IMG/VR virus record: IMGVR_UViG_3300028887_000006 | DNA from: an uncultured virus (IMG/VR IMGVR_UViG_3300028887_000006) | Taxonomy: Duplodnaviria > Heunggongvirae > Uroviricota > Caudoviricetes | Strand: one strand, 5' to 3' | DNA length: 64,000 bases | Shown: positions 1 to 64,000 of the stretch, in pieces | How the letters are laid out: every line of letters begins with the position of its first letter | Position numbering within the stretch: the stretch's first letter is position 1 | Notes under the pieces: generated by a model | What the model was told of the DNA's origin: nothing | The model's database searches: none | Seen by the model: the letters and a program-made list of their open reading frames with translations, nothing else | Program-made: the position numbers and the translations under genes

Positions 1-113
1 AGTAATAAATGATTGTGATAATCAGTATGTTGTGTTGGGCAATTTTAAGAAATTCGCAGAAGACACTTTAAACCAAATCAAAACAGCACTAGAACAAAAG
101 GATGTAAAATGAA
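1..113 (+). repeat. Direct repeat copy 1 (at least 113 bp, truncated by window start)
   Basis: agtaataaatgattg...gatgtaaaatgaa is identical to 37186-37298. Confidence 0.97.
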
Positions 114-508
114 AACGTATAAACAATTCAAAGATTTTATATTCCAACAAAAATACTGTGCTGTTTGTTGGTCTGCAATTCGTCAGGATGCAATCAAAGA
201 AGGTTTTAATAGATACCTATTTGATTTTTATAAATGGATGCTACAATTTGGTATGCGGTTTAGTTATGCAAAATTAAAAGCAGCAATAAAAAAAAATCTT
301 AAAAGGTATATTTTACATATTTGCTTACCTTGGTCTTGCGATGCTTGGTCTTGATGTGTATTTCTTGATTAAATCCGCAACGATACGCAACGAAACCGAA
401 ACATTGGCATTGGTGGTTGATACCTGTCGCAAAGCCCCCAAATTATGCGAATATGCGGTTATCACAGGCAATTTGAAACTAACAGAAAAACAAAAGGATG
501 TAAAATGA
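109..508 (+). pseudogene. Small membrane protein split by a frameshift in an A9 run (288-296)
   Basis: Removing one A gives ...AAIKKILKGIFYIFAYLGLAMLGLDVYFLIK...LTEKQKDVK*, with its stop overlapping the ATG at 505. Confidence 0.65.
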
Positions 509-870
509 AAGATAAAGTAAATGCGTTTAGTTGTCTTGTGCCAATTTATGACGATTATATTATTATTCAAAACCACAGAAACGACCTGCCAGATGGTATG
601 GAATTGCAAGAATTTGCCGATGCTGGTTATTGGCGAGATAAAGATGGGCAACTGCATATATGGTTATCAAAAGACATAAACCCTTGGCGGACAATACCGC
701 ACGAATGCGTTCATATTGCCAACCGCATATTAGCAGAACGAGATGTTGTATATTTTCCAACGCAAGACGAAGCACTAGCGTATCTGGTTGGGTTCTTGTG
801 CGACAATGTGGCAAAAGCATACAACGAATTATACAAAACTGACGAGCAACCAGAACAAAAGGACAAATAA
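505..870 (+). CDS. HEXXH zincin-like phage protein
   Basis: PHECVH...DEALAYL; homologous to 38066..38437; SD aagga upstream of ATG 505. Confidence 0.65.
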   Translation: MKDKVNAFSCLVPIYDDYIIIQNHRNDLPDGMELQEFADAGYWRDKDGQLHIWLSKDINPWRTIPHECVHIANRILAERDVVYFPTQDEALAYLVGFLCDNVAKAYNELYKTDEQPEQKDK

Positions 871-1196
871 TGAAACCAATACAAATAAAAGAAATAAAAA
901 AATACCAAACAGAAGACGGAAGTGTTTTTGATACAGAAAAAGAAGCCCTAGAATATGCCCAACTAACCAGCACAGGTTTGTATAAAAATTTAGTTGAAAG
1001 GGTGCAAAAACTAGAACAAGAATTGAGTGCCTTAAAAATAGAAGTATCAACAAAAAGTTGGTTTCGTGATACACAGATAAATCGCCCACCGTATCAACAA
1101 CCTATGTCATATATGGCATATAATCCTGCCACAGGACAACCAGAACAAAAGGAAAGGAAAGATGATAACGCAGGTAAGCGAGCCAAAATGGGATAA
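870..1196 (+). CDS. Hypothetical protein (YxTxDGxxFxTxxEA motif, coiled coil)
   Basis: ORF with SD, coupled to the upstream stop. Confidence 0.7.
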   Translation: MKPIQIKEIKKYQTEDGSVFDTEKEALEYAQLTSTGLYKNLVERVQKLEQELSALKIEVSTKSWFRDTQINRPPYQQPMSYMAYNPATGQPEQKERKDDNAGKRAKMG

Positions 1197-1329
1197 ATCA
1201 CGCAGAGAGTGGGAAATTATCTATACCGTCAAAGACCCAACCATTGGTGAATATAAACAGCGTGTATGGGCGGAAACTCTCGTTGCGGCAGAACGTGTCG
1301 TCGCACTGGTAAAAGAAAAAATGCGGTGA
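1162..1329 (+). CDS. 55-aa hypothetical protein (MITQVSEPKW...KEKMR)
   Basis: Translated by hand; SD aagga; ends in the convergent terminator. Confidence 0.6.
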   Translation: MITQVSEPKWDKSRREWEIIYTVKDPTIGEYKQRVWAETLVAAERVVALVKEKMR

Positions 1330-1348
1330 TTTTACCGCACTCTTTTTT
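1312..1348. terminator. Bidirectional intrinsic terminator at the early/late convergence
   Basis: TGCGGT/ACCGCA stem flanked by A- and T-tracts, overlapping both stop codons. Confidence 0.7.
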
Positions 1349-1553
1349 GAAATCTTGTTGCGTTAATACAATCGTTTTCCAAAAGTATCTTTAAGACGGT
1401 TTCGTTCTCGGCTGTTCTCGTTACTACGCCCGGTGTTCTAGGTTCAGCCATAAACCATATAGCATCGCCAGCCATAACCTGATAAATATCATATTTATAG
1501 TAATTTTGAATTGCCCACGATTTTAAGTAGTATTTTAATACTTTATTTGACAT
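1332..1553 (-). CDS. Hypothetical protein
   Basis: Last ORF of the late operon. Confidence 0.65.
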   Translation of the reverse strand: MSNKVLKYYLKSWAIQNYYKYDIYQVMAGDAIWFMAEPRTPGVVTRTAENETVLKILLENDCINATRFQKRVR

Positions 1554-1556
1554 TGG

Positions 1557-1814
1557 TTAGCCCTTTTGCTTTCCGTGATTTCTTATTTCATTTAAATGCT
1601 TCCAAAGTTTATATTCTTCGGCAGTTAAAGCACCCTTTTCGCTATTGCATTTTTTACACGCCAGTATTTTATTACTTTCACCATACTCTTTTTGTCTTGA
1701 CTTTGGTGGCTCGTGTTCGATAGTTGCTTCGGATAGTGGAAAATTTTTAAGACAATAGGGGCAGGTGAAACTTACACTTGCCCCATATAATTTTTTCCAC
1801 TTTTTCTTTTTCAT
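1557..1814 (-). CDS. Small HNH endonuclease
   Basis: CPYC...EH..PKS...ACKKCNSEKG; homologue of 48408..48668. Confidence 0.85.
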   Translation of the reverse strand: MKKKKWKKLYGASVSFTCPYCLKNFPLSEATIEHEPPKSRQKEYGESNKILACKKCNSEKGALTAEEYKLWKHLNEIRNHGKQKG

Positions 1815-2029
1815 TATTTCGCTTTCTTTTCTTTCTTCAACGCATCAGCGATTTTCTGTGCATCTTCTTTCGTGAACACAACACTGAACAAATCCGCCCA
1901 TTTGACTATCTTGGCAAGAATTTTATTATCCTTGTCCGAGGGCGTGATGGCGACTATTGCTGTGCAGAGTGCGGTAATCATACCCCATATTGCGAAGATT
2001 GTTTCGTAGTTTTCAACAAACCAAGTCAT
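1814..2029 (-). CDS. Holin-like membrane protein
   Basis: N-terminal TM helix, AITPSDKD motif, basic C-terminus. Confidence 0.55.
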   Translation of the reverse strand: MTWFVENYETIFAIWGMITALCTAIVAITPSDKDNKILAKIVKWADLFSVVFTKEDAQKIADALKKEKKAK

Positions 2030-2298
2030 TTTTTACTCCTTTTGTTTGGTTTCTTGCAATAAGCCTTATACATAGCAACGCAGTAGGAATTTCCGCCCAT
2101 CGCCGTGTATTCGTCAAATAACTGATGCACAACGGCGGTATCACCCCTGTCCATAGCAGATATCAACTCCAACCGCAAAGTGCGTTTTTCAAGGTCGTTT
2201 TGGCGCGTTAAAACCGCATCTAACTTGTCTTCAATACGCCCTTTGTACTGTATGCGTTTTACGACCCACTCCACTAATGTTATAACTAGCCTCCACAT
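2026..2298 (-). CDS. Holin-associated phage protein
   Basis: LRLEL...FDEYTAMGGNSY motif common in phage lysis regions. Confidence 0.55.
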   Translation of the reverse strand: MWRLVITLVEWVVKRIQYKGRIEDKLDAVLTRQNDLEKRTLRLELISAMDRGDTAVVHQLFDEYTAMGGNSYCVAMYKAYCKKPNKRSKK

Positions 2299-2309
2299 TT
2301 TTCTATCTC

Positions 2310-4484
2310 CTAAACTGTTTTTTCGTATTCACATTCAAGTTGTAAGTTATTCATTGACGCTTGTGTGATTTCCAGTGTGTTATCGCCTGCCTGCACTTGT
2401 AATGTCTGTCCTGTAACAGATTCTGTGGTTTCTGTTGCCAGTGGATACACAACGATTACAGGTGTTCCCGCGGCGTATTGTTGTGCAAGGTATGCTTTGA
2501 AAGCCGCCACATTAGGCCATTGTGTTAAATCCGCTTGAATGTATACTCTGTCCCAGTTGATATAACCAGTTGTATTAGTGCCAACTTTTATAACATTAGT
2601 GCTTGATACTATAGTAACGTTTGTATCTACTCCAAGAAAATGAGAACACAAACAACCGTGTGTTTGAGCAATAGCACCAAACCCAGCATTATCTAAATAA
2701 TACCCTTGTGCAACTGTGGCAAAAGCCCAATCTTCAGTTCCATCAAGCACCTTTACCCCGACTTTGCGTGTGACATCGCCAGCCAGTATTTCTTGGACAT
2801 CTTGATAGTCGCCAACCTTTAACAGCATTTCAGCCGTTGCTGTGTTGCCAATTGTGTCTTCTATCGTTTCCACTGTGCCGTCTGTGTAGATTTCAACTGG
2901 GTCGCTTACTGGGTCGCCTGCTGTAAAGTCGCCTGTGCCTGCGTTGGTATAGAACTGCCCGCTTACAAGGTCATACATACCAACGACATTAGACGAGTTC
3001 TTTGCTGGAATATAATTTGCTACCAACGTTCCGTTTTCTTTTATCCATGCATTATAGATTTTTCCTTTAAAGGAAGCAGAGCCACCACCATACCCGCCAA
3101 CCAAACATGTATTTGTGTCAGTATGTGTAAATGTTTGCGTTGTTGGCGTTGCTATTAAAGTATTACCCACGTATAAACCACTTTGTCCGTAAGATATGGT
3201 AACCTTGGTATTTAAATAACTAGAAAGACTATTGCTTGCCATATAATATCCAAATCTATAATATTTATCATACAGTTGGAAAGACTCATCAACTGATACA
3301 TATCTTCCCATAGCACCCTTTAAATTTTCGGCATTAACCGTCATCCCAATTGTATGATTGTTTGACAGATGTATTCCTGTATCAAAGTAAGTTTCTGCTG
3401 GCGAACTAAATGACACATATTCCAACAAAGTATAACCCAACGGCAAACCGCTTTGATGTTTTGCTTTCAACACCCCATTATTGCTTACAATGTCCATTGG
3501 GGCATCGGGGGTTGGTACTGCTTCGCCACCTGCCGCAAATGTGCCTGCTGTTGCTGTCTTAAATGTTCCGCTAACCGTATCATAAAAACCAACAACAGGA
3601 ACTGTGCCTTTCTGCACTGCTGGAACATAGTCAGCAACCAATTCGCCCTGTGCGTTCCATACTTTGAACGAATACAAATAGATACCGATACCAGACGGAA
3701 CCAGTGTGCCCACATTATTAAAACCATTTATAACCAAAGGTCTTGTCATAGTTTGGTTGGGCGTAAATGTATAGGTGTACAATACTGTGTTTCCTTGATA
3801 AACTGTTCCTACACCATTATTCCAAACGAATTTATAGCGAGTATTATTTGTCGCAGCCACTGTTGATGTTGCTCGTTCAGACAAACCGTTTATAAAGAAA
3901 TACTTATCGTTACTGGTTCTGCCTAAACTAAAACCATTGTCCACTGTATTGACATCGCGTATACCAATAAAAGAACCACCTGTTGCTATTAAACTTGTTG
4001 TCGCAAAATCCATTTCAATATGACTATCGTATGTCGGCACAATGTCCGTCAGTAAATACGACCCGTCCATCATATAGATAAACTGCCGTTCAATATACTC
4101 ATCTGGCAGATTCCGCTGTTCTGTTCCACCAAACGCCTTGACATAAGATAGGGAATCAGCAATCGCATCGGGCAATAACAATGGTGAGATGCCCGGCCCA
4201 ACGATAACCTTTTGTCCGCTCGGTCCAGAAACAATCAAAACACGACGAACATTCTGCCCCGGCAAGATACTATTTTGCTTAATTACCAACTGTGTTCCGC
4301 CACGCAGATTATCCAATGGGTCGGTTACTTCTATAACTTTCCAAACAACCCACTCTTTACCAAGTGCAGCAGCGGCATCTATGTCCGCTTGGGTCACTGG
4401 CAACACACGTTGAATATTATGGGCTAAATCACCCAACATTCTTAAATCTGATTCTGAACAAGCCTTAATACGAATTGGTAACAT
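2310..4484 (-). CDS. Receptor-binding/tail protein with two tandem LamG/concanavalin-like modules
   Basis: Internal repeat LPxxYxxxxYI...LVAxYxPA...VGxYDxVSGxF; Thr/Gly-rich beta composition. Confidence 0.65.
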   Translation of the reverse strand: MLPIRIKACSESDLRMLGDLAHNIQRVLPVTQADIDAAAALGKEWVVWKVIEVTDPLDNLRGGTQLVIKQNSILPGQNVRRVLIVSGPSGQKVIVGPGISPLLLPDAIADSLSYVKAFGGTEQRNLPDEYIERQFIYMMDGSYLLTDIVPTYDSHIEMDFATTSLIATGGSFIGIRDVNTVDNGFSLGRTSNDKYFFINGLSERATSTVAATNNTRYKFVWNNGVGTVYQGNTVLYTYTFTPNQTMTRPLVINGFNNVGTLVPSGIGIYLYSFKVWNAQGELVADYVPAVQKGTVPVVGFYDTVSGTFKTATAGTFAAGGEAVPTPDAPMDIVSNNGVLKAKHQSGLPLGYTLLEYVSFSSPAETYFDTGIHLSNNHTIGMTVNAENLKGAMGRYVSVDESFQLYDKYYRFGYYMASNSLSSYLNTKVTISYGQSGLYVGNTLIATPTTQTFTHTDTNTCLVGGYGGGSASFKGKIYNAWIKENGTLVANYIPAKNSSNVVGMYDLVSGQFYTNAGTGDFTAGDPVSDPVEIYTDGTVETIEDTIGNTATAEMLLKVGDYQDVQEILAGDVTRKVGVKVLDGTEDWAFATVAQGYYLDNAGFGAIAQTHGCLCSHFLGVDTNVTIVSSTNVIKVGTNTTGYINWDRVYIQADLTQWPNVAAFKAYLAQQYAAGTPVIVVYPLATETTESVTGQTLQVQAGDNTLEITQASMNNLQLECEYEKTV

Positions 4485-4512
4485 TTACATAGTCCTTTTA
4501 TATATAATATCC

Positions 4513-4540
4513 AAATCGGCGACTAAAAAGCCACCGATTT
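4513..4540 (-). terminator. Hairpin, probable terminator or stabiliser after the micropeptide
   Basis: Minus-strand AAAUCGGUGGCU-UUUU-AGUCGCCGAUUU. Confidence 0.6.
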
Positions 4541-4570
4541 TTATTTTTTTCTCTTTTTTCCGCACGGCAT
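4541..4570 (-). CDS. 9-aa basic micropeptide MPCGKKRKK
   Basis: SD AAGGAG upstream; homologue at 48844..48882 with synonymous codon changes. Confidence 0.7.
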   Translation of the reverse strand: MPCGKKRKK

Positions 4571-4603
4571 TTTTTTCTCCTTGACTTTTGGTTCTTGTTC
4601 TAG

Positions 4604-4909
4604 TTATAATTCTGTTGAAACGCTACTAGACTCGGTCGATGGCGTTTCTTTTTCTTCTGTCCATTGTCCAATCGCTTGCAAACGCAGTTTTTCTAGCGTT
4701 AATTTGTCGGTCGTTTCAGCATACGCTTGTTTGCGTAATTCGTGCATCTGCGAACGGGTTGGCACAGGTTCTGGAACAACGATTGTTTCGATAATACGAT
4801 ACGTTCCGTCGCCAACCGGTTCGGTCATCAGGTTCGGGTGATTCACAGCACAATAGTTAGCGAACGCAATATGTTCTTTTTTTGTAATAAATTGTCCTAC
4901 TTCATACAT
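4604..4909 (-). CDS. Tail fibre assembly/chaperone-like protein
   Basis: Directly after the tail fibre; ELRKQAY...D motif. Confidence 0.5.
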   Translation of the reverse strand: MYEVGQFITKKEHIAFANYCAVNHPNLMTEPVGDGTYRIIETIVVPEPVPTRSQMHELRKQAYAETTDKLTLEKLRLQAIGQWTEEKETPSTESSSVSTEL

Positions 4910-4920
4910 ATTTCACCTCT

Positions 4921-7900
4921 TTATGCTGCTACGCCAGACACCATCCAATTAGTCATATAATTTACCAAATGTCCGACAGTTATTGTGGTTGTAGTTTTTG
5001 ATTTTACTACGTTTCCATAATTAGGTGCATCGTTTCCTGAATACCCTGTATTACTGCATGCAAAATAATTTGTATCTGTCATTGTTATTGGCAAGTTTAC
5101 TGTTTTGGATGCAGAACTCGCTGTTGTTGATGAAATTTGTCCGCCTTGTTCTACCCAGCCAGATTTGTATTTACGATACCACGTGTAACCATTGCCTGCG
5201 TTTGGTTCTTGGCTTTCTACCACGTAGTCAATCATGTTTGTATTGGCAAAATCTAAATCTGCTTTATCGTTAAATAATTCTGCGTTCAGCCCAGCAGTAT
5301 TTTCTATTGCCGTCTGCGTAAATTCGCCAACATAGAAATACAGATATTTGTATTGGTCTGTGTCTTCAACAGGTGTTGAAATTATACCAGTTTGTGTAGG
5401 GTCTATTGATAATTTAAGTTCGGTTATTCCAGAGGAACCCATTGTTTTATCAGTTTTCATATAAACAGTTTGTCCATTGTTGCCTGCGTTCCAATGAACC
5501 GCTGTATCATTACCAATAACTGGTCTATCGCCATAATGTTCGTGTTTGCTACGTGGCAACTTAAACCGTTTGTTCGGTATATCTATGATATAATACCACG
5601 CTACACCTGTCGCTGTGTAAATGTTAGCAACGTTGGTTTCATCACTCACACTCACAATCTTTCTTCCGCTATGCCCTGTATAAACAGTCAACGAATAACC
5701 AGCAACCGTTTCCGTTGTCGGTGTAACATACGTGTTGCTCATATATGAATATGTATTGCCACTTACGGTTATTTCATCATTGACATCATCATAAGAATCA
5801 ACCGTTCCGATTTGTGTTGTCAGGTCACTATTCAAATACACCGCATCGCCTACCGCTGGTGTTCTTGATTTCGTGTATGCTGGACCACCGCCACCATACC
5901 AGTATGTGCTGACTTGCATATCATAGAACAAATCCCAGAAAGCCGCTTGATATACACTACCAGATTGCCAAGAGAAAGTATCGGCACGCAACCACTGAAC
6001 ATCATTACGCAACGCATCTGACCATTCCCACGCAAACAGGTCTGGGTGGTAACCACCAGTAGTCGCAACCTGAATATCGCCCGAACCCAAGATTGATTCG
6101 CCATTGATTGTCTTGATATTCGTTCCGCTGACTAATTCTGGTTGAAAACCAATCCAGCCACTAACGTTTGAACCACCGTTCCAGTATGTATATTTCCACA
6201 AATATGGCGTTTGATTACCACTTGTCATCGTCAGCACAATAACTTTATTTGCGGCGGTTGTTCCATCCATAATTTCAACAGTTACTTCGGCATTGACCAA
6301 CCCTGATGGCAAATCGCTGAATGTCACTTCGCCCAGATATGCCTTTCCTTTGGTTGCTGTGGTATCTGCCGCAACTGCATCACAGAACGCCTTGGTTGTG
6401 CCACTTGTTGACCAGCCCGCAGGGAATGTTAAATAGGTTGAACGGCTATCGACATAGTCCTTATTGACAATCTGTCCGCCCGCTGGATTAACCGGCATAA
6501 CAACCGTTGAATTGCCTGTAATTTCAATATCTTCAAACGAAATAATCTGTGGGTATGGTGTGAACTCTTTGCTCTGGTGGTTCCACAAAATACGCCCACC
6601 TTGTTGCCCTGCTTGTTCTGCTATATCCCAAATCTTGCTTGTAATTGGCACATAGCCGTCATACTCGGCAGGTGGTGTAATTGTTTCTGTTTGCACCCAC
6701 GCACCCGATTGGCGTTCGTATATCACAATTATTGGGTTACCTTGTCCATCGACTTGTGAAAAGTCCGCATAATTTGTGCCGTTTTCTGCACTTGGTGCAA
6801 CGGTTGCCGAATACATCTTTGCATACCATACACCTTGGTCGGTAATCATACGACCAGAGTTTGCCGCCAAGTCTACTTCACTTTTCAACGCCAATGTTTG
6901 TGGGCTATTTGTCACAGGAACCGCAATATCATAGCCGTTGTTTATAACAGACATATATGCTTTACCAGCAAGATACAAGTCTTTCCATTTGTTCGCACTT
7001 CTACCAAGGTCTATTGCGTTCGTTGTGACTGGTAAGAACTGGCTATCGGTCAGGTTTGCGATGTTTGTTATGTTTCCTTGTGAATCTAATTTCCAGAAAC
7101 TTACACCATTTAAGTACGGACCTACGGCACCACGCATAGAACCAGCCCTGAATTTTAACGGTGCCGTCATAATTGAAGTGCCGTCTATATTGACCTTTCC
7201 ATCTAATGCTGTTCCTGTATCTATAACAAACTGGTCGTAATCTTCTTTCAAATCGTCAAAATCTTCTTCCAATTCATCAAAATTGCGAGTGTTAGACGAT
7301 ATCGCATCGCCATCAACACGGCGTTGTAATGCCGTCAAAACACTCATGCCGTTGTAAATGGTAGCACTAGCCGTCGCATCACCGCAAAGCACCTGCACGT
7401 TCATTGTATCGCCAATTTCAGCGTGCAATGTAGCGGTTTCGCTCTCGGCAAAGTCAATCACAAATTCTTTACAAAACTCAAATGCTTCTTCACGAACATT
7501 AAACTGCTTTGTTATGATTGAATTGCCGATTTTAACCACTAGCGAGAATGGAATTTCGTTATAAACCGAACTATCTAAACTATGTCCACAGAGTTTCAGC
7601 ACCCATTTGGTATTTGGAGTAAAAATTTTTGGACTTGCAAACGTATAAGTCGCATTGACCCACAATGTATTGCCAGATGCCAAGAAAGAGCCAGTTAAAT
7701 CACGCCCATCGCCATAAACGGTCGTGGCTGATACAAGTGTTCCGTTTGACAGTTTCCAGTTGTCTGTGCCTTTCAAAACGGCTGTGGCGTTGCCCCGATG
7801 GTCAGAATATACAACACTGCCGTCAGACGTGCCTGCTGGCATATTTGCAAAAGTCGTCGGTGTGACTTGGTTTTTAATTTCCAACACCGATTTTGCCGTA

Positions 7901-7941
7901 TCTTTTCCTTTCAAATGCTGTATAAACTTATTCTCGGACAT
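4921..7941 (-). CDS. Tail fibre protein
   Basis: GTNIKTINGESILGSGDI, IVNKDYVD and C-terminal WYRKYKSGWVEQGG gp53-like domain; shares its core with 50815..52824. Confidence 0.85.
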   Translation of the reverse strand: MSENKFIQHLKGKDTAKSVLEIKNQVTPTTFANMPAGTSDGSVVYSDHRGNATAVLKGTDNWKLSNGTLVSATTVYGDGRDLTGSFLASGNTLWVNATYTFASPKIFTPNTKWVLKLCGHSLDSSVYNEIPFSLVVKIGNSIITKQFNVREEAFEFCKEFVIDFAESETATLHAEIGDTMNVQVLCGDATASATIYNGMSVLTALQRRVDGDAISSNTRNFDELEEDFDDLKEDYDQFVIDTGTALDGKVNIDGTSIMTAPLKFRAGSMRGAVGPYLNGVSFWKLDSQGNITNIANLTDSQFLPVTTNAIDLGRSANKWKDLYLAGKAYMSVINNGYDIAVPVTNSPQTLALKSEVDLAANSGRMITDQGVWYAKMYSATVAPSAENGTNYADFSQVDGQGNPIIVIYERQSGAWVQTETITPPAEYDGYVPITSKIWDIAEQAGQQGGRILWNHQSKEFTPYPQIISFEDIEITGNSTVVMPVNPAGGQIVNKDYVDSRSTYLTFPAGWSTSGTTKAFCDAVAADTTATKGKAYLGEVTFSDLPSGLVNAEVTVEIMDGTTAANKVIVLTMTSGNQTPYLWKYTYWNGGSNVSGWIGFQPELVSGTNIKTINGESILGSGDIQVATTGGYHPDLFAWEWSDALRNDVQWLRADTFSWQSGSVYQAAFWDLFYDMQVSTYWYGGGGPAYTKSRTPAVGDAVYLNSDLTTQIGTVDSYDDVNDEITVSGNTYSYMSNTYVTPTTETVAGYSLTVYTGHSGRKIVSVSDETNVANIYTATGVAWYYIIDIPNKRFKLPRSKHEHYGDRPVIGNDTAVHWNAGNNGQTVYMKTDKTMGSSGITELKLSIDPTQTGIISTPVEDTDQYKYLYFYVGEFTQTAIENTAGLNAELFNDKADLDFANTNMIDYVVESQEPNAGNGYTWYRKYKSGWVEQGGQISSTTASSASKTVNLPITMTDTNYFACSNTGYSGNDAPNYGNVVKSKTTTTITVGHLVNYMTNWMVSGVAA

Positions 7942-7952
7942 AATCTACTCCA

Positions 7953-8294
7953 TTATCTGCCGTCTGCTGGAACAATTACAATATCTCTCATAATTCTTTT
8001 GGTTGATGGGCTTACTTTATCAATAATATCTTCATAGGTTTGGTCAACGTGCAACCCACGATTACGCAAAGCCCTATCACGAACATTATCTAACATCAAG
8101 GTTAATGGTCCTGTGTTAACATATTGTTGAACGCCTAATTCTGCATCACGCAATGCTTCTGGGGTAACCCAATGATTTATACGACCACGATACAAACGCA
8201 TAATATCTTCGTCAGACATCTGTGGATTTGGATTGGTAAAAGCCCTATCAAAGCCACCACCGATTTTTTGCAATATTGCTTCCGCTACCGTCAT
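7953..8294 (-). CDS. Hypothetical virion-region protein
   Basis: ORF with SD in the late operon. Confidence 0.6.
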   Translation of the reverse strand: MTVAEAILQKIGGGFDRAFTNPNPQMSDEDIMRLYRGRINHWVTPEALRDAELGVQQYVNTGPLTLMLDNVRDRALRNRGLHVDQTYEDIIDKVSPSTKRIMRDIVIVPADGR

Positions 8295-8305
8295 TTTATA
8301 CCCCT

Positions 8306-8611
8306 TTATTCAACATCTTTCATTGCATCACGCAGGTCATTTAATGCTTTGGCAACACCGTCTTCCGCCACTGGAATATTGTCGTCAAATTCAAGCAATA
8401 ACGCCTGCAAGATTAAAGTATGGTTCTTTATATCAGAAACCAAATTTCGCACTGTATCGGTGGAACGTTTATACCCGCCTTCCGCTAAACTCGTGATTAA
8501 CTTAAAGTATTCTTTCTGTAAATCAACCGCTTTTCCCACGCAGTCAATGATGCGGATTGCAGAATCTGCCTTGCGATATTCTTTTTCTACCATCATCGGT
8601 TCTTGTGCCAT
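8306..8611 (-). CDS. Hypothetical protein
   Basis: ORF with SD in the late operon. Confidence 0.6.
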   Translation of the reverse strand: MAQEPMMVEKEYRKADSAIRIIDCVGKAVDLQKEYFKLITSLAEGGYKRSTDTVRNLVSDIKNHTLILQALLLEFDDNIPVAEDGVAKALNDLRDAMKDVE

Positions 8612-8622
8612 TTTCTAGTCCT

Positions 8623-10167
8623 TTATTTTGCAAAAGTTTCTAACATTCTCAAAATTGCGTCTGTCGCAGACGAACCAACTTTATAGCCTGTTGGGGTCAT
8701 CGCTGGCAATCTTTGCCCTTCTTTGATAATTTCTCTTGCTAGTCCACGACGATATGACGGCGTTGACAATGATTCAATTATACGCACGATACCGCCCGAC
8801 ATAGATTCTGGCTTTTGTTCCGCCTTCATAACTTTCAATCTTGCACTAACTTCTTTGTTAAAGTCAAGTTGGTCTTGAACCGCGCTAGCGTATTCAGCGT
8901 TGATTCTTTTTGTGCCAGGAAACAATTTTTCTCTAACTTTCTTGATTTCCTGAATACCATCATAGATTTCTTTCTTTGCACCAGTCAATCTTGACGGGTT
9001 GTATTTCTTTGGTAACTGATTATTCAAAACTTGTTGCGCGGTCTGCCAAAACTCAAAACTACCAGGGTTTAATGTAGACACTTCTCCGTTTGCGCCTTGG
9101 ATTCTAAACAAGTCTTCGTTTCTATCTAAAACTTTTATAGCGCTAGCGTTGTCGTCAAGTTTTTCCAAAATGGCTTTAACTGGTTCGGTTGGATTATCTA
9201 CCGTCGGCATTCTTTCTACAAAATCACCGAAGTTTTTCTTCGCCGCTGTCATAGACGGATGTTCTGTCGCTTTCAATAACTGTTGGGCAGTTGTGCCTGC
9301 GGCAGTTTTTCCAGTATATACCCCTGGCGTATTCATACCCTGCATTGCTTCATACATATGCGACAACTGATATGCCGCATTTTCAATATCTTTTGCCCCC
9401 GCCGCGGAACCGCGCCCTAATGTAGAAGATATGGCCTGAGATTCTATACCTGGTCGTAACGCATCAGATAGCACAAACGATTCTATGTCGGCTTGTGGCA
9501 CTTCTTTGCCAAAACCTTTTTTCATTCGTGAAACTACATTTGTCAAACCTCCGCCCAAACTCAATGTTGCTGGTGCAACAATTCCGCCAGTCGCCGCACC
9601 AAGCCCTGCACCTATACCTGCGGCTTTTAATCTGTTTTCTAAACCACCTTGTGCATTACCAAATCCAAACGCCGCACCAGATGCACCACCAGCAGTTAAA
9701 CCACGACCAACCATGCTACGACCGACAGCACCTAATTTACCAGCCAATCCTAATTTTGTTGCAACACCAAATGGTAGCAAAGAACCAGCAATACCGCCAC
9801 CAACCTGTGCGGCGATTGCTTTTGTTGGATTTGCACTCATATAACCTTCACGAGACTCACGAGCATTTTGCAAGTATCTGTCATAAGATTCACCCCAAGA
9901 TTCATCAGTTTTCTTTTCTGCTGAAACAGTTGGGTCTATGTTTCTAATTGCTTGCTTTGTGGCACGCAAAGCCGCTTCTGCTTCGGCTGTTCCAGGAATC
10001 GTACCCATAGCAATATTACGAGCCAGACCGCCAAGATTACGACCACGATTTATAGCAATCCCTAAATCACGCAAATCTTGATTGGCTTGTGCCAAAGATT
10101 CTTGTGCAAAAAATTGCTGTTCTAAATCATTAGGTTGTGCAAAAAATTGCTGTTCTAAATCATTCAT
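8623..10167 (-). CDS. Putative DNA ejection/internal virion protein
   Basis: Gly/Ala-rich amphipathic segment; position after the nozzle. Confidence 0.6.
   Translation of the reverse strand: MNDLEQQFFAQPNDLEQQFFAQESLAQANQDLRDLGIAINRGRNLGGLARNIAMGTIPGTAEAEAALRATKQAIRNIDPTVSAEKKTDESWGESYDRYLQNARESREGYMSANPTKAIAAQVGGGIAGSLLPFGVATKLGLAGKLGAVGRSMVGRGLTAGGASGAAFGFGNAQGGLENRLKAAGIGAGLGAATGGIVAPATLSLGGGLTNVVSRMKKGFGKEVPQADIESFVLSDALRPGIESQAISSTLGRGSAAGAKDIENAAYQLSHMYEAMQGMNTPGVYTGKTAAGTTAQQLLKATEHPSMTAAKKNFGDFVERMPTVDNPTEPVKAILEKLDDNASAIKVLDRNEDLFRIQGANGEVSTLNPGSFEFWQTAQQVLNNQLPKKYNPSRLTGAKKEIYDGIQEIKKVREKLFPGTKRINAEYASAVQDQLDFNKEVSARLKVMKAEQKPESMSGGIVRIIESLSTPSYRRGLAREIIKEGQRLPAMTPTGYKVGSSATDAILRMLETFAK
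10102..10164 (-). repeat. Two perfect 30-bp units, 33-bp period (NDLEQQFFAQ x2)
   Basis: 10102-10131 = 10135-10164. Confidence 0.95.
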
Positions 10168-11255
10168 TGTGCCACCTTTTCAAATTTCATAGAACCATCT
10201 GGGTTATAACCTAAAAATCTCACACCGTTACGAACTTCGCCCACAGCAGGCATTTGTTGTTGTGGTTGTGCAGGCGTTTGCCCTAAATCTTTAACTCTCA
10301 ATGGGTCTTGTTCAATCTGTGCTGGCAACAAATCTTCTGCGTTTGACAACAAACCAAGTTGTTCATACGCAAAACGTTTTTGTTCGTCTGACCATGCATT
10401 CTTTTTAGACACGTCTTGAACTATACGCACAAATGTGTCTTTCATCGCAACTGGGTCTCTACCCGCTTCTGAAATCCATTTAGTGTATTTTCTATCTTCA
10501 AAGTCAGTAATCGGACCAGTTCCTTTTAATGTATCACGAGCCATCATCAAGATATTTTTGCCCAAGAACGTTTCATAATCTTGTCTAACCGCAGATTCTT
10601 GTTTTGAGCCAGATGTTTTACCTACGCCCTGATTGCTTAAATATCTGCCTAATCCCGATTGTTCACGATATGATTTTTCAGTAGGGCGACCTTCATCCCA
10701 ATTTTTAATCCAGTAATCCCAATCGGCTTGCGACACAAATGGAACTGTCTGTGATGCTGGTGTTTTCCCTGCACCTGTTGTGCTACTACGAACACCAGTA
10801 CCAATTTGGGCAACTGTTTCTGGGCCATATTTCATAGTAGACACTTGCTTTTCGCCCATTGCTTTATCAAACGCCAAGCGGTTTGCCAAGTCTTTCATTT
10901 GTGCATCGTAAATCTGTTGTTCACGAGCCATACGAGCATTCGCTGGGGCAGACGCACCCATACCAAATCCACGAGCAAAGTCGGTCAGCCAAGAGCCATA
11001 ACCCTGTTGCTGTGGCATATTCGCCAAAGTGTTTGCCAATGAATAACCAAGTTTCTCACGACCTTTTAGCACTTCGTTCAAATTCTGGGTCGACAACCCG
11101 ATTTGATTACGTGCTTCTTCCAAGTCAGCCAGAGCATACGGAGTGTTGACCACTTCCTGATATGTTTTTTGTGGGCGTGTAGCAATCGCATTTACACCCT
11201 GTGTCAAAGGTTCAATCATTGCCTGTAAAACTGCATAGTCTTTATCGTCTGCCAT
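10164..11255 (-). CDS. Putative ejection/internal virion protein
   Basis: LKGTGPITDFE motif typical of podovirus ejection proteins. Confidence 0.6.
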   Translation of the reverse strand: MADDKDYAVLQAMIEPLTQGVNAIATRPQKTYQEVVNTPYALADLEEARNQIGLSTQNLNEVLKGREKLGYSLANTLANMPQQQGYGSWLTDFARGFGMGASAPANARMAREQQIYDAQMKDLANRLAFDKAMGEKQVSTMKYGPETVAQIGTGVRSSTTGAGKTPASQTVPFVSQADWDYWIKNWDEGRPTEKSYREQSGLGRYLSNQGVGKTSGSKQESAVRQDYETFLGKNILMMARDTLKGTGPITDFEDRKYTKWISEAGRDPVAMKDTFVRIVQDVSKKNAWSDEQKRFAYEQLGLLSNAEDLLPAQIEQDPLRVKDLGQTPAQPQQQMPAVGEVRNGVRFLGYNPDGSMKFEKVAQ

Positions 11256-11270
11256 TTTGCCACCTTTCTA

Positions 11271-11900
11271 TTACGACAGTGCTTTCGCACCTGTTAAAAT
11301 TCCCATTGTTTCAGGGAACAAGCCAGCCGCACCCAAACCAAGTCCAGCGCCTGCCAGAGATGTTGCACCGCTGATAAGGTTGTTTTTCCATTGGTTGTAT
11401 GCTTGTGCATTAGCCACATTTGCTTGCTGTTGATAGCCAGCATTGGTTTTAACTCTATCCAAGATATTGCTTGCCATCGTATTGCCCATATTGAAGTAGC
11501 CACTTTCTAACCCTGCCAACTGATTTAAGATATTCTGCACACGGGCATCTTCTTGTGTCATAGCATTACGCAAGTCTGTGTTGCGATTTGCAACAATACT
11601 ATTCAAAATATTCTGTGTCGCACTACCACGAGCCCCACGAGCCATCGCCTGTGCACCTAATTGGTTTGCATATTGACGGTTGCTTGCGTCAATTAACTCT
11701 TGGCGAGCACGGAATGATTCGTTGCTGTATGACGGGTTAATTAACTCGTTCAAATACTGACCAATCCCACTTTGCGTGGTTTGGACATTCTGTGATACCA
11801 TTGGCGACAAATTCACGCCCTGCGCATTTGCAGAACCAAAATCGCCCCAATTATAATCTTCACTAATTTTTGCTGGCTCTATCGCCTTTGGCTTTCCCAT
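11271..11900 (-). CDS. Putative DNA pilot/ejection protein
   Basis: Gln/Asn/Ala-rich helices with a Gly/Ala hydrophobic C-terminus. Confidence 0.6.
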   Translation of the reverse strand: MGKPKAIEPAKISEDYNWGDFGSANAQGVNLSPMVSQNVQTTQSGIGQYLNELINPSYSNESFRARQELIDASNRQYANQLGAQAMARGARGSATQNILNSIVANRNTDLRNAMTQEDARVQNILNQLAGLESGYFNMGNTMASNILDRVKTNAGYQQQANVANAQAYNQWKNNLISGATSLAGAGLGLGAAGLFPETMGILTGAKALS

Positions 11901-11904
11901 AAAA

Positions 11905-12285
11905 TTACTCCTTATTTACTATATAATATCCAAATCTCTCGGTGTTTTTTACCCTTTTCCCGATTTTTTCTAATAAAATTTTCGCTGTGCGTTGGTCGGT
12001 CTTAAAATAAAGGTCGCCAACATTCAGTGCAATCTGCTTTATTATCTTGGAAACAGGCACTTTTTTATGCCTGCCTGCCCAACCAGAACAGAAATGCCCC
12101 ATAATGCCGTCGCTATCATCCCAATAGACAGCAAATCCGCCAACAATATCTCCTTGGTCAACAACGATGAATTTATCTGCACAAGAATAATCACCCCACG
12201 GTTCGTGCATATTTTCCTCCCAAAGTATCGCTGGTTTTTGGCCGTTATACTCTGAATTATTGTATGCCAACCGTAGTATTTGCAT
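11905..12285 (-). CDS. Hypothetical protein, possibly GNAT-like fold
   Basis: IVGGFAVY...AKILLEKIG; same position as acetyltransferase-like genes in podoviruses. Confidence 0.4.
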   Translation of the reverse strand: MQILRLAYNNSEYNGQKPAILWEENMHEPWGDYSCADKFIVVDQGDIVGGFAVYWDDSDGIMGHFCSGWAGRHKKVPVSKIIKQIALNVGDLYFKTDQRTAKILLEKIGKRVKNTERFGYYIVNKE

Positions 12286-13268
12286 TATGCAACCCTTGTT
12301 ATCAACACAAATCCATTCGTTCCAGCGGTATTAGTTGTTCCCCCAGTGCCATAATTACCACTAACACCATATTGTGCGTTTTCACTTGTAGTATCGGTTG
12401 GGGTTGTATGATGATTATATGCATTTGAACCACCACCATAAATACCACCACCACCTTTTGCGCCACCGCCAGCATCATAGTCACCACCAGCGCCGCCGCC
12501 ACCACAACCGCCGCCAGAATAACTTGTATTTACACCATTAGACCCACCGCCGCCACCGCCGGCACCAGCACCTATTCCGCCGGCACCACCGCTACGACGG
12601 TCACCAGCACCGTCACCACCGATACCCCCCTGACCAGCACTAACAGAAGGATAAAGCGAATAATAACCTGTTCCGCCAGCGCCGCCCGCACTCATATATC
12701 CACCTGCGTTTCCGCCCACAGCACCATTATAATCTGTAATGTGTCCATCAGCATCTCTATATGTGCGACCGCCACCACCGCCGCCACCAGAACCATAAAC
12801 ATATCTGGAATTCACATTCTGGGCACCGCCGCCGCCACCACCGCCACCAGCGCCCCCTTGGGCAACATAATTATATCCATTAATTTGCACAAAAGAATAC
12901 ATACCACCAGTACCACCTGCACCGCCATTAGCACCTTGTGAGCCACCAATTCCACCACTACCGCCAATACCTTGATATATTCCTTGTTCAATAGCATCGG
13001 CGTGATTTAATCCACCATTACCAACATATACCCTAATAATTGTTTCGTTTTGCAATGTTATTGTTTCAACACGTAATTCGCCTTTTCCTCCTGCACCACC
13101 AGCGCCACCTTGACCGCCCGAAGTTTTACCATTTTCGCCACCAGACCCACCTGCACCACGTATAACAAACTTATATCTACCCGCTGGCAAAGTTATATCC
13201 CTTCCGCCTGTTTCTGTATATAACAGTTTCTTATTCATATTGACCCAAAAAAAACTATTCAACAGCAT
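12285..13268 (-). CDS. Glycine-rich tail protein
   Basis: ITLPAGRY...GAGGSGG...GTNGFVLITR glycine-rich domain; likely ATG at 13268. Confidence 0.75.
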   Translation of the reverse strand: MLLNSFFWVNMNKKLLYTETGGRDITLPAGRYKFVIRGAGGSGGENGKTSGGQGGAGGAGGKGELRVETITLQNETIIRVYVGNGGLNHADAIEQGIYQGIGGSGGIGGSQGANGGAGGTGGMYSFVQINGYNYVAQGGAGGGGGGGGAQNVNSRYVYGSGGGGGGGRTYRDADGHITDYNGAVGGNAGGYMSAGGAGGTGYYSLYPSVSAGQGGIGGDGAGDRRSGGAGGIGAGAGGGGGGSNGVNTSYSGGGCGGGGAGGDYDAGGGAKGGGGIYGGGSNAYNHHTTPTDTTSENAQYGVSGNYGTGGTTNTAGTNGFVLITRVA

Positions 13269-13282
13269 TTTTATCCCTTTTC

Positions 13283-13759
13283 TTATTGAGTGACGTTGTA
13301 ATACCATTTGTTATCTATTTTATTATAGATATACATTATAGAATAGGTCAGGGTGCCATCTAGCAATATAGGATTTCCAATTGAACCAGCGGTACCATTT
13401 GCATAATCTAATGAATAATTACTCCCTTCAACAATTAACACGACTGTATGTGAATAACTGTCCGAAGATATTGTCGGCAACTGCACTTTATTTGTATTAT
13501 TGCCAGTCAGTGTCAGGTAATGCACTCTATTATCAGTCAAAGCAATCGTGCCGTCTGTTGATAAAACAATTGGTGTCTGTTTTTGGAAATCATTGACAAT
13601 GCTTTGTGTTAAGTTGCTCCCGTCTTTTAATAACGCATTATTAGCAACATTGTTTATTGTCGTTTCATTGCTGTTCGTTTGGGTTTGTAATTGCGAAAAG
13701 TTATCGTTTATCTTTGTCGCATTTATACCCTTTCCTGCTTGAAAAACATTCATTACCAT
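13283..13759 (-). CDS. Tail fibre/spike anchor-type protein
   Basis: FQAG..INATKINDNF motif. Confidence 0.6.
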   Translation of the reverse strand: MVMNVFQAGKGINATKINDNFSQLQTQTNSNETTINNVANNALLKDGSNLTQSIVNDFQKQTPIVLSTDGTIALTDNRVHYLTLTGNNTNKVQLPTISSDSYSHTVVLIVEGSNYSLDYANGTAGSIGNPILLDGTLTYSIMYIYNKIDNKWYYNVTQ

Positions 13760-13760
13760 T

Positions 13761-14249
13761 TTACACTCCTGCCTTTGCTATTTTGATTTGTGCCACACCG
13801 TTTGTTTCGTAAATAAAGATAAAATACATACCCGCACTGTAACCTGTTAAATCCCCAATATTTTCGATTTTCGTGCCAGAATAGTTTATAATGAAAGGCG
13901 GTGTTTCTAATGCCCTGTCATCTTGCAAAGATACAATAATACGCACATTAGCACACAAACCTTGCTCTAAATCTATCGTTAAATCTTCGCCACTATATAA
14001 AGTCTTAAAATACTCGTTTTCCACGACAGGTTTTACTCTATCGCCACCAATCGCATTACTATTAAACCAGCGACTTACGGATTCAAAGACAGCCGACAAA
14101 TCACTGCTAGGAAAGGCAACCAAATTCCCCGCATCAACAATGGCTTCATAGTGGGCAAGATTTGTATTTTCTAAAACACGAAAGTTTGCGTTCCATTCGT
14201 CTGCCACTACATAAGAACCAACCGAAAATGTATATAATTGCGTTATCAT
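13761..14249 (-). CDS. Tail fibre/spike anchor-type protein, paralogous N-terminus
   Basis: FSVGSYVVADEWNANF motif. Confidence 0.6.
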   Translation of the reverse strand: MITQLYTFSVGSYVVADEWNANFRVLENTNLAHYEAIVDAGNLVAFPSSDLSAVFESVSRWFNSNAIGGDRVKPVVENEYFKTLYSGEDLTIDLEQGLCANVRIIVSLQDDRALETPPFIINYSGTKIENIGDLTGYSAGMYFIFIYETNGVAQIKIAKAGV

Positions 14250-14257
14250 TTGCCACC

Positions 14258-16147
14258 TCAATAATCTAGCATTTCGTTTGTTATCACTGTGTTCTTTGCC
14301 TCTATGCCAGATATGTTAAACTGTTGGTCTGGCGATGTTGTATAAATGTCAATCTGCAAGTATCTCCAAAATGGCGGTCTTTCCGCAGTAACCAGTAATT
14401 CTGTCTGTTGCATTGCAAAGAATACTCTGCCCGACAAATCATCGTCATCTGATACAAACTGCGAACCATCTTCTGGCACTGTATCGTCATTAGAATATGT
14501 TGCAACATTTGAGAACCCTGCACGAGTAATACGGGCTTGGTAGGATTCGCCACGGTCTGTTGTAAATTTGATAAAGAAGTCATTACTGGTTTGTGGCTCT
14601 AATATAATTGCAAATGGATATAAATGGCTCTTGACCGAAGATTGCGAATCTAACCACATAATGTTTGTACGATAGTGTGAGTAATAACCGTTTTCGTTTG
14701 GAGTTTGTTTCACGCCGACACCCCAAATATCTGTTATCTCATATATCTGTTCTGTGCCGTCACAGAAATATTCTTTATTCAAGAAAGTCACCGCACGGGC
14801 ATTGTTTGTAAAACTTTCTTCAATCCACTCTTGAACATCAACATCATAAACTAACGCTTGCCCATTGGATTTCAAAAGGCGCACATGACGACCCACAGAA
14901 TTTACTGTAACGTTTTCAACATCTTCTAAATAATCTTGGATATCATCGCCAACAGGCTCATCAAAACCAATTGTGCCGTCAATATTATCACGCAATGTAA
15001 AGATGTTTTTTGACCAAGAATCAACATATGCACATTTGCCATTTATTACAAAGGTAGCATTCCCAAATACACCCTTGGCAGTCAATGTTTCAACTTTAAT
15101 ATCATTTTGGCTGGTGCCAGTTACATTATAAGAACGATTACGACAGAAAGCAGTTAAACCGTGGTATTTTTCTAATTTGTTAACATATTCGCCTGTTTCT
15201 ACATAAAAAGCACTTGTTTCCGTGGCACTGCTAATATATGTCATATCAAATACAGTAGGGTCGCCTGCTTCACTAAACCAAATGCCATAGATAGATTCGC
15301 TCCCGTTATTATGATAAGTTGTATAACCATTGATTGCTAATCTAGCCCCATATGGCTGAATGCTAGTCACGTCTATAACTGGCGTGGAAACCCCAGCACC
15401 ACTCAAAGGAATTGTTCTATAATAAAAGTCTGTCGTGCCCATACGGGTTGAATCAGGTATATTAACATCGGCAGAATAATACATAAAGCCCAAATAAGAC
15501 ACACCCACACCAAACGCACAAACAATGCCCAAACGGTCGCCCCATTGTGTCATACAAACATCTGCAACATCCGTAACTAATGGAAAAGCCGCAATCTGTA
15601 CAGGTGTAGTGTTGCCAGTAGAATCTGCTATAATCCATACGTTAATATTTGCACTTGTCTTGGTAAAAGCAACCAATTGGTCTGGTGCCGTATAACCAGA
15701 TAAATTTGCAGAGAACAACCGAATAATATTTTCGTAACTATATGTGATTGTCAGTTCATCTGTTGCAACTGGGTCACCAGTATATATTACACCAATAACA
15801 GCCAAATCAACTACATTGTTATCCGCATCAAGCCAGTTTTCGCCATCAAAAGTATAAACCGCTGTTCCAGATTCTGTAAAATCCGTATTATTACAAAATT
15901 TTAAGAAAGAAACGGTAATATCAGACAAAGAACTTCCCGTTGTCTGTGCAATTGTCGCTGTTCCGCATTTATTATAATTTTTATACCAACCGTCTGAACG
16001 AATACTGCGTTGCTGACCAGACTTTTCTTTTGATAATCTAATATTATGTGCAATATCTGCACCAAACTCAATATCAGAGTTTATGGTATTTAATTTACGA
16101 ATGCCCTTAAAACTTTTCCACAAAAGATTTTTATTTGTCGTAGTCAT
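14258..16147 (-). CDS. Tail nozzle / head-stabilisation protein (P22 gp10-like beta-propeller)
   Basis: YGARLAI...IWFSEAGDPTVF motif, size and position. Confidence 0.65.
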   Translation of the reverse strand: MTTTNKNLLWKSFKGIRKLNTINSDIEFGADIAHNIRLSKEKSGQQRSIRSDGWYKNYNKCGTATIAQTTGSSLSDITVSFLKFCNNTDFTESGTAVYTFDGENWLDADNNVVDLAVIGVIYTGDPVATDELTITYSYENIIRLFSANLSGYTAPDQLVAFTKTSANINVWIIADSTGNTTPVQIAAFPLVTDVADVCMTQWGDRLGIVCAFGVGVSYLGFMYYSADVNIPDSTRMGTTDFYYRTIPLSGAGVSTPVIDVTSIQPYGARLAINGYTTYHNNGSESIYGIWFSEAGDPTVFDMTYISSATETSAFYVETGEYVNKLEKYHGLTAFCRNRSYNVTGTSQNDIKVETLTAKGVFGNATFVINGKCAYVDSWSKNIFTLRDNIDGTIGFDEPVGDDIQDYLEDVENVTVNSVGRHVRLLKSNGQALVYDVDVQEWIEESFTNNARAVTFLNKEYFCDGTEQIYEITDIWGVGVKQTPNENGYYSHYRTNIMWLDSQSSVKSHLYPFAIILEPQTSNDFFIKFTTDRGESYQARITRAGFSNVATYSNDDTVPEDGSQFVSDDDDLSGRVFFAMQQTELLVTAERPPFWRYLQIDIYTTSPDQQFNISGIEAKNTVITNEMLDY

Positions 16148-16266
16148 TTTTTACGCACCACCTGTTCGTATGTTTTACCGTTATGTGTAACAATCTTGAC
16201 CTTGTCGCCATTATCTTTGACAAGGGTTCGGAAAGGATTTTCAAAAGGTTCTACTTTAATCGGCAT
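16144..16266 (-). CDS. 40-aa hypothetical protein (MPIKVEPFENPF...VVRKK)
   Basis: Translated by hand; fills the gap, stop overlaps the next ATG. Confidence 0.55.
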   Translation of the reverse strand: MPIKVEPFENPFRTLVKDNGDKVKIVTHNGKTYEQVVRKK

Positions 16267-16609
16267 CTTTCGTCTTTTTTATTGTTGATTTAATTATGTT
16301 TCTTTGAGCCATAAGTGCTTGTAATTCTTCTGGGGCACCATCATATGCTTTGCAAATTGCGTCAATCATATCGCCCAAATCTGGATAAGCCATACGACGC
16401 AACGCACGATAATCATATGGTGGTTCGCTGTGTTGTTCTTCGATATGGTCTTTATGTTCGATGTATTTTACTACCGAACCTTCGCCAGTAACAATCAAAG
16501 GTTTCCAGCCATCAGCAATCAAACGGTCAAGGTCTTTGTTATATCCAGCAATCCCTTTCCAAACCGCTGGTGCTTCCATCAAGTTTCCTTTTTCTAACTT
16601 ATACATCAT
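16256..16609 (-). CDS. Tail-associated protein
   Basis: YRALRRMAYPDLGDMIDAI motif. Confidence 0.55.
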   Translation of the reverse strand: MMYKLEKGNLMEAPAVWKGIAGYNKDLDRLIADGWKPLIVTGEGSVVKYIEHKDHIEEQHSEPPYDYRALRRMAYPDLGDMIDAICKAYDGAPEELQALMAQRNIIKSTIKKTKDAD

Positions 16610-17292
16610 AATTCAAACCTCTGGGCTTTATAGAACGGTGTTTTTGCAAACTCTAACAAAGAGTTCAAAGCAGCATTAAATTCCGCTTGCTGTGCTTGAT
16701 AAACGCTTGGCTGTGCACCTTCGTTCAAATACACTCTCGTCAAAGTCACAACGCATTTTGCATAAGCATCATAGACGTTTTCTGGCACATTTAGGAATTG
16801 GTTTGTAGTCGGGGCTACTGTGCCAGTAACATCAAAGTATTGCATAACGTTTCCATCTGCATGATTGCCGTAGTAGGCTATATTTTTATCATAGTATTTA
16901 ATCGTCATTTGGTGTTCTGCATCTTTTTCAGCAGGCGAGATAATGATTTCTTCGTTCTGCCAATCTTGTGACCACTGCGTTGGGCAACCTTTCGTGGCTG
17001 TCAATTCATCAACATATTCCAGTGGGCACTTGTTTGCACCATCGTTATCGGTCAACACCAAGCCTTTCACAATACCGTATGGCATTGGGTAACTAGAACG
17101 CCCTACTTGTGTAACATAAGTGATTTCTTTGGCGTTCCAAATCCAGTTATACATATCTCGCATATTGCCACAAGCGTGTTCAAACGCAACCAATACCGAC
17201 GGGGTAACGTCTTTCACATCAACCACTTGGCGATTATCTATGATTGACCGCTGATTTAGAGTTTCTATAATTAAGTCCTTAAAAGATTTCAT
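16606..17292 (-). CDS. Head-tail adaptor
   Basis: YNWIW...GRSSYPMP...GCPT motifs; follows the portal. Confidence 0.6.
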   Translation of the reverse strand: MKSFKDLIIETLNQRSIIDNRQVVDVKDVTPSVLVAFEHACGNMRDMYNWIWNAKEITYVTQVGRSSYPMPYGIVKGLVLTDNDGANKCPLEYVDELTATKGCPTQWSQDWQNEEIIISPAEKDAEHQMTIKYYDKNIAYYGNHADGNVMQYFDVTGTVAPTTNQFLNVPENVYDAYAKCVVTLTRVYLNEGAQPSVYQAQQAEFNAALNSLLEFAKTPFYKAQRFEL

Positions 17293-17301
17293 CTTTCACC
17301 C

Positions 17302-19185
17302 CTAATCTACTGTTGTTGACGTTTTGTTTTTGACTTGTGTTTCTGGCGTTACACGTGTCACGGGAACTGTCATTGTGCTGTCGCCATTTGGAACTTCAAC
17401 TGCTTCTGGCATCATACCTGTTTCTTCCCAAGACTTACGCAACACCTTACGATATTCGTCGTCTTGGATTTGCCCCATCATTTTAGATGCTTTCGCAATA
17501 TTGTTTTGTTCAACTTGTAACTGCTGACCCATTTGTACTAACTGTTGCAACACATCGTCAGATAATCCTGCAAAGTTCTGTATAATCTGCTGTGTGCGAC
17601 CATCGTTCAAGTAATCTTCTGGTTTTACACCCATAGCCTGCAATGCACGTGCCGCTGTATCTTGTATCTTTGGCATTGTCGGGTCTGCCGCACCTACTTT
17701 TTCCATCAAGGCAACGATATTCTGCATCTGCAACTGTTCGTTTGCATATTCCCACGCTGTCTTGATAATATTGCCGTCTAATTCCTGTCCTTCAATCATT
17801 TGCACGCAATCTTTCAGGTAACGGCTAACAATGTTCAGCATAATACCGCTGATAATCATATTCGGTATCAAGGATTCGCTGACCGCAATACGTTTTACCT
17901 CTTCTTCGGTCAACGCTTCTGACTTTACAGACAACTGCCCATTGTCAATACCAGCGATTTCTTTTTCCAACTGCTTGGTTGTTTCTTGGAACGATTGCAA
18001 CGCAGGTTGTGCATCGATATTTTCTTTGATAATTGCCGTTGGGTCTTGCATACCAAGACGATATGTAATAACTTTGCCTGGCTCTTGTTTCACAACTGGC
18101 TCTTCAAAGAACCCTGTAGGTGCAAAGCGTGTTGGGTTCAACTGTAATTTAACAGCATCACGAGTATCGTTAAACGCTTCTTCTTCGGCTTTACACAGGT
18201 CTGCAATATAGAACAAAGGTGACACACCACGAGAGCCATTACCACGTGCATGGAATGGATAATAATAAATATCTGGTGTATATATTCCTTTTGGTGCGAA
18301 ATATGCCAAGAACTCACGACCTATAACAACTGCAACATAATTTTCATATGCTTTACCGTCAATATAGAACGTTCCAAACATCGTCAGCACTTCAATTTGG
18401 TTATAACGATACACTGTGCTGATTGTTTCTTCGTCTGTGGATTCCATATTTGGTGTTGTTTGCTGTGCAAATTGTTCTTTGAATGCTTTCTCGTCTAATT
18501 CGTATGATTTATTAGACAGAATTTCACGACGGGTTTTCCATATTTTAACAATCTTGTCGCATTCATAAAAGTCATCAGTGCAAGGTGTAATCAACGGGTC
18601 ATACACAAAGTTGCACGGGTCAATACGCACAAAGTTAAGACGGCGACCCACTTCTTGTCTAACCACAAAGGAATTTTCACGCACAGAAATGATAGACCGT
18701 GGGTCAACATTACCAATTTCTTCAATCGGCAAAACTTCTTTTTTATAAATTGTTTTGTATTCGGAACTCGCAACGACTTCCCCTGTGTCCAACATATCTT
18801 TGATAGACACCAACAGGGTCTTTTTGTTTTCTTGGTCTAACGCATTATTATATACTTCGTCGTGTCTTTCCTTGCCAAGTTTCAAATACGATGAAATTTT
18901 ATCATAAAAGGTTTCATATAATATGCCGTATAGTTTATTATAAAACTCATACATACGGTTTAATCTAATCTTGGAATGCCAATCTTGTTTTCTTTCAGGC
19001 TGTTTAATATCGCAAATAGCTGGAGTGGCACGGTCACGAATAATTCTCGTATTATCTTGCAGTGATTCCACTGGCTTGCTCCACGCATTCCAACGAGCAA
19101 CGACATAGTCGCAGACTTGTTTTTTCTCGTCTGCTGTCAACTCTCTTTTTTTAACTTCGCCTAATTCGTAATCGCAAATAATCAT
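17302..19185 (-). CDS. Portal protein
   Basis: RIDPCNFVYDP, YPFH...GVSP, LTEEEV; about 627 aa; probable ATG at 19185. Confidence 0.8.
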   Translation of the reverse strand: MIICDYELGEVKKRELTADEKKQVCDYVVARWNAWSKPVESLQDNTRIIRDRATPAICDIKQPERKQDWHSKIRLNRMYEFYNKLYGILYETFYDKISSYLKLGKERHDEVYNNALDQENKKTLLVSIKDMLDTGEVVASSEYKTIYKKEVLPIEEIGNVDPRSIISVRENSFVVRQEVGRRLNFVRIDPCNFVYDPLITPCTDDFYECDKIVKIWKTRREILSNKSYELDEKAFKEQFAQQTTPNMESTDEETISTVYRYNQIEVLTMFGTFYIDGKAYENYVAVVIGREFLAYFAPKGIYTPDIYYYPFHARGNGSRGVSPLFYIADLCKAEEEAFNDTRDAVKLQLNPTRFAPTGFFEEPVVKQEPGKVITYRLGMQDPTAIIKENIDAQPALQSFQETTKQLEKEIAGIDNGQLSVKSEALTEEEVKRIAVSESLIPNMIISGIMLNIVSRYLKDCVQMIEGQELDGNIIKTAWEYANEQLQMQNIVALMEKVGAADPTMPKIQDTAARALQAMGVKPEDYLNDGRTQQIIQNFAGLSDDVLQQLVQMGQQLQVEQNNIAKASKMMGQIQDDEYRKVLRKSWEETGMMPEAVEVPNGDSTMTVPVTRVTPETQVKNKTSTTVD

Positions 19186-19207
19186 AATCACCACTCTTGT
19201 TTAAGAT

Positions 19208-19247
19208 TTTAGTGGTGGGGAAATTGGGAGCGACCCCCACCACTAAA
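19208..19247 (-). promoter_or_regulatory. 13-bp perfect inverted repeat between capsid and portal
   Basis: tttagtggtgggg/ccccaccactaaa with a 14-nt loop; no U-tract in the coding sense. Confidence 0.75.
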
Positions 19248-19257
19248 CTGGTTACCA

Positions 19258-20196
19258 TTAAGCAACAGTAACTGCACATTTGACAATCGCTGTTGGGTGA
19301 GATACCACGCAACCACAAGTTGTCAAAACAGACCACAACATTTGGAAGTTGTTTTGTGCAGGAATCATACGGTCGCTAACTTTCTTGATAGCAAAGTGTG
19401 CCGCAGATTTAATACCCGCAAAGATTGTGCAAACGTTGGTTGTTGTTGGCATATTGGAAGATTCCAAAACCACCAAGCCAGCGATTGTACCACGGACAAT
19501 ACCGTCTTTCCACAAGGCGTTTTTGTCGGTCATATCAACTTTCACGAATGCTGGTTCTTTCAAAATGAAACGCATCACGTCTGGGTTAACTACAACATAG
19601 CCAACTTCTTTGATGCCACGGTCACCTTCCAAGTCAGAAACGTTGGAAACAGGTGTCGCACCGGCTTTTTTCAAAACAGCGGCGGCTTGTAACAACAAAT
19701 CATACACGTCACCTGCGGCAGCAGTTGTCGCATTGAATGCTGTCAAAGTTGTGCCAGCGGCGGCGATAATTGTGTTCATAACGAATGTGTCAATGAATTT
19801 TGACAACGCATACAAACCACGTTCGATGATTTTTGCTTGGAATGCTACGTCAGCAGTTTTCAAAGCATAATCTTCGAATTTAACAGCGGTTGATGGTGTT
19901 TCTGTTAATTGCAACACGAAATCGTCAACAGCGGCTGTACCATAAGAAATTGTACCTTCGGTACCTGGTGTACCTGGGGTTCCGCTACGTGTGTAGTAAT
20001 TCGCCACAGTCACAGACGAATCATTAACCATACGTAAGTGAATTGCATCAGAGTTATCTGACAGTTCAGAAGAATGGTCAACAGCAATGTGTTTATACAC
20101 ACCAACCAATGACAAGTTCTTCAATAACACCTTAGACCATTTTTCAGAAACGGCATTATAAGGTGCAATACCATTTAAGAAAGCATTGTTAGACAT
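19258..20196 (-). CDS. Major capsid protein
   Basis: EKWSKVLL, VVVNPD, GIVRGTIAGLVVLESSNMP typical of HK97-fold podovirus capsids. Confidence 0.85.
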   Translation of the reverse strand: MSNNAFLNGIAPYNAVSEKWSKVLLKNLSLVGVYKHIAVDHSSELSDNSDAIHLRMVNDSSVTVANYYTRSGTPGTPGTEGTISYGTAAVDDFVLQLTETPSTAVKFEDYALKTADVAFQAKIIERGLYALSKFIDTFVMNTIIAAAGTTLTAFNATTAAAGDVYDLLLQAAAVLKKAGATPVSNVSDLEGDRGIKEVGYVVVNPDVMRFILKEPAFVKVDMTDKNALWKDGIVRGTIAGLVVLESSNMPTTTNVCTIFAGIKSAAHFAIKKVSDRMIPAQNNFQMLWSVLTTCGCVVSHPTAIVKCAVTVA

Positions 20197-20346
20197 TGTT
20201 TATCCTTTGTTTTGTCTATGTTAAACTTATTAAATTTTTTATTGCGAACCTAAAATTGTCTGTTCTCGTCGGGCCTTTCGGTTATCCGATTTGAATCAGG
20301 TTTTACTGTCCTTCAAATATATATATCCATTTCGAACCAACTTTTT

Positions 20347-20685
20347 TTACTTTTTTATGAAATTTTTTGCAAAAAATGCTAAAATTATTAAAAAAATCAG
20401 CCACAAAGTGCGTTCATACTTGATTTGGACATCTTTTATCTTGGCTTCGCAAACATTCTCGGCAACAATTCTCTTGCTTTCTAACTCGTCAAACTTCGCC
20501 ATCACTTGCTCGGTCTTACATTCGTCGGGTAAAGTGTCTTTGGCTTGCACAATCGCCTGCTGGACACCATCAAAAGCGTGTTCAACAGGCGTTTTTCTCG
20601 TGCAGGAAGATAATAACAAGCAGACCACTGCAACCACAAAGCCCCAGATTAAGATTTCGCAGATAATTTCCAGTGTCTTGCTCAT
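20347..20685 (-). CDS. Putative spanin-like lipoprotein
   Basis: Hydrophobic stretch plus LLSSC lipobox, coiled coil, C-terminal TM; homologue of 50515..50805. Confidence 0.55.
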   Translation of the reverse strand: MSKTLEIICEILIWGFVVAVVCLLLSSCTRKTPVEHAFDGVQQAIVQAKDTLPDECKTEQVMAKFDELESKRIVAENVCEAKIKDVQIKYERTLWLIFLIILAFFAKNFIKK

Positions 20686-20695
20686 TTTTACCCCT

Positions 20696-21697
20696 TTATG
20701 ACCATAAAGATTTCATTTCTTCGTCTAATTGTTCCGCAATAGACATTGATTCTACTGGTTTTTTCGGTTTTGGCTGTTCTACACGAGTGGTAGATTTGAC
20801 CGACACCGCTTTTTGCTCGGCTTGCTTTGCAAATTCTTTCTTTGCCGCTTCATAGCCCTTGTCGTATTGCGATTTGCCGTAGGATTGGATTTCTTTTTTG
20901 ACCATACGGACATCGACGGTCGTTGGATTCAGTTTAATTGCCATCGCCATCAGGTTTTGGTTCTGCTCGTCATTCATAAATTCAGGGTCTTCTTCTGCCA
21001 TTTTGTCTAATTCTTCCGACAAAGGTTTCAGCAAGATTTCCTGACGATGTGCATTAGCCATTTGGCGAATTTGCGCCGCAACATTCATAGTCTCAACTTC
21101 TAAACGACGGTCTACACGAGCATCTAAGAAACCACGTGCTTTTTCTAACAATGCAGGGTCGCCAGTGCGTTTAAATTGGGTTAACAAATATTGAGCTTCT
21201 TTTGCGTCTTCAGCATTGGTTATAGTATCAAAAGCTTTATCTACTGCTTTCCAAGATTCTTCAGCAATTTTTGCATCAACAGCTTTATCAAAGTCGTCAC
21301 TTTGGACTTGTTTGATTTCTTTGGTTTCTTGTGCTTTCTCGCCCATTTTCTTTTCAAGGTTCTTATACGCATTTTCCAAATCTTCCTGCGACTTAAACTT
21401 GCCCAAAATCAACTTTGCAGGTTCTTCGGGTTGCGCTGGTTCGTCGGCAGGTTTTTCTTCCGCTGGCGTATCCGCTACATTTTCGTCTTTGTTTTCAGCG
21501 GGTTTTTCTTCTGTTTCGCCGTCTTGTAGCGTTGTAGCGGGTTCTTCGGCAGGTGTATCTGGTTGTTCAGGTTCATCAGCAGGTTTTTCTTCGCCCTCGG
21601 CAAATTCAGCCTGCAAGTCTGCCGCCAAGCCAGTCAAGGTATCGTTTTCTTCGCCAGCGACCGCTTTTTGCAATTCGTCTTCTGTAACGTCTATCAT
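20696..21697 (-). CDS. Capsid scaffolding protein
   Basis: Acidic Pro-rich N-terminus, LGKFKSQEDLENAYKNLEKKMG motif. Confidence 0.8.
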   Translation of the reverse strand: MIDVTEDELQKAVAGEENDTLTGLAADLQAEFAEGEEKPADEPEQPDTPAEEPATTLQDGETEEKPAENKDENVADTPAEEKPADEPAQPEEPAKLILGKFKSQEDLENAYKNLEKKMGEKAQETKEIKQVQSDDFDKAVDAKIAEESWKAVDKAFDTITNAEDAKEAQYLLTQFKRTGDPALLEKARGFLDARVDRRLEVETMNVAAQIRQMANAHRQEILLKPLSEELDKMAEEDPEFMNDEQNQNLMAMAIKLNPTTVDVRMVKKEIQSYGKSQYDKGYEAAKKEFAKQAEQKAVSVKSTTRVEQPKPKKPVESMSIAEQLDEEMKSLWS

Positions 21698-21700
21698 TTT

Positions 21701-21892
21701 TTACTCCTCTGTTGGTTTAACATTTTGCAGGTCTATAATATCGTAAATCGCCATCATATAGCCCTTGAATACTTGTTCGGTTTCTCTAAGCATTATCAGG
21801 GGTGCTTGGATTTTCAGCAGGTAATTCTGGATTTTCTGTACATCCATTGTCCTCGCTGACAACTGCAACTGTATCATCTCGTCTTTCGTCAT
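21701..21892 (-). CDS. Small head-assembly region protein
   Basis: ORF with SD immediately before the scaffold. Confidence 0.55.
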   Translation of the reverse strand: MTKDEMIQLQLSARTMDVQKIQNYLLKIQAPLIMLRETEQVFKGYMMAIYDIIDLQNVKPTEE

Positions 21893-22352
21893 TTTTTGCC
21901 TCTTTTTGCACTTTTTTTACTGTTTTACGTGATTTTTTCACATCTTTTGCAGGTTTTTCGTCGTTTTTGACTTCTTTTTCAACTTCTGCAACTAACTTTT
22001 CGTTGTCTTTTTCCAAAGTCGCCATATCTTTTTCAACCGCTTCTTGACCACGCACATTGACGTCGGCTTGTGCCACCGCTTGTGCAGCAACAGCAGGGTC
22101 GCAGTCTTCTTTCATTGTGGTAAATGGCTCAATAGCGTCTTTCAAGGCGTTCTGCCAACCATCACGAATATCTATACCCAGCAATTCGTTAAATTTCATA
22201 CGGTCTTTCAACGCTTCAATAAACGCGTGTTTTGTCATTGGATAACAATGAGAGAAAGCACCATTTCTACCCATATGTACACCATTACATACTATACCAA
22301 ATCCGCCGATTGAATCGGGTTCAAATGAAAAAGCAATCAATTTTCTAACCAT
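21786..22352 (-). CDS. Hypothetical protein
   Basis: ORF in the late operon. Confidence 0.6.
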   Translation of the reverse strand: MVRKLIAFSFEPDSIGGFGIVCNGVHMGRNGAFSHCYPMTKHAFIEALKDRMKFNELLGIDIRDGWQNALKDAIEPFTTMKEDCDPAVAAQAVAQADVNVRGQEAVEKDMATLEKDNEKLVAEVEKEVKNDEKPAKDVKKSRKTVKKVQKEAKNDERRDDTVAVVSEDNGCTENPELPAENPSTPDNA

Positions 22353-22573
22353 TTTTCTAACTCCATTTTTGTTTTTTGTTTATCGCAATACTTTTTTAAG
22401 CCTTTGCGATACCGTTTTTCATCTCTTCTCTCGCATTTCCCTGCCCACATAAAGTAGGTGGCAACACAAGCGTTTTTTTCTGCGTGTCGGTCGTATAACT
22501 CCCACGCTTTCCCAGCAAGTTCTGGGTATCTCTCGACTAGGGTCTGCCATTCAGCAAGTTCTTCCTTTGTCAT
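22337..22573 (-). CDS. Hypothetical protein
   Basis: Probable ATG 22573 overlapping the terL stop, SD ggag. Confidence 0.55.
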   Translation of the reverse strand: MTKEELAEWQTLVERYPELAGKAWELYDRHAEKNACVATYFMWAGKCERRDEKRYRKGLKKYCDKQKTKMELEKWLEN

Positions 22574-23955
22574 ACATACACTCCTGCTCCTGCCGCTTTT
22601 TTCAGCGATAGTTCCCACATTTCTTTTAAGGTCTGTGACCTTGGCTTCTCGACTTTTGTAAAATTCTCTAACACGGGGTCATTCGCTATTACGCAATATG
22701 ATGCCGCATCAAAGATATGCGACTTTGCATAGTCTATTGTCTTCATTCCAGGTCTAGCAGGTATCTCTATAATCTTGCCAAACTTGTCATAACTCAATAA
22801 CTTACACGAATGGCATAAGTGCTTGCATTCAGGGTTCACAAGTATATGCGGTTTCCCGTCAAGACCCCGAACGTGCCAATCAAAGTTATTCACTCGGTTG
22901 CTAATACTCGTGTTGGCTTTCGGCACTTGAAAATCAAACCGTATCCGTTCTTTCACTAGCACCTGTTCAATAATAGCATAATTCGAAAATTCACTATTAG
23001 ACGACCTATTACGACCCGATGCGTCGCCATTTATTACCAAGGGGCGACCTTCGTATTTACGGTGGTATATTTTAGCAAACTCTTCCGCAACCCTATATGT
23101 CGACACATTTTCCAGCACAATCTCGTCGCTAAAATAAAAATCGTGGTCACCGTTCCAATGAGCAATTACAGAACACTGCGGGTTGATATTAAAGTCTAAC
23201 GACCAGTATATAGTATTACTCTCGTGGCCGACCCCGATATTCAAGTCAGGATTCCAAGATTTTACCACTGGCGAATCACTAGCAGATTGCAACTTGCCCA
23301 GATATATCATTTTGTAGTCATCAGGGCGGTTCTGTTTCATCATAGAAATATCGTGCAATGTTGCCTCAGGCAAGACAAACGGATTATAGCGGAAATCTTT
23401 GAAACATGTATACGCGTCGTCTCTCTTTGGTGATTCTGGCCCAAACAACTGCCAGACCATATCGCTCTCTTGGTCCGGGTTTGCGCTAATAACAATAAAT
23501 GAATTTTTTGCGCGAATTGTTGGCACCAGACTTTCCCAACTCGCCTTGCTCACAGATTGACCTTCTTCCAACCAACAAATATCAACGTTCGTCATTGACC
23601 GAATATTATGAATCCCGGTCTCTTGTAAGCCGCGGAATATAAACGTAGTGCCATTTGCCGCCCTAATACTGTCGTTATAAATCGCATACGGCAATTCGTA
23701 TTCCCGAATAATATCGCACAACTGGGCGTGAACAGAGTCCTTTATACTCGACATCGTTTGACGTGCGCACAAAATACGCAACGGCTTTAACAACCCCGCT
23801 ATTAACAACGTCTTACTGATATTTACAGATTTACCAATTCCCATACGCCCCGTCAGGTAAGCAAAGTATCTGTATTTATAATTATACAGGTTTTCAAGTA
23901 TCGGCTTAAAATCTGCGACAATATCCAATTTATGCTCCCTCCGGTTTGTCCCCAC
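22570..23955 (-). CDS. terL: Terminase large subunit (PBSX-like)
   Basis: Walker A TGRMGIGKS, CARQTMSSIKDSV, Walker B CWLEEGQ, PTIR, nuclease LDFN and HIFDAASY; start may be TTG 23928. Confidence 0.93.
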   Translation of the reverse strand: MGTNRREHKLDIVADFKPILENLYNYKYRYFAYLTGRMGIGKSVNISKTLLIAGLLKPLRILCARQTMSSIKDSVHAQLCDIIREYELPYAIYNDSIRAANGTTFIFRGLQETGIHNIRSMTNVDICWLEEGQSVSKASWESLVPTIRAKNSFIVISANPDQESDMVWQLFGPESPKRDDAYTCFKDFRYNPFVLPEATLHDISMMKQNRPDDYKMIYLGKLQSASDSPVVKSWNPDLNIGVGHESNTIYWSLDFNINPQCSVIAHWNGDHDFYFSDEIVLENVSTYRVAEEFAKIYHRKYEGRPLVINGDASGRNRSSNSEFSNYAIIEQVLVKERIRFDFQVPKANTSISNRVNNFDWHVRGLDGKPHILVNPECKHLCHSCKLLSYDKFGKIIEIPARPGMKTIDYAKSHIFDAASYCVIANDPVLENFTKVEKPRSQTLKEMWELSLKKAAGAGVYV

Positions 23956-24442
23956 TAGACCCCTTCAACCTCGCAAGAAAATATTCCAGTTTTTCAGGCT
24001 CTATTGGCTCAGCAAGTGAAGGTATAAACCGAACCTCAATCTCGCTAGCCCCCCCGCTTTCACCAGACTCAGTGCTAATCCTCGTCAAAGCAGAAACTCC
24101 CTGCAACGCCTTGACCGTGGCCTCAAGGGCAGCACGATTAGGACTCTTCCCGTCCCGACTCGCCTGCATTAACTGCTCTTCAAGGTGATTCAGTATCACA
24201 TCATTATCCAACGCTTTGATTTTCGCCAACCAACTTGCCTGCCCCTCTTCCTCCAACCGCAAACTAAAACTATTCCACCCAAGCAACGGCAAATCCCGCC
24301 ACTCGCCCCGAAAATACAACCTTTCCAACTGGCTTACCCGAAAATCATGATTAAGCATCTCACGAAACTGCGTACCAGGGTGAGCATCAGTCAACGCCAC
24401 CGCACACCGATAAAAACGCTCGCCGTCTAACTTTCCTTCCAT
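23930..24442 (-). CDS. terS: Probable terminase small subunit
   Basis: Immediately upstream of terL; helical with an IEVRFI C-terminal strand. Confidence 0.55.
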   Translation of the reverse strand: MEGKLDGERFYRCAVALTDAHPGTQFREMLNHDFRVSQLERLYFRGEWRDLPLLGWNSFSLRLEEEGQASWLAKIKALDNDVILNHLEEQLMQASRDGKSPNRAALEATVKALQGVSALTRISTESGESGGASEIEVRFIPSLAEPIEPEKLEYFLARLKGSSGDKPEGA

Positions 24443-24466
24443 ATCAATACGCCCCCTGACTCTACT

Positions 24467-24496
24467 ACCCTATACCTTCCCCAGCCCCCATGTCAA
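24467..24496 (-). promoter_or_regulatory. Candidate late promoter TTGACA-18-TAGGGT
   Basis: Perfect -35 just upstream of terS. Confidence 0.45.
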
Positions 24497-25020
24497 GCTC
24501 TTTTTTTATCAGCGTGATTTCCGCTATCGCAACCCCCACAGAAATTCGAGGTTGACCTACCTAAAGACACCATGTGCCACACCCCCCCTGGCACGAAAAA
24601 CCACCGGCAAAAAATACCACCCCGACCGCCCGCCAAAGTTCAACCGCTTTATTAACAAATCAACCACAGGTTAAACCATCAACCAACACGATAAAAGTTA
24701 ACAAATCACTTCAACCAAATCGATTCGGGCCGGCACATTTTGCTAAAATTTTGTCAATAGTGTTTTTCCCCAATACACACCGCAGAAAACCGCCGTTTTT
24801 CCCCAATCATTAAAAATTCCACCGATAGTAAAAATCCAGCAACCACACAGAAAACCTGATTTTTTTGCCCATTCTACCTATTTTACCAATAAAAAAGTAT
24901 ACGCGATAAGTAAAAAAAATATAAAAAAGAATTTAAAAAGCCCTTTTTTGCGGCAGAATGGGCAGAAAATGGGCGGAATCCGCCTTGAAAAAACCGATAA
25001 TTGCTTTTTTGCGTTTTTTC

Positions 25021-25049
25021 TTGACTTACCCGATTTTTTTAGATATATT
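25021..25049 (+). promoter_or_regulatory. Sigma70 promoter TTGACT-17-TATATT
   Basis: Sequence; upstream of the HTH gene. Confidence 0.6.
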
Positions 25050-25114
25050 TAGATTAACTTGAAAAAGCCGATTTGGGCATTCAAGTAAATCTTGACAAAG
25101 AAGGAGTTAAAAAA

Positions 25115-25288
25115 ATGAAAAACTTAATCAATGCGCCGGAGGTTGCTCGGCTTTGCGGAATAAATGCAACAACAGTTAGAAAAAACGCTACCAATGGGTC
25201 ATTAGGATTTAAGGGAATTCGTATTGGTGGCCTTTGGAAATTTTCAAGGGTTGAGGTCTTGGAACACTTGGAAAAAATGAAAATGTAA
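25115..25288 (+). CDS. MerR/excisionase-like (HTH_17) DNA-binding protein
   Basis: EVARLCGINATTVRK...GIRIGGLWKF; SD aaggag. Confidence 0.85.
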   Translation: MKNLINAPEVARLCGINATTVRKNATNGSLGFKGIRIGGLWKFSRVEVLEHLEKMKM

Positions 25289-25317
25289 AGTATTTTAACG
25301 ATTTGCGATATTTTCGC

Positions 25318-25346
25318 TTGACAAGGTAAAAAACTTATAATATAAT
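25318..25346 (+). promoter_or_regulatory. Perfect consensus sigma70 early promoter TTGACA-17-TATAAT
   Basis: Exact hexamers and spacing. Confidence 0.9.
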
Positions 25347-25414
25347 AAGAGCGAACACCAAGGGGACAAACCAAACACAAACCCTTGGAAAAGTTGACAA
25401 AAAAGGGGGCAACT

Positions 25415-25594
25415 ATGACATTTATAAAAGAACTGATTTGGGTTATTTGGGACTTACTTAAATCCTTTGGCGGATGGCTTTGGGATTTAATCGGCACAGA
25501 GCAGAAACCAACGGCGGCGGAAATTGTAACCACTTTGGCAATTCTGGCGGTACTATACTTTGGACTTTTGGCACTTTGGGCAGTATTGGCATAG
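25415..25594 (+). CDS. Small membrane protein
   Basis: Hydrophobic C-terminal helix; SD aaggggg. Confidence 0.65.
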   Translation: MTFIKELIWVIWDLLKSFGGWLWDLIGTEQKPTAAEIVTTLAILAVLYFGLLALWAVLA

Positions 25595-25686
25595 ATTCCA
25601 AACCCTAGCGGGCGCAATTGCCCGTTTGGGCTTGGGATTGTCCCAAGGCAAAAAACAAAAAACAAACTAAAAAAAGAGGGTAAAAA

Positions 25687-26157
25687 ATGAAAAAAATTGA
25701 TTCTTTAATAAATGAAACAGTGAAAAACATCAACGGCGAAGCGGTCGGACTGGCGGACTATTGTGACAGTTCTTCGTATGTCTGCGATGCAATTTCTGAA
25801 ATAGTGGATTGCGATTGTCCGGTGTACTGGTCGGGACTTGTGAAATGGTTTGACGAAGAGCCAAACAGCCAAGACTATATTAATGAAGCCGTGAATGAGT
25901 TCGGTTTTAATGGTGACTTTGATATTTTCAAGGCAATTCAGTGGGGTTGGTGTAAAAAAACCGAAGAAGAAATTTATCAAGAGAAAAATGACGGCTTACT
26001 TCTGGCGGCTTATGTTTTGATTCGTGATTCATATAAATTGGAAGAAATCACAGACGAACAAACCGAACAAGTCGAAAATATAGACTTTGACAGAATCGAC
26101 ACATTTACAGACTTACAAAACGAAGTCGAATCTATTATACACCCAGAAAACGACTAA
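25687..26157 (+). CDS. Acidic Ocr-like anti-restriction (DNA mimic) candidate
   Basis: About 37 D/E versus 11 K/R; DAISEIVDCDCPVYW resembles the Ocr core; early position. Confidence 0.55.
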   Translation: MKKIDSLINETVKNINGEAVGLADYCDSSSYVCDAISEIVDCDCPVYWSGLVKWFDEEPNSQDYINEAVNEFGFNGDFDIFKAIQWGWCKKTEEEIYQEKNDGLLLAAYVLIRDSYKLEEITDEQTEQVENIDFDRIDTFTDLQNEVESIIHPEND

Positions 26158-26171
26158 AAAAGGGGGCAGAA

Positions 26172-26357
26172 ATGACTAGACAAGAATATCAACGGCGCTG
26201 GATTGCATGCAAACGTGCCAAGGTTGCCGGCTTAAATATTGAACTTGCCGACGCTTTTTTGGGTGTTGCGGCTGCGTTTGGCTATGAGAAACAAACCGCC
26301 CGAGCGGCTTTATATCTGGCGGCTCGTGAGGGTTTACTTGGAACTTTACAACGATAA
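26172..26357 (+). CDS. Hypothetical protein
   Basis: SD aaggggg. Confidence 0.65.
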   Translation: MTRQEYQRRWIACKRAKVAGLNIELADAFLGVAAAFGYEKQTARAALYLAAREGLLGTLQR

Positions 26358-26371
26358 AAAAGGGGGCTAAA

Positions 26372-26497
26372 ATGACTTCATTAATACTTGCGGGCTTGTT
26401 AATTTGTTACTGGTGCGACGTGATTACGCTGGGAACACTTGTTTCTATTGTGCTGGTAGCGTTAACAATAGCATTGATTGAAAAAGAAAATATGTAA
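26372..26497 (+). CDS. 41-aa membrane peptide (MTSLILAGLL...)
   Basis: Translated by hand; SD aaggggg. Confidence 0.6.
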   Translation: MTSLILAGLLICYWCDVITLGTLVSIVLVALTIALIEKENM

Positions 26498-26512
26498 AAA
26501 AGGGGGGCATTT

Positions 26513-26851
26513 ATGAAAGAAATACTAGAAAAAGCCTTGTTGTGCGAAATTTACGGGCAAATTTGGCACAATCCGGACAATTATGAACTGAAAACGATAA
26601 CCGACTACCTTGGCGACTATGTGAAAGACCTTGCCGAGCAAAAAAAACGGCTGGACTTGTCCGCTTTGGCGGTTGGGGTTGCTGATGCTGTGCATGACCA
26701 TTTTTTAGAGTGTGAAGAGTGCGGGGAAAAATTCTTACCTGGTGAAATGAACGATACTGAAAAAAAGTGTATTCATTGCAAACCAAACTACGACCCCGAG
26801 GGAATGCCTGGGGGCTGGAACGATAAACAAATAGAAAAAGGGTGGAACTAA
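26513..26851 (+). CDS. Zinc-ribbon protein
   Basis: CEEC...CIHC. Confidence 0.65.
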   Translation: MKEILEKALLCEIYGQIWHNPDNYELKTITDYLGDYVKDLAEQKKRLDLSALAVGVADAVHDHFLECEECGEKFLPGEMNDTEKKCIHCKPNYDPEGMPGGWNDKQIEKGWN

Positions 26852-27021
26852 TGAAAACGGCTTTTATTTTATGCCTGTGTGCGTGTTTTGCGTGCATGGG
26901 CTACTATCTGGGCAAAAATGATGGACTGTACCAAGGCGCCATTGATATGCGTGTATGCATGGATAACGGTGCGAATGATTGGTATGTGTCCGGCACTGAA
27001 TTAAATTGTATTTTTGACTAA
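26851..27021 (+). CDS. 56-aa Cys-rich secreted/membrane peptide (MKTAFILCLCAC...)
   Basis: Translated by hand; coupled start. Confidence 0.55.
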   Translation: MKTAFILCLCACFACMGYYLGKNDGLYQGAIDMRVCMDNGANDWYVSGTELNCIFD

Positions 27022-27025
27022 TGTG

Positions 27026-27054
27026 TCGACAATTTAAAAAAAATAATGTAAAAT
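27026..27054 (+). promoter_or_regulatory. Promoter TCGACA-17-TAAAAT
   Basis: Sequence; same -35 variant at 30801 and 33214. Confidence 0.7.
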
Positions 27055-27087
27055 AACACTGAACGAACCAAAAAAAGAGGTTAAGAA

Positions 27088-27714
27088 ATGACTACTATTG
27101 AAAAATTACAAAAATTATACACTGAATTGCAAGGGGCGAACATTGAAAAATATGTCGACCAGAAAAACACTGGCAAAACCAAACTAGATTATTTGAGTTG
27201 GGGTGCCGCTGTTGACTTTTTTACAAAGGGCTGTCACGCTTTGGGGCTTGATTGGACTTATTCACATCGTTTTATAGATATGGGAACACGTGGGGCATTT
27301 GTTGAAACCACTGTGACGGTGTTTGATGCTGAAAATGGGGAAACAGTCGAAAAAATTATGTCGTTGCCTTGTATGACTTTAACAAACCAAGCCGCAAAAG
27401 ATGCTGATGTGATGAATATCAATAAAACACAGATGCGTGCGTTGGTAAAATGTTTTACGCTGTTTGGGTTGGGATTAAAGTTGTATTTGAAAGATTTTAG
27501 CGAATTAGATGAAGTAAAAATGGCATCAAGTAATAAACAAGATGAATTGGAAAAGAAAATCGCAATTATGCGTGAACGTATTAAAAAAATGCTGGACAAT
27601 TTAAGCCCTGAAACCGATGTGTCGCAATTCGCAGATTATGCCACTTGTGACGATGTAGAACGCTTGACGGCTATTGGTATTGCTGTAAAGAAATTATACG
27701 ACCAAGGGTGTTAA
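27088..27714 (+). CDS. Single-strand annealing protein (Sak/DUF1071-like)
   Basis: LDYLSWG, LPCM..TN, INKTQMRALVKC..FGLGL.LY. Confidence 0.85.
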   Translation: MTTIEKLQKLYTELQGANIEKYVDQKNTGKTKLDYLSWGAAVDFFTKGCHALGLDWTYSHRFIDMGTRGAFVETTVTVFDAENGETVEKIMSLPCMTLTNQAAKDADVMNINKTQMRALVKCFTLFGLGLKLYLKDFSELDEVKMASSNKQDELEKKIAIMRERIKKMLDNLSPETDVSQFADYATCDDVERLTAIGIAVKKLYDQGC

Positions 27715-27716
27715 AA

Positions 27717-27791
27717 ATGCACGTATTTGGTGGTTTAATATTGATTTTTACATTTGGACTAATATGGGGGCTAATAAAATGCATATTTTAG
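27717..27791 (+). CDS. 24-aa hydrophobic peptide MHVFGGLILIFTFGLIWGLIKCIF
   Basis: Translated by hand; SD aaggg. Confidence 0.45.
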   Translation: MHVFGGLILIFTFGLIWGLIKCIF

Positions 27792-27832
27792 GAATTATAT
27801 TGGCGTTGTGTTTCTTGGGAATGGCAAAATAA
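27779..27832 (+). CDS. 17-aa hydrophobic peptide MHILGIILALCFLGMAK
   Basis: Translated by hand; SD ggggg. Confidence 0.4.
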   Translation: MHILGIILALCFLGMAK

Positions 27833-27843
27833 AGGAAAGGGCG

Positions 27844-28572
27844 ATGAGAATTTACACAAAAGACGAACTGCCGCAGCATATGCCAGACGGAACCGCAAAT
27901 CCGGACTGGCTGGCAATGCGGGCTGGAAAATTTACTGGCAGTGATTTTTATTTGTTTATGTCGTTGCTGAAAAAGGGCGAACTAACCGACACCGCTGAAA
28001 GTAAATTGTACGAAAAAGTGCTGGCGAACTTTGGCGATTATCCTGAAAATATAACCAGTATGGCGATGGAACGTGGCACAGAGTTAGAGCCTGAAGCACG
28101 TGCAGAATATATTGCTGAAACCTTTAACGATGTGCAGGAGGTCGGCTTTGTTGATTATGAATCATTGCGTGCTGGGTGTTCGCCTGATGGGGTAGTATAT
28201 TACACAACAAATATTATAAATGATGAAATTTGGGAAGACGGACAAATAAAAAAAATTAAACCAAAGAAATATATATGCATAGACAGAACGGTTATTGATA
28301 AAATAATTGAAATTAAGTGTCCGGGCATAAAAAACTATATCAAGATGGCGAAAGGCAAAATTCCAATGCAGTATCTTGTACAAATGCAGTACAATATGTT
28401 AATAACTGGGGCAAAATCGTGCGACTTTGTTATCTATCACCCGAATATGCGTCTAGTGATTAAAAATATCAAACCAGACGAGCAAATGCAGAAAGATATA
28501 GTTGCTGTGCTGGAAAAATTAAATCCGCTTTACGACGAGATTTTAAGCGATATAGAAACAATGCGAAATTAA
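27844..28572 (+). CDS. YqaJ/lambda-exonuclease family nuclease
   Basis: WLAMRAGKFTGS, AMERGTELEPEAR, GCSPDG, EIKCP, YLVQMQ. Confidence 0.92.
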   Translation: MRIYTKDELPQHMPDGTANPDWLAMRAGKFTGSDFYLFMSLLKKGELTDTAESKLYEKVLANFGDYPENITSMAMERGTELEPEARAEYIAETFNDVQEVGFVDYESLRAGCSPDGVVYYTTNIINDEIWEDGQIKKIKPKKYICIDRTVIDKIIEIKCPGIKNYIKMAKGKIPMQYLVQMQYNMLITGAKSCDFVIYHPNMRLVIKNIKPDEQMQKDIVAVLEKLNPLYDEILSDIETMRN

Positions 28573-28583
28573 AGGAGTTTATT

Positions 28584-28835
28584 ATGTTTTGTGCAATTTT
28601 GGGATTATTAGCAGTGTATTTTTGGGGTAAATGGTTTGATAAATTAGAAACAGACGGAATATGGCCACTTACAATATTGTTTTTGGCATTGAATTTTATT
28701 TGGGCTGAATTTCACAGTGGTGATGTTTTTTTAAACTGGTGGTTTGTGCTTGGGCCTTTAATATTAGATGTAACCTTTAATATTTTGGATACGGTAGTGC
28801 GTTGGTTCAAGTCACTAACGAGCAACAAAAAATAA
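28584..28835 (+). CDS. Small multi-pass membrane protein
   Basis: Hydrophobic; NWWFVLGP. Confidence 0.65.
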   Translation: MFCAILGLLAVYFWGKWFDKLETDGIWPLTILFLALNFIWAEFHSGDVFLNWWFVLGPLILDVTFNILDTVVRWFKSLTSNKK

Positions 28836-28933
28836 TAAGATTGGGCAACCGTATGTTATTATCTTCATACCCTCTCATACGGCGTTTGGCACTCTCGGGG
28901 AAGTGTGCCCAAATCCCCGAATTAAAATTTTAT

Positions 28934-28961
28934 TTGACATTGTAAAAATCGTTGCTAACAT
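28934..28961 (+). promoter_or_regulatory. Promoter TTGACA-16-(TGn)TAACAT
   Basis: Sequence; upstream of the VapE-like gene. Confidence 0.55.
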
Positions 28962-28991
28962 TTTGCTTACAACAAAGGAAAGGACAAGGTT

Positions 28992-30785
28992 ATGGCAAAA
29001 GAAATTTTTATCACAGAAAACGAAAAAGCAATCGAGCAAGCGTTTTTGTTTTTCCCACGTGATGTTATCTCACGCAAGCAAATCAGCGAAATCAACCCCG
29101 AAGAAGTCACAGATGTGATTTTAGATGGCAACGACACCGAAATTCTTGACATTTTTACACGTGCAAAGAAACGGTATATGCCAAATGGGCTTGATTTTAA
29201 TGAAAATATTGATACACTTAATACGTCATTTACAAAGGGTTGTTGTGTGTATGAAACACCGGCACCAAAGCCACATACTGTGGATGACGATTATTTAACA
29301 GGGGACTCCTTTCCTATTGCTAATAACCAGTCCCCTGACCAAGATTCTGATGGATTTGACGACATGATTGACGACGAACTGTCAATGCAAGAGCAAATCG
29401 CAATTCTACAACCAATGTTGGACAATAAAAAAATCGGCGAAGGAACTGTTGCCGAACTTACAATGAAAGTTGTTGATTTATGCCAACAGAATAAACTTTT
29501 TGAACGAGATGTTATTACTGGATTATTCCGCACGGTGTTTTCTAAAAAACCACTAATATCTGCTATGCGTGCCGAGATGCTATTTAATTTGCATTTTTGC
29601 GATAAACTCGCTATACGCAATGCATCGTATAAAATAAACAAAGAAACAGGCGAACCAGAAAAAGACACCAAGTTCCGTATTATCAAACCAAACGAACTGA
29701 AATTGCTTTGGCAGGCCGTATCTGCATATTCTACTTTTAATTCACGCAAAGAGTTTTATGACGCAATACCACAATGGGATGGCGAAGACCGTATAAATGT
29801 GTTTATGAAACAATATTTTAATTGTGATACGAACCCAAACTTTTTTATGTTGCTTATGACTTGCTTGGTTGCAAAATTCTCACCACGCAACGATTATTGC
29901 CCGTATTTCTTTGATATTGTTGCAAGTTCCAAGGGCATCGGCAAATCATTTTTATGCAAACGGTTGCTGGGCGGTCAATATTGCGGATTCTTAAATTTTG
30001 CAGTTGGTCGTCGTGATGACTTTTATGTAAATGCGTATGACGGAAATAACGCAATTGTTGTTGATGACGAATGCACTTGGGTGTCTTCCACAAAATCATT
30101 TGGTAAAATATCACCCGATGAATTGAAATCTATTGTTACAACACCGACAGATAAATTTTCACGCAAATATGGGCAACCAGAAGAACACGAACGTTCGTTT
30201 GTTATTCTTCGTACTAGTAACGATGTAAATCAGGTGTATTCGACTAATGAACGTCGTCAAATAATATTTCAATGTAACTTGCCAGATTACGAGTGCCGTA
30301 TTAAAGATTTGCCAGATGAATATTTTCAACAAATGCTTGCACAAGCAAAGGTATATTATATACGCCATCACGGGATTTATCAACTAACAGACAACGACCG
30401 TCTTGAAGTGAAAGATGCAAACTTGGAAAATTACAACTGGGAAACAAAAGAAAACTATGCAATTTTGGATTATATCAAAGCAGTTAGAGAAGAACCAGAT
30501 AAATATGGCATAAAATTAAAAGCACAAAAATTTGGTTGTGAATTATGGGGCGGCCATAAACCTTATAATACTTGGTGTGACGAACACAAAAAACCTGCGC
30601 TTCCTGCCCGTGCATTTTGGCGTGCGGTGACAGCGTTAGCAGAATTGCCCGAAAATAATATTGTAGTTATTTCTACAACCAAATATGATATTGCGAGCGG
30701 TGGTTGTGCTCGTGTGTTCCGTATTGACCCAATTAAAACAGCCGAAGAACAGGAGTTAGACGACATACCCGACATTCCGTATTAA
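28992..30785 (+). CDS. VapE/VirE-like replication ATPase (primase-helicase type)
   Basis: PQWDGEDRI, KGIGKS Walker A, VVDDE, ELKSIVT...D.F.RKYG, TSND, NERR. Confidence 0.85.
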   Translation: MAKEIFITENEKAIEQAFLFFPRDVISRKQISEINPEEVTDVILDGNDTEILDIFTRAKKRYMPNGLDFNENIDTLNTSFTKGCCVYETPAPKPHTVDDDYLTGDSFPIANNQSPDQDSDGFDDMIDDELSMQEQIAILQPMLDNKKIGEGTVAELTMKVVDLCQQNKLFERDVITGLFRTVFSKKPLISAMRAEMLFNLHFCDKLAIRNASYKINKETGEPEKDTKFRIIKPNELKLLWQAVSAYSTFNSRKEFYDAIPQWDGEDRINVFMKQYFNCDTNPNFFMLLMTCLVAKFSPRNDYCPYFFDIVASSKGIGKSFLCKRLLGGQYCGFLNFAVGRRDDFYVNAYDGNNAIVVDDECTWVSSTKSFGKISPDELKSIVTTPTDKFSRKYGQPEEHERSFVILRTSNDVNQVYSTNERRQIIFQCNLPDYECRIKDLPDEYFQQMLAQAKVYYIRHHGIYQLTDNDRLEVKDANLENYNWETKENYAILDYIKAVREEPDKYGIKLKAQKFGCELWGGHKPYNTWCDEHKKPALPARAFWRAVTALAELPENNIVVISTTKYDIASGGCARVFRIDPIKTAEEQELDDIPDIPY

Positions 30786-30800
30786 ATTTTTACAAGATTG

Positions 30801-30829
30801 TCGACAAGTCGAAAAAATCGTGTTATAAT
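30801..30829 (+). promoter_or_regulatory. Promoter TCGACA-17-TGnTATAAT
   Basis: Sequence. Confidence 0.8.
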
Positions 30830-30835
30830 CAGTTC

Positions 30836-30889
30836 GGGTGGTGCAAAGAATCCTTCATCTCATTTCTCTCTCCCCTTTGCCACCCACCA
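30836..30889 (+). ncRNA. 54-nt stem-loop leader/small RNA ending in ACCA
   Basis: Starts at the predicted +1; GGGUGG...CCACCC-ACCA with a CU-rich loop. Confidence 0.45.
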
Positions 30890-30906
30890 AGATAAAGGAG
30901 AAAAAA

Positions 30907-31098
30907 TTGCGTATTATTATTTTAAGCCAACAAGGTTGTTCAAAATGTAAAGCATTGGCCGCACGATTTGCAGATGCCGAAGTGGTTGAGTTGCAACCGA
31001 GTTTGTTATTGCAATTAGCACGAGAATTAAACATTCATTCGTTACCAATTGTTCTATTATCTGGTGATAATCACGAACTCGAACAATTTATGGAGTAA
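30907..31098 (+). CDS. Glutaredoxin-like CxxC protein
   Basis: GCSKC...IHSLPIV; SD aaggag with TTG start; homologue of 38425..38619. Confidence 0.7.
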   Translation: MRIIILSQQGCSKCKALAARFADAEVVELQPSLLLQLARELNIHSLPIVLLSGDNHELEQFME

Positions 31099-31101
31099 AG
31101 C

Positions 31102-32793
31102 ATGAAAGTATTATCGCTATTTGATGGTATTTCATGTGGGAGATTAGCATTAGAACGTGTAGGAATCCCTGTTGAAAAATACTACGCCAGTGAAATTGAC
31201 AAGTATGCAATACAAGTCGCACAAAAAAATTATCCCGACACAATACAGGTCGGTGATGTCACAAAATTAAACTATTTGGAATTGTTGGACATAGATATGG
31301 TTATTGGCGGAAGTCCCTGCCAAGATTTATCCATAGCAAAACAAAATCGTGAAGGTTTGCGTGGGGCAAGGTCTGGTCTGTTCTGGAAATACGTGGAAGC
31401 ACTGGAAGTTATCCACCCAAAGTGGTTCTTGTTGGAAAATGTTGCCAGTATGCGAAACGAAGATAGAGATGCGATTACAGCAACATTGAAAAAGATATAC
31501 CCAGAAACCGAGTGCATTATGATAAACTCTGCACTTCTTTCGGCACAGCAAAGAAAAAGATACTACTGGACGAACTGGCACGTGGAACAGCCACAGAACA
31601 AAGGTATATTATTGAAAGATATTTTGGAAAGTGGCTATAGCTGCGATGTTGAAAATCAAGGGAAAAAACTGTGTAAAACGGTTGATAAAGCACAAACTTT
31701 GATGGCACGTGATTATAAAGGGTTTGGCAACCAACGGATGACAGGCGTTGCAGTTCCCTGTGTTATGCGAACACGTGAAGACGAATTAGGTAAGTTCAAG
31801 CGAGTTGAAACAAAAGACGATGGTAAAGCCAATTCACTTACATCTGTGCAGACAGATTCTATGGTGGCAGAACCAGTGAATATAAACGGCACTGAATATG
31901 AGTTTTATCAAAGTGAAAGAAAAAGCAAAACCGAATTAGATTATTTAGGTGGTGTTATTACTGGAAGAAAACAATGGTTAGAAGATGACACATATAAATC
32001 TAGGTCGTTTTCACAAGGGAATAGGGTTTATTCAGTTCGTGGGAAATCCGTATCGTTAAATGCAAATGGTGGTGGATTAGGTGCAAAAACAGGTTTATAC
32101 AAGGTTGACCTGCCAGATGGCGATTATATTATACGCAAACTGACACCAGTTGAATGCGAAAGATTACAGACATTGCCAGACGGGTGGACAGCAAAAGGAG
32201 CAATACAATGGAATTATGCAAGTGTGATGGGTGTAACAGAAAACGTAAAACTAACATTGGATTCTGCCTTATGCACTATAAACGATGGAAAAGGCGTGGA
32301 ACAACAGAGTTGCCAAAACACGAAAGAAAACAATGTAAATTTTGTAGCAGAGTTGCAATTGCAAGAGAAATGTGCGACAGGCATTATCAGAATTGGAAAC
32401 GGCACAAAGACCCAGAATATACAGATAAAATTAGACGGGGGTATAACAGATACGGCTATAAGAAATCCCAAGGAAAATATAAAGTCGAACATAGAAAACT
32501 TGCCGCAGAATTTATTGGAAGAGATTTGTTGCCAACAGAAGTGGTTCATCATATTAACCTTGATAAAAAAGACAATTCAAGAAAAAACCTATTCGTTTGC
32601 ACAAACACACAACATCAACAAATACACGCTCAACTGCAAGTTGTCGCAGGGGAACTCGTTAGAGATGGATTTATCGTCTTTGAAAATGGAAAGTATCGTA
32701 GAAATTTCTAACACACAGAGATACAAAGCAATCGGCAACGGTTGGACTTGTGATGTAATTGCGTGGATATTTAGTCAGATGCCAAAAGACTAA
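31102..32793 (+). CDS. DNA cytosine-5 methyltransferase with an in-frame insertion of about 170 aa
   Basis: LSLFDGI, GGSPCQ, LLENV, QQRKRYYW, RKLTPVECERLQTLPD, SNTQRYKAIGNGW. Confidence 0.95.
   Translation: MKVLSLFDGISCGRLALERVGIPVEKYYASEIDKYAIQVAQKNYPDTIQVGDVTKLNYLELLDIDMVIGGSPCQDLSIAKQNREGLRGARSGLFWKYVEALEVIHPKWFLLENVASMRNEDRDAITATLKKIYPETECIMINSALLSAQQRKRYYWTNWHVEQPQNKGILLKDILESGYSCDVENQGKKLCKTVDKAQTLMARDYKGFGNQRMTGVAVPCVMRTREDELGKFKRVETKDDGKANSLTSVQTDSMVAEPVNINGTEYEFYQSERKSKTELDYLGGVITGRKQWLEDDTYKSRSFSQGNRVYSVRGKSVSLNANGGGLGAKTGLYKVDLPDGDYIIRKLTPVECERLQTLPDGWTAKGAIQWNYASVMGVTENVKLTLDSALCTINDGKGVEQQSCQNTKENNVNFVAELQLQEKCATGIIRIGNGTKTQNIQIKLDGGITDTAIRNPKENIKSNIENLPQNLLEEICCQQKWFIILTLIKKTIQEKTYSFAQTHNINKYTLNCKLSQGNSLEMDLSSLKMESIVEISNTQRYKAIGNGWTCDVIAWIFSQMPKD
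32208..32711 (+). CDS. Nested HNH homing endonuclease (alternate frame inside the MTase)
   Basis: SD aaggag then ATG 32208; two CxxxxC...CxxHY zinc fingers; EHR...VVHHINLDKKDNSRKNL...H..IH. Confidence 0.9.
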   Translation: MELCKCDGCNRKRKTNIGFCLMHYKRWKRRGTTELPKHERKQCKFCSRVAIAREMCDRHYQNWKRHKDPEYTDKIRRGYNRYGYKKSQGKYKVEHRKLAAEFIGRDLLPTEVVHHINLDKKDNSRKNLFVCTNTQHQQIHAQLQVVAGELVRDGFIVFENGKYRRNF

Positions 32794-32812
32794 CAAACAA
32801 AGGAGAAGAAGA

Positions 32813-33196
32813 ATGCAAATAACAATCAAACGAACGTTTAAAGGGCCAGAATACACCATCGGCAAACTCTACATTGACGGGGCGTATTTCTGTGATACTT
32901 TGGAAGATACTGTCCGCCCCGATGGTGTAAAAATCTACGGCAAGACAGCGATTCCTGCCGGTGACTACAAAGTCAAAAAGACTTGGTCACCTCGGTTCAA
33001 AAAGAAACTACCCGAGATTCTTAATGTTAAAGGATTTACGGGAGTACGGATTCACCAAGGCAACAAAGCAACCGATACCGAAGGGTGTGTTTTGCTTGGG
33101 CTGAACAAAGTAAAGGGGGCAGTTCTGTGTAGCCAAAATACAATGGCGTTTTTTATGGACAGAACCCCAGACGAATTTGATTTAACAATAGAGTAA
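32813..33196 (+). CDS. DUF5675-family protein, putative endolysin
   Basis: TIGKLYIDG..FCDTLED, TAIPAG.Y, GVRIHQGN...DTEGCVLLG. Confidence 0.8.
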   Translation: MQITIKRTFKGPEYTIGKLYIDGAYFCDTLEDTVRPDGVKIYGKTAIPAGDYKVKKTWSPRFKKKLPEILNVKGFTGVRIHQGNKATDTEGCVLLGLNKVKGAVLCSQNTMAFFMDRTPDEFDLTIE

Positions 33197-33213
33197 AAAA
33201 GTTTTCGCTATTG

Positions 33214-33242
33214 TCGACAAATGCGATAAAAGATGTTATAAT
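33214..33242 (+). promoter_or_regulatory. Promoter TCGACA-17-TGnTATAAT
   Basis: Sequence. Confidence 0.8.
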
Positions 33243-33272
33243 AAAACTGTAAAACCAACAAAGGAGTAGCAA

Positions 33273-33587
33273 ATGGCAAATACACCAATCATTAAAAAGC
33301 GTTGTGGGGCTTTCTCTGTCGCTGTTTTTGAAGAAACCAAGCAGAGCAAATCGGGTGATTCGTATATCTCGCACAGCATCGTCTTGCAGAAATCTTACAA
33401 AGACCAAAACGGTGACTGGCAACGCCAATCTATCAATATGTTCGACAACAATGCACCAGAAGTCGCTTTCTTGTTGCAGTCAGCGTGGAACGATATGATT
33501 GATGGCAAAGGTGAACCAATGCCGACAGATTCCAAAGATGAATCAGTCGTGAAAGAACCAGATATTGACTCGGAATTACCTTTCTAA
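33273..33587 (+). CDS. Single-stranded DNA-binding protein (PC4/Whirly-like)
   Basis: KSYKDQNGDWQ, acidic tail ending DSELPF. Confidence 0.7.
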   Translation: MANTPIIKKRCGAFSVAVFEETKQSKSGDSYISHSIVLQKSYKDQNGDWQRQSINMFDNNAPEVAFLLQSAWNDMIDGKGEPMPTDSKDESVVKEPDIDSELPF

Positions 33588-33598
33588 AAGGACACAAA

Positions 33599-33829
33599 AT
33601 GGAATTATTATCAACACAAGAAGTAGCAAATGTTTTGGGAATCCACGAAAGCACAGTTCGGTTGTGGGCGACTAAGGGCAATATGCCTTTCAAAGCCATT
33701 AAAATCGGCAAGTTGTGGAAATTCCAAAAAACAGACGTTATGCAGTATCGTTATGGTACTGACTATGACCCAAACGAAGTAGGATTTAACAATGAAAACA
33801 GCGGAAACACTGCAAACAGCATTGGCTAG
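33599..33829 (+). CDS. HTH_17 excisionase-like DNA-binding protein
   Basis: LLSTQEVANVLGIHESTVR...KIGKLWKF. Confidence 0.85.
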   Translation: MELLSTQEVANVLGIHESTVRLWATKGNMPFKAIKIGKLWKFQKTDVMQYRYGTDYDPNEVGFNNENSGNTANSIG

Positions 33830-34016
33830 GTACGAGCAAGAACTCACCACGATTCGTCAAAAAATAAAAGAACTAGACGATGCGTGGGAAAGGGCTGGGG
33901 CTGTTATGGACAACCGTGCTTTCTTTGTTGCCTGCTTTGAAAAAAAGAAAGAATTGCGGAAGCAAGAAGCAGAAGCAGAGTTCAGAATCAAATTTACAAA
34001 ATGGGTTCTGGAATAG
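33792..34016 (+). CDS. Coiled-coil hypothetical protein
   Basis: ORF with SD. Confidence 0.6.
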   Translation: MKTAETLQTALARYEQELTTIRQKIKELDDAWERAGAVMDNRAFFVACFEKKKELRKQEAEAEFRIKFTKWVLE

Positions 34017-34248
34017 TTCGGGGGCGGGGTTTGAGTTCTCCTTTCACCGAAAAAAATTGCTGGCATACCAATTCCCCCAATGTATGCTTTTTAACGGGGC
34101 AGGGCATAATCTTTTTCTACATTCCTCATTGTCAACTCCTGCCCCACCAGAATTGAGTGTGGTGCCTACTAATTACAGGTTGTAAACCCTTTCTACCTAG
34201 GCTAGATAAAATCCGTTTTTAGCAAGTCCACACTCACCCCTAGGGTGA
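34016..34248 (+). ncRNA. Structured non-coding cluster (several hairpins, one ACCA-ended 54-mer at 34096-34149)
   Basis: GCAUAC/GUAUGC, GGGGCAGG/CCUGCCCC and UCACCC/GGGUGA stems. Confidence 0.45.
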
Positions 34249-34253
34249 TAGAT

Positions 34254-34424
34254 ATGAAAAGTTGGAAACAAGAAAGACTTCGTAGAAAAAAATTATTGCG
34301 GTATATTAAATTCCAGCGAATGATGCGTAAAATATTTATAGCGGATTTTAAGCGTCGTATAATAGAGAATATTCTTAATGGGACAAAATATATAAAAATA
34401 AACAAAGGCAATAACGATGACTAA
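34254..34424 (+). CDS. 56-aa basic protein (MKSWKQERLRRKK...)
   Basis: Translated by hand; overlaps the next start. Confidence 0.5.
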   Translation: MKSWKQERLRRKKLLRYIKFQRMMRKIFIADFKRRIIENILNGTKYIKINKGNNDD

Positions 34425-34758
34425 CATTATAAATCTTGACCCGACAACTTGGAGCAAACAAGACTGGCGTGATGCGTATGAATCGCATTGTGCGGCCGCC
34501 AAGCAACCTTTGAGCAAGAAAGAATACTATGCGACCGTTATGGCGAACGCAGAACGCTTAAAACCTGTCCTACAACCGCTTTCTGACGAATTGCGGGATA
34601 AGTGGACTAACGGCTGGCGAAACGCTGTTGTATGGGCAAAAAAACGCAAATGCGACTTTAATGGGGTGGCGTTGGAAAACTGCCGACCAGAAATCAATTT
34701 GGAAGAACTGCAAAACGATGTGAGAGATTTACAATGGGAAATGTCGCTGAAAAGATAA
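34417..34758 (+). CDS. Hypothetical protein
   Basis: ORF in operon. Confidence 0.65.
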   Translation: MTNIINLDPTTWSKQDWRDAYESHCAAAKQPLSKKEYYATVMANAERLKPVLQPLSDELRDKWTNGWRNAVVWAKKRKCDFNGVALENCRPEINLEELQNDVRDLQWEMSLKR

Positions 34759-35231
34759 CCTTAATTACCGATACCAGAGAAAAATTGGCTCTTGACTTTT
34801 CTTACAGCAAGTCCGTGGAATCTGTTGTTATAAAAAAGTTAGACGCTACTGATTACTCAATTTTGGGCTATGAGCACAAATGGGGTTGCGAAAGGAAGGC
34901 ACGTGGCGACCTTGTAAATACGCTAGTTGGCGACCACGATAGATTCAAGCGTGAAATGGAACGGCTGAAAGATTATGACGAAGCGTATATTTTGGTTGAA
35001 GGCACGCACGAAGAATTGGCTAAATATTGTTTGCATTTTGGCAACGGCAAAGCATTAAATACGATTTATGGTACTTTGTTAAAATATGAAAAGCACTACC
35101 CAGTGACCGTTCAATTTTGCAAAGACCGTCGGTTTATGTCGGATTATATAATTCGCAAAGCACAAGAATATTTACAAAAGAAAGGAGAGCAAAATGACCA
35201 ACCCAAAGAAAAGGATAATCAAGATAGTTAA
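34734..35231 (+). CDS. ERCC4-domain nuclease
   Basis: DTRE, LDATDYS, CERK, RFKREMERL, ILVEG. Confidence 0.88.
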   Translation: MGNVAEKITLITDTREKLALDFSYSKSVESVVIKKLDATDYSILGYEHKWGCERKARGDLVNTLVGDHDRFKREMERLKDYDEAYILVEGTHEELAKYCLHFGNGKALNTIYGTLLKYEKHYPVTVQFCKDRRFMSDYIIRKAQEYLQKKGEQNDQPKEKDNQDS

Positions 35232-35535
35232 TTCGTTTTACACATACCACCCCGACTTCGTGCAACACGATGACGGGTCGTATGAAGAACTGCCGACTGG
35301 CTGGTGGATTGCCGAGTGGACTGTCCAAGAGCAAGATAACTTGATTCAAGAACACTACACTGCGAGATTCACAACCGAGCAACAAGCCGATGCGTTTTTA
35401 GACGAAATCACATCGTCGTTCTGGGGGGCGGAATTGCCTTACAAGAGTGTATTGCTGACCGACCCGATATTCACCGCCGGCAAATTGGTCGCCAAGATTA
35501 AACATGGGAAACCGCTAACAAAGGATATGTTATGA
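35194..35535 (+). CDS. Hypothetical protein
   Basis: SD aaggag. Confidence 0.65.
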   Translation: MTNPKKRIIKIVNSFYTYHPDFVQHDDGSYEELPTGWWIAEWTVQEQDNLIQEHYTARFTTEQQADAFLDEITSSFWGAELPYKSVLLTDPIFTAGKLVAKIKHGKPLTKDML

Positions 35536-35642
35536 GAACACTATTATTACTCGCATTATTGCTCGCAGGTTGCACGATGGAAAAACTCGACGGCTACTGC
35601 GATTACACGATTTGGACAAACAGTTTTAACTGTGAATTTTAA
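35532..35642 (+). CDS. 36-aa lipoprotein (MRTLLLLALLLAGCTMEK...NCEF)
   Basis: Canonical LAGC lipobox; translated by hand. Confidence 0.65.
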   Translation: MRTLLLLALLLAGCTMEKLDGYCDYTIWTNSFNCEF

Positions 35643-35652
35643 GGGGGAATAA

Positions 35653-36060
35653 ATGATTGAAAAATTAAAACGACTTTTAAGGAAAGAAAGAGATTCTGGT
35701 TTTACCATAAGCGAGCCAGTCAGTATTGGGGAAATGCAAGAAAAAATCAACGAACTTGTAGATGCTGTTAATGAAATAATGACTTGGCGGTTTGAAACAG
35801 ATGAAGATTCTGATTGGTATGATGACCCAAAATACAGAGAACAACCAACAGACCCTTATGCCGAACAACGCAAGTGGCGTGGCAAGTTGTGTAAATTCTG
35901 GGATGATAGTGATAAACCAGAAAATTGTGTATATGATGTATTATGCAACATTTTTGACCTACATCACGAAGATTGTCCGTTTCAATGTGGAAATGGGGAG
36001 TGGTATGAATATTGCGAACCAGTAAAACCAACAGATTCAATAATTTACAAAGGAGAATAA
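35653..36060 (+). CDS. Hypothetical modular protein
   Basis: MIEKL...KINELVDAVN N-module. Confidence 0.65.
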   Translation: MIEKLKRLLRKERDSGFTISEPVSIGEMQEKINELVDAVNEIMTWRFETDEDSDWYDDPKYREQPTDPYAEQRKWRGKLCKFWDDSDKPENCVYDVLCNIFDLHHEDCPFQCGNGEWYEYCEPVKPTDSIIYKGE

Positions 36061-36061
36061 A

Positions 36062-36364
36062 ATGTGGGATTTTTGGGAAGATGTGGCATTACCATTTATA
36101 TTAGTGGCTTTTGGAATTATATTTGTGATATTTACTATATATGGCTCTGCAAGCGGAATACAGGCATTATTAGAATCAAAAGAGTGCAAGGTATGGGGTG
36201 GTAAATACGCAATATCAACAGGATGTTTAATGAAAATTGACAACAAACTTATCACATTAAATGATTATCAAAGGATAAGTGTTGCAAGTATAACCAAACC
36301 TATTGAAACAAACGCAAATGTAAATGTAAACATTAAACGAACCAAAGGTGGCGATAATGATTGA
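36062..36364 (+). CDS. Membrane-anchored protein
   Basis: N-terminal TM helix, Cys pair. Confidence 0.65.
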   Translation: MWDFWEDVALPFILVAFGIIFVIFTIYGSASGIQALLESKECKVWGGKYAISTGCLMKIDNKLITLNDYQRISVASITKPIETNANVNVNIKRTKGGDND

Positions 36365-36758
36365 AAAATTACCAGAAATACAAATACATAGTTGTGCTAA
36401 AATAAACGAAAAACTGAACGAAGTCATAGATTGGGTGAATGATGTGTCCGCACTTCGTGTCACAGATAAACAAGTCACAGCAAATCTGCCAAACATAGAT
36501 TTGGGCGAACTTGCGTTTTTATCAAAAGAAAACACCGAACTGAAAGACGAAATAGAACGCACACGCAAGGCATTGGATGTCGCTGTTGATAAGTTAAAAC
36601 AGATAGATAAAACTCGTTCTGGTGTAAAAGAAAATCTACACGCAACAAACGGTAGAACATTAAATGCTGGAAACATATTCTGTTGGACAACACCAGACGA
36701 CATACACAATACACTAGAACAAATAACAGCACAGAAAAGGGAGAATGACAATGAGTGA
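36357..36758 (+). CDS. Hypothetical modular protein
   Basis: MIEKL...KLNEVIDWVN plus RTRKALDVA module. Confidence 0.65.
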   Translation: MIEKLPEIQIHSCAKINEKLNEVIDWVNDVSALRVTDKQVTANLPNIDLGELAFLSKENTELKDEIERTRKALDVAVDKLKQIDKTRSGVKENLHATNGRTLNAGNIFCWTTPDDIHNTLEQITAQKRENDNE

Positions 36759-36981
36759 TTATTGGTATAAACAACAAGAACGATATAAAGCGGCATTGGT
36801 GTTGATTAGAAATTTGCGTGGTGCAGGTATGTCCTATCACGATATGTGTATAGAATCACGAGAAATTGCAAAGTGGGCATTAGACCCAAACTACAAACCA
36901 TTGTTGGTTGGTAGATATAGCAAAGATGACCAAGAATTATTTGATGTATTAAGACAAACACAAGGTGAAGACAATGACTAA
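36751..36981 (+). CDS. Hypothetical protein
   Basis: Coupled ORF with SD. Confidence 0.6.
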   Translation: MSDYWYKQQERYKAALVLIRNLRGAGMSYHDMCIESREIAKWALDPNYKPLLVGRYSKDDQELFDVLRQTQGEDND

Positions 36982-37297
36982 TCTTAAATGTCCGTTTTGC
37001 GGGTGCGAATTAGAAGATGCACAAATACACTCTTCGGGGTTGTATTTTGAGTGCCCAAATTGCTATGCCAAACAAAAAGAAAAAGACGATAACTACACAG
37101 CGACACCAAAGGTTTGGCAAGAACTTATACGAACACGCAAGGCATTGGATGTTGCGACAGGGTTTATTAAAGGAATATCACAAACAGTAATAAATGATTG
37201 TGATAATCAGTATGTTGTGTTGGGCAATTTTAAGAAATTCGCAGAAGACACTTTAAACCAAATCAAAACAGCACTAGAACAAAAGGATGTAAAATGA
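36974..37297 (+). CDS. Lar-like zinc-ribbon protein with RTRKALDVA module
   Basis: LKCPFCG...CPNC; its 3' end is the junction repeat. Confidence 0.65.
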   Translation: MTNLKCPFCGCELEDAQIHSSGLYFECPNCYAKQKEKDDNYTATPKVWQELIRTRKALDVATGFIKGISQTVINDCDNQYVVLGNFKKFAEDTLNQIKTALEQKDVK

Positions 37298-37298
37298 A
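37186..37298 (+). repeat. Direct repeat copy 2
   Basis: Identical to 1-113; identity ends just after the ATG of the next gene. Confidence 0.97.
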
Positions 37299-37644
37299 CG
37301 ACAAACCAATTATAAATAATTCAGCCAATGATTTTTCCGTTCGTATGAGCATTAGACGAACCGATATAGATAAACAAATCGAGATATTGCATGGGCAAAT
37401 AAATCTTTTGAACACACAGGGCATTATAACAGCAGAAACAGAAGAGTTGTTGTGGAATCAACTGCGAGAAGTTATAGTTTGCAAAAACAAAATAGAATCT
37501 GACTATTACGATATGCGTAATACGCTGGAACGACAAGAACACAACAAAGAAACTGCATCGTCTGCTCTTCGTGAAATTGGCAAAGAAGATTCAACCTCAG
37601 GATTTAAAGCAAGAAACGCACTCAACGCAATAACGGGAGAATGA
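37294..37644 (+). CDS. Hypothetical coiled-coil protein (first phage B-specific gene)
   Basis: Starts at the repeat end. Confidence 0.65.
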   Translation: MNDKPIINNSANDFSVRMSIRRTDIDKQIEILHGQINLLNTQGIITAETEELLWNQLREVIVCKNKIESDYYDMRNTLERQEHNKETASSALREIGKEDSTSGFKARNALNAITGE

Positions 37645-37835
37645 CGATGTATGAAAAATCTAAAACCAAACGAACAATAGAATGGTGTTGGAATCATTGT
37701 AAATCTTTTGAGTTAGATGGACATATCTTAAACTGTGCAAGGTTAGGTGCTAGAATAAATCTTAAAGCAGACGGATGTATCACTCTTGAAGACATGGAAC
37801 GATTAAAAGATAAAAAAGTATTTTACTTCAAATAA
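37641..37835 (+). CDS. Hypothetical protein
   Basis: Coupled ORF with SD. Confidence 0.55.
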   Translation: MTMYEKSKTKRTIEWCWNHCKSFELDGHILNCARLGARINLKADGCITLEDMERLKDKKVFYFK

Positions 37836-37844
37836 GGACACAAA

Positions 37845-38069
37845 ATGACAGAACTACAGCGAGAATTTCAAGCGCACAACCCTAGGCTCTGCTATATAGA
37901 CCATAGGTATATCGGTAACAGGCAGGTCGGAATATCGTTCATCGCCCTTGTCGGCAGTAGCGTTATGGGGGGTGTGCGGATATATAACATCGTTGACGGT
38001 AACATAGATTGGAAGAACCCCGGGAAGACATACGATTCTTGGAGCAACATACAACAAAGGAGTAGATGA
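37845..38069 (+). CDS. Hypothetical protein
   Basis: SD aagga. Confidence 0.55.
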   Translation: MTELQREFQAHNPRLCYIDHRYIGNRQVGISFIALVGSSVMGGVRIYNIVDGNIDWKNPGKTYDSWSNIQQRSR

Positions 38070-38437
38070 TGGTAAAACAAGTTGGTGGTTTTGAGATACC
38101 TTTATATAAGCACGGGGTTAAAGTTTTTGTTGGATTGCCAGACGATGTGCCGCCGCAACACGCAGCACACACAGATGACTTTCCTGACAAGCAACTAGTG
38201 CATATTTATATTAAAGACCCTGACGATTTTTATATTGGTTATGCTATGCACGAATGTATTCACGCAGCAGATTTTATACTGTATTCGATTGGTGCAAATA
38301 TGGGGTGCGCCCCAGACGATAGCGAAGTCAGAGCATATCTTGCAGAATATATTTATAACAAGGTTGCACAGGCACTTGGGTATCTTAAATATAAACCATG
38401 GAAACTAAACAAAAAGGATAAAAAATGCGTAAAATAA
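38066..38437 (+). CDS. HEXXH zincin-like phage protein
   Basis: MHECIHAA...SEVRAYL; homologue of 505..870. Confidence 0.65.
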   Translation: MMVKQVGGFEIPLYKHGVKVFVGLPDDVPPQHAAHTDDFPDKQLVHIYIKDPDDFYIGYAMHECIHAADFILYSIGANMGCAPDDSEVRAYLAEYIYNKVAQALGYLKYKPWKLNKKDKKCVK

Positions 38438-38619
38438 TACTATCGCAAGACGGTTGTAGCCGTTGTAAAACACTGGCGGAACAATGCCCAGATGCAGAAG
38501 TCGTGATACTTGAACCAACAACTCTGCTGACACTGGCTCGTGCTTTGGACATACAGTCTTTACCGATTGTTGTTTTATCAGACCCAAACCCACAGGAACT
38601 GGCGGAGAAACTGAAATGA
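38425..38619 (+). CDS. Glutaredoxin-like CxxC protein
   Basis: GCSRC...IQSLPIV; homologue of 30907..31098. Confidence 0.7.
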   Translation: MRKIILSQDGCSRCKTLAEQCPDAEVVILEPTTLLTLARALDIQSLPIVVLSDPNPQELAEKLK

Positions 38620-38725
38620 AAGAGCCAACAGAAGAGCAACTGGCACAAATCAAACGCTGGCATAAGAAAAATGTCAAGGGGTGCAAGACATGTGGAGATA
38701 AATGCTTGATACAAAAGGAAGAAAA

Positions 38726-38917
38726 ATGAACAAAGTAATAATAGTTCGGTGCGTGCGGTGTCTTAAACCGTATAATATAAACTTCGCAGGCGAGATGGAA
38801 TATACGCCACAATGCCCGCATTGTAAATGCTACGGTATGAAATTCGAAGAAATACAGGCACTGCAACCAGAAATCGAAGAAAAATTAAAAAAATTTGATT
38901 TACAAAATATAAATTAA
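38726..38917 (+). CDS. Small zinc-ribbon protein
   Basis: CVRC...CPHC. Confidence 0.55.
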   Translation: MNKVIIVRCVRCLKPYNINFAGEMEYTPQCPHCKCYGMKFEEIQALQPEIEEKLKKFDLQNIN

Positions 38918-38945
38918 ATGCTACCCTAAAGGAAAGGAGAGTAAT

Positions 38946-39392
38946 ATGAATTTGTCTTTTAAACACATTGCTATCTTCGGGCAAGTTAAGGTGGATATTA
39001 ACGCTCTTGATTGTAACTTATCAAATTATATAACACTTTTAGACCTTTATAAAAATGGATGGTGGGCTACAGATAGATTCGGAACAATCGTTACTCTCGT
39101 TAAACCAAGAAGCAATTTAAAAGACGGATTCTGTTGTGTTTGCCGTAGAATATCTACCAATGTCAATCTAGATACTCTCGACATGCTTACAAAACAAATT
39201 GCAGATGTTAAATACGAACAATACAAACAATACTTGCAATCAAAAAAATATCGTGATAAAATCAAAAAATCAAAGGAACAATGTAATGTTAATAATTTGC
39301 CCACATTGTCAAAAAGAAATAAACACAAGCATAACAACATATTACTCTCGACACAGGGAAGAAATCCTAGCAAAATATCAGGAAAAAATTAA
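38946..39392 (+). CDS. Hypothetical protein
   Basis: SD aaggag. Confidence 0.55.
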   Translation: MNLSFKHIAIFGQVKVDINALDCNLSNYITLLDLYKNGWWATDRFGTIVTLVKPRSNLKDGFCCVCRRISTNVNLDTLDMLTKQIADVKYEQYKQYLQSKKYRDKIKKSKEQCNVNNLPTLSKRNKHKHNNILLSTQGRNPSKISGKN

Positions 39393-39474
39393 AGACCCTG
39401 AATTTGCCGCTAAAAGAAGAGAAATTGCATTAAAATCATACCATAAGAGAAAGCAACAATGGAAGAACCAATAA
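39286..39474 (+). CDS. Small basic protein (MLIICPHCQK...)
   Basis: SD aagga; YYSRHREEIL motif. Confidence 0.5.
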   Translation: MLIICPHCQKEINTSITTYYSRHREEILAKYQEKIKDPEFAAKRREIALKSYHKRKQQWKNQ

Positions 39475-39887
39475 CTATTGAACAGGAAAAGAAAGCCGTT
39501 AAGACCATACAGAAATGGGCTGGGGCTGGCAAAGATGCTTATCGCACTGTTCAAAAAATAGAATCTGCCAAGTTGCATGGGGAAGTTGTGGAACTAACCA
39601 AGAAAGAAAAAACCGCTCTAGTATCAGGAGCAGTAAAATTATTTCTAGATGGCGATGTGTCTGCCAAGACACGCAAGTTGCTTTCTGATAATGGTTTAGA
39701 CCCTGATAATCTACGCAAATCTATTGTTGAAGCTACAATGCCACAGACATTAGCAAAGATTATCACAGAAGGCGATATTGAAAGACTGGTTGCACTCGGG
39801 CAGTTGGCTGGGGAAAAACCAGAGAGCGACCTGCCAGTTGGTGCAAAGAAAATAACAAGAGAACGAGTAACCATAGAGATTGAATAA
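39459..39887 (+). CDS. Possible terminase small subunit
   Basis: Helical protein with a C-terminal beta strand VTIEIE, upstream of terL. Confidence 0.4.
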   Translation: MEEPITIEQEKKAVKTIQKWAGAGKDAYRTVQKIESAKLHGEVVELTKKEKTALVSGAVKLFLDGDVSAKTRKLLSDNGLDPDNLRKSIVEATMPQTLAKIITEGDIERLVALGQLAGEKPESDLPVGAKKITRERVTIEIE

Positions 39888-40483
39888 TGAAGATTTTAAA
39901 TTTATATGCTGGTATAGGTGGCAATCGTATGCTTTGGGGCGACGAACATGAAATAACCGCTGTGGAATATATACCCGAAGTTGCTGCAATCTATCAGCAC
40001 TTGTTTCCAAAAGATGAAGTTGTTATTGCAGATGCACACGAATATTTGCGTAAGCATTTTCGTGAGTTTGATTTTATTTGGGCAAGTCCACCATGTCCAA
40101 CACATAGCGTTTTACAAATGACACGCTATTACGATGAAGATTTGAAGTATCCTGATATGACACTCTACCAAGAGATTATTTGGTTGCAATCCTTCTTCAA
40201 AGGCAAGTGGTGCATAGAAAACGTTAAACCATATTACAAACCACTGATAACACCAACATTCACAATGGAACGTCATTGCTATTGGGCATCTGATTTTATC
40301 ATGACACAAGATAGCACCGATTGTGCATATACCGATATCAGAGATGATGTGCGTGCTATGGAAAAGTTTTACGGTCTTGACCTAAAAGAGTTCTATGGCA
40401 CGACAGATATTCGTAAATGCCTGCGCAATATGGTTAAACCTGAAGATGGCAAGTTTATATTTGAACAATTAACAAAAAGATAA
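39887..40483 (+). CDS. Short DNA cytosine methyltransferase
   Basis: LNLYAGIGG, WASPPC, IENV. Confidence 0.85.
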   Translation: MKILNLYAGIGGNRMLWGDEHEITAVEYIPEVAAIYQHLFPKDEVVIADAHEYLRKHFREFDFIWASPPCPTHSVLQMTRYYDEDLKYPDMTLYQEIIWLQSFFKGKWCIENVKPYYKPLITPTFTMERHCYWASDFIMTQDSTDCAYTDIRDDVRAMEKFYGLDLKEFYGTTDIRKCLRNMVKPEDGKFIFEQLTKR

Positions 40484-40488
40484 TTAAA

Positions 40489-40752
40489 ATGGGAAGTGTA
40501 TACGAAAAAGATGGAATTTGTATAAGAAAACAATTAGTTTGTGCTAGGTTGCTTAATCTTGAAAGCAACGATGATGTTTTTTATTATCAAGGTTATGACA
40601 GAGTTACAAACTTATTTATTGATGTTACAGCGGAAAGAACCACCTGCCCAGAAGATAAAAAGATTATTGAACATATTGTAACAGAATTTACAAAATGTCG
40701 CAAACAATTTGTAGAAAGCACAAAAAAGAGAAAGGAATTATTTAACAAATGA
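40489..40752 (+). CDS. Hypothetical protein
   Basis: ORF coupled to terL. Confidence 0.55.
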   Translation: MGSVYEKDGICIRKQLVCARLLNLESNDDVFYYQGYDRVTNLFIDVTAERTTCPEDKKIIEHIVTEFTKCRKQFVESTKKRKELFNK

Positions 40753-42176
40753 AACTATCGCTTGATAAAATTTTAGAGAATTGTCCTAAAAAGTTGTTAA
40801 AACTTTATCCGCAGATTATCGAACGCATACAGCTTTATCAAGATACGCCTGAATATTTATGGAACGAACTCGAACCGTTGATTATACTTATTCCAGGTTC
40901 TCGTGGTTCTGGAAAGTCAGAATGGGCGCAACGAGCATCTATTGCAGGTATATATGATGGCTATATTAGCACAGTAAAATATGCTACCATGACCGAAAAC
41001 GGATTAAATGGCTCTAAGGATGCTTTTGAACGCCTTGCACCAGAATCTATTGGAACAGGTGCAAACACTTCCAAACGTGAACCTATGCACCGCTTTATTT
41101 ACACTGGTCGCATTGACTTCGACTTCTTTGGCAAAAACGATATTAAGAACGAACAGAAAAAGTACGATGTGCTTATCTGTGAAGAAGTAGAAAAATGGGA
41201 TAAGATACAGGGTGTTGCTGCGTTGGAAACTGAAGTTCGACACTGTAAAGTGATTATCTTGATTTCCAATAACCCACCACAATCAGTTGTGGACTTCTGC
41301 AAGACCCACAATGCTCTGGTAGTTCGTGTTGATTGGTGGGAAAACACAGCCTTACCTGCTCACATTAGAGAATCTTATGAACGTGCTAAGATAGAATCCC
41401 CAGTTTATTATACTCGTTTTATTATGTGCCAAAATGATACAGATGCAGCACCATGGTTCGATAATACAGGCGTAGAGAACTTTTTCTCACGCAAATACGA
41501 AGACCTTGCGCCAGACGAAACAATTACAAATAATGTCGTGCTTTCCATTGACGTTGGTGCTGGTTATGGGGATGAATCTGTTATTGCGAAAGTTAGCAAG
41601 AACCGATATGGTGCAATACTAGTGGAAGTTGAAGGTAAGTACCAACTTGAATCGCCACAACTGGTTGTAAAAGTAGCCCAAGCACGTGCAAAAACTAGTG
41701 CTATTGGGGAAATATGGGATGCGAATGGTATTGGGTTAACAGCTATGCAACAACGTGCGCCAGACCCACGTTCTCGTACTGCTCTTGGTGTTGTTGGCTT
41801 TTATGGCAACAGTCCTGCTTTAACTGGGGGAAATACTATATTCAATCAACGCACAGAAGCTTATGCTTTTTGGCAGAAGATGATAAATCAAAATCAATGT
41901 TGGTTTGTTGGTAATCCGTCTTACATAGACCAGATAAAACGTGAAATGTATGCTCAGGTATATGCGACCCCAGAACAAAGTAAAGGAATGTTACGCTTAG
42001 CAGAAAAGAAAGAAATTAAAAAGAATCTTAATGGCGAATCTCCTAATATCGCAGATGCTATTGCATATGGAATACATAGAATAATGACATATGAACCACG
42101 TGATGAGCCAACGGTTAATGCCTATAAGCAAGCCGGCATAATCAAATCAAACAACATTATGAAAAAATGGTTTTAA
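40749..42176 (+). CDS. terL: Terminase large subunit (phage B)
   Basis: GSRGSGKS, LICEE, SIDVG..GDES, WDANGIG, SPNIADA. Confidence 0.9.
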   Translation: MKLSLDKILENCPKKLLKLYPQIIERIQLYQDTPEYLWNELEPLIILIPGSRGSGKSEWAQRASIAGIYDGYISTVKYATMTENGLNGSKDAFERLAPESIGTGANTSKREPMHRFIYTGRIDFDFFGKNDIKNEQKKYDVLICEEVEKWDKIQGVAALETEVRHCKVIILISNNPPQSVVDFCKTHNALVVRVDWWENTALPAHIRESYERAKIESPVYYTRFIMCQNDTDAAPWFDNTGVENFFSRKYEDLAPDETITNNVVLSIDVGAGYGDESVIAKVSKNRYGAILVEVEGKYQLESPQLVVKVAQARAKTSAIGEIWDANGIGLTAMQQRAPDPRSRTALGVVGFYGNSPALTGGNTIFNQRTEAYAFWQKMINQNQCWFVGNPSYIDQIKREMYAQVYATPEQSKGMLRLAEKKEIKKNLNGESPNIADAIAYGIHRIMTYEPRDEPTVNAYKQAGIIKSNNIMKKWF

Positions 42177-42177
42177 C

Positions 42178-42600
42178 ATGTTCTTTCACAAAGATACGCC
42201 TTACAAAGAAATACAAAACTGGATAGCAATTCAACTTCCTGCTGTATATCAAGCATCTAAAAACGGTTTAGATATTGAAATCAAACCACATAAAAACAAA
42301 CGTAGCAACGAACAAAACCGCTTTTTAATGGCTATTATTGTCGCAATTCTGCGTTTCTATAACCAAACTGGTTTTATGCCCAAAGGCTGTCGACCATGGA
42401 TGATGCGGTCAGATATTCTAAAAGAATACTGGAAAGCTCGCTATGGAGTTGTTAATACGCATTGTTTAGATACGGTAGCTTTTACAAAGTTTATTGATTT
42501 TATACAATTAACAATGGTAGAAGAAACAGGCGGAGAATGGGAAGTACTTCAACCTGATTCGGCTTACTTGAAATCCCTTGTAGAAGATGCAGGCATATAA
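42178..42600 (+). CDS. NinB/YbcN-like recombination protein
   Basis: KRSNEQNRFL...FTKFID. Confidence 0.6.
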   Translation: MFFHKDTPYKEIQNWIAIQLPAVYQASKNGLDIEIKPHKNKRSNEQNRFLMAIIVAILRFYNQTGFMPKGCRPWMMRSDILKEYWKARYGVVNTHCLDTVAFTKFIDFIQLTMVEETGGEWEVLQPDSAYLKSLVEDAGI

Positions 42601-42610
42601 TAAAAAACTA

Positions 42611-42639
42611 TTGCTTTTTATTTTTTGTCTTGTTATCTT
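42611..42639 (+). promoter_or_regulatory. Promoter TTGCTT-17-TGnTATCTT
   Basis: Sequence, upstream of the portal operon. Confidence 0.45.
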
Positions 42640-42661
42640 TCTATTAACGAAAGGATTGATT

Positions 42662-43018
42662 ATGGGTGTTCATATTGGCGGTTGGGTCGGTGAAAGATTA
42701 GAAGCAGTAGAACACGGCGCCAGCAAAGTGGCAGATTTTGCACTCGATGTTGGTGGCTGGGCTATGGGTGCTACAACTGGATATAATCCACGTGCAGAAT
42801 ATAAGGCTCAAAAAACTCAAAGACAAGCATTGGAATCTCAGCAACGTGCTTATGCAGAACAATCGGCAGAAATTGCTAGACAGAAGAAGATTCAACAAGA
42901 GCAACAACGTAGAGAAAATATGCAACTCATGAACAGCATTTCAAACCTTACAAACACTTCATATGGTGGTGTTTCTTCCCCATCTATTGACTACGATAAA
43001 TATGGAGATTTAGGATAA
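42662..43018 (+). CDS. Small virion protein upstream of the portal
   Basis: SD aagga; Gln-rich helix; ends LG like T7-type pre-portal genes. Confidence 0.6.
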   Translation: MGVHIGGWVGERLEAVEHGASKVADFALDVGGWAMGATTGYNPRAEYKAQKTQRQALESQQRAYAEQSAEIARQKKIQQEQQRRENMQLMNSISNLTNTSYGGVSSPSIDYDKYGDLG

Positions 43019-44607
43019 TGAATATACAAGATATTGAAACTAGATTTTCTAAAGCACAAGCAGATAAAGATGTTTGGGATTCTCTCTATCAATCTGTGTT
43101 CCGTATGACGATGCCTAATCGTGATTCGTTCTACATAGACGAAAACATCCCAAATAACTGGGAAAATACACGTCTGTTAACCAATGTTGGTTGTGAAGCA
43201 GCAGATAACTTTGCTTCTCGTTTTCAACGTATTATCTGTTCAGATGGGCAGACAATAGCAAGTGTACAAGCACCTGACTTTGGCGGGTTTGAAGATTCTG
43301 CAGACCAACGTGCTTTTGATGCTAATGTATCTAAGTCAATAAATCGTTGTTTGATTCAAAACTTAGGCAATTATCTTGAATCTGCTTACGATTTAGTCGC
43401 AGGCACAACAGTATGTTTTCGTACATTTGATATGCTTTCTCGCAGATTTTATCGTGTGCCAGTGCCAATCAAAGACGTGGCTCTCACAAAAGGGTTTACT
43501 GGCGAAACAGATGGCTATTATCGTGTATTAAAAATCAAACGTGAAGAACTTCCTGCAACATTTGTAGAATTGGAAGGCCGTACAACGTTTAATGGTGTTC
43601 CTACAACTAAAAGCAATGCGTGTGATATTCTTGAATTGCATGAATCTACAATCTACAACTACGAAGATGGTTTGTGGCATTATTACGTAACTTTGGGCCA
43701 AGAATTGTTAATTGACCGTTCGGCTGAATTCTGCGATTTCGGTTCTGACTTCTGGACAAGAAAGCCGGGTTCTGTTTATGGAATTGGCGTTGGTGTTAAA
43801 GCGTTGCCAGAATTAAATCAACTTAACGCACTTAGATACTATTCTACGTTTGGTTTAATGTTCCGTGCTGCGCCAATGTGGTTAGTAAATCAAAACCATC
43901 AGCTTGACTATGACCGTTTGGAAATGAAGCCAATGGAATTGATACCAGTGGAATCCACAGGCAAAGACAATCCATCGTTGACACCGTTAATGTTGGGCGA
44001 TGACCCGAATGTTCAACAGTGGAATCAGACACAGATGGAAATGAATATTAAGTCTGTTATGTTGGCGGAAACAATTCCAAATCAAACAAACCAAAGAATG
44101 ACAGCAACAGAAATCGCTGCTAGAACAAACAGATTGAATACCGTATCTAACAATATGGTTTCTGTAGCACAACATATGATTGAAGCCGATGTTCGCTGGT
44201 TGCTGTGGAAGTTCCAAGAAATACCGGGCTTTTACCCTGAAAGCTTCCCGATCAAACAGTATGTTGAAAACTGCCGTATAACACTGGCTTCAACAGAAGT
44301 AAAAGATACAGAACAGATTCAAGCCATCGCAACAATGATTGATATGTTTAATGTTGCAGCACAAGACGGTTCATTAACAGCATCGGCATTGAATAAACCA
44401 AAATATGCTAATCGTTTGGCTGAATTGTTGCGTGTAGATGAAGATATTGTATTGCCAGAAGGAGAAATCTCTAGCAATATGCAGGCGATGGCACAAGCAC
44501 AACAAGAAGCAGAAATAGCTAAACAACGTGCGCAATTCGCTCGTGAAATAGCAGTTGAAGCTTATAAAAACGGGCAAATGCCTGGCAACATGGGATTACC
44601 AGAATAA
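43018..44607 (+). CDS. Portal / head-to-tail connector (T7 gp8-like)
   Basis: W..KPGSVYGIG...ALPEL..LN, MTATEI..R. Confidence 0.9.
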   Translation: MNIQDIETRFSKAQADKDVWDSLYQSVFRMTMPNRDSFYIDENIPNNWENTRLLTNVGCEAADNFASRFQRIICSDGQTIASVQAPDFGGFEDSADQRAFDANVSKSINRCLIQNLGNYLESAYDLVAGTTVCFRTFDMLSRRFYRVPVPIKDVALTKGFTGETDGYYRVLKIKREELPATFVELEGRTTFNGVPTTKSNACDILELHESTIYNYEDGLWHYYVTLGQELLIDRSAEFCDFGSDFWTRKPGSVYGIGVGVKALPELNQLNALRYYSTFGLMFRAAPMWLVNQNHQLDYDRLEMKPMELIPVESTGKDNPSLTPLMLGDDPNVQQWNQTQMEMNIKSVMLAETIPNQTNQRMTATEIAARTNRLNTVSNNMVSVAQHMIEADVRWLLWKFQEIPGFYPESFPIKQYVENCRITLASTEVKDTEQIQAIATMIDMFNVAAQDGSLTASALNKPKYANRLAELLRVDEDIVLPEGEISSNMQAMAQAQQEAEIAKQRAQFAREIAVEAYKNGQMPGNMGLPE

Positions 44608-44628
44608 CAAAGCAACAAAAGGTAAAAC

Positions 44629-44880
44629 ATGATAGAAACAGAAGAACACTTGAGAGAACGCAACATGATTGCGGCTTCTCTCGGTCAAGACATAGTTCTT
44701 GAACAACTTAGAAAATTCCGTGAACAGTTTATATCTCAAATGAAAATTATGGTCGTTACGTCAAACGACCCTAATGGAATTAACCTGCATAGATACCTTG
44801 GCAGATTGGAAGCTATAGATTTTCTTATCTCAAAAGGCGAAGATGCAATTAAACCACAAAGCAACAAAAAGGATAAGTAA
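44629..44880 (+). CDS. Small post-portal protein
   Basis: Position and SD. Confidence 0.6.
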   Translation: MIETEEHLRERNMIAASLGQDIVLEQLRKFREQFISQMKIMVVTSNDPNGINLHRYLGRLEAIDFLISKGEDAIKPQSNKKDK

Positions 44881-45638
44881 TGGCAGACATCGAAGAAAAA
44901 GACTTAAAAGACCAAACTCCACCGGCAGACACCCCACCAGCAGATGAATTGGCTGAATTCAAAAACTCTGATGGCGATTTCGATGCTGATAAAATCAAAA
45001 AATTGGTCGAAGATAAAAAATATTATCGTTCACAAATTTCTAAACTGAAACAAACACCAGAAAAGGTCGAAGAATATGGCAAAAACTTCGTCTTAGACAG
45101 CAAGTTCGATGAATTCGTATCTAATGAAGACAACAAAAAGAAAATCGACACTGTGTTCGAAAAACTGGACAAGCTGTGTTTAGAAAAAGGTATGTCCGTA
45201 GAACGCAATAATGACATGCGTAGATTTGTCTTAGACGAATTGGTTGCGAGCAAAGCTATTGACCTTACGCCTTTGGCACAGAAAGAAGAAATGGCAAAGA
45301 AGATTGTTTCTGAACGCAATACTGCTGTTCAAGAAGCTATTGGCGAAGTATCAGATATTAACGCATGGAACACAAATGTCTTGGCATGGCTTAAAGGTTT
45401 CTGTAATTCAGAAGCCGAATACGAAATGCACAAAAAGCTATTCGAAACAAACTCTCTGTGGGCTTTATCATTGAATAAGATACGTCAAGCACAGATGGGA
45501 AATCGTATTCCAGTAATTCAACCAGAAGCAAATTATTCAGAAGCAGAATGGCAAAGAGTATTTACAAAAGCAGATAGGGAAACCCAGGACAAAATGTTAC
45601 TCGAAAGAGCAAAAAAAATGACCGAAGGTAAAAAATAA
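44880..45638 (+). CDS. Probable scaffolding protein
   Basis: Acidic Pro-rich N-terminus, TPEKVEEY, helical; position. Confidence 0.6.
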   Translation: MADIEEKDLKDQTPPADTPPADELAEFKNSDGDFDADKIKKLVEDKKYYRSQISKLKQTPEKVEEYGKNFVLDSKFDEFVSNEDNKKKIDTVFEKLDKLCLEKGMSVERNNDMRRFVLDELVASKAIDLTPLAQKEEMAKKIVSERNTAVQEAIGEVSDINAWNTNVLAWLKGFCNSEAEYEMHKKLFETNSLWALSLNKIRQAQMGNRIPVIQPEANYSEAEWQRVFTKADRETQDKMLLERAKKMTEGKK

Positions 45639-46186
45639 TGAAAGCGTTTTCAATAAAAGATTTTGCTGGATATTATGTAACCGATACGGGAATAGTTTAT
45701 TCACGTAAATATAATAGCGTGAACAATCCAGAATGTAGAGTTAAAATATTAAAACCAGAAAAAATAAAAGGTGGTTATTTGCGTGTAACATTGTTTAAAA
45801 ACAATAAACCGCTTCATAAACAAATACATCGTCTGGTAGCAGAAGCTTTTATTCCAAACCCTAATAATAAACCGCAAGTTAATCATAAAAACGGAATAAA
45901 AACTGATAATAGGGTTGAAAATCTTGAATGGTGCAGCGCTTCTGAAAATATATTACACTCTTTTAGAGTTTTGGGTAGGAAAATTATTAGCCCAGCTTTA
46001 AATAAGTTTGGTAAAGATAACTGGAACTCTAAACCTGTTTTACAAATAAAAAACAGCACAATAATAACAGAATTTTATGGTGCATCAGAAGCATCTAAAA
46101 CTACAAAAATAAATCGTGGACACATCTGCGATTGTTGCCGTGGAGAAAGAAAATCCGCAGGCGGTTATCAATGGAAATATAAATAA
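45638..46186 (+). CDS. NUMOD4-HNH homing endonuclease
   Basis: GYYVTDTG.VYS, HRLVAEAFIPNP..KPQVNHKNGIKTDNRVENLEW, C-terminal AGGYQWKY. Confidence 0.93.
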   Translation: MKAFSIKDFAGYYVTDTGIVYSRKYNSVNNPECRVKILKPEKIKGGYLRVTLFKNNKPLHKQIHRLVAEAFIPNPNNKPQVNHKNGIKTDNRVENLEWCSASENILHSFRVLGRKIISPALNKFGKDNWNSKPVLQIKNSTIITEFYGASEASKTTKINRGHICDCCRGERKSAGGYQWKYK

Positions 46187-46198
46187 AGGAGCAACAAC

Positions 46199-46516
46199 AT
46201 GAAACAACAATATGAATTAGGACAAAAAGTATGGGCTTTTAAACAACAAGGAAGAGATTTAGTTAAATGGGCTGGCGTTATTCAATCAGCAGAAATTGAC
46301 GCTTCTGGCTTCATTTTCTATAAGGTAGCTGTAAAAGAAGCAGACAAGGTTAACTTCATCATGGCTAATCATGCCAGCATCGCACTTACAGAACAGGAAA
46401 TAGATGAAAAAATGGCGTTCTATCACGAATTCCAAGAACAACAAAAAAGATTATTTGAAGAAAAGATTGGCGCACCAGAATTTATTCCTGAATACATTGT
46501 GAACGCCTTAGCTTAA
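46199..46516 (+). CDS. Hypothetical protein
   Basis: SD aaggag. Confidence 0.65.
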   Translation: MKQQYELGQKVWAFKQQGRDLVKWAGVIQSAEIDASGFIFYKVAVKEADKVNFIMANHASIALTEQEIDEKMAFYHEFQEQQKRLFEEKIGAPEFIPEYIVNALA

Positions 46517-46526
46517 GGAGTAGCAC

Positions 46527-47285
46527 ATGGCATTAAATTGGTATTTACAAATCAGAAATTTAGCAAAGACCGATGCAAAAGCAGCGGAATTATTAGAACA
46601 ACTTAAAACAGCGGAGTCCGAAGATGAAAAAGAATCAGCAAAACAAAACGCACAAGCATATCTGCAAAGTTTGCAAGACAATAGCAGTGAAGATACCACT
46701 GTACCTGAAACCAATACTGTGGTTACAGAAGAAATCGGAACAGATAATAGCGAACTTTGTGATGAAACATGCAGTAGCGGAGATTCAGAAGATAGAAGCT
46801 CAAGTGAAAGCGAAAGCACACAAGAAAAAAGCCAAGAAGAAATAAAAACAGACCTTTCTCAACCTGCTTTTACACCACGCTTAGCTAAGTTTGGTATTAC
46901 TAGAGAAGAAGAACTTTTCTTAAAAGGCGTTTTTGTGCGCAAAATGACACGTGAAGAGAAGATTCTTATGCGCAGAAGCATCTACCAAAAGAAAACACTA
47001 GGAAACGCCAAAATACAAGCAGAATTTAAGGCAAAGCGCATTGCTCAAAAACAGAAAGACATGAACGACCCAGAAAAACAAAAATTCCATCAGGAACGCA
47101 AATATGTCGCTGCGATTGTCAATGCATTAGAACAACACAAAAACCTTGGTTGGATATTCTCACAAATAGAAGGTTTAACACCTGATATTTTCAGAGAACT
47201 GATAAAGAAACCAGGCAATGTTAATGCTTTCAGACAAGCCAATCGTGCTTTCCTTGATAACTTCAAAAAAAAGTATGGCGAATAA
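46527..47285 (+). CDS. Hypothetical protein (acidic linker, basic C-terminus)
   Basis: SD aaggag. Confidence 0.65.
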   Translation: MALNWYLQIRNLAKTDAKAAELLEQLKTAESEDEKESAKQNAQAYLQSLQDNSSEDTTVPETNTVVTEEIGTDNSELCDETCSSGDSEDRSSSESESTQEKSQEEIKTDLSQPAFTPRLAKFGITREEELFLKGVFVRKMTREEKILMRRSIYQKKTLGNAKIQAEFKAKRIAQKQKDMNDPEKQKFHQERKYVAAIVNALEQHKNLGWIFSQIEGLTPDIFRELIKKPGNVNAFRQANRAFLDNFKKKYGE

Positions 47286-47288
47286 ACA

Positions 47289-47317
47289 ACCCCCATTAGT
47301 TTGGGGGTATTTTTTTT
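47289..47317 (+). terminator. Intrinsic terminator
   Basis: ACCCCCA/TGGGGGT followed by a T-tract. Confidence 0.8.
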
Positions 47318-47376
47318 ATTGCTTTTAATTTTTTTTCTTGAAACTATTAAATTGCAGTAGATAAAAGGAGAACTAT

Positions 47377-47715
47377 ATGCCAACTATTAAATATTCTAAT
47401 AATCCTAATTCAGACACCGCTTTTGTTATTCAAGATGGCGGACAAAAGAATCGTACAGTTTTAACAGCAGAACCAGCAGGAACATTACAACTATCTGATA
47501 GTGCAAATGTTAGCACCGGTTATGTTACAGACGAAGACGGTAAAAAGCACAAGGTAAACCTTGTTGCACAATTAGAAGGCGATATAGAATTCTCGGAAAA
47601 CCCAAACTCAACAAAAGGGTATGTAACTGTAGATAATAAAAAACATCGTGTTGTTTTAACGGCTTCTTTGCATGGTGGCGGTGGCTCTCCAGTAATCGAC
47701 ACTGCAACTCATTAA
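47377..47715 (+). CDS. Protein with three repeats of about 35 aa
   Basis: TAFVIQDGGQKNRTVLTA / TGYVTDEDGKKHKVNLVA / KGYVTVDNKKHRVVLTA. Confidence 0.7.
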   Translation: MPTIKYSNNPNSDTAFVIQDGGQKNRTVLTAEPAGTLQLSDSANVSTGYVTDEDGKKHKVNLVAQLEGDIEFSENPNSTKGYVTVDNKKHRVVLTASLHGGGGSPVIDTATH

Positions 47716-47725
47716 GGAGCAAACC

Positions 47726-47956
47726 ATGACAAAGAAAAAAGCACAAAACATTTGGAATAGTTTGTGGGAAGAATATAAAAAAGAGTGGAAAGCTCTGTGG
47801 TGTGAATACAAATCGCTGATTATTCCGTTTGTTGAAGGAACGGCTAAATATATTTGGCAACTCGTTTATGGCTTGATTAAACTTGTCATTACTGGTTTGT
47901 ATGAAAGCGGAAAGGCCTTATTAAATAAATTGATAGACATAATTAAAAAGGCCTAA
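47726..47956 (+). CDS. Amphipathic helical protein (lysis region)
   Basis: SD aaggag. Confidence 0.6.
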   Translation: MTKKKAQNIWNSLWEEYKKEWKALWCEYKSLIIPFVEGTAKYIWQLVYGLIKLVITGLYESGKALLNKLIDIIKKA

Positions 47957-47958
47957 AA

Positions 47959-48405
47959 ATGTATAGAGTAACCTGGACTTCTAGCAAAGCACTTTACGCA
48001 ATCGGTGGTGCTATTTTCTCTTTTACGCAAAATATTCACTCTGCTATGGTCGGGTTACTTATCTGCATGGCTCTTGATACTCTATCAGGTCTTGTCGCTG
48101 CCCCTTATCGTGGGCAAAGACGAGAAAGCACAAAATTATCTCGACTAGTATTGAAAACAATAACATACTTCACAGCAGCAATAGCATTACATGTTGCCGA
48201 AAATATGGTTTTACCAACTTATATCGCAGGAACATTGGAATTATCAAGAATGGCGTTCTCTGTGTTCTGCATACTTGAAATTTATAGTATATTAGAAAAC
48301 ATGCGTGATATAACAGGTTTAAGGGCATTTGACATACTGACATTAAACTTTAAGAAAAAAGTAGAAGAGTCTGTAGGTATTGAAGTTCCAAAACAAAAGG
48401 AATAA
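47959..48405 (+). CDS. Holin (phage holin 4-like)
   Basis: LDTLSGLVAA, S.KL....K, E..SILENM; three TM helices. Confidence 0.8.
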   Translation: MYRVTWTSSKALYAIGGAIFSFTQNIHSAMVGLLICMALDTLSGLVAAPYRGQRRESTKLSRLVLKTITYFTAAIALHVAENMVLPTYIAGTLELSRMAFSVFCILEIYSILENMRDITGLRAFDILTLNFKKKVEESVGIEVPKQKE

Positions 48406-48407
48406 AG

Positions 48408-48668
48408 ATGAAAGCAAGACGGTGGAAAAAGTTATACGGTGCAACTGTGAGTTTTACATGCCCATATTGCCTGAAACAATTTCCACTGTCTGAAGCAACC
48501 AAAGACCATATTACCCCAAAATCACGTGGGGGAAAAACAGAACCAGCCAACATTGTGCTAGCCTGCAAACCATGCAACAATGAAAAAGGCGCATTAGATG
48601 CAGCAGAATACGCAGAATGGAAAAGATTGGAATTCATAAGAACAGGTAGAACAAACCAAAGGAACTAA
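48408..48668 (+). CDS. Small HNH endonuclease
   Basis: CPYC, DHITPKSRGG, NIVLACKPCNNEKG. Confidence 0.88.
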   Translation: MKARRWKKLYGATVSFTCPYCLKQFPLSEATKDHITPKSRGGKTEPANIVLACKPCNNEKGALDAAEYAEWKRLEFIRTGRTNQRN

Positions 48669-48670
48669 AC

Positions 48671-48832
48671 ATGAAAGCACACAAAGGAATGGGATTCAAA
48701 GCAGCACAGAAACAAATCGCAAGAAAAGAAGGCGTTAGCATGAAACAGGCTGGTGCTATTCTTGCAAGCTCAACACGTAAGGCCAGTCCTGCAGCCAAGC
48801 GTGCCAATCCAAACCTAAGAAAAGTGAAATAA
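48671..48832 (+). CDS. 53-aa highly basic protein (MKAHKGMGFKAAQKQIARKEGVS...NPNLRKVK)
   Basis: Translated by hand; SD aagga. Confidence 0.7.
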   Translation: MKAHKGMGFKAAQKQIARKEGVSMKQAGAILASSTRKASPAAKRANPNLRKVK

Positions 48833-48843
48833 AGGAGTTAATC

Positions 48844-48882
48844 ATGCCCTGTGGGAAAAAGCGCAAAGGCGGGAAAAAATAA
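48844..48882 (+). CDS. 12-aa basic micropeptide MPCGKKRKGGKK
   Basis: SD AAGGAG; homologue of 4541..4570. Confidence 0.7.
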   Translation: MPCGKKRKGGKK

Positions 48883-48885
48883 GCC

Positions 48886-48914
48886 TTGACATTTTATTGG
48901 TTTCGCACTATATT
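48886..48914 (+). promoter_or_regulatory. Promoter TTGACA-17-TATATT
   Basis: Sequence. Confidence 0.6.
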
Positions 48915-48943
48915 ATAAGCCTAACCAGTATTACTTAAAACCT

Positions 48944-48975
48944 AAACACCCTGGCGATTGTTGGGGTGTTTTTTT
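48944..48975 (+). terminator. Intrinsic terminator
   Basis: AAACACCCUGGC/GUUGGGGUGUUU followed by a U-tract. Confidence 0.8.
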
Positions 48976-49071
48976 ATTGACTTGCTAAAACAATCGTGTA
49001 ATTATTAAAGCACGCAAGAGCAATCAAGCGTGTTTCTTCATAAGCATCAACTCTTATGTATAATGTTGAAC

Positions 49072-49098
49072 AATCCCCCTACTTTTGTAGAGGGATTT
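49072..49098. terminator. Terminator hairpin at the strand convergence
   Basis: aatccc-c-ctac/gtag-a-gggatt. Confidence 0.65.
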
Positions 49099-49483
49099 AT
49101 GATTCTATGAATTTTATATCAGGGTATTTAAATTGAAAAAGCTTTTTCTTTATCATATAAACTTGAGTGCGTGTTGCAGGGCTTTTAACATCTTCTACCA
49201 CTTTCTGCCCATCTTGTTCGTAATAATAGTCTGCTAAATATGAAATAGGGCGTATTTTCTTGCCTTCGTTGTTAACAAAGCCATCCTGCAAGACAAACTG
49301 TTTCTGTCTTTCAAGGTTCTTTATCTTGCCTGCTCTTTCGAGATATTGTAGCTCTATAGCTCGTTTGCTTTCTTTTTTGCTATCATAGACCACTCCATCA
49401 ACAATCGTTTTTTGCGCATGGAATTTATTCGGTTTTTTAACCATATCTCTAAAAGCCTGTGCAGATGCGCTCATAAATTGCAT
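49097..49483 (-). CDS. DUF1064 PD-(D/E)xK endonuclease
   Basis: NKFHAQKTIVDG..YDSKKE, YLADYYY, VVEDVKS. Confidence 0.9.
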   Translation of the reverse strand: MQFMSASAQAFRDMVKKPNKFHAQKTIVDGVVYDSKKESKRAIELQYLERAGKIKNLERQKQFVLQDGFVNNEGKKIRPISYLADYYYEQDGQKVVEDVKSPATRTQVYMIKKKLFQFKYPDIKFIES

Positions 49484-49491
49484 TGTGTTTT

Positions 49492-50073
49492 TTATGGGTT
49501 AAATATTCGTGTCATTGATTTTGGGATATATGTTTGGTTTGGGTTTATTTTATAAAAAGCATCGTAAACAGAATATCCATATTTTTTTATTCTATTTCTT
49601 GCTCTTTCTACATCTCTTTCGCACCAACCTTCTTTTTCAGCAATTTGACCCAATGTTAGTTTTTCCCCATTCCAATCATAACGAACTACGCATCTGCGGT
49701 TTCTATTGTTTTCTGCTCGGGGAACCCATCTGCAATTATCTGGCGAATATCCTTTTGTGTTATCTATCCTGTCAATCGTTAAATTGGGTTGCCATCCGTT
49801 TTCTGTTGCCCATTTATAAAATACTAACCAATCATTCCATTCTTGTGCTACAGTTAAGCATGAATATATCTTTGCGTGTCTATCTAATATGTCTTTTTTA
49901 AAACGGTTTCCGCCTGCTCTTCTTCTTATTCCAATCCATGTTTGATATAATCTCTTTTCATCTAGATGTTCTTTAAACCATTTAGTTCTTCCGTCTTTGT
50001 ATTGCGAGTTTTTATTGCCTAAATGAAGTTCTTTTAATTTATCTTTTGTTTCTTGTGTGTGATTAAATGTCAT
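49492..50073 (-). CDS. HNH-like homing endonuclease
   Basis: NUMOD3-like HTQETKDKL, RLYQTW, EW.DW..FYKWA..NG, LTIDRIDN.KGYSPDNCRW. Confidence 0.88.
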   Translation of the reverse strand: MTFNHTQETKDKLKELHLGNKNSQYKDGRTKWFKEHLDEKRLYQTWIGIRRRAGGNRFKKDILDRHAKIYSCLTVAQEWNDWLVFYKWATENGWQPNLTIDRIDNTKGYSPDNCRWVPRAENNRNRRCVVRYDWNGEKLTLGQIAEKEGWCERDVERARNRIKKYGYSVYDAFYKINPNQTYIPKSMTRIFNP

Positions 50074-50119
50074 AATATACTTCCTTTACCTTTGTCATTA
50101 CAACAATTTAATGTGTTTT

Positions 50120-50527
50120 TCAAGGAATAAAAATTCGTCTTCCACTTTTGGGCATTAACGTAGATAAATGCACCCAATTCCCGTTTTTTCCATAAGTATA
50201 TTCTGGGTTTTCCATCCACAAACCATGCACTTCCAGTTTGCGTGTATTGTTTTTAAGCCATTTTGCCAGTTCGCCCGTTGGGTCTGCTATATCCACAGCA
50301 CACCCGTATAGATGGCTACTTCCCATTGCTTTTGGGTTGATTCTTTGTTGGTCTTTTATTGATCGCAGGCATGATGTTGCTCTCATTGGTGGGTTGTATC
50401 CTAGAGAATTGATTTTCAGTATTAAATCTTCCAGGTTTCTTTTGGTTACTGGGTCTATCTCTGATTCTTTCCACTTGTGTTGACCTGCATTCAGCAGTTC
50501 CGAAAGAGAGAATTTCACTTTATCCAC
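50120..50527 (-). CDS. Endolysin, peptidase M15 family
   Basis: TSCLRS, SSHLYGCAVDI, WVHL. Confidence 0.88.
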   Translation of the reverse strand: MDKVKFSLSELLNAGQHKWKESEIDPVTKRNLEDLILKINSLGYNPPMRATSCLRSIKDQQRINPKAMGSSHLYGCAVDIADPTGELAKWLKNNTRKLEVHGLWMENPEYTYGKNGNWVHLSTLMPKSGRRIFIP

Positions 50528-50805
50528 CTTTGTTTCGCTAAGAACACGATAATCATACCAATAATTATCACAATCAGTGTATTATTGCGTTCCTTATATG
50601 TTTGCAGTCTTTCTTCGCATGAAGCATATTGGCTTTTTATGCTTGATTGGAGAGCAATAATATCTCTGTCTATTTTGGCCTGCGGACACTCTTTTTTTAT
50701 TTTGGCTTCAACTGCACTAACTTGATTTAATGCTGTTTCTGTGGCTAATTCTGGTGCTGTTTTAGCGCATCCAATCAGAGCCAGTGCAATCAATAGTTTT
50801 TTCAT
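50515..50805 (-). CDS. Putative spanin-like lipoprotein
   Basis: LALIGC lipobox, coiled coil, C-terminal TM; adjacent to the endolysin. Confidence 0.6.
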   Translation of the reverse strand: MKKLLIALALIGCAKTAPELATETALNQVSAVEAKIKKECPQAKIDRDIIALQSSIKSQYASCEERLQTYKERNNTLIVIIIGMIIVFLAKQRWIK

Positions 50806-50814
50806 GTTATTCCT

Positions 50815-52824
50815 TTATGCTGCCATACCACTTACTTGCCAAGAACATCTGCAAGGCTGAACAGAGTGGTCGTGTCCACGAGTTTCTACAGTTGCTTGTG
50901 TTGTCGTATCAGGTGCGCCAGACCCAAAAAGGCTTTTGTCTGTTGATGTTACTTGCACAAAATAGTGGGTGTCTGCCATTGTTACTGGCAAAGATACGGA
51001 CACGCTACCCGATGTTGCCCCTGTTTGAACGCCACCTTGCTCAACCCAGCCACTTTTATATTTGCGATACCACGTATAGTTGTTTTGTGCTGTTGGCAAC
51101 AGGCTTTCGACAACATAATCTGCACCATTTATTGCTGATGTGTTTGCCGCTACTTGTGCTGTTATCGCTGTACATGTAGCAACAGCTTCATCGGTTGCGC
51201 TTATAACAAGCTGCACCATAGGGCGATAACGTACAGATTCAGGTTGAACCGTTGTGCTATTGCCGTAGATTGAATTAGAAGCACTTGCTAATGTGGAATT
51301 TAACCCATAGCCTTGTATAGTAGAATATCTTTCTGATGTGGCAGGGTGCGGATTCATTGTTCCCTCAGCGTGCGCATTGTCTGTGTCATTTTTCCCGTAT
51401 GGTGCTTGATGCGTATGGTCTGGCAATCCTGCAGGCAAATAGTCGCCAATTTCTGCTGCTTTTCCTGTTTCTACGAATACATCATTAAGGCTTGGCACTC
51501 TGAATGTTGTGTTTCCTGTGCCATCCCAACCAAATACACCAACGCTTCCTTGTGTTGATAGTAATGTTGCGTATGTTGATAATGATACGTATGGAACTTT
51601 ACCATCTTCTAATAGGTCGCCTATGCTCTGTGCGCCTACAAAATCTGTTATGTTATAAGTTGCGCCATTACAATCTACTGCGCCATTAAGACCACTATCT
51701 TTGCGCATTGTGAAGAATATATCTCCAACATTGCGCCCTGTTCCGCTGTTCGTAACCAAATCATCAACATATTGCTTGTTTGGAATACTATTTGGTGTTG
51801 GTGTTGCAGGCATTACTACAGTTGAGTTTCCAGTAATATTTATGCTTTCAAACGATACAATTCTTGGGTATGGTGTAAATGTCTTGCTGTTATAAGACCA
51901 TAACACTAAACCGCCCTGCTGACCGCTTTGTTCTGAAATATCCCATATTTTGCTTGTTACTGTAATGTAGCCATTGTGATTTGCAGGTGGCGTGATTGTT
52001 TCTGTTAGTGTCCATGCACCGCTAGCACCTGTATATATTTTGATTACAGGGTTGTTGTCGCTATCAACCTGTGAGAAGTCAGCATAGTTTCTGCCATCAT
52101 ATTCTGCGCCTGTTGGAACTACGGTTGCGCTATACATTTTCGCATACCAAACGCCTGTGCTGTATAATTGTTCCCCTGAATTTGCAGCATCGTCAACCTG
52201 TGATTTCAATGCCAATGTATCTGCGCTATTTGTTACTGGAACAGCAATGTCATATCCATTATTGATTGTTGCTGTTATAACACGTGCTATGCGTGCATCT
52301 TTCCATTTCTTTGACGATGTTCCAAGGTCATATTTGTTGTCTGTTGCTGGTGTAAGCCCATCTTCGTATTCCAGGCTTGCCATCAGTGTTACAGAGTTAT
52401 TATTGTTCAGTTTGAAGAATCCAACTCCATCCCAATATGGTGCAACAGCGCATTTGAAATCGTCTGTGGCACGCATTAACAATGGGCCGGTCATTACAGA
52501 TGTGCCGTCTTTTTTAACAAAAGTTTCTTCAATATATTGTTCAATATCGCCTTCCCATTTGCTTTTGATAACAGAAGTGCTGACATTTTCCAGCGTTCTT
52601 CCTGTTACGCACAGCAGGTTGCGTTCTACTTTTGTAGCATCTGCGCTATCTACCTTTTCATGAACTATCAGGTCATGCAGGTTAATGTCGATAATTCTAT
52701 CGTTGAAATAACCACTAGTTAAAACAGTTGCTAGGCTATCAGTTGTGCGATATACAAACACGCCAACCTTAACTTGATTGCGGTTATTTGATGCTATGTG
52801 GCAGAAATTCTGGCTCTTGAACAT
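50815..52824 (-). CDS. Tail fibre protein with collar domain
   Basis: VGDIFFT...CNG...TTFRVPSL, AGLPDH, WYRKYKSGWVEQGG. Confidence 0.85.
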   Translation of the reverse strand: MFKSQNFCHIASNNRNQVKVGVFVYRTTDSLATVLTSGYFNDRIIDINLHDLIVHEKVDSADATKVERNLLCVTGRTLENVSTSVIKSKWEGDIEQYIEETFVKKDGTSVMTGPLLMRATDDFKCAVAPYWDGVGFFKLNNNNSVTLMASLEYEDGLTPATDNKYDLGTSSKKWKDARIARVITATINNGYDIAVPVTNSADTLALKSQVDDAANSGEQLYSTGVWYAKMYSATVVPTGAEYDGRNYADFSQVDSDNNPVIKIYTGASGAWTLTETITPPANHNGYITVTSKIWDISEQSGQQGGLVLWSYNSKTFTPYPRIVSFESINITGNSTVVMPATPTPNSIPNKQYVDDLVTNSGTGRNVGDIFFTMRKDSGLNGAVDCNGATYNITDFVGAQSIGDLLEDGKVPYVSLSTYATLLSTQGSVGVFGWDGTGNTTFRVPSLNDVFVETGKAAEIGDYLPAGLPDHTHQAPYGKNDTDNAHAEGTMNPHPATSERYSTIQGYGLNSTLASASNSIYGNSTTVQPESVRYRPMVQLVISATDEAVATCTAITAQVAANTSAINGADYVVESLLPTAQNNYTWYRKYKSGWVEQGGVQTGATSGSVSVSLPVTMADTHYFVQVTSTDKSLFGSGAPDTTTQATVETRGHDHSVQPCRCSWQVSGMAA

Positions 52825-52847
52825 TTTATATCCTTTTCTTCGTTGTT

Positions 52848-52877
52848 ATAATAACACGACCTTTATTTTGTTTTCAA
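52848..52877 (-). promoter_or_regulatory. Candidate promoter TTGAAA-18-TGnTATTAT
   Basis: Sequence upstream of the tail fibre. Confidence 0.45.
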
Positions 52878-54686
52878 TCACTTTTTTTCATAAGTATTGG
52901 CACCAACTCCAATAAAGTCAGCAACAATACCAATAGTCATACCCCAGTAACCTGTGTCCATTTCTTCTTTCGGTGTGGTAACTGCTTCAACCAATCCACC
53001 GGTCAAAGAAATAGGCAATAACCATTCAGCAAGGTTCTCTCTCCAATCTGCACCTGTTTCCCATTTCAACGGTTTGCCACGATAATCTACAAATTCCCCA
53101 CCTGTGCGTAATGCATGTTGAAGATTTGCAGCAAACTGTATGCCCGGGGAAGATTTGCCAGATAAGAAATAGAATAACGTATCAGCGGTTTTCATTGGTC
53201 TTGTACGACCTTGTGCTGATGTGCTTTCTTGTGTCCATAATCTTGCACCAAGCGTAATCAAACTTGCTGTGCCTGCGGTTAAATCGAACCTTGTGCGACC
53301 AATAATAACCTTTCCAAAATCACTACTGCGTGGGTCTAATGCTGTGCCAATGTCTGTATCTTCTTCCACTTCATCGCCCCACAGATATTTACGACCTGCC
53401 GCAATCAACGCTATCAAAAGCACATTGAATACTGCTGCTCTTGCTCTCAACCCTTGTGGTGTCAGCACTGTTTTACCGTCAACTGTTATCTTATTACCAG
53501 ATGCAAACACCAATCTTGTGTCAAGCAATAATTGAACACGAGATGCAAGCCATTTAGGTGCAAAGAAAAGGTTGTTAATGATTCTTTGTGTTTCTGGGTC
53601 TTTTACACTCCAACCACGACCTGTTAATTGGTTAATAACCCTTCCAACCTGTTGGTCTTTTAATAATTTAATATCGCCATTGGTCGCTTCCCACATAGAA
53701 TCAAACATATCAGCACGAGCTGTCTGTAATGCAACATTGAATGCTTCTTCTGACCGTCTGAACAGGTTTAAATCTGTTTCGCCAATCGCTTGTGAAACCC
53801 AAGATTCAGGAAAAGCTTCTTCTTTTATACCAACTTCAACACCGAATTGGGAATATTTACCAGACAATGCGTTTGGTCGTGTCAATATTTCTGCCATCAG
53901 TGTATCTGCCCAACCAATTTTCTTTCCAAAGAACACTTGATAACCAGATTTCATAGCATCATAAAATGATTTTGTCTGTCCTGCCAGTGCTGTTGTCTGT
54001 AATTGGCGTAAGAACGACACGTCAAAAGATGCCTTGATTGACTTTAAATTACCTGCAACTTCCAATACACGTTCAAACACCTTCCCTTTCAGATTCTTGT
54101 TAGCATAATCAAGCATGCGTGCTTTCAGGGCAATCGTTTCGTATTCCTTTTGGAATTCTACCATTTTTTCGCCCAACGCCATACGTGCTTGTTTTACATT
54201 TTCTGGTAAATCGTTTAATTCAGAGTATTTACGATTGAAATATTCTGGGTCTAACGATAATAGGTTCTTCTTCAACTGGTTTATTGTGTTCGATAAATCA
54301 TATAACTTTTTCGCATCTTCACGGCTTGTTTCAAACCCCAATGCTTGTTTTGCCAAACCATCGGCATAGAACCCCTTCGGGTTGAATACTTCTTTCTTGT
54401 TCATAACACGGTCAAGAACAGCGGTTTTGTTGCTGATTTTAACCCCTTTCTTTTCCAGTTTCTGCATCCATTCCTTAACAGCAGCCGTCTGATTGTTTTT
54501 CAATATACGTCTTTCAACTTCACGATTTAACCATTCTGCTGTACTGGTTGACCCCGGTGTATCAACATACTGCGCAAAGAAATTAACCCTTTCTTGTGCT
54601 GTTTTACCACGCAGACCAGCAAAACCACCTTGTGATTGTATTGCTCTACGTAAATCTTTAATGTTTTCAGGAAGTATGCAGCTCAT
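52878..54686 (-). CDS. Internal virion/ejection protein
   Basis: Helical; DPRSSDFGK motif; position. Confidence 0.6.
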   Translation of the reverse strand: MSCILPENIKDLRRAIQSQGGFAGLRGKTAQERVNFFAQYVDTPGSTSTAEWLNREVERRILKNNQTAAVKEWMQKLEKKGVKISNKTAVLDRVMNKKEVFNPKGFYADGLAKQALGFETSREDAKKLYDLSNTINQLKKNLLSLDPEYFNRKYSELNDLPENVKQARMALGEKMVEFQKEYETIALKARMLDYANKNLKGKVFERVLEVAGNLKSIKASFDVSFLRQLQTTALAGQTKSFYDAMKSGYQVFFGKKIGWADTLMAEILTRPNALSGKYSQFGVEVGIKEEAFPESWVSQAIGETDLNLFRRSEEAFNVALQTARADMFDSMWEATNGDIKLLKDQQVGRVINQLTGRGWSVKDPETQRIINNLFFAPKWLASRVQLLLDTRLVFASGNKITVDGKTVLTPQGLRARAAVFNVLLIALIAAGRKYLWGDEVEEDTDIGTALDPRSSDFGKVIIGRTRFDLTAGTASLITLGARLWTQESTSAQGRTRPMKTADTLFYFLSGKSSPGIQFAANLQHALRTGGEFVDYRGKPLKWETGADWRENLAEWLLPISLTGGLVEAVTTPKEEMDTGYWGMTIGIVADFIGVGANTYEKK

Positions 54687-54687
54687 A

Positions 54688-57600
54688 TCATTTACACTCC
54701 AAGTCTTTTAAGAAGTTATCTAAATCTTTATCTGCAATCTTATCTTGGTGTTTGAGAGATTCATCCAACAGTTTAAGTGCAGAATCGTATTCTTGTTTAG
54801 CTTTCTTATTATCTAACGCCTTATTGAACTTCATATCAAGTGATTTCAATGCAGACACAACGTCAATATCGGTTGATTGCTTGAAATTACGGAATCCTGC
54901 GACACGTTGACCTAACTCTTTTGCCAAACGATTCGCTACTTCGCTGTTTTTCAATTCGTCAATCAAGCCCAAATCGCCATTTTCAACAGCCAAACGTTCC
55001 AGAGCAGTGTATAAATCTTCCTTATACAACCCTTCAACTTCTGCCATTTGACCGTTAATTATCGCCAAAGCATCATCAAGACGTGTTTTTACAAAGTTGT
55101 CTGCCACTTCTGCCACTTGCATCATATCACGATGTGAATCGTATTTATCGCCCTTTAATGCCATACCGTTTCCGTCTATTTCCTTAGCCAATGCTGACAA
55201 TCTGCGTTGGATACTGTTTTGGTTTCCACCTTCAACTTCATAACGTGCTGTATCATTTAAGGTCTTTGCTTCTTCGAGTGCCAGTTTTGTTTCTTCGTCT
55301 GTTGTGTTTTCAATAACAGTATCTATTGCACGGTTTAACTTTTCGTTCGCCGCTTGTGATTCTGTCATTTCGCCACGTTCAACCATAACATCAAGGTCTG
55401 TGATATTAACTACACGGTCAAACCATGCTTTCAGTTCTGGTTTTAGTTCGCCTAACCTACCCCATGTCTGTTTGAAATATGGGTTGCTGATGTCGTTATA
55501 AATATCACGCAGTTCGCCCTGATAATCTTTCATCAGTTTTTCAACGGCATCTCTGTCTTTGTTGTCAACACTGATAAACTTTGTCCAATCTTCGTTTTGA
55601 ACAATCCATGCTTCGTAAGCACGAGCAAATGCTTCACTTGCCTTACGTGGTACAGACGTTGCATTTTCTGGTATTCCAAGAGCTTTTTCCAACGCACCCC
55701 ATGCTTTCATGAAATCTTTGCTTTGTTTCCCAGAACGATAGCGGTCAAAGTTTGCTTCCATCCAGTCATGAGCCAATTCGTGAGATAATGTGGAAGCATC
55801 CATCTTGTTTGCACGCAAGATAAATCTGTATTCTGGTATGTATGCACCACGATATGTTGATGGTGCGGCACCAGATGGGCGGTTTTGCCAGTAAATATTC
55901 CCAGTATCCGCGCTGAACGTGCCACGGTTGTCTACAGATTTGATTTGACTTGGTTCAAAAACAATATGTTCGTCCCCTGCAATAGTCCCATCATAACCAC
56001 GTGATTTTATGATGTTTGATAATTCTTCGGCAAGACCATTTGTTCTGATGTAATCTGTGAAAGATAAATCTTGAATCAAGAAATTCAAATCGTTGAAATG
56101 TGCATATTCGCCCCAAGCATTATTCAACGCATTTTCTTTGGTATCTTCTTTTTCGTTATAGCCGACTTCTTCCCAAGGTCTATATGAATTTGATTCATAA
56201 CTTCTGCCGTTTTTCTCAAAACTTGCCCGCCAAACTTGAACTTCGTTGTGTTTTGCATCGTAAGTATAGATTTTTTCCACCTTGGCATTTTTCAAAAATT
56301 CTTTTTTCAATCTTTCGTATTTATTAAAATCTTTCAAGTCGTTTTCTGCCAACAACCCCAAATCTTTTAATAATTGTCCGCCGCCTTCAAACAAATTATC
56401 ATACAACCCAGAATAATAACCACCGGTTGATACAATAAATGGTTTTTCTATTTTAAGATACACCGGCATTACAATTCTTCCATAGTATCGTGCTTCTGAT
56501 TCTATTGGTGTAAAGTAAAATCCCGAACCGAAGAAACCACTGTCTGTTGCATAACCAAATGTTGTTGGATCAAAACTATCAAATGTATTGCTTGTGCCGT
56601 GATACATAACAATAGGTCTGCCTTCTTCGTCAACCACCTTTGAATCGCCAAACCATTTATAGAAATTACGCAGGGCAGGTTCTGATTGTGCGATGCGTTC
56701 GCCGTTTGAATTATAAACTGTGCGTTCTTTTCCGTCTATGTTGATTGTTTCGCCCTTGTATTCAGGGTAAATATCGTCAAGACGTGCGTTTTCATCAGCG
56801 ATGTCAAACTGTTCTTGGAACATTGGTTGTTCGCCAAACCCGATATTAACACCACCTTTTGCCTTTTTGTTGGTCTGTGGGTATTTGTTTTCTATCAAGT
56901 TGCGAATACGCGCCAATATCTGCTCTGGTGTCATCGTTGCTACGTTGAAATTGGCAACAACAGATTTATGCAATGTGCCTATTGGCGTAACACCCAAGCG
57001 AATCTTAAAGCCTTTCCCACCTTGTGGGTTTATCTGTAAATATACAGCACCGTGTTTCGTTGGCTTCAATTCATCTATTTTTTGTACATTTACACCTTCG
57101 TTAGACAATGTATTGAACACGAGAGATGCCGAACTATTAGCCAATTCTTTTTGTTCTTGTGTAGCTTCAAACGCATCTAACGCTTTCTGTTTTTCTTTTT
57201 CAACGTATCTATCTTCAAGTTTCTTAAACTCTGTTGCAAGGTCTGATACTCTTTCCAACACATACTGGCTTGCTTGTGCCAATTTATTTTCGGTTTCTTC
57301 AATTTTCGCCCAATCTTTCTTTTCGGCTTTGTTCAATTCTTCCAGTTGGGATTTTAATTCAACAATATTATCGTTGATAGATTTGATTTCGGCACGTTGT
57401 GCTTCTGGTATGCCTTCTCTAAACCAACCAAGTTCATTTACTTCGCCTTGAAATATCTCATGGTCTGTGATTTCAATACCACGGTCTATCGCATCCATAG
57501 CAATCAGGGAATATTCCAAATCTGTGGTAGCGTCTATTATTGTGTCTTTGTTGTCCACATCAACATCACGATACATTAACGCTACTTTATTGCGTAGATT

Positions 57601-58830
57601 GTTACGCAAAATTGGGTCTTGTGAAGACATTTCAGCTGTGTTATCTATCATAGCATCTGCGACTAATTGTGCTTCTGTATCGCTAATATTTGGTAGCGTA
57701 GTTTTAATACCTTTCACAAGATTGCGTCTGTTTACATAAAAGGCAGTTGTTCCCATTGTGCCACCGATAAACAAACCCCACGCAGCACCCTTTAAGGAAT
57801 CTTCAAAACCTTCTTTCCAAGTTTTATCGGTTGTTCCTTCTATTTTACGGAACAAGGTTTCAGTTAATCCTTGCAATAATTCTTCGGTTGCTTCGCCAAC
57901 ACCAATCTTAGCCGCTGCCTTTAATCCAGCAGAGCGCAAGCCAACCTTTGTCAACGCACCTGCCATAATAGGTTCAACACCGCCCATAAATTCGATTTGC
58001 GCACCAATCGCACCATATGCAGCAGCAGACAAACCGCTTGCATCTTTTGCTGTAAAGTTTTCAAAATTCTTGTCGCCAGTGCGTTGTAAATACTGTGCAG
58101 CCGTTTCTTCTGCGTATTGTCCAGCCATTTCGGCACCAATATACCCTTTTGCTACGTTGGTTGCTATTTTAGTTGCGGCGGCTCTTCCGGCACCAAATGC
58201 GCGACTTGTAGCAAATGCGGTATTTCCAACAGCCATAGTAGGGACCATAGCACCAATTATAGCACCAGCTTCGTTATACCATTTGCTTGAATCTATCCCT
58301 TGTGCTTGATTATACAATTCTCTAACCAACTTTCTGTTTTCCACATTAGCAGTGGTGTTAGCAATAACTCTTCTTGCCCATTTGTCCACAGAATAATCAC
58401 GTCCAGAAAGCAATTTAATCGTTTCATCTAATGATTCTTGGTCTTCTTCAAACGCCTTTCTTAATTTTTCTCTTTTGTTTTTATCTGCAAGAATAGAAAC
58501 AACGTCTACTGCTGGTTCATATCTTCCTGTGCTTTCCAAAACACCCTGAGCAACTAAATTAGCAATATTTGATGGCAAATTCACTAAAGAATCTACCATA
58601 GAACGCCCAGCCGATAACACGGGTTGAGATGCTTTAGCTACAGGTGTATACGCTTGTGTTCTGATAGCTATAGGGTCTTTCCAATCTGCTGAAATCTTTG
58701 CACTGCGAACCAAATCTGCACCTGTCATAAATTTAGGTTCGGCAGTATCTGATTCGCTCAAACTAAATGGCTGTCTTGCCGCTAATGATTCATCATAATT
58801 ATCTAAATCTTTCCCAAGTATCTCAGCCAT
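54688..58830 (-). CDS. Large polyvalent internal virion protein with ADP-ribosyltransferase-like and HExxH domains
   Basis: FYKWFGDSKVVD..GRP.VMYHGT...GFYFT...VYLKI.KP...GYDG....EHIVFEPSQIKS; STLSHELAH. Confidence 0.8.
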   Translation of the reverse strand: MAEILGKDLDNYDESLAARQPFSLSESDTAEPKFMTGADLVRSAKISADWKDPIAIRTQAYTPVAKASQPVLSAGRSMVDSLVNLPSNIANLVAQGVLESTGRYEPAVDVVSILADKNKREKLRKAFEEDQESLDETIKLLSGRDYSVDKWARRVIANTTANVENRKLVRELYNQAQGIDSSKWYNEAGAIIGAMVPTMAVGNTAFATSRAFGAGRAAATKIATNVAKGYIGAEMAGQYAEETAAQYLQRTGDKNFENFTAKDASGLSAAAYGAIGAQIEFMGGVEPIMAGALTKVGLRSAGLKAAAKIGVGEATEELLQGLTETLFRKIEGTTDKTWKEGFEDSLKGAAWGLFIGGTMGTTAFYVNRRNLVKGIKTTLPNISDTEAQLVADAMIDNTAEMSSQDPILRNNLRNKVALMYRDVDVDNKDTIIDATTDLEYSLIAMDAIDRGIEITDHEIFQGEVNELGWFREGIPEAQRAEIKSINDNIVELKSQLEELNKAEKKDWAKIEETENKLAQASQYVLERVSDLATEFKKLEDRYVEKEKQKALDAFEATQEQKELANSSASLVFNTLSNEGVNVQKIDELKPTKHGAVYLQINPQGGKGFKIRLGVTPIGTLHKSVVANFNVATMTPEQILARIRNLIENKYPQTNKKAKGGVNIGFGEQPMFQEQFDIADENARLDDIYPEYKGETINIDGKERTVYNSNGERIAQSEPALRNFYKWFGDSKVVDEEGRPIVMYHGTSNTFDSFDPTTFGYATDSGFFGSGFYFTPIESEARYYGRIVMPVYLKIEKPFIVSTGGYYSGLYDNLFEGGGQLLKDLGLLAENDLKDFNKYERLKKEFLKNAKVEKIYTYDAKHNEVQVWRASFEKNGRSYESNSYRPWEEVGYNEKEDTKENALNNAWGEYAHFNDLNFLIQDLSFTDYIRTNGLAEELSNIIKSRGYDGTIAGDEHIVFEPSQIKSVDNRGTFSADTGNIYWQNRPSGAAPSTYRGAYIPEYRFILRANKMDASTLSHELAHDWMEANFDRYRSGKQSKDFMKAWGALEKALGIPENATSVPRKASEAFARAYEAWIVQNEDWTKFISVDNKDRDAVEKLMKDYQGELRDIYNDISNPYFKQTWGRLGELKPELKAWFDRVVNITDLDVMVERGEMTESQAANEKLNRAIDTVIENTTDEETKLALEEAKTLNDTARYEVEGGNQNSIQRRLSALAKEIDGNGMALKGDKYDSHRDMMQVAEVADNFVKTRLDDALAIINGQMAEVEGLYKEDLYTALERLAVENGDLGLIDELKNSEVANRLAKELGQRVAGFRNFKQSTDIDVVSALKSLDMKFNKALDNKKAKQEYDSALKLLDESLKHQDKIADKDLDNFLKDLECK

Positions 58831-58860
58831 TTCTCATCCTTTGGGTTAATGGTAACACAA

Positions 58861-60456
58861 TTATTCAACAATTTCAAATATAACGTCGCCATCAAAAGTA
58901 AAATCTTTCGGTCTAACAACACGACCATTTCGATTTACGCGATACTCTGGGTTTTTCGATGCTTCTTCCCAATCAACCCAGTCATACTTGATTTGAGCAG
59001 CGTTTTTCTGGACTTCTCTTTGAGTTTGTTTTACGCCCGCCCAATCTCCTTGGCGAATTTGTTGGTTTATTGTATCGGTTGCGGTAGACAATAAATTATT
59101 TAAGCGAATAAGTTTTACAGATTCGTCATAGCTCATTTTATCCAGCAAAGTAAGTCCTTGCCACGCTGTTTTCAACCCACCTTTGCCTGTACTGATATTG
59201 CGAACCGTTGTCATTTTAGATTCAAAATTGTCAATAATATCGCTAAAATTCTGCATAATTGGCGCAAAAGCAGTATTTGTTTCCCAGTTTACTACGGTTT
59301 CACGCATTCTCTGTACATTTTTAGGGTTCAACCCGTATGTTTGGGCGTATTCTGCAATCGAATCAAGTGTTGCTGTTCCTTGTTCCAAAATCTTTTGTTG
59401 TTCTGCATCGTTTGTTGGTGCCGGATTCTTTTCTGCGCTGTTAATCATACGCAACAAATCAAGCATAGCAACAGGGCTTTCTGTCTTACTTGGGTCGATT
59501 TCGTTGAATTTAACGTTGACCTTTTCCATCTGGTTTATCATTTCTTTCGGCAATAAGCCAGATTCTCTCAATGATTCTACTGTTCCGGGCAAATCCTGCA
59601 GTTGCAAAGACGTATATTCTTTTACGCTTTGGTTAAATCTTGCTTTTTTAATATCTGCACCTGCACGTTTTAATTCTTTTTGTGCGTATGCTTTTGCTTT
59701 TTCATATACTGTTCTGCTCATACCATTGTCTGCCATATAACGTTCTGGTGCAAGCATAAACTTTGTATAATAATCTGTTGAATTCTTTAAATCATCGTCA
59801 TCATTAAGCAACATGCCATCAAAAAACTGTTTAAACCCTTCCAACATAGCATTTTCTGGATTTTTCATTTTCTTACGTTGAGTTTCTGTAAAATAGAAAC
59901 TACCATCATCGTCTGTTAAATCTGCAAGTTTTGCTAAATCAGAACGCTGTTTAACGTATGTTTCGACATCCATTGGGCGTTTTTCTGCTGGTTCTACAGC
60001 ATTATACGTCAACACATTAAAATAACTTGTAGCAAGGTCGTCTGATAACCCTTCTGCATATGCGGTGGCGTTTATTTTAGTTTGCTTTCTTTGGCGTTTT
60101 TTCTGTTCTGTAATAGTCTTATTTAATATAGATGCAGAATCATAGTATGTGTCTTTCATAAACTGATTACGGATAGCCGGTGGCGTATCACTAGGCAACA
60201 TTTCTGTACGAATCTTTTCCAGTGCTTGTTGCAACTGCGCAGGATTGTTGCCAAATTCTTGAACAGCTTCATCACATTGCTTTTTCCATTCGTTTTTAAC
60301 AGCAAAATCCCAGTTGGTAATAGAGTCCTTGTATGCCTTGGCAGATGCTTTTTCAAACTTAGATGTATCAACACCCGGTTCTTTTATGTTTAAGACATTC
60401 ACATCGCCCGGAATTCCAGGTGTTTGTGTTTGTTTTATTTCTGCTACGTCTGCCAT
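58861..60456 (-). CDS. Internal virion protein
   Basis: Helical, 531 aa, T7-like core gene position. Confidence 0.6.
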   Translation of the reverse strand: MADVAEIKQTQTPGIPGDVNVLNIKEPGVDTSKFEKASAKAYKDSITNWDFAVKNEWKKQCDEAVQEFGNNPAQLQQALEKIRTEMLPSDTPPAIRNQFMKDTYYDSASILNKTITEQKKRQRKQTKINATAYAEGLSDDLATSYFNVLTYNAVEPAEKRPMDVETYVKQRSDLAKLADLTDDDGSFYFTETQRKKMKNPENAMLEGFKQFFDGMLLNDDDDLKNSTDYYTKFMLAPERYMADNGMSRTVYEKAKAYAQKELKRAGADIKKARFNQSVKEYTSLQLQDLPGTVESLRESGLLPKEMINQMEKVNVKFNEIDPSKTESPVAMLDLLRMINSAEKNPAPTNDAEQQKILEQGTATLDSIAEYAQTYGLNPKNVQRMRETVVNWETNTAFAPIMQNFSDIIDNFESKMTTVRNISTGKGGLKTAWQGLTLLDKMSYDESVKLIRLNNLLSTATDTINQQIRQGDWAGVKQTQREVQKNAAQIKYDWVDWEEASKNPEYRVNRNGRVVRPKDFTFDGDVIFEIVE

Positions 60457-60467
60457 ATTTTATCCTT

Positions 60468-61112
60468 TTAACTTAAAATAAAATCTGCTGCTAATTTCCC
60501 ATAAGAACTCTTGTACCCTTGTGCCTTGGTTGCACCTTCAAATCCTGCCCATAAATCGCCAAACGAACCGGCATCTCCACCTTTAAGAATACTGTCAAGA
60601 CCTGTTTCTCCGCCTATGCTAAGCAAAACTGCGTCTTCTGCCGCTTTAATGCCTGATTCTACCAACTGGCCCGTCAACTGATATTTAGCTAGTTTCTGAC
60701 CTATCTTTGCTTGTTCCTGATAAGATTTATATGCGGCTTTGTCCATATTTACATTACTTGTGGCTATTGCTATATCCTGTGTAATATTATACGCAGATTC
60801 TTTATGTTTTTCAAGTATATTACTCATAGAAACACGAATACCATGAGAAGCCGTTTGCACAATATCATTAGCAACCGCAGTATTAAACTTATCTTGCAAC
60901 TTGTTTTTGATAGTCAACAACTTATTATCCAAAGCATCCATTTTATTTTGATATGCTTGAATAGTGTTTTCTGTTTGCAAGTTGAGATTTTTATTACGCA
61001 TACCGAAGAAAGCTAGATTGTCGAAGAATTGTAACAAATCTCCAGCAGAACCAAATATTTGGCTTTCAAAATCGCTTATGCGTGCCTGTGATAATGCGTT
61101 TGTATCTTCCAT
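60468..61112 (-). CDS. Internal virion protein (T7 gp14-like position)
   Basis: Coiled coil; ASHGI motif. Confidence 0.55.
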   Translation of the reverse strand: MEDTNALSQARISDFESQIFGSAGDLLQFFDNLAFFGMRNKNLNLQTENTIQAYQNKMDALDNKLLTIKNKLQDKFNTAVANDIVQTASHGIRVSMSNILEKHKESAYNITQDIAIATSNVNMDKAAYKSYQEQAKIGQKLAKYQLTGQLVESGIKAAEDAVLLSIGGETGLDSILKGGDAGSFGDLWAGFEGATKAQGYKSSYGKLAADFILS

Positions 61113-61113
61113 C

Positions 61114-63375
61114 TTAGCTATCCAATGTTCCGTACTCTATGTTCATCAGTAATGATTCTAGATGGAACATTGCCCCATTTTTGTTGGTTATTGTGTATTT
61201 AATCTCGTCTTTCATCCCTGTTACGCCATAAAAGCATATATGGTCTGTGCGTGGATTCATATACCCAGTCTTTCCATTTATAGTTATAGCACCTGCTGGG
61301 GTGTCATGTACAGACATTTGTGCCTTTCCAATGCGTTTCATAACAGATTTGGTCTTTCCGCCCACGTCAATCGGGTGTGAACGAACTATTGCATCAATAG
61401 AAAGCCCAACAGTAACATTTGTCAAACTAGAAATATCTGATTGTATTTCCCCGTATTCGTCTGTTGTGCTTGAGAACTTAAATTCGCCATTTGCATATAT
61501 ATTTATTGGCGCATTGGCTATTGTCTTAAATTCGGGTGTAGTTTCTGGGTTTTTTATTCCATCTATAACGTAATAATTCTTAGAACCAAACGAGAACACT
61601 TCGCCAGTCATATCCATTTGCCCATCAAAGTCTAATACTGCAGGCAATACAACATTATTATTATTCCCAGAATAGTTATTTGGGGATGCCTGGCTTAATG
61701 TAACCATGAACAAAACACCGTCTTTCAAGTTAACGCTACTATGAATCATTGGTGTATTGTCGTTATGTACAACAACATAAGTACTATCAGGATTATATTG
61801 TTTATATTCGGATTGAACCGTTGTTTTTATTTTCCATCTATTCCAAATCATAGCCTGATTTTCAGGAACGAAGTTGCAAACACTTACTCTTGGATAGTTT
61901 GCATCGTCTTTATTTATCAAGAATAAATACTTTCCTGTGCTGTTTATTTTATCTTCATAACCAGCAAGGCAATATGGATACCATACCAAATCATGCGGTG
62001 CTGCAGTATTGATATTCGAAGATTGGAAGATATTGCTTTGGAATTCATACTGCATAGCTTTTATTTGATTCCCTGTAGCATCACAATATAAACACAAAGA
62101 TTCAAAAACAATAGGTTTGCAATCTCTAAAAGAGCCGTTACCCGACTGTTTTACAACAGAACCACTTTCATAGGCATATTCATAGGAATCTGTCATAATC
62201 TTTAGTCCGTTATAATCAACTAAATGCAATATTTTTTCTTTATATTGCGTAAGAATATCAAGAGTAATTGCTTCGTTTTCTTGATTATAGTCGTTCTTAA
62301 AGTCGTTATATTTGGCTATTTGTGAGCCAATAGTAAGTGCGTATGATTCCCCACTTGCTTCAGCAGAACCTTCTGCCCAATCGCCAGCCCACAATCTTTG
62401 TTCTATAAACAATAATTGCGTTGGGTGCGGAAATGTTTCTTGAAGATGATAGTTTGGTGTTAATGAAGTGAATCCATACTCTATTGTTACTTCAGAATCA
62501 GCAGCCTGTTCGTCTGCAACTGGTGTTAATAAGCTACCCCATGCAATAATTTCATTGTTTTTAGGGCTATAGCCTTCCACTCTCATATATGCGCCATTTT
62601 TTGGGAACTGTATAATTGTTCCTGTTGGTATTTTTTCAATTATCAGCGACATATTTTGCAAAGTATTAGAAAGATTTGTTGTAATAGAACTAAATACTGT
62701 TGAAGATATTACTGCGCCACCAAAGCCCGATGTATCTGTTGCAATATACGGTTGAAAACCACTACTGTCATGGTTAAAGTTAAGGCTTGGAATATCTGTT
62801 GTGGTTATCTTTTTAGTTTTTGTTCCGTCTGGTGCATACCAACCACCAACAAAATAAAATACTTCTTTTGTAAGAGAATAGGTTGTATCTGTGTAAGAAG
62901 CAATTTTTATCTTAAATATCTGTGGATCACATGCTATCAACAAGTAGTTATTCTGTTGCGCATAAGAAAGCGGATGATATTCTTTTACTGTGTCTTTTCT
63001 AAACTGTGTTGATAATCTTATAGCATCGTCAGTAAAATCAAATTTATATACGATTTTTCCGTCTTTGACACGCATACTTTCGGCAGGTGTTAGATTTCCA
63101 TGAATACAAAGCAAAATATAATCGTCTTCGCTGATATAAAATGGAATTACCTGCATGTGTGGGTCATATCTGAAATAACAATCCATTACGCTAGGGTCTG
63201 TAATAGATTCCAAAATCTTAATTGCGGGTCTACGAGATACATTGCCGTAAATATCAGGCATGCAGTTTTCCATGAGTTCAACGGAAGCCATGGTTATACC
63301 AGTGTCGGTTCTTTCTTCCAGTGCTTCTGCTGTTTCCCCCCTAGACCACTTAACTCGTTTCTGTTGGCTTTGCAT
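61114..63375 (-). CDS. Tail tubular protein B (nozzle)
   Basis: WSRGE, ENCMPDIYGNVSRRP, EQRLW. Confidence 0.85.
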   Translation of the reverse strand: MQSQQKRVKWSRGETAEALEERTDTGITMASVELMENCMPDIYGNVSRRPAIKILESITDPSVMDCYFRYDPHMQVIPFYISEDDYILLCIHGNLTPAESMRVKDGKIVYKFDFTDDAIRLSTQFRKDTVKEYHPLSYAQQNNYLLIACDPQIFKIKIASYTDTTYSLTKEVFYFVGGWYAPDGTKTKKITTTDIPSLNFNHDSSGFQPYIATDTSGFGGAVISSTVFSSITTNLSNTLQNMSLIIEKIPTGTIIQFPKNGAYMRVEGYSPKNNEIIAWGSLLTPVADEQAADSEVTIEYGFTSLTPNYHLQETFPHPTQLLFIEQRLWAGDWAEGSAEASGESYALTIGSQIAKYNDFKNDYNQENEAITLDILTQYKEKILHLVDYNGLKIMTDSYEYAYESGSVVKQSGNGSFRDCKPIVFESLCLYCDATGNQIKAMQYEFQSNIFQSSNINTAAPHDLVWYPYCLAGYEDKINSTGKYLFLINKDDANYPRVSVCNFVPENQAMIWNRWKIKTTVQSEYKQYNPDSTYVVVHNDNTPMIHSSVNLKDGVLFMVTLSQASPNNYSGNNNNVVLPAVLDFDGQMDMTGEVFSFGSKNYYVIDGIKNPETTPEFKTIANAPINIYANGEFKFSSTTDEYGEIQSDISSLTNVTVGLSIDAIVRSHPIDVGGKTKSVMKRIGKAQMSVHDTPAGAITINGKTGYMNPRTDHICFYGVTGMKDEIKYTITNKNGAMFHLESLLMNIEYGTLDS

Positions 63376-64000
63376 TACATTCCCCCACCCATTTTACCAC
63401 GAATCCACAACAACGGATTACCGTCAAGTGAATCGTGTTTGTTGCGTTTAGAGTCGATGTTCTTTGCTTTACGGAAGAAGAAGGGTTCTTCCCCTGTCAG
63501 CAACTGTTGTCTTTGCATATCTCCATTCAGATATCCGTTTAATCTCTGTGCCAAAAATACCTTAAACCAGTCCACGAATTCCACTGGGAATACTGCTTCG
63601 TCAACATCTGCCACATATTTTATACGCAATCTCTTATTGTTAGCATATATAACAGTACCGATTGTTGTATAATCAGCAAGTATGTTTATTTGTTCAGCAG
63701 GGAAAGCGGCAATATAACCAAGCAAATCTGTTGGCAATAATGTTGCTCTTGTGTAATTCCCTACTGTTTTGGCTTCGTTTATGCCCGTAAGAGAGATTTC
63801 TTGAGCCGTATCTGTGTTATCTATGTATTCCAAGTATATCGTCTGTGTGTCGATATAAATCTTGTTTTCATCGTTTACGTATTCTGTTATCTGTTCGGTC
63901 TTTGTGTCGTCTGTGTATATTGTAAAAGCAGATGAAGGCTTTCTGTCCGCAGGGAACGCAACCACGTATTCAAATGTCGGAACTACAGTGTATTTAAACG
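63375..64000 (-). CDS. Tail tubular protein A (adaptor), 5' end probably outside the window
   Basis: LPTDLL...IKYV....E..FPVEFVD....LA..L...A.NIDS. Confidence 0.75.
   Translation of the reverse strand, partial: FKYTVVPTFEYVVAFPADRKPSSAFTIYTDDTKTEQITEYVNDENKIYIDTQTIYLEYIDNTDTAQEISLTGINEAKTVGNYTRATLLPTDLLGYIAAFPAEQINILADYTTIGTVIYANNKRLRIKYVADVDEAVFPVEFVDWFKVFLAQRLNGYLNGDMQRQQLLTGEEPFFFRKAKNIDSKRNKHDSLDGNPLLWIRGKMGGGM

What the first reader, a model, noticed from the sequence alone, without database searches (positions are those of the whole stretch)
4541..4570. Conserved 9-12 aa micropeptide MPCGKKRK(K/GGKK) in both phages
Seen: phage A minus strand reads atg ccg tgc gga aaa aag aga aaa aaa taa; phage B (48844-48882) reads atg ccc tgt ggg aaa aag cgc aaa ggc ggg aaa aaa taa. 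The first 8 residues are identical while 4 codons differ synonymously (P, C, G, R), a signature of protein-level selection. Both have an AAGGAG SD and sit at the end of a late gene block just before a hairpin or terminator, with different neighbours. Both are below gene-caller thresholds. Inference: a Cys-containing polycationic peptide, possibly a DNA-condensing core peptide, a lysis or outer-membrane permeabilising accessory, or a translational regulator.
Basis: partly seen in the sequence, partly recalled or inferred. Interest (0 to 1): 0.78.

Follow-up and report, generated by a model that had tools for sequence, protein, structure and literature searches.

The report
Phage polybasic micropeptide genes resembling bS22
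Two tiny genes in two cattle-gut phages belong to a large, undescribed family of 8-20-residue, very basic phage peptides whose fixed first six to eight residues match the start of the small ribosomal protein bS22, which suggests but does not show that phages use them on the host ribosome.

Summary
Both micro-ORFs exist as described: MPCGKKRKK at 4541-4570(-) and MPCGKKRKGGKK at 48844-48882(+). Each has AAGGAG six bases upstream, and four codons differ synonymously. They are not chance. Back-translated patterns found 14 and 84 sites in IMG/VR, against 0 and 1 for codon-permuted controls. By my filter, 87 of the 180 sites from two scans are 8-20-aa polybasic ORFs, and 75 of those 87 have a Shine-Dalgarno site. 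All Pro, Cys and Gly codons are used. Syntenic relatives differ by synonymous changes, one in-frame codon indel and one Pro-to-Ser change. In bacterial genomes the same pattern hits the 29-35-aa ribosomal protein bS22 (118 of 120 loci; PDB 7JIL, 9I5V, 8FMW). The phage peptides therefore carry the bS22 N-terminal head followed by a short Lys/Gly/Arg/Pro tail, and lack the bS22 helix. My best reading (about 0.4) is a headpiece mimic that binds the 30S pocket between h44 and h45. The main rival (about 0.3) is a DNA counter-ion packaged in the capsid. Host, expression and function are untested. The window holds two ~36-kb phage genomes joined at a shared repeat. No paper in the library contains the motif.

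The parts
4541..4570 (-). Micro-ORF A, 9 codons plus stop, MPCGKKRKK
   Evidence: sequence. Identical in IMG/VR record G001. Syntenic variants MSCGKKRKK and MPCGKKKGGKK in relatives.
4577..4582 (-). Shine-Dalgarno AAGGAG of ORF A, 6-nt spacer
   Evidence: The 29 nt upstream of the ATG are identical in relative L240, while the ORF itself carries 7 base changes.
4513..4540 (-). 12-bp hairpin starting directly after the stop codon of ORF A; end of the transcription unit
   Evidence: -18 kcal/mol, z -4.4, 0 of 200 shuffles as stable. Relatives carry different GC-rich hairpins with U tracts at the same place. The consensus terminator scan did not call it.
4604..4909 (-). Upstream 101-aa ORF of phage A, no family match
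   Evidence: Not conserved upstream of the micro-ORF in L239 and L243.
2310..4484 (-). Downstream 724-aa late gene of phage A, used as the synteny anchor
   Evidence: The micro-ORF is present upstream of its homologue in 4 of 6 distinct contigs (7 loci; one contig appears twice and one is the window's own record).
48844..48882 (+). Micro-ORF B, 12 codons plus stop, MPCGKKRKGGKK
   Evidence: Identical in G002. Relative G003 has MPCGKKKGGKK at the same place.
48832..48837 (+). Shine-Dalgarno AAGGAG of ORF B, 6-nt spacer; overlaps the stop codon of the 53-aa gene by one base
48671..48832 (+). 53-aa basic protein gene that precedes the micro-ORF in B and in G003
   Evidence: Homologues in Bradyrhizobium phage ppBeUSDA76-2 and Agrobacterium phage Atu_ph07. 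No micro-ORF in the 181 bases read there.
48886..48971 (+). Promoter-like site (TTGACA-17-TATATT, 48886-48914) and intrinsic terminator (48944-48971) directly after ORF B; module shared with L250 and L253

Best explanation
Both ORFs are real, translated accessory genes of a phage family that encodes 8-20-residue polycations. The family has a fixed head, Met-Pro-(Cys/Tyr)-Gly-Lys-Lys-(Lys/Arg), followed by a variable Lys/Gly/Arg/Pro tail, with net charge +4 to +11. In these two phages they are transcribed with late (virion and lysis) genes. The head equals the N-terminal segment of the 29-35-aa ribosomal protein bS22 of the Bacteroidota-Chlorobiota-Ignavibacteria group, spirochaetes and allies. 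bS22 lies in an rRNA pocket of the 30S subunit between helices h44 and h45, under the decoding centre, and its C-terminal lysines reach the 50S subunit. My committed reading is that the phage peptide is a 'head-only' look-alike of bS22. It would enter the same rRNA pocket, either competing with host bS22 or filling an empty pocket, but it lacks the helix along h44 and the bridge to the 50S subunit, and so would alter subunit joining, initiation or decoding during late infection. What is shown: the genes, their conservation at the peptide level, and the identity of their head to bS22. What is inferred: descent from or mimicry of bS22, binding to the ribosome, and any effect on translation.
For: Gene reality. 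The pattern scans found 14 and 84 IMG/VR sites, against 0 and 1 for codon-permuted controls. All 14 sites of the first scan are 8-16-aa ORFs. By my filter 87 of 180 sites are family-like, with 51 distinct peptides and 76 distinct upstream contexts. All 4 Pro, both Cys and all 4 Gly codons are used. A strict Shine-Dalgarno site is present in 75 of 87 members, against 19 of 93 non-family hits. Searches not anchored on the peptide also recovered it: relatives found through neighbouring genes carry MSCGKKRKK (one non-synonymous and three synonymous codon changes behind an identical 29-nt leader) and MPCGKKKGGKK. G003 differs from B by one in-frame codon and 3 synonymous changes. bS22 link. The same pattern in 185,579 species genomes hit at least 120 loci. 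Of these, 118 are 29-35-aa ORFs beginning MPCGKKRKRHK..., 1 is cut by a contig end and 1 is unrelated. One of them matches PDB bS22 chains 7jil_5, 9i5v_10 and 8fmw_V at E 9e-10 to 2e-7. Position 3 is the variable position in both bS22 (C, S or N) and the phage peptides (C, Y or K), while M1, P2, G4, K5 and K6 are fixed in both. A bS22 profile scores 51 of 52 distinct phage peptides above all but at most 2 of 200 composition-matched shuffles. Literature, passages read. bS22 lies between h44 and h45 and touches H70 or H68 (PMC7797042, PMC12123416, PMC10618245). It is lost from isolated 30S subunits, so it is exchangeable (PMC13000457). Losing it changes the aminoglycoside site (bioRxiv 10.1101/2023.03.31.535098). 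In the homologous mS38 the segment before the bend protrudes into the rRNA (PMC6582356). Phages are known to encode exchangeable ribosomal proteins (PMC6375957).
Against: Only 6-8 residues are shared. Nothing of the bS22 helix remains: tails are K 61%, G 15.5%, R 14% and P 6.6%, whereas the rest of bS22 has G 0.2% and P 0%. Gly/Pro-rich lysine tails suggest unspecific binding to nucleic acid. The bS22 profile was built from sequences selected with the phage-derived pattern, so its head is fixed by construction. Met-Pro at the start could be convergent, for example as protection against aminopeptidases (my inference). The Tyr and Lys forms have no known bS22 counterpart: MPYGKKxK was not found in 401 alphaproteobacterial genomes or 5 others. 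The host is unknown, so I cannot show that it has bS22. The genes sit in late or packaging modules and not among early takeover genes. Full-length bS22 on IMG/VR contigs turned out to lie in host flank in the one record I examined, so there is no phage-borne full-length intermediate of this type. No RNA or protein evidence exists.
Confidence: 0.4

Rival explanations
1. DNA counter-ion or condensing peptide. The polycation is made late, packaged with the genome (or binds it during packaging or ejection) and neutralises DNA charge in the capsid. It would play the role of polyamines, or of the basic core peptides of some animal viruses. The similarity of the head to bS22 would be convergent.
For: Net charge is +4 to +11 in 8-20 residues, and tails are rich in Lys, Gly and Pro with PKGK or PKPK-type repeats. 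The genes lie at the end of late operons in A and B. In other phages they lie beside the small terminase (L003), before the large terminase (L004), between portal and Mu-F-like head protein (L008), and between terminase and portal (L014). Tail length and sequence vary freely while the charge is kept.
Against: A mere counter-ion would not need an invariant Met-Pro-Cys/Tyr-Gly head kept across 76 sequence contexts. Three loci lie next to early HTH_36 genes. No virion data exist. Close relatives do without it: I found none in G004, G005 or G006, though those searches were limited.
Confidence: 0.3
2. Cis-acting translation device. What matters is that ribosomes translate this short ORF (or the nascent peptide), not the free peptide. 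For example, a ribosome stopping at the end of ORF A would cover the 5' arm of the terminator hairpin and set read-through into the next late gene. Alternatively, lysine-codon runs could sense translation capacity.
For: In phage A the hairpin starts at the base after the stop codon. A-type relatives keep an ORF-plus-terminator arrangement with unrelated hairpin sequences. In B, L250 and L253 the ORF sits at a transcription-unit boundary. Shine-Dalgarno sites are very strong.
Against: Many members lie inside operons, 12-24 nt before the next gene and with no hairpin. In B the terminator is 62 nt away, beyond a promoter-like site. Lys codons vary freely between AAA and AAG. Conservation of Pro, Cys/Tyr and Gly at the amino-acid level is not explained unless the nascent chain acts in the exit tunnel, and I know of no precedent for that with this motif.
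Confidence: 0.12
3. Lysis accessory. A cationic peptide is released at holin triggering and helps to permeabilise the outer membrane or the wall, in the manner of the cationic 'disruptin' gp28 of phage phiKT.
For: The ORF lies two genes after the holin in B, directly before a Phage_holin_4_1 holin in L005, and 380 nt before a lysozyme in L015. Cationic lysis peptides are known in phages (bioRxiv 10.1101/515445; I saw only the search listing and the start of the abstract).
Against: The peptides have no hydrophobic or amphipathic part. Phage B already has a spanin-like lipoprotein with a C-terminal membrane anchor (50515-50805). Most contexts are not lysis cassettes.
Confidence: 0.08
4. No function: chance ORFs or decaying fragments of a captured bS22 gene.
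For: The ORFs are extremely short and of low complexity. The gene is accessory, and I did not find it in some relatives.
Against: Enrichment is 14 against 0 and 84 against 1 over permuted controls. Shine-Dalgarno sites occur in 86% of members. Variation is synonymous, and the one indel seen is in frame. The ORF occurs in dozens of unrelated phage backbones.
Confidence: 0.03

Closest known systems
Ribosomal protein bS22 of the Bacteroidota/spirochaete type (PDB 7JIL chain 5, 9I5V chain 10, 8FMW chain V; related in fold to mS38 and eL41)
   Same: The N-terminus Met-Pro-x-Gly-Lys-Lys-Arg/Lys-Lys is identical, with the same variable position 3. Both are tiny, extremely basic peptides, and both genes are missed by gene callers.
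   Different: bS22 is a 29-35-aa chromosomal housekeeping protein with a basic helix (core HKRKK) and C-terminal lysines that reach the 50S subunit. The phage peptides are 8-20 aa with Gly/Pro-rich tails, have no helix segment, are accessory, and were seen only on phage contigs.
Phage-encoded ribosomal proteins (bS21, bL12 and 12 others; Mizuno et al. 2019, PMC6375957; bS21 phages, PMC9723584)
   Same: Phage genes related to small, exchangeable ribosomal proteins. bS22 is likewise lost from isolated 30S subunits (PMC13000457).
   Different: Those are full-length homologues that are incorporated into ribosomes. Here only a 6-8-residue head is shared. bS22 is not mentioned in PMC6375957 (0 occurrences).
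Cationic lysis peptide ('disruptin') gp28 of phage phiKT (bioRxiv 10.1101/515445)
   Same: A small cationic phage gene product. Some family members lie near holin or lysozyme genes.
   Different: gp28 is described as a cationic antimicrobial peptide that replaces spanins (listing only). The peptides here have no hydrophobic face, and phage B has a spanin-like gene.
Leader-peptide / terminator attenuators of bacterial operons
   Same: A short ORF with a strong ribosome-binding site that ends at a terminator hairpin (phage A lineage).
   Different: Here the ORF lies at the end of an operon or inside one, not in a 5' leader. The peptide sequence itself is conserved across unrelated contexts, and many members have no hairpin.

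Membership tests
Ribosomal protein bS22 (FCB/spirochaete type) | N-terminal motif Met-Pro-x-Gly-Lys-Lys-Arg-Lys | tested here: met
   Both window peptides match all 8 residues of 118 bacterial bS22 ORFs. The wider phage family keeps MPxGKK followed by K or R.
Ribosomal protein bS22 (FCB/spirochaete type) | Length about 28-35 residues with a basic helix (core HKRKK plus Leu/Ile/Ala/Thr positions) and a C-terminal Lys run | tested here: not met
   Length is 8-20 aa. Tails are K 61%, G 15.5%, R 14% and P 6.6%, with no His, Leu or Ile core. The rest of bS22 has G 0.2% and P 0%.
Ribosomal protein bS22 (FCB/spirochaete type) | Significant whole-sequence or profile match | tested here: inconclusive
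   The bS22 profile gives 5-17 bits. 51 of 52 peptides exceed all but at most 2 of 200 shuffles, but the head of the profile is fixed by how its sequences were found. Pfam and NCBIfam do not recognise even the three full-length bS22 ORFs tested.
Ribosomal protein bS22 (FCB/spirochaete type) | Single chromosomal housekeeping gene of the cell | tested here: not met
   The micro-ORFs are on phage contigs, at varied positions, and I did not find them in some close relatives. No micro-type ORF with a Shine-Dalgarno site was found in 121 Treponemataceae genomes.
Ribosomal protein bS22 (FCB/spirochaete type) | Bound in the 30S pocket between h44 and h45 | not testable with these tools
   This needs binding assays or cryo-EM. 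The complex predictor takes no RNA and needs chains of at least 30 residues.
Cationic lysis peptides (disruptin type) | Amphipathic cationic peptide in a lysis cassette of a phage that lacks a spanin | tested here: not met
   No hydrophobic residues. B has a lipobox plus C-terminal membrane-anchor protein at 50515-50805. Only 3 of 12 distinct contexts are near lysis genes.
Leader-peptide transcription attenuator | The ribosome on the short ORF overlaps a terminator or antiterminator structure that controls downstream genes | tested here: inconclusive
   Met in phage A and its relatives. Not met in B, where the terminator is 62 nt away, nor in members inside operons.
Viral DNA-condensing core polycations | Highly basic peptide present in the virion with the genome | not testable with these tools
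   Composition fits. Presence in virions needs proteomics.

The most novel reading that the evidence does not exclude
Phages of Shine-Dalgarno-using, double-membraned gut and environmental bacteria carry the smallest known ribosome-directed gene. Its 8-20-residue product copies only the rRNA-inserting N-terminal head of ribosomal protein bS22. It plugs the pocket under the decoding centre without forming the bridge between the subunits, and so retunes or shuts down host translation late in infection.
Probability: 0.3. Interest if true: 0.9.

Novelty: new variant of a known kind. Interest (0 to 1): 0.74.

Why it matters
Genes of 9-20 codons are invisible to gene callers and to protein databases. 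Here one such gene recurs in many unrelated phage backbones with clear selection at the peptide level. If the peptide acts on the ribosome, it would be a minimal natural ligand of the h44/h45 pocket next to the aminoglycoside site, a new way for phages to take over translation, and a lead for peptide probes of bS22 function, which is itself still unclear. If it is a capsid counter-ion, it would be the first gene-encoded polyamine substitute that I know of in tailed phages. In either case the peptide can be synthesised and tested directly, and the family shows that scans for conserved micro-ORFs can recover real biology.

Tried and rejected
- Megablast of both loci against 50,697 GenBank phage records gave no match. 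Terminase and portal show at most 31% identity to cultured phages, so there is no model phage.
- Host search. No capsid homologue in 121 Treponemataceae genomes. No micro-type ORF with a Shine-Dalgarno site in the same sample. The protein atlas placed the holin near clusters that are partly from Bacteroidota (a weak lead). Against a Bacteroidia host, 24 of 45 window genes have a strict Shine-Dalgarno site, compared with 32 of 1005 internal ATGs. The host stays unknown.
- Cellular counterpart of the Tyr form. MPYGKKxK was found in 0 of 5 genomes and 0 of 401 alphaproteobacterial genomes.
- Full-length bS22 in phages. The six MPSG-type hits on IMG/VR contigs share one locus. In the one record I examined it lies among DnaK, RNase E/G, HU and MutY next to an integrase, so it is host flank.
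- One search used a pattern that required Lys at position 9 and wrongly suggested that G003 lacks the gene. Searches corrected this.
- Frameshifting. ORF A contains an A-AAA-AAG run before the hairpin, but other members use GGA AAG AAA and similar codons, so a slippery site is not conserved.
- Expression. No RNA holder was listed.
- Pfam and NCBIfam gave no hit for the three full-length bS22 ORFs tested, apart from COX24_C at E 0.53 for one of them.
- The 53-aa neighbour has homologues in a Bradyrhizobium phage and an Agrobacterium phage, but I saw no micro-ORF in the 181 bases read after the first.
- Literature. 'MPCGKKRK' occurs in 0 papers. 'bS22' together with 'phage' gave 11 papers, none of which, by title or abstract, concerns a phage bS22-like gene.
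- I did not use the complex or structure predictors, because the chains are under 30 residues and RNA cannot be included.

Full report
**What is in the window**

On the minus strand at 4570..4541 the sequence reads ATG CCG TGC GGA AAA AAG AGA AAA AAA TAA, encoding MPCGKKRKK, with AAGGAG six bases upstream. At 48844-48882 on the plus strand it reads ATG CCC TGT GGG AAA AAG CGC AAA GGC GGG AAA AAA TAA, encoding MPCGKKRKGGKK, again with AAGGAG six bases upstream. The first eight residues are identical, and the Pro, Cys, Gly and Arg codons differ synonymously.

**Two phages, not one**

- Window 1-113 repeats at 37186-37298.
- Window 15-37306 is identical to IMG/VR record G001 (37,292 b). The rest is identical to G002 (35,728 b, ends overlapping by 253 b). 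The two share 178 identical bases at 37129-37306.
- Part A has its own large terminase (22570-23955), a weak capsid match, Sak and YqaJ recombination genes, a VapE-like helicase and a cytosine methylase.
- Part B has its own T7-type portal (43018-44607), a holin (47959-48405), an M15-like endolysin and a 1380-aa polyvalent protein.
- Relatives of each type are ~36-kb records with direct terminal repeats (G007 for A; G003 for B, rated 100% complete).
- In the one run that holds the DNA, contigs break and branch at 37157-37300, and depth is 15 on the A side and 21 on the B side.

The window is therefore two related phage genomes joined through a shared repeat. That run, and most of the runs holding small shares of the stretch, are labelled bovine or gut metagenomes. 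24 of 45 window genes have a strict Shine-Dalgarno site, against 32 of 1005 internal ATGs. B also encodes a lipoprotein with a C-terminal membrane anchor, which looks like a spanin. The host is therefore probably a double-membraned bacterium that uses Shine-Dalgarno sites. I could not identify it.

**Is it more than chance?**

- The pattern ATGCCNTGYGGNAARAARMGNAAR has 14 sites in the 2.9 million IMG/VR contigs. All 14 are ORFs of 8-16 codons, consisting of MPCGKKRK plus a K/G/R/P tail, each preceded by a GGAG-type site. The same codons in permuted order have 0 sites.
- The variant with Lys at position 7 (MPCGKKK) has 84 sites. Its permuted control has 1.
- With a simple filter (at most 22 aa, Cys or Tyr at position 3, at least 45% Lys+Arg), 87 of the 180 sites from that scan and the position-3-free scan qualify: 75 with Cys and 12 with Tyr. 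They comprise 51 distinct peptides in 76 distinct 25-nt upstream contexts. Lengths are 8-20 aa with a median of 12 among the distinct peptides, and net charge is +4 to +11. All four Pro codons, both Cys codons and all four Gly codons are used.
- A strict Shine-Dalgarno site is present in 75 of 87 family members, against 19 of 93 other hits from the same scans.
- A scan that left position 3 free (MPxGKKKK, 99 sites) gave 58 closed ORFs of at most 22 aa: Cys 28, Lys 17, Tyr 9, Arg 3, Met 1.
- There are also 25-27-aa Tyr forms.

**Tests not anchored on the peptide**

Relatives of A were found through the 724-aa downstream gene.
- L240 (62% identity) has MSCGKKRKK. The 29 bases before the ATG are identical to A, but the 30-base ORF has seven changes: one non-synonymous codon (Pro to Ser) and three synonymous codons.
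- L239 and L243 have MPCGKKKGGKK behind a different upstream gene.
- Two more distant relatives have none at that place.

In the B lineage, G003 carries MPCGKKKGGKK directly after the homologue of the 53-aa gene that precedes ORF B. It differs from B by one in-frame codon and three synonymous changes. An earlier negative result for G003 came from a pattern that was too strict. I found no such ORF in G004, G005 or G006, with limited patterns and partly incomplete records. The gene therefore appears to be accessory.

Across phages the neighbours vary: small terminase, large terminase, portal and Mu-F-like protein, tail-fibre-like genes, holin, lysozyme, and in three loci early HTH_36 genes. In the A lineage the ORF is always the last cistron before a hairpin or terminator, and the hairpin sequences are unrelated. 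In B, L250 and L253 it is followed by a conserved module of promoter-like site, short spacer and terminator.

**What it resembles**

Of these, 118 are 29-35-aa ORFs of the form MPCGKKRKRHK(I/M)(A/S)THKRKKRLRKNRHKKK.., one is cut by a contig end and one is unrelated. They come from Bacteroidota, Ignavibacteria, Chlorobiota, Marinimicrobia, Cloacimonadota, Omnitrophota, WOR-3, Latescibacterota, Treponema and others.

One of these ORFs matches the bS22 chains of the Flavobacterium johnsoniae, Porphyromonas gingivalis and Borrelia burgdorferi ribosome structures, 7jil_5, 9i5v_10 and 8fmw_V, at E 9e-10 to 2e-7. In Treponemataceae, 17 of the 24 sites found in 23 of 121 genomes are such bS22 genes, each with a strong Shine-Dalgarno site.

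The phage peptides thus carry the exact N-terminal head of bS22. In both sets position 3 varies: C, S or N in bS22, and C, Y or K in phages. M1, P2, G4, K5 and K6 are fixed in both.

A profile of 46 distinct bS22 sequences scores 51 of 52 distinct phage peptides above all but at most 2 of 200 composition-matched shuffles. The head of that profile is fixed by the way its members were found, so this test shows only that residue order matches, not homology.

Nothing beyond the head is shared. Phage tails are Lys/Gly/Arg/Pro. The remainder of bS22 is a His/Leu/Ile/Thr-containing basic helix with essentially no Gly or Pro. The peptides therefore fail the membership test for bS22.

**What is known of bS22** (passages read, not whole papers)

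- It lies between h44 and h45 and contacts H70 or H68 of the large subunit (PMC7797042, PMC12123416, PMC10618245).
- It is a bent helix. In the homologous mS38, the part before the bend protrudes into the rRNA next to the decoding centre (PMC10618245, PMC6582356).
- It is absent from isolated 30S subunits but present in 70S complexes, and its C-terminal lysines face the 50S subunit and the predicted IF3 site (PMC13000457).
- Its loss in Mycobacterium smegmatis alters the kanamycin pocket (bioRxiv 10.1101/2023.03.31.535098).
- Phages are known to encode small exchangeable ribosomal proteins, but bS22 is not named in the survey (0 occurrences in PMC6375957).

**Interpretation**

I rate it about 0.9 likely that these are real, translated genes for peptides under selection. 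On mechanism I commit, at about 0.4, to a head-only bS22 look-alike that enters the h44/h45 pocket of the host small subunit without providing the helix or the bridge between subunits.

The main rival, at about 0.3, is a DNA counter-ion made late and packaged. The Gly/Pro-rich lysine tails and the frequent position beside packaging genes favour it. The invariant head is harder to explain on that reading.

The remaining readings are:
- a cis-acting translation or termination device (0.12);
- a lysis accessory (0.08);
- no function (0.03).

Met-Pro at the start could be convergent, since an N-terminal Pro left after Met removal would resist aminopeptidases. This is my inference, and it weakens the homology argument.

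**Novelty**

No paper in the searched library contains the motif. None of the 11 papers holding both 'bS22' and 'phage' concerns such a gene, judged by title and abstract. Earlier notes of this scan report full-length bS22-like genes in other phages and other polybasic phage micro-genes, but not this family. Those notes are unchecked leads.

**Limits**

- The host is unknown.
- There is no RNA, ribosome-profiling or proteomic evidence.
- The counts depend on my family filter and on patterns that fix most of the head.
- IMG/VR contigs from related samples are not independent.
- I could not scan cultured phage genomes for the motif.

Noticed in passing
window 1-113 and 37186-37298; 37129-37306: The window is a composite. 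A complete ~37.2-kb phage unit with a 113-b end repeat is joined to a second ~35.5-kb phage through 178 identical bases, the 3' end of a 110-aa gene. Contigs branch at this node and depth differs on the two sides (15 against 21). CheckV rates the two IMG/VR halves 51% and 49% complete, probably because a ~73-kb joined form serves as its reference.
   Followed up: yes
window 48886-48975 (+): Directly after ORF B there is a near-consensus promoter-like site (TTGACA-17-TATATT), and about 30 nt later a 12-bp terminator. Together they would give a ~55-nt RNA. The -35 box and the terminator are conserved in L250 and L253, while the sequence between them differs.
   Followed up: partly
window 50515-50805 (-): A 96-aa protein with a lipoprotein signal (lipobox ending in Cys) and a C-terminal membrane helix lies next to the M15-like endolysin. 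It looks like a single-component spanin, which implies a host with an outer membrane.
   Followed up: no
window 1557-1814 (-) and 48408-48668 (+): Both phages carry closely related 85-86-aa HNH endonuclease genes near their holin-like genes. With the 178-b identical segment, this shows that A and B exchange DNA.
   Followed up: no
window 48671-48832 (+): A 53-aa basic protein (core ..KQAGAILASSTRKAS..) precedes the micro-ORF in B and in G003. It has 60% identical homologues in Bradyrhizobium phage ppBeUSDA76-2, two genes before the large terminase, and in Agrobacterium jumbo phage Atu_ph07. It has no PHROG match at E 0.001 or below, and I did not scan it against Pfam.
   Followed up: partly
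window 54688-58830 (-): A 1380-aa polyvalent protein with an ART-PolyVal (ADP-ribosyltransferase) domain lies in phage B. This is typical of large injected or internal virion proteins.
   Followed up: no
IMG/VR loci L360, L373, L374, L385 and others: A separate 13-aa family, MPKGKKKKGGKKK or ..GAKKK, occurs at 17 sites with a conserved upstream sequence and no Shine-Dalgarno site. There are also 25-27-aa forms beginning MPYGKKSK.. or MPYGKKKKMKTKK.. on marine-looking contigs. These may be bS22-like proteins of other phage groups.
   Followed up: no
L459 (G535:C1:9000-25000), bS22 at about 7861-7950 (-): In this Bacteroidota-type provirus record the host bS22 gene lies between an HU gene and an RNase E/G gene, near DnaK and MutY and a few kb from the integrase. 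IMG/VR 'viral' hits to full-length bS22 are therefore host flank, in the one record examined.
   Followed up: yes
window 4541-4570 (-): ORF A contains the run A-AAA-AAG in frame, followed by a strong hairpin, which is the layout of a -1 frameshift site. The -1 frame would give a 29-aa product ending at the start codon of the next gene. The run is not conserved in other family members.
   Followed up: partly

Follow-up and report, generated by a model that had tools for sequence, protein, structure and literature searches.

A probable homing cassette of the ShiLan kind: an HNH endonuclease gene nested out of frame in an open phage C5 DNA methyltransferase gene

To our knowledge, homing endonuclease genes have been thought to persist in conserved genes only by means of self-splicing introns or inteins. 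I-HmuI is a resident of a group I intron that gets spliced out, and in inteins with a homing endonuclease the nuclease shares the frame of the host and the element is excised from the protein by a Hint domain. A splicing-free design was published in 2025 with the ShiLan domain of mycobacteriophages, in which an HNH gene lies out of frame within an open methylase frame; the domain is described as lacking an intron or intein signature and as disjunct in its distribution (PMC11855218). An insertion in gp60 of Pacc40, which we compare by description only, likewise places a nuclease-like ORF out of frame in an open methylase frame; its host gene encodes a fusion of helicase and methylase, and the ORF, of AP2/HNH-like type, has no relationship to that of ShiLan (PMC11855218).

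Here we analyze a locus of similar design in a 64,000-nt stretch of DNA from an uncultured member of the Caudoviricetes (IMGVR_UViG_3300028887_000006), hereafter the window. We consider it likely, with a probability of roughly 80%, that the locus holds a homing-type HNH cassette of the ShiLan kind, seated in the motif IX-X loop of a phage C5 methyltransferase that is translated straight through it. The phage stems from a bovine-gut metagenome, has a low G+C content and is not an actinobacteriophage. The region 30000-35000 gave no match to named phages by megablast, and the nearest record (G001) is identical to the window at the methyltransferase/HNH locus.

Anatomy of the methyltransferase gene and the nested HNH gene

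The locus comprises the following features, all on the plus strand:

31102..32793 (+): C5 cytosine DNA methyltransferase ORF, 563 aa (PF00145, phrog_116, ORF list)
32134..32190 (+): motif IX segment RKLTPVECERLQTLPDGWT, the final host residues ahead of the cassette
32194..32700 (+): 507-nt cassette, corresponding to 169 host-frame codons and missing from empty alleles (contig joints)
32195..32200 (+): Shine-Dalgarno-like AAGGAG, 7 nt 5' of ATG 32208
32208..32711 (+): HNH endonuclease ORF, 167 aa, in frame +2 relative to the methyltransferase (PF13392, HNH PHROGs)
32701..32712 (+): host codons E-I-S-N adjoining the cassette, within which the HNH ORF terminates at its TAA
32722..32745 (+): motif X (YKAIGNGW), which shares its frame with motif IX across the cassette

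A preliminary description of this DNA had proposed a complete HNH gene hidden in a second frame of an unbroken methyltransferase ORF, and both ORFs are indeed present. The host ORF matches PF00145 (C5 DNA methylase) with 135 bits, a match restricted to residues 1-369 of 563, and its PHROG match is phrog_116 (DNA methyltransferase). Motifs I, IV (PCQ), VI (ENV), VIII, IX and X of C5 methyltransferases were all found, and the FxGxG, PCQ, ENV, QxRxR, motif IX and GNG columns are invariant among 68 methyltransferase homologues. Motif IX (RKLTPVECERLQ) begins at 32134. The spacing between motifs IX and X amounts to 198 aa in the window methyltransferase versus 29-31 aa in insert-free homologues, and the separation by about 170 stop-free codons noted earlier corresponds to 169 codons without a single stop.

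The nested frame is open from 32154, with the ATG at 32208 and the TAA at 32709-32711. Its 167-aa product matches PF13392 (HNH_3) with 33.8 bits at a cut-off of 24.8, as well as HNH PHROGs. The start lies 14 nt into the cassette, and those 14 nt, which include the AAGGAG motif, are the only cassette bases outside the HNH ORF; at the other end, TAA-C occupies 32709-32712. Start codon, ribosome-binding motif and protein length thus agree with the preliminary description, as does the stop codon, which overlaps the S-N codons of the host stretch E-I-S-N. The two zinc fingers and the intact HNH core described there are borne out by conservation: the ligands of both Cys3-His modules (C4, C9, C20, H23 and C43, C46, C56, H59) and the core residues with the His/Asn/His metal site (H114, H115, N123, N127, H136, H140) show no variation among 31 sequences. 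Of 31 related HNH starts, 11 have a Shine-Dalgarno-like motif in front of them (background 13.6%).

The AlphaFold2 model of the HNH protein has a mean pLDDT of 90.6. When it was compared with solved HNH enzymes for a putative beta-beta-alpha-metal fold, VIA ranked I-HmuI first (1u3e_M; Z 5.9, rmsd 2.4 A over 66 residues, 23% identity), followed by HNH enzymes at Z 3-4. Neither Foldseek on the model (E <= 0.001) nor a PDB sequence-profile search based on the aligned HNH proteins (E <= 0.01) gave a hit; the structural matches of the predicted protein are thus only middling. When the whole methyltransferase is modelled, confidence is high for the catalytic domain and the motif X helix (pLDDT 77-84 in the last two blocks of 10 residues, the motif X part), and the cassette residues have values of 25-47. 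The target-recognition region (residues 190-360) is likewise poorly predicted (22-42), and the model therefore cannot place the loop relative to DNA.

Both the window cassette and ShiLan sit in the same host enzyme family, as PF00145 also matches the Constella gene-104 product. In both, the insert lacks host-frame stops, the HNH gene has the same frame offset, begins some 14-18 nt inside the insert and closes with TAAC at the 3' boundary, and neither shows an intron or intein signature. The two nucleases are distantly homologous: tblastn with the window protein found the cluster J copies with an identity of 33.6% across 81% of the query (E 2e-9), beneath annotations reading 'DNA methyltransferase'. 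For the ShiLan protein, too, I-HmuI is given as the best structural match in Table 1 of the report (PMC11855218). The insertion sites differ, however. On the 324-position profile, the ShiLan site in a cluster J copy comes after position about 172, shortly beyond motif VIII, whereas the window cassette separates motif IX from motif X at position about 300. Initiation seems to differ as well, since the window HNH has AAGGAG and ATG, while for ShiLan a GTG without ribosome-binding site and leaderless initiation are proposed (PMC11855218). Moreover, the N-terminal modules of the Constella protein fall to helix-turn-helix families below Pfam cut-offs in place of two zinc modules, and ShiLan occurs in actinobacteriophages rather than in a low-G+C phage of the bovine gut. 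Judged by sequence, the window cassette is the same kind of element as ShiLan but of a separate lineage, because the insertion site differs and the nucleases share only 33.6% identity. The preliminary description had drawn this parallel, and the design in the paper is indeed the same (PMC11855218).

Cassette boundaries, empty alleles and stop avoidance

The boundaries could be fixed with insert-free relatives, the check that had been proposed for them. Empty alleles were taken from metagenome contigs at least 85% alike to the window; given this threshold, they represent relatives and not the same phage. All four joints, found in contigs from the two runs X3 and X11, jump 518-527 nt with 11-20 letters standing between the sides, and the net skip is always 507 nt. 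Since contigs of other runs skip this net length, we place the cassette at 32194-32700, close to the span of 32188-32715 given earlier. At the joint 32193->32713, the 12 letters between the sides encode G-V-S-N in the empty allele versus E-I-S-N in the window, and empty homologues read TxGVSNTQRYK at the flanking site.

The distribution of the cassette among related methylases is patchy. Contigs of run X3 include both filled and empty alleles. About 13 of the best 120 methyltransferase homologues carry an insert at the motif IX-X site, in at least three length variants, and when viral loci were seeded with the methyltransferase, all 61 of the 80 loci that held both motifs were empty. According to the ShiLan report, the first residues of the insert resemble those following the site (PMC11855218). 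For 36 loci, the opening 60 nt of the insert were compared by alignment with the 45 nt of 3' flank, against 300 shuffles per locus, and a direct repeat or target mimic was rejected as a general feature (1 of 36 loci at p < 0.05; z mostly -1 to +1); an 8-nt match between insert start and 3' flank in the window is at chance level.

Within the window cassette, the host frame has no stop in 169 codons, compared with 19 stops in the third frame. Synonymous resampling of the HNH codons yielded a mean of 5.0 stops with window codon usage (zero stops in 16 of 20,000 trials) and of 5.4 with host-gene codon usage (P(0) 0.0005), so that an open frame by chance, already considered very unlikely in the preliminary description, has a probability of 0.0005-0.0008. 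We then extended the comparison to related loci. These were searched by HNH alone, and the family is therefore not biased toward open host frames. In the embedded set (54 rows, 7 of them flagged duplicates), 52 rows have no host-frame stop, with 14-34 stops in the third frame; 12 distinct relatives without flanking methyltransferase motifs contain 2-11 stops in the same relative frame. Wherever both motifs are present (43 of 43 loci), motifs IX and X share one frame, the insert length is divisible by three and no stop occurs in the host frame. The HNH frame is +2 in all 31 loci in which the HNH-motif pattern matched. For 33 distinct loci, codon resampling given the HNH protein and host-gene usage predicts 3.9-16.2 stops (mean 8.8) against none observed, with P(0) at most 0.006 in each.

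The two exceptions, L066 and L069, contain host-frame stops that are TGA only and never TAA or TAG. In these contigs, TGA occurs at conserved Gly positions and is read as sense, and under tables 25 and 4 the longest open stretch grows to 525 aa (before, 143 aa) in one and to 550 aa (before, 104 aa) in the other. Stop avoidance thus tracks the stop codons of the host itself. The earlier proposal that selection keeps the host frame open, for which stops across homologous inserts were to be examined, is supported by this outcome, and the TGA-recoded phages act as a natural control in an unusually clean case for selection (0 stops versus 4-16 expected per locus). Of the two overlapping frames, the HNH frame is the conserved one, with a mean identity of 43.5% versus 29.0% for the host frame and the higher value in 528 of 528 pairs.

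Persistence of the cassette and alternative explanations

These observations fit a model in which the 507-nt cassette comes with a ribosome-binding site of its own and an entire HNH_3 gene in frame +2, and the HNH protein would be made through internal initiation on the methyltransferase mRNA. It would most likely nick or cut the uninterrupted motif IX-X site in related phage genomes, whereupon recombinational repair could copy the cassette into the cut site; we infer homing from the nuclease family, the patchy distribution and the co-occurring empty alleles. No splicing step would be involved. As the cassette is a multiple of three in length and stop-free in the host frame, the methyltransferase is probably translated straight through, its 169 extra residues forming an unstructured loop ahead of the motif X helix, which then rejoins the catalytic domain. 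Selection at the level of the phage would purge cassette variants that truncate the methyltransferase. The preliminary description had also named ribosomal bypass and split translation; both are disfavoured, because the insert is a multiple of three and motif X is in frame in 43 of 43 loci. By eye, no canonical slippery heptamer for a -1 frameshift fusion of methyltransferase and HNH was seen in 32154-32208.

An unrecognised self-splicing intron, or another form of removal at the RNA level that would make the open host frame incidental, deserves consideration in so far as HNH genes of this fold are classically intron-borne and I-HmuI is the best structural match. I-HmuI, which targets a conserved coding site, resembles the window protein in its HNH_3-type core. 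Yet a search of 30500-33500 on both strands against Rfam retrieved no intron family at E values up to 10, and with just 14 nt ahead of the HNH ORF and 0 nt behind it, the cassette has no room for a group I intron core, as had been pointed out before. Furthermore, an intron requires neither a length divisible by three nor an open frame, both of which are found in 43 of 43 loci, and stop avoidance follows the genetic code of the host. We therefore regard intron-like removal as very improbable, and in contrast to I-HmuI, the window nuclease would reside within a gene whose own frame is read through. The sole row of the Rfam search was a chance lncRNA match at 33297-33403. Among the listed runs that contain the locus, none is recorded as RNA, and two marked as possible RNA are probably DNA.

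Removal after translation, whether through an intein of unconventional type or through proteolysis that trims the loop, would likewise account for the open frame and the length, and Ser is the residue that follows the insert. Inteins, moreover, resemble the cassette in being translated in frame with the host and in their seat in conserved motifs of host proteins. The nuclease lies in another frame here, however, and Pfam detected PF00145 only and no Hint or intein domain on the 563-aa ORF. The intein ends are absent, in line with the preliminary description: the insert begins with Lys (or Ala-Lys) and ends in ...IVE-I before Ser, not in Asn. In addition, the host-frame peptide is poorly conserved (29% versus 43.5% for the HNH frame) and is predicted by AlphaFold2 to lack a confident fold. 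Such processing of the protein hence seems most unlikely.

More weight, albeit still little, may be given to an insert that is read through and yet not actively homing, be it a passenger with largely vertical inheritance or a domesticated nuclease that, for example, excludes competing phages. The identities of the HNH and of the 128-aa flanks correlate over 31 loci (Mantel r 0.39, 0 of 5,000 permutations as high; L067 and L073, with short upstream sequence, were left out), as do those of the HNH and the full-length methyltransferase in the 9 loci caught by the motif I pattern (r 0.73), and much of the cassette history may for this reason be vertical. The uniform +2 offset in the 31 placeable loci and an HNH identity that falls to about 33% among embedded copies point in the same direction. 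On the other hand, the nearest neighbour of the cassette is also that of the flank in only 5 of 31 loci, and three loci (L018, L046, L051) share HNH proteins that are 86-87% identical while their methyltransferases are 58-61% identical. Close relatives of the window methyltransferase carry other cassette variants (P0056 and P0041, 93-97% identical in the best local match, 32% of the query) or none (P0005 and P0021, 94-96% identical over 39-46% of the query), and one run (X3) holds empty and filled alleles side by side. A purely non-homing insert is accordingly improbable in our view, and we favour the homing-type cassette.

The dual-coding principle as such is already in print. Like ShiLan, the window cassette would persist by dual coding, with the host enzyme translated through the insert, and the design is now seen outside actinobacteriophages, at another site within this enzyme family and in dozens of divergent metagenomic phages. 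For annotation, it follows that frame +2 should be checked whenever a long stretch of apparent nonsense separates motifs IX and X of a C5 methyltransferase. The IX-X loop, moreover, seems to accommodate 170-260 additional residues, and this may be of use for engineering methyltransferase fusions.

Taken jointly, the data allow a broader and speculative reading, which we hold to be possible but doubtful. The IX-X hinge might be a general landing pad for a third lifestyle of homing nucleases beside introns and inteins, in which the nuclease stays in both mRNA and protein and is written such that the host frame never stops. The lineage might be old, considering the HNH identities down to about 33% at a constant offset, and might adapt to the genetic code of its host, given that TGA is tolerated only where it is sense. 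It may be kept partly by the edge of its carrier over co-infecting relatives with empty alleles, and would then serve as an exclusion weapon without cost, instead of being purely parasitic. Some branches would carry their own -10 box placed for leaderless starts. In the window, the sigma-70 scan gave no usable evidence for a promoter of the HNH gene: the candidate TTGACC-16-TATTAT at 32105-32132 lies in host-coded sequence, and the 10 sites of the region do not exceed the number in shuffled sequences (6.6 +/- 2.7). Among the relatives, exact or near TATAAT boxes, as a raw count without shuffle control, occur no more than 45 nt from the HNH start in 20 of 31 loci.

The HNH gene and the boundaries of its cassette

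The preliminary description had claimed a complete HNH endonuclease gene in a second frame within an unbroken C5 DNA methyltransferase ORF, and this was confirmed by ORF calls, Pfam and PHROGs. Its own Shine-Dalgarno (SD) sequence, its ATG and a TAA overlapping the resuming host codons were likewise confirmed in the sequence.

31102-32793, + strand: C5 DNA methyltransferase ORF, 563 aa; PF00145, 135 bits, residues 1-369 only (Pfam); phrog_116 methyltransferase (PHROGs)
32134 (start), + strand: motif IX (RKLTPVECERLQ), methyltransferase frame
32154-32711, + strand: nested HNH ORF in another frame, 167 aa from ATG 32208; PF13392 HNH_3, 33.8 bits against a cut-off of 24.8 (Pfam); several HNH PHROG families
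32195-32200, + strand: AAGGAG, 7 nt upstream of the HNH ATG
32709-32711, + strand: HNH TAA, overlapping the host codons Ser-Asn
32722 (start), + strand: motif X (YKAIGNGW), methyltransferase frame

Motifs IX and X are 198 aa apart in the window, compared to 29-31 aa in insert-free homologues in which both motifs were matched. For boundary mapping, contigs from four public runs were aligned to the methyltransferase gene; these are metagenome contigs with at least 85% likeness to the window and hence represent relatives, not the same genome. Contigs in runs X3 and X2 span the insert, with aligned pieces at 32062-32747 and 32080-32777, while in four others, from X3 and X11 of a single study, 518-527 nt are missing and 11-20 other letters stand in their place, a net difference of 507 nt in all four. 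The cleanest joint, 32193 to 32713 with 12 letters between, yields W-T-A-G-V-S-N-T-Q, as in insert-free homologues such as the proteins P0005 and P0035. Because of these joints and this match, the alignment to insertion-free sequence fixes the cassette at 32194-32700, that is 169 codons. The four host codons that follow read E-I-S-N in the window, where the HNH ORF runs into them and terminates, and G-V-S-N in the empty allele.

The two zinc fingers and the intact HNH core noted earlier were upheld by 31 aligned HNH proteins, in which the zinc-module ligands C4, C9, C20, H23 and C43, C46, C56, H59 are invariant, as are H114, H115, N123, N127, H136 and H140. Across the inserts of 33 loci (528 pairs), identity was 43.5% in the HNH frame compared to 29.0% in the host frame, and the HNH frame was higher in every pair. 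The AF2 model of the HNH protein has a mean pLDDT of 90.6. Foldseek returned no match for it at E <= 0.001, with HNH enzymes at the top of the list, and VIA-align placed the homing endonuclease I-HmuI (1u3e_M) first (middling Z of 5.9, rmsd 2.4 A, 66 residues), with further HNH enzymes ranking next at Z 3-4. When the full-length methyltransferase was modelled by AF2, confidence was high for the catalytic domain and the motif X helix but low for the cassette residues (pLDDT 25-47); the recognition domain is equally poor, so that the loop cannot be placed.

Stop avoidance in the host frame

The window cassette contains no stop in the host frame, compared to 19 in the third frame. When codons were resampled with the HNH protein kept, a mean of 5.0 stops was obtained with window usage (zero stops in 16 of 20000 trials) and of 5.4 with host-gene usage (P(0) 0.0005), in agreement with the proposal that the frame is kept open beyond chance. 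Viral and metagenome contigs were searched for the family with the HNH protein as the only query, and the family can therefore not be biased toward open methyltransferase frames. Wherever motif IX and X patterns flanked the HNH (43 of 43 loci), they shared one frame, the insert length was 3n and the host frame lacked stops. The HNH frame was +2 in all 31 of these loci in which the HNH-motif pattern of the script matched, and the HNH stop lay 10 or 13 nt upstream of the motif X Tyr in 28 of the 31. Stop avoidance was also borne out in the embedded set, defined as the 54 rows whose HNH match spans 120 aa or more (7 of them marked as duplicates): 52 rows had no host-frame stop, compared to 14-34 stops in the third frame. 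Codon resampling at 33 distinct standard-code loci predicted 3.9-16.2 stops (mean 8.8) where none was observed (P(0) <=0.006 in each). The corresponding frame holds 2-11 stops in 12 distinct relatives that lack methyltransferase motifs on their flanks (ORF list inspected for one copy, L006).

The two exceptional rows are metagenome loci:

L066 about 1040-1760; L069 about 960-1680: same cassette in TGA-using metagenome contigs

They have one and two host-frame 'stops', respectively; all are TGA, and TAA and TAG are absent from this frame at both loci. TGA occupies conserved Gly positions in motif X (GNG) and in the HNH of both contigs, and reading TGA as sense (tables 25 and 4) extends the longest open stretch from 143 to 525 aa in L066 and from 104 to 550 aa in L069. 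Since long ORFs arise only under these tables, both look like phages of a TGA-recoded host. The loci serve as a control: their 'stops' are TGA only, and avoidance therefore tracks the codons that the host itself reads as stops. Such avoidance is a prediction of translation through the insert and is not predicted by constraints at the DNA or RNA level.

These findings bear on alternative readings of the insert. An intron is unlikely, as Rfam returned no intron family on either strand in 30500-33500 at E up to 10, and the HNH ORF leaves no more than 14 nt of the cassette uncovered. An intein is made unlikely by the lack of a Hint domain in the Pfam search of the methyltransferase ORF and by the ends of the host-frame insert, which starts with Lys and ends with Ile-Val-Glu (then Ile, Ser) and thus does not have intein ends. 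Ribosomal bypass or split translation, which are disfavoured as well, would require neither a length of 3n nor motif X in frame. Overall, the results support the earlier interpretation of the insert as a selfish homing element, neither intron nor intein, that spares its host by keeping the host frame open; read-through of the cassette, activity of the methyltransferase and of the HNH, and homing are predicted from sequence.

Relation to the ShiLan domain and history of the cassette

The parallel to ShiLan, which the preliminary description had suggested, is real, and the design is the same. According to the article by Arsenault, Gosselin and Gogarten (PMC11855218), the ShiLan domain adds 202 aa to a mycobacteriophage methylase and leaves the host frame free of stops, its HNH lies in the third frame, starts 18 bp in and ends with TAAC, its distribution is disjunct, and signs of an intron or intein are absent. 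ShiLan elements of cluster J phages are the best named-phage matches of the window HNH (E 2e-9, with 33.6% identity across 81% of its length) and are covered by 'DNA methyltransferase' annotations; Constella has them as the overlapping genes 104 and 105. The host enzyme is PF00145 in both. In contrast, the cluster J insert is found past motif VIII, downstream of about position 172 of 324 in the profile, whereas that of the window lies near 300 of 324. Full-text literature searches found no description of the motif IX-X lineage and only the ShiLan paper and a 2023 precursor on the topic, although the repository or supplements of the former may list cases. The window cassette is well supported as a new member of the kind published in 2025, with a lineage and an insertion site of its own, and not as a new principle. 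Annotation of the ShiLan-bearing gene takes three forms in cluster J mycobacteriophages (Bombitas gene 109, L001; Constella genes 104/105, L002; Schatzie): a single methyltransferase, a pair of overlapping genes, and 'coding region not determined'.

Several results on distribution and identity point to movement of the cassette. About 13 of the 120 best methyltransferase homologues carry inserts at the IX-X site, in at least three length classes (169, 212-213 and about 250 aa). Identity to the window enzyme is 97% for P0056 and 93% for P0041 (best local match, 32% of the query), two homologues with other cassette variants, and 96% for P0005 (46% of the query) and 94% for P0021 (39%), which lack a cassette. 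Among 80 loci retrieved from viral contigs with the methyltransferase as seed, all 61 with both motifs were empty (60 with 81 nt, one with 90 nt). The nearest neighbour of the cassette is also that of the 128-aa flanks in just 5 of 31 loci, and at L018, L046 and L051 HNH identity is 86-87% compared to a methyltransferase identity of 58-61%. However, HNH and flank identity matrices are correlated (r 0.39, reached by 0 of 5000 permutations), which counts against pure horizontal spread, and the history of the cassette looks mixed.

Within 27088-28572, shortly before the replication and methyltransferase genes, the window also encodes two phage recombination proteins, a pair that could supply the repair step of homing:

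27088-27714: Sak single-strand annealing protein, PF06378
27808-28572: YqaJ exonuclease, PF09588

On one viral contig (L040), two ORFs (2414-3604 and 4386-5465) both have motifs IX and X, one filled and one empty; N-terminal catalytic motifs are absent from both, and the methyltransferases may be split or two-subunit. P0004 carries a 212-aa cassette variant, but its tail becomes divergent halfway along and stops short of motif X. As judged from the protein alone, it appears truncated; a frameshift, other damage to the gene or an artefact of the contig may be the cause.

Expression of the HNH gene and neighbouring genes

Strong promoter-like sites flank the operon on both sides (30801-30829 and 33214-33242), and we infer that AAGGAG and ATG would suffice for internal HNH initiation on the methyltransferase mRNA. 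In this the window copy differs from ShiLan, for which no ribosome binding site was found and leaderless GTG starts were proposed (PMC11855218). Among related loci, an SD-like motif precedes 11 of 31 HNH starts, compared to a background of 13.6%, and an exact or near TATAAT lies within 45 nt of the start in 20 of 31 (a raw count without shuffle baseline). At the 5' end of the cassette in L038, L039, L047 and L049, six bases separate an exact TATAAT from the HNH ATG, and an SD is lacking. This spacing suggests leaderless transcripts and echoes the proposal for ShiLan.

The gene directly 3' of the methyltransferase (32813-33196) matches phrog_1501, of unknown function, and a relative of it adjoins the filled methyltransferase in locus L004 on the opposite strand. 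Further downstream, 54688-58830 (- strand) encodes a 1380-aa protein with an ART-PolyVal ADP-ribosyltransferase domain (PF18760) at residues 734-969; such domains occur in polyvalent proteins of mobile elements.
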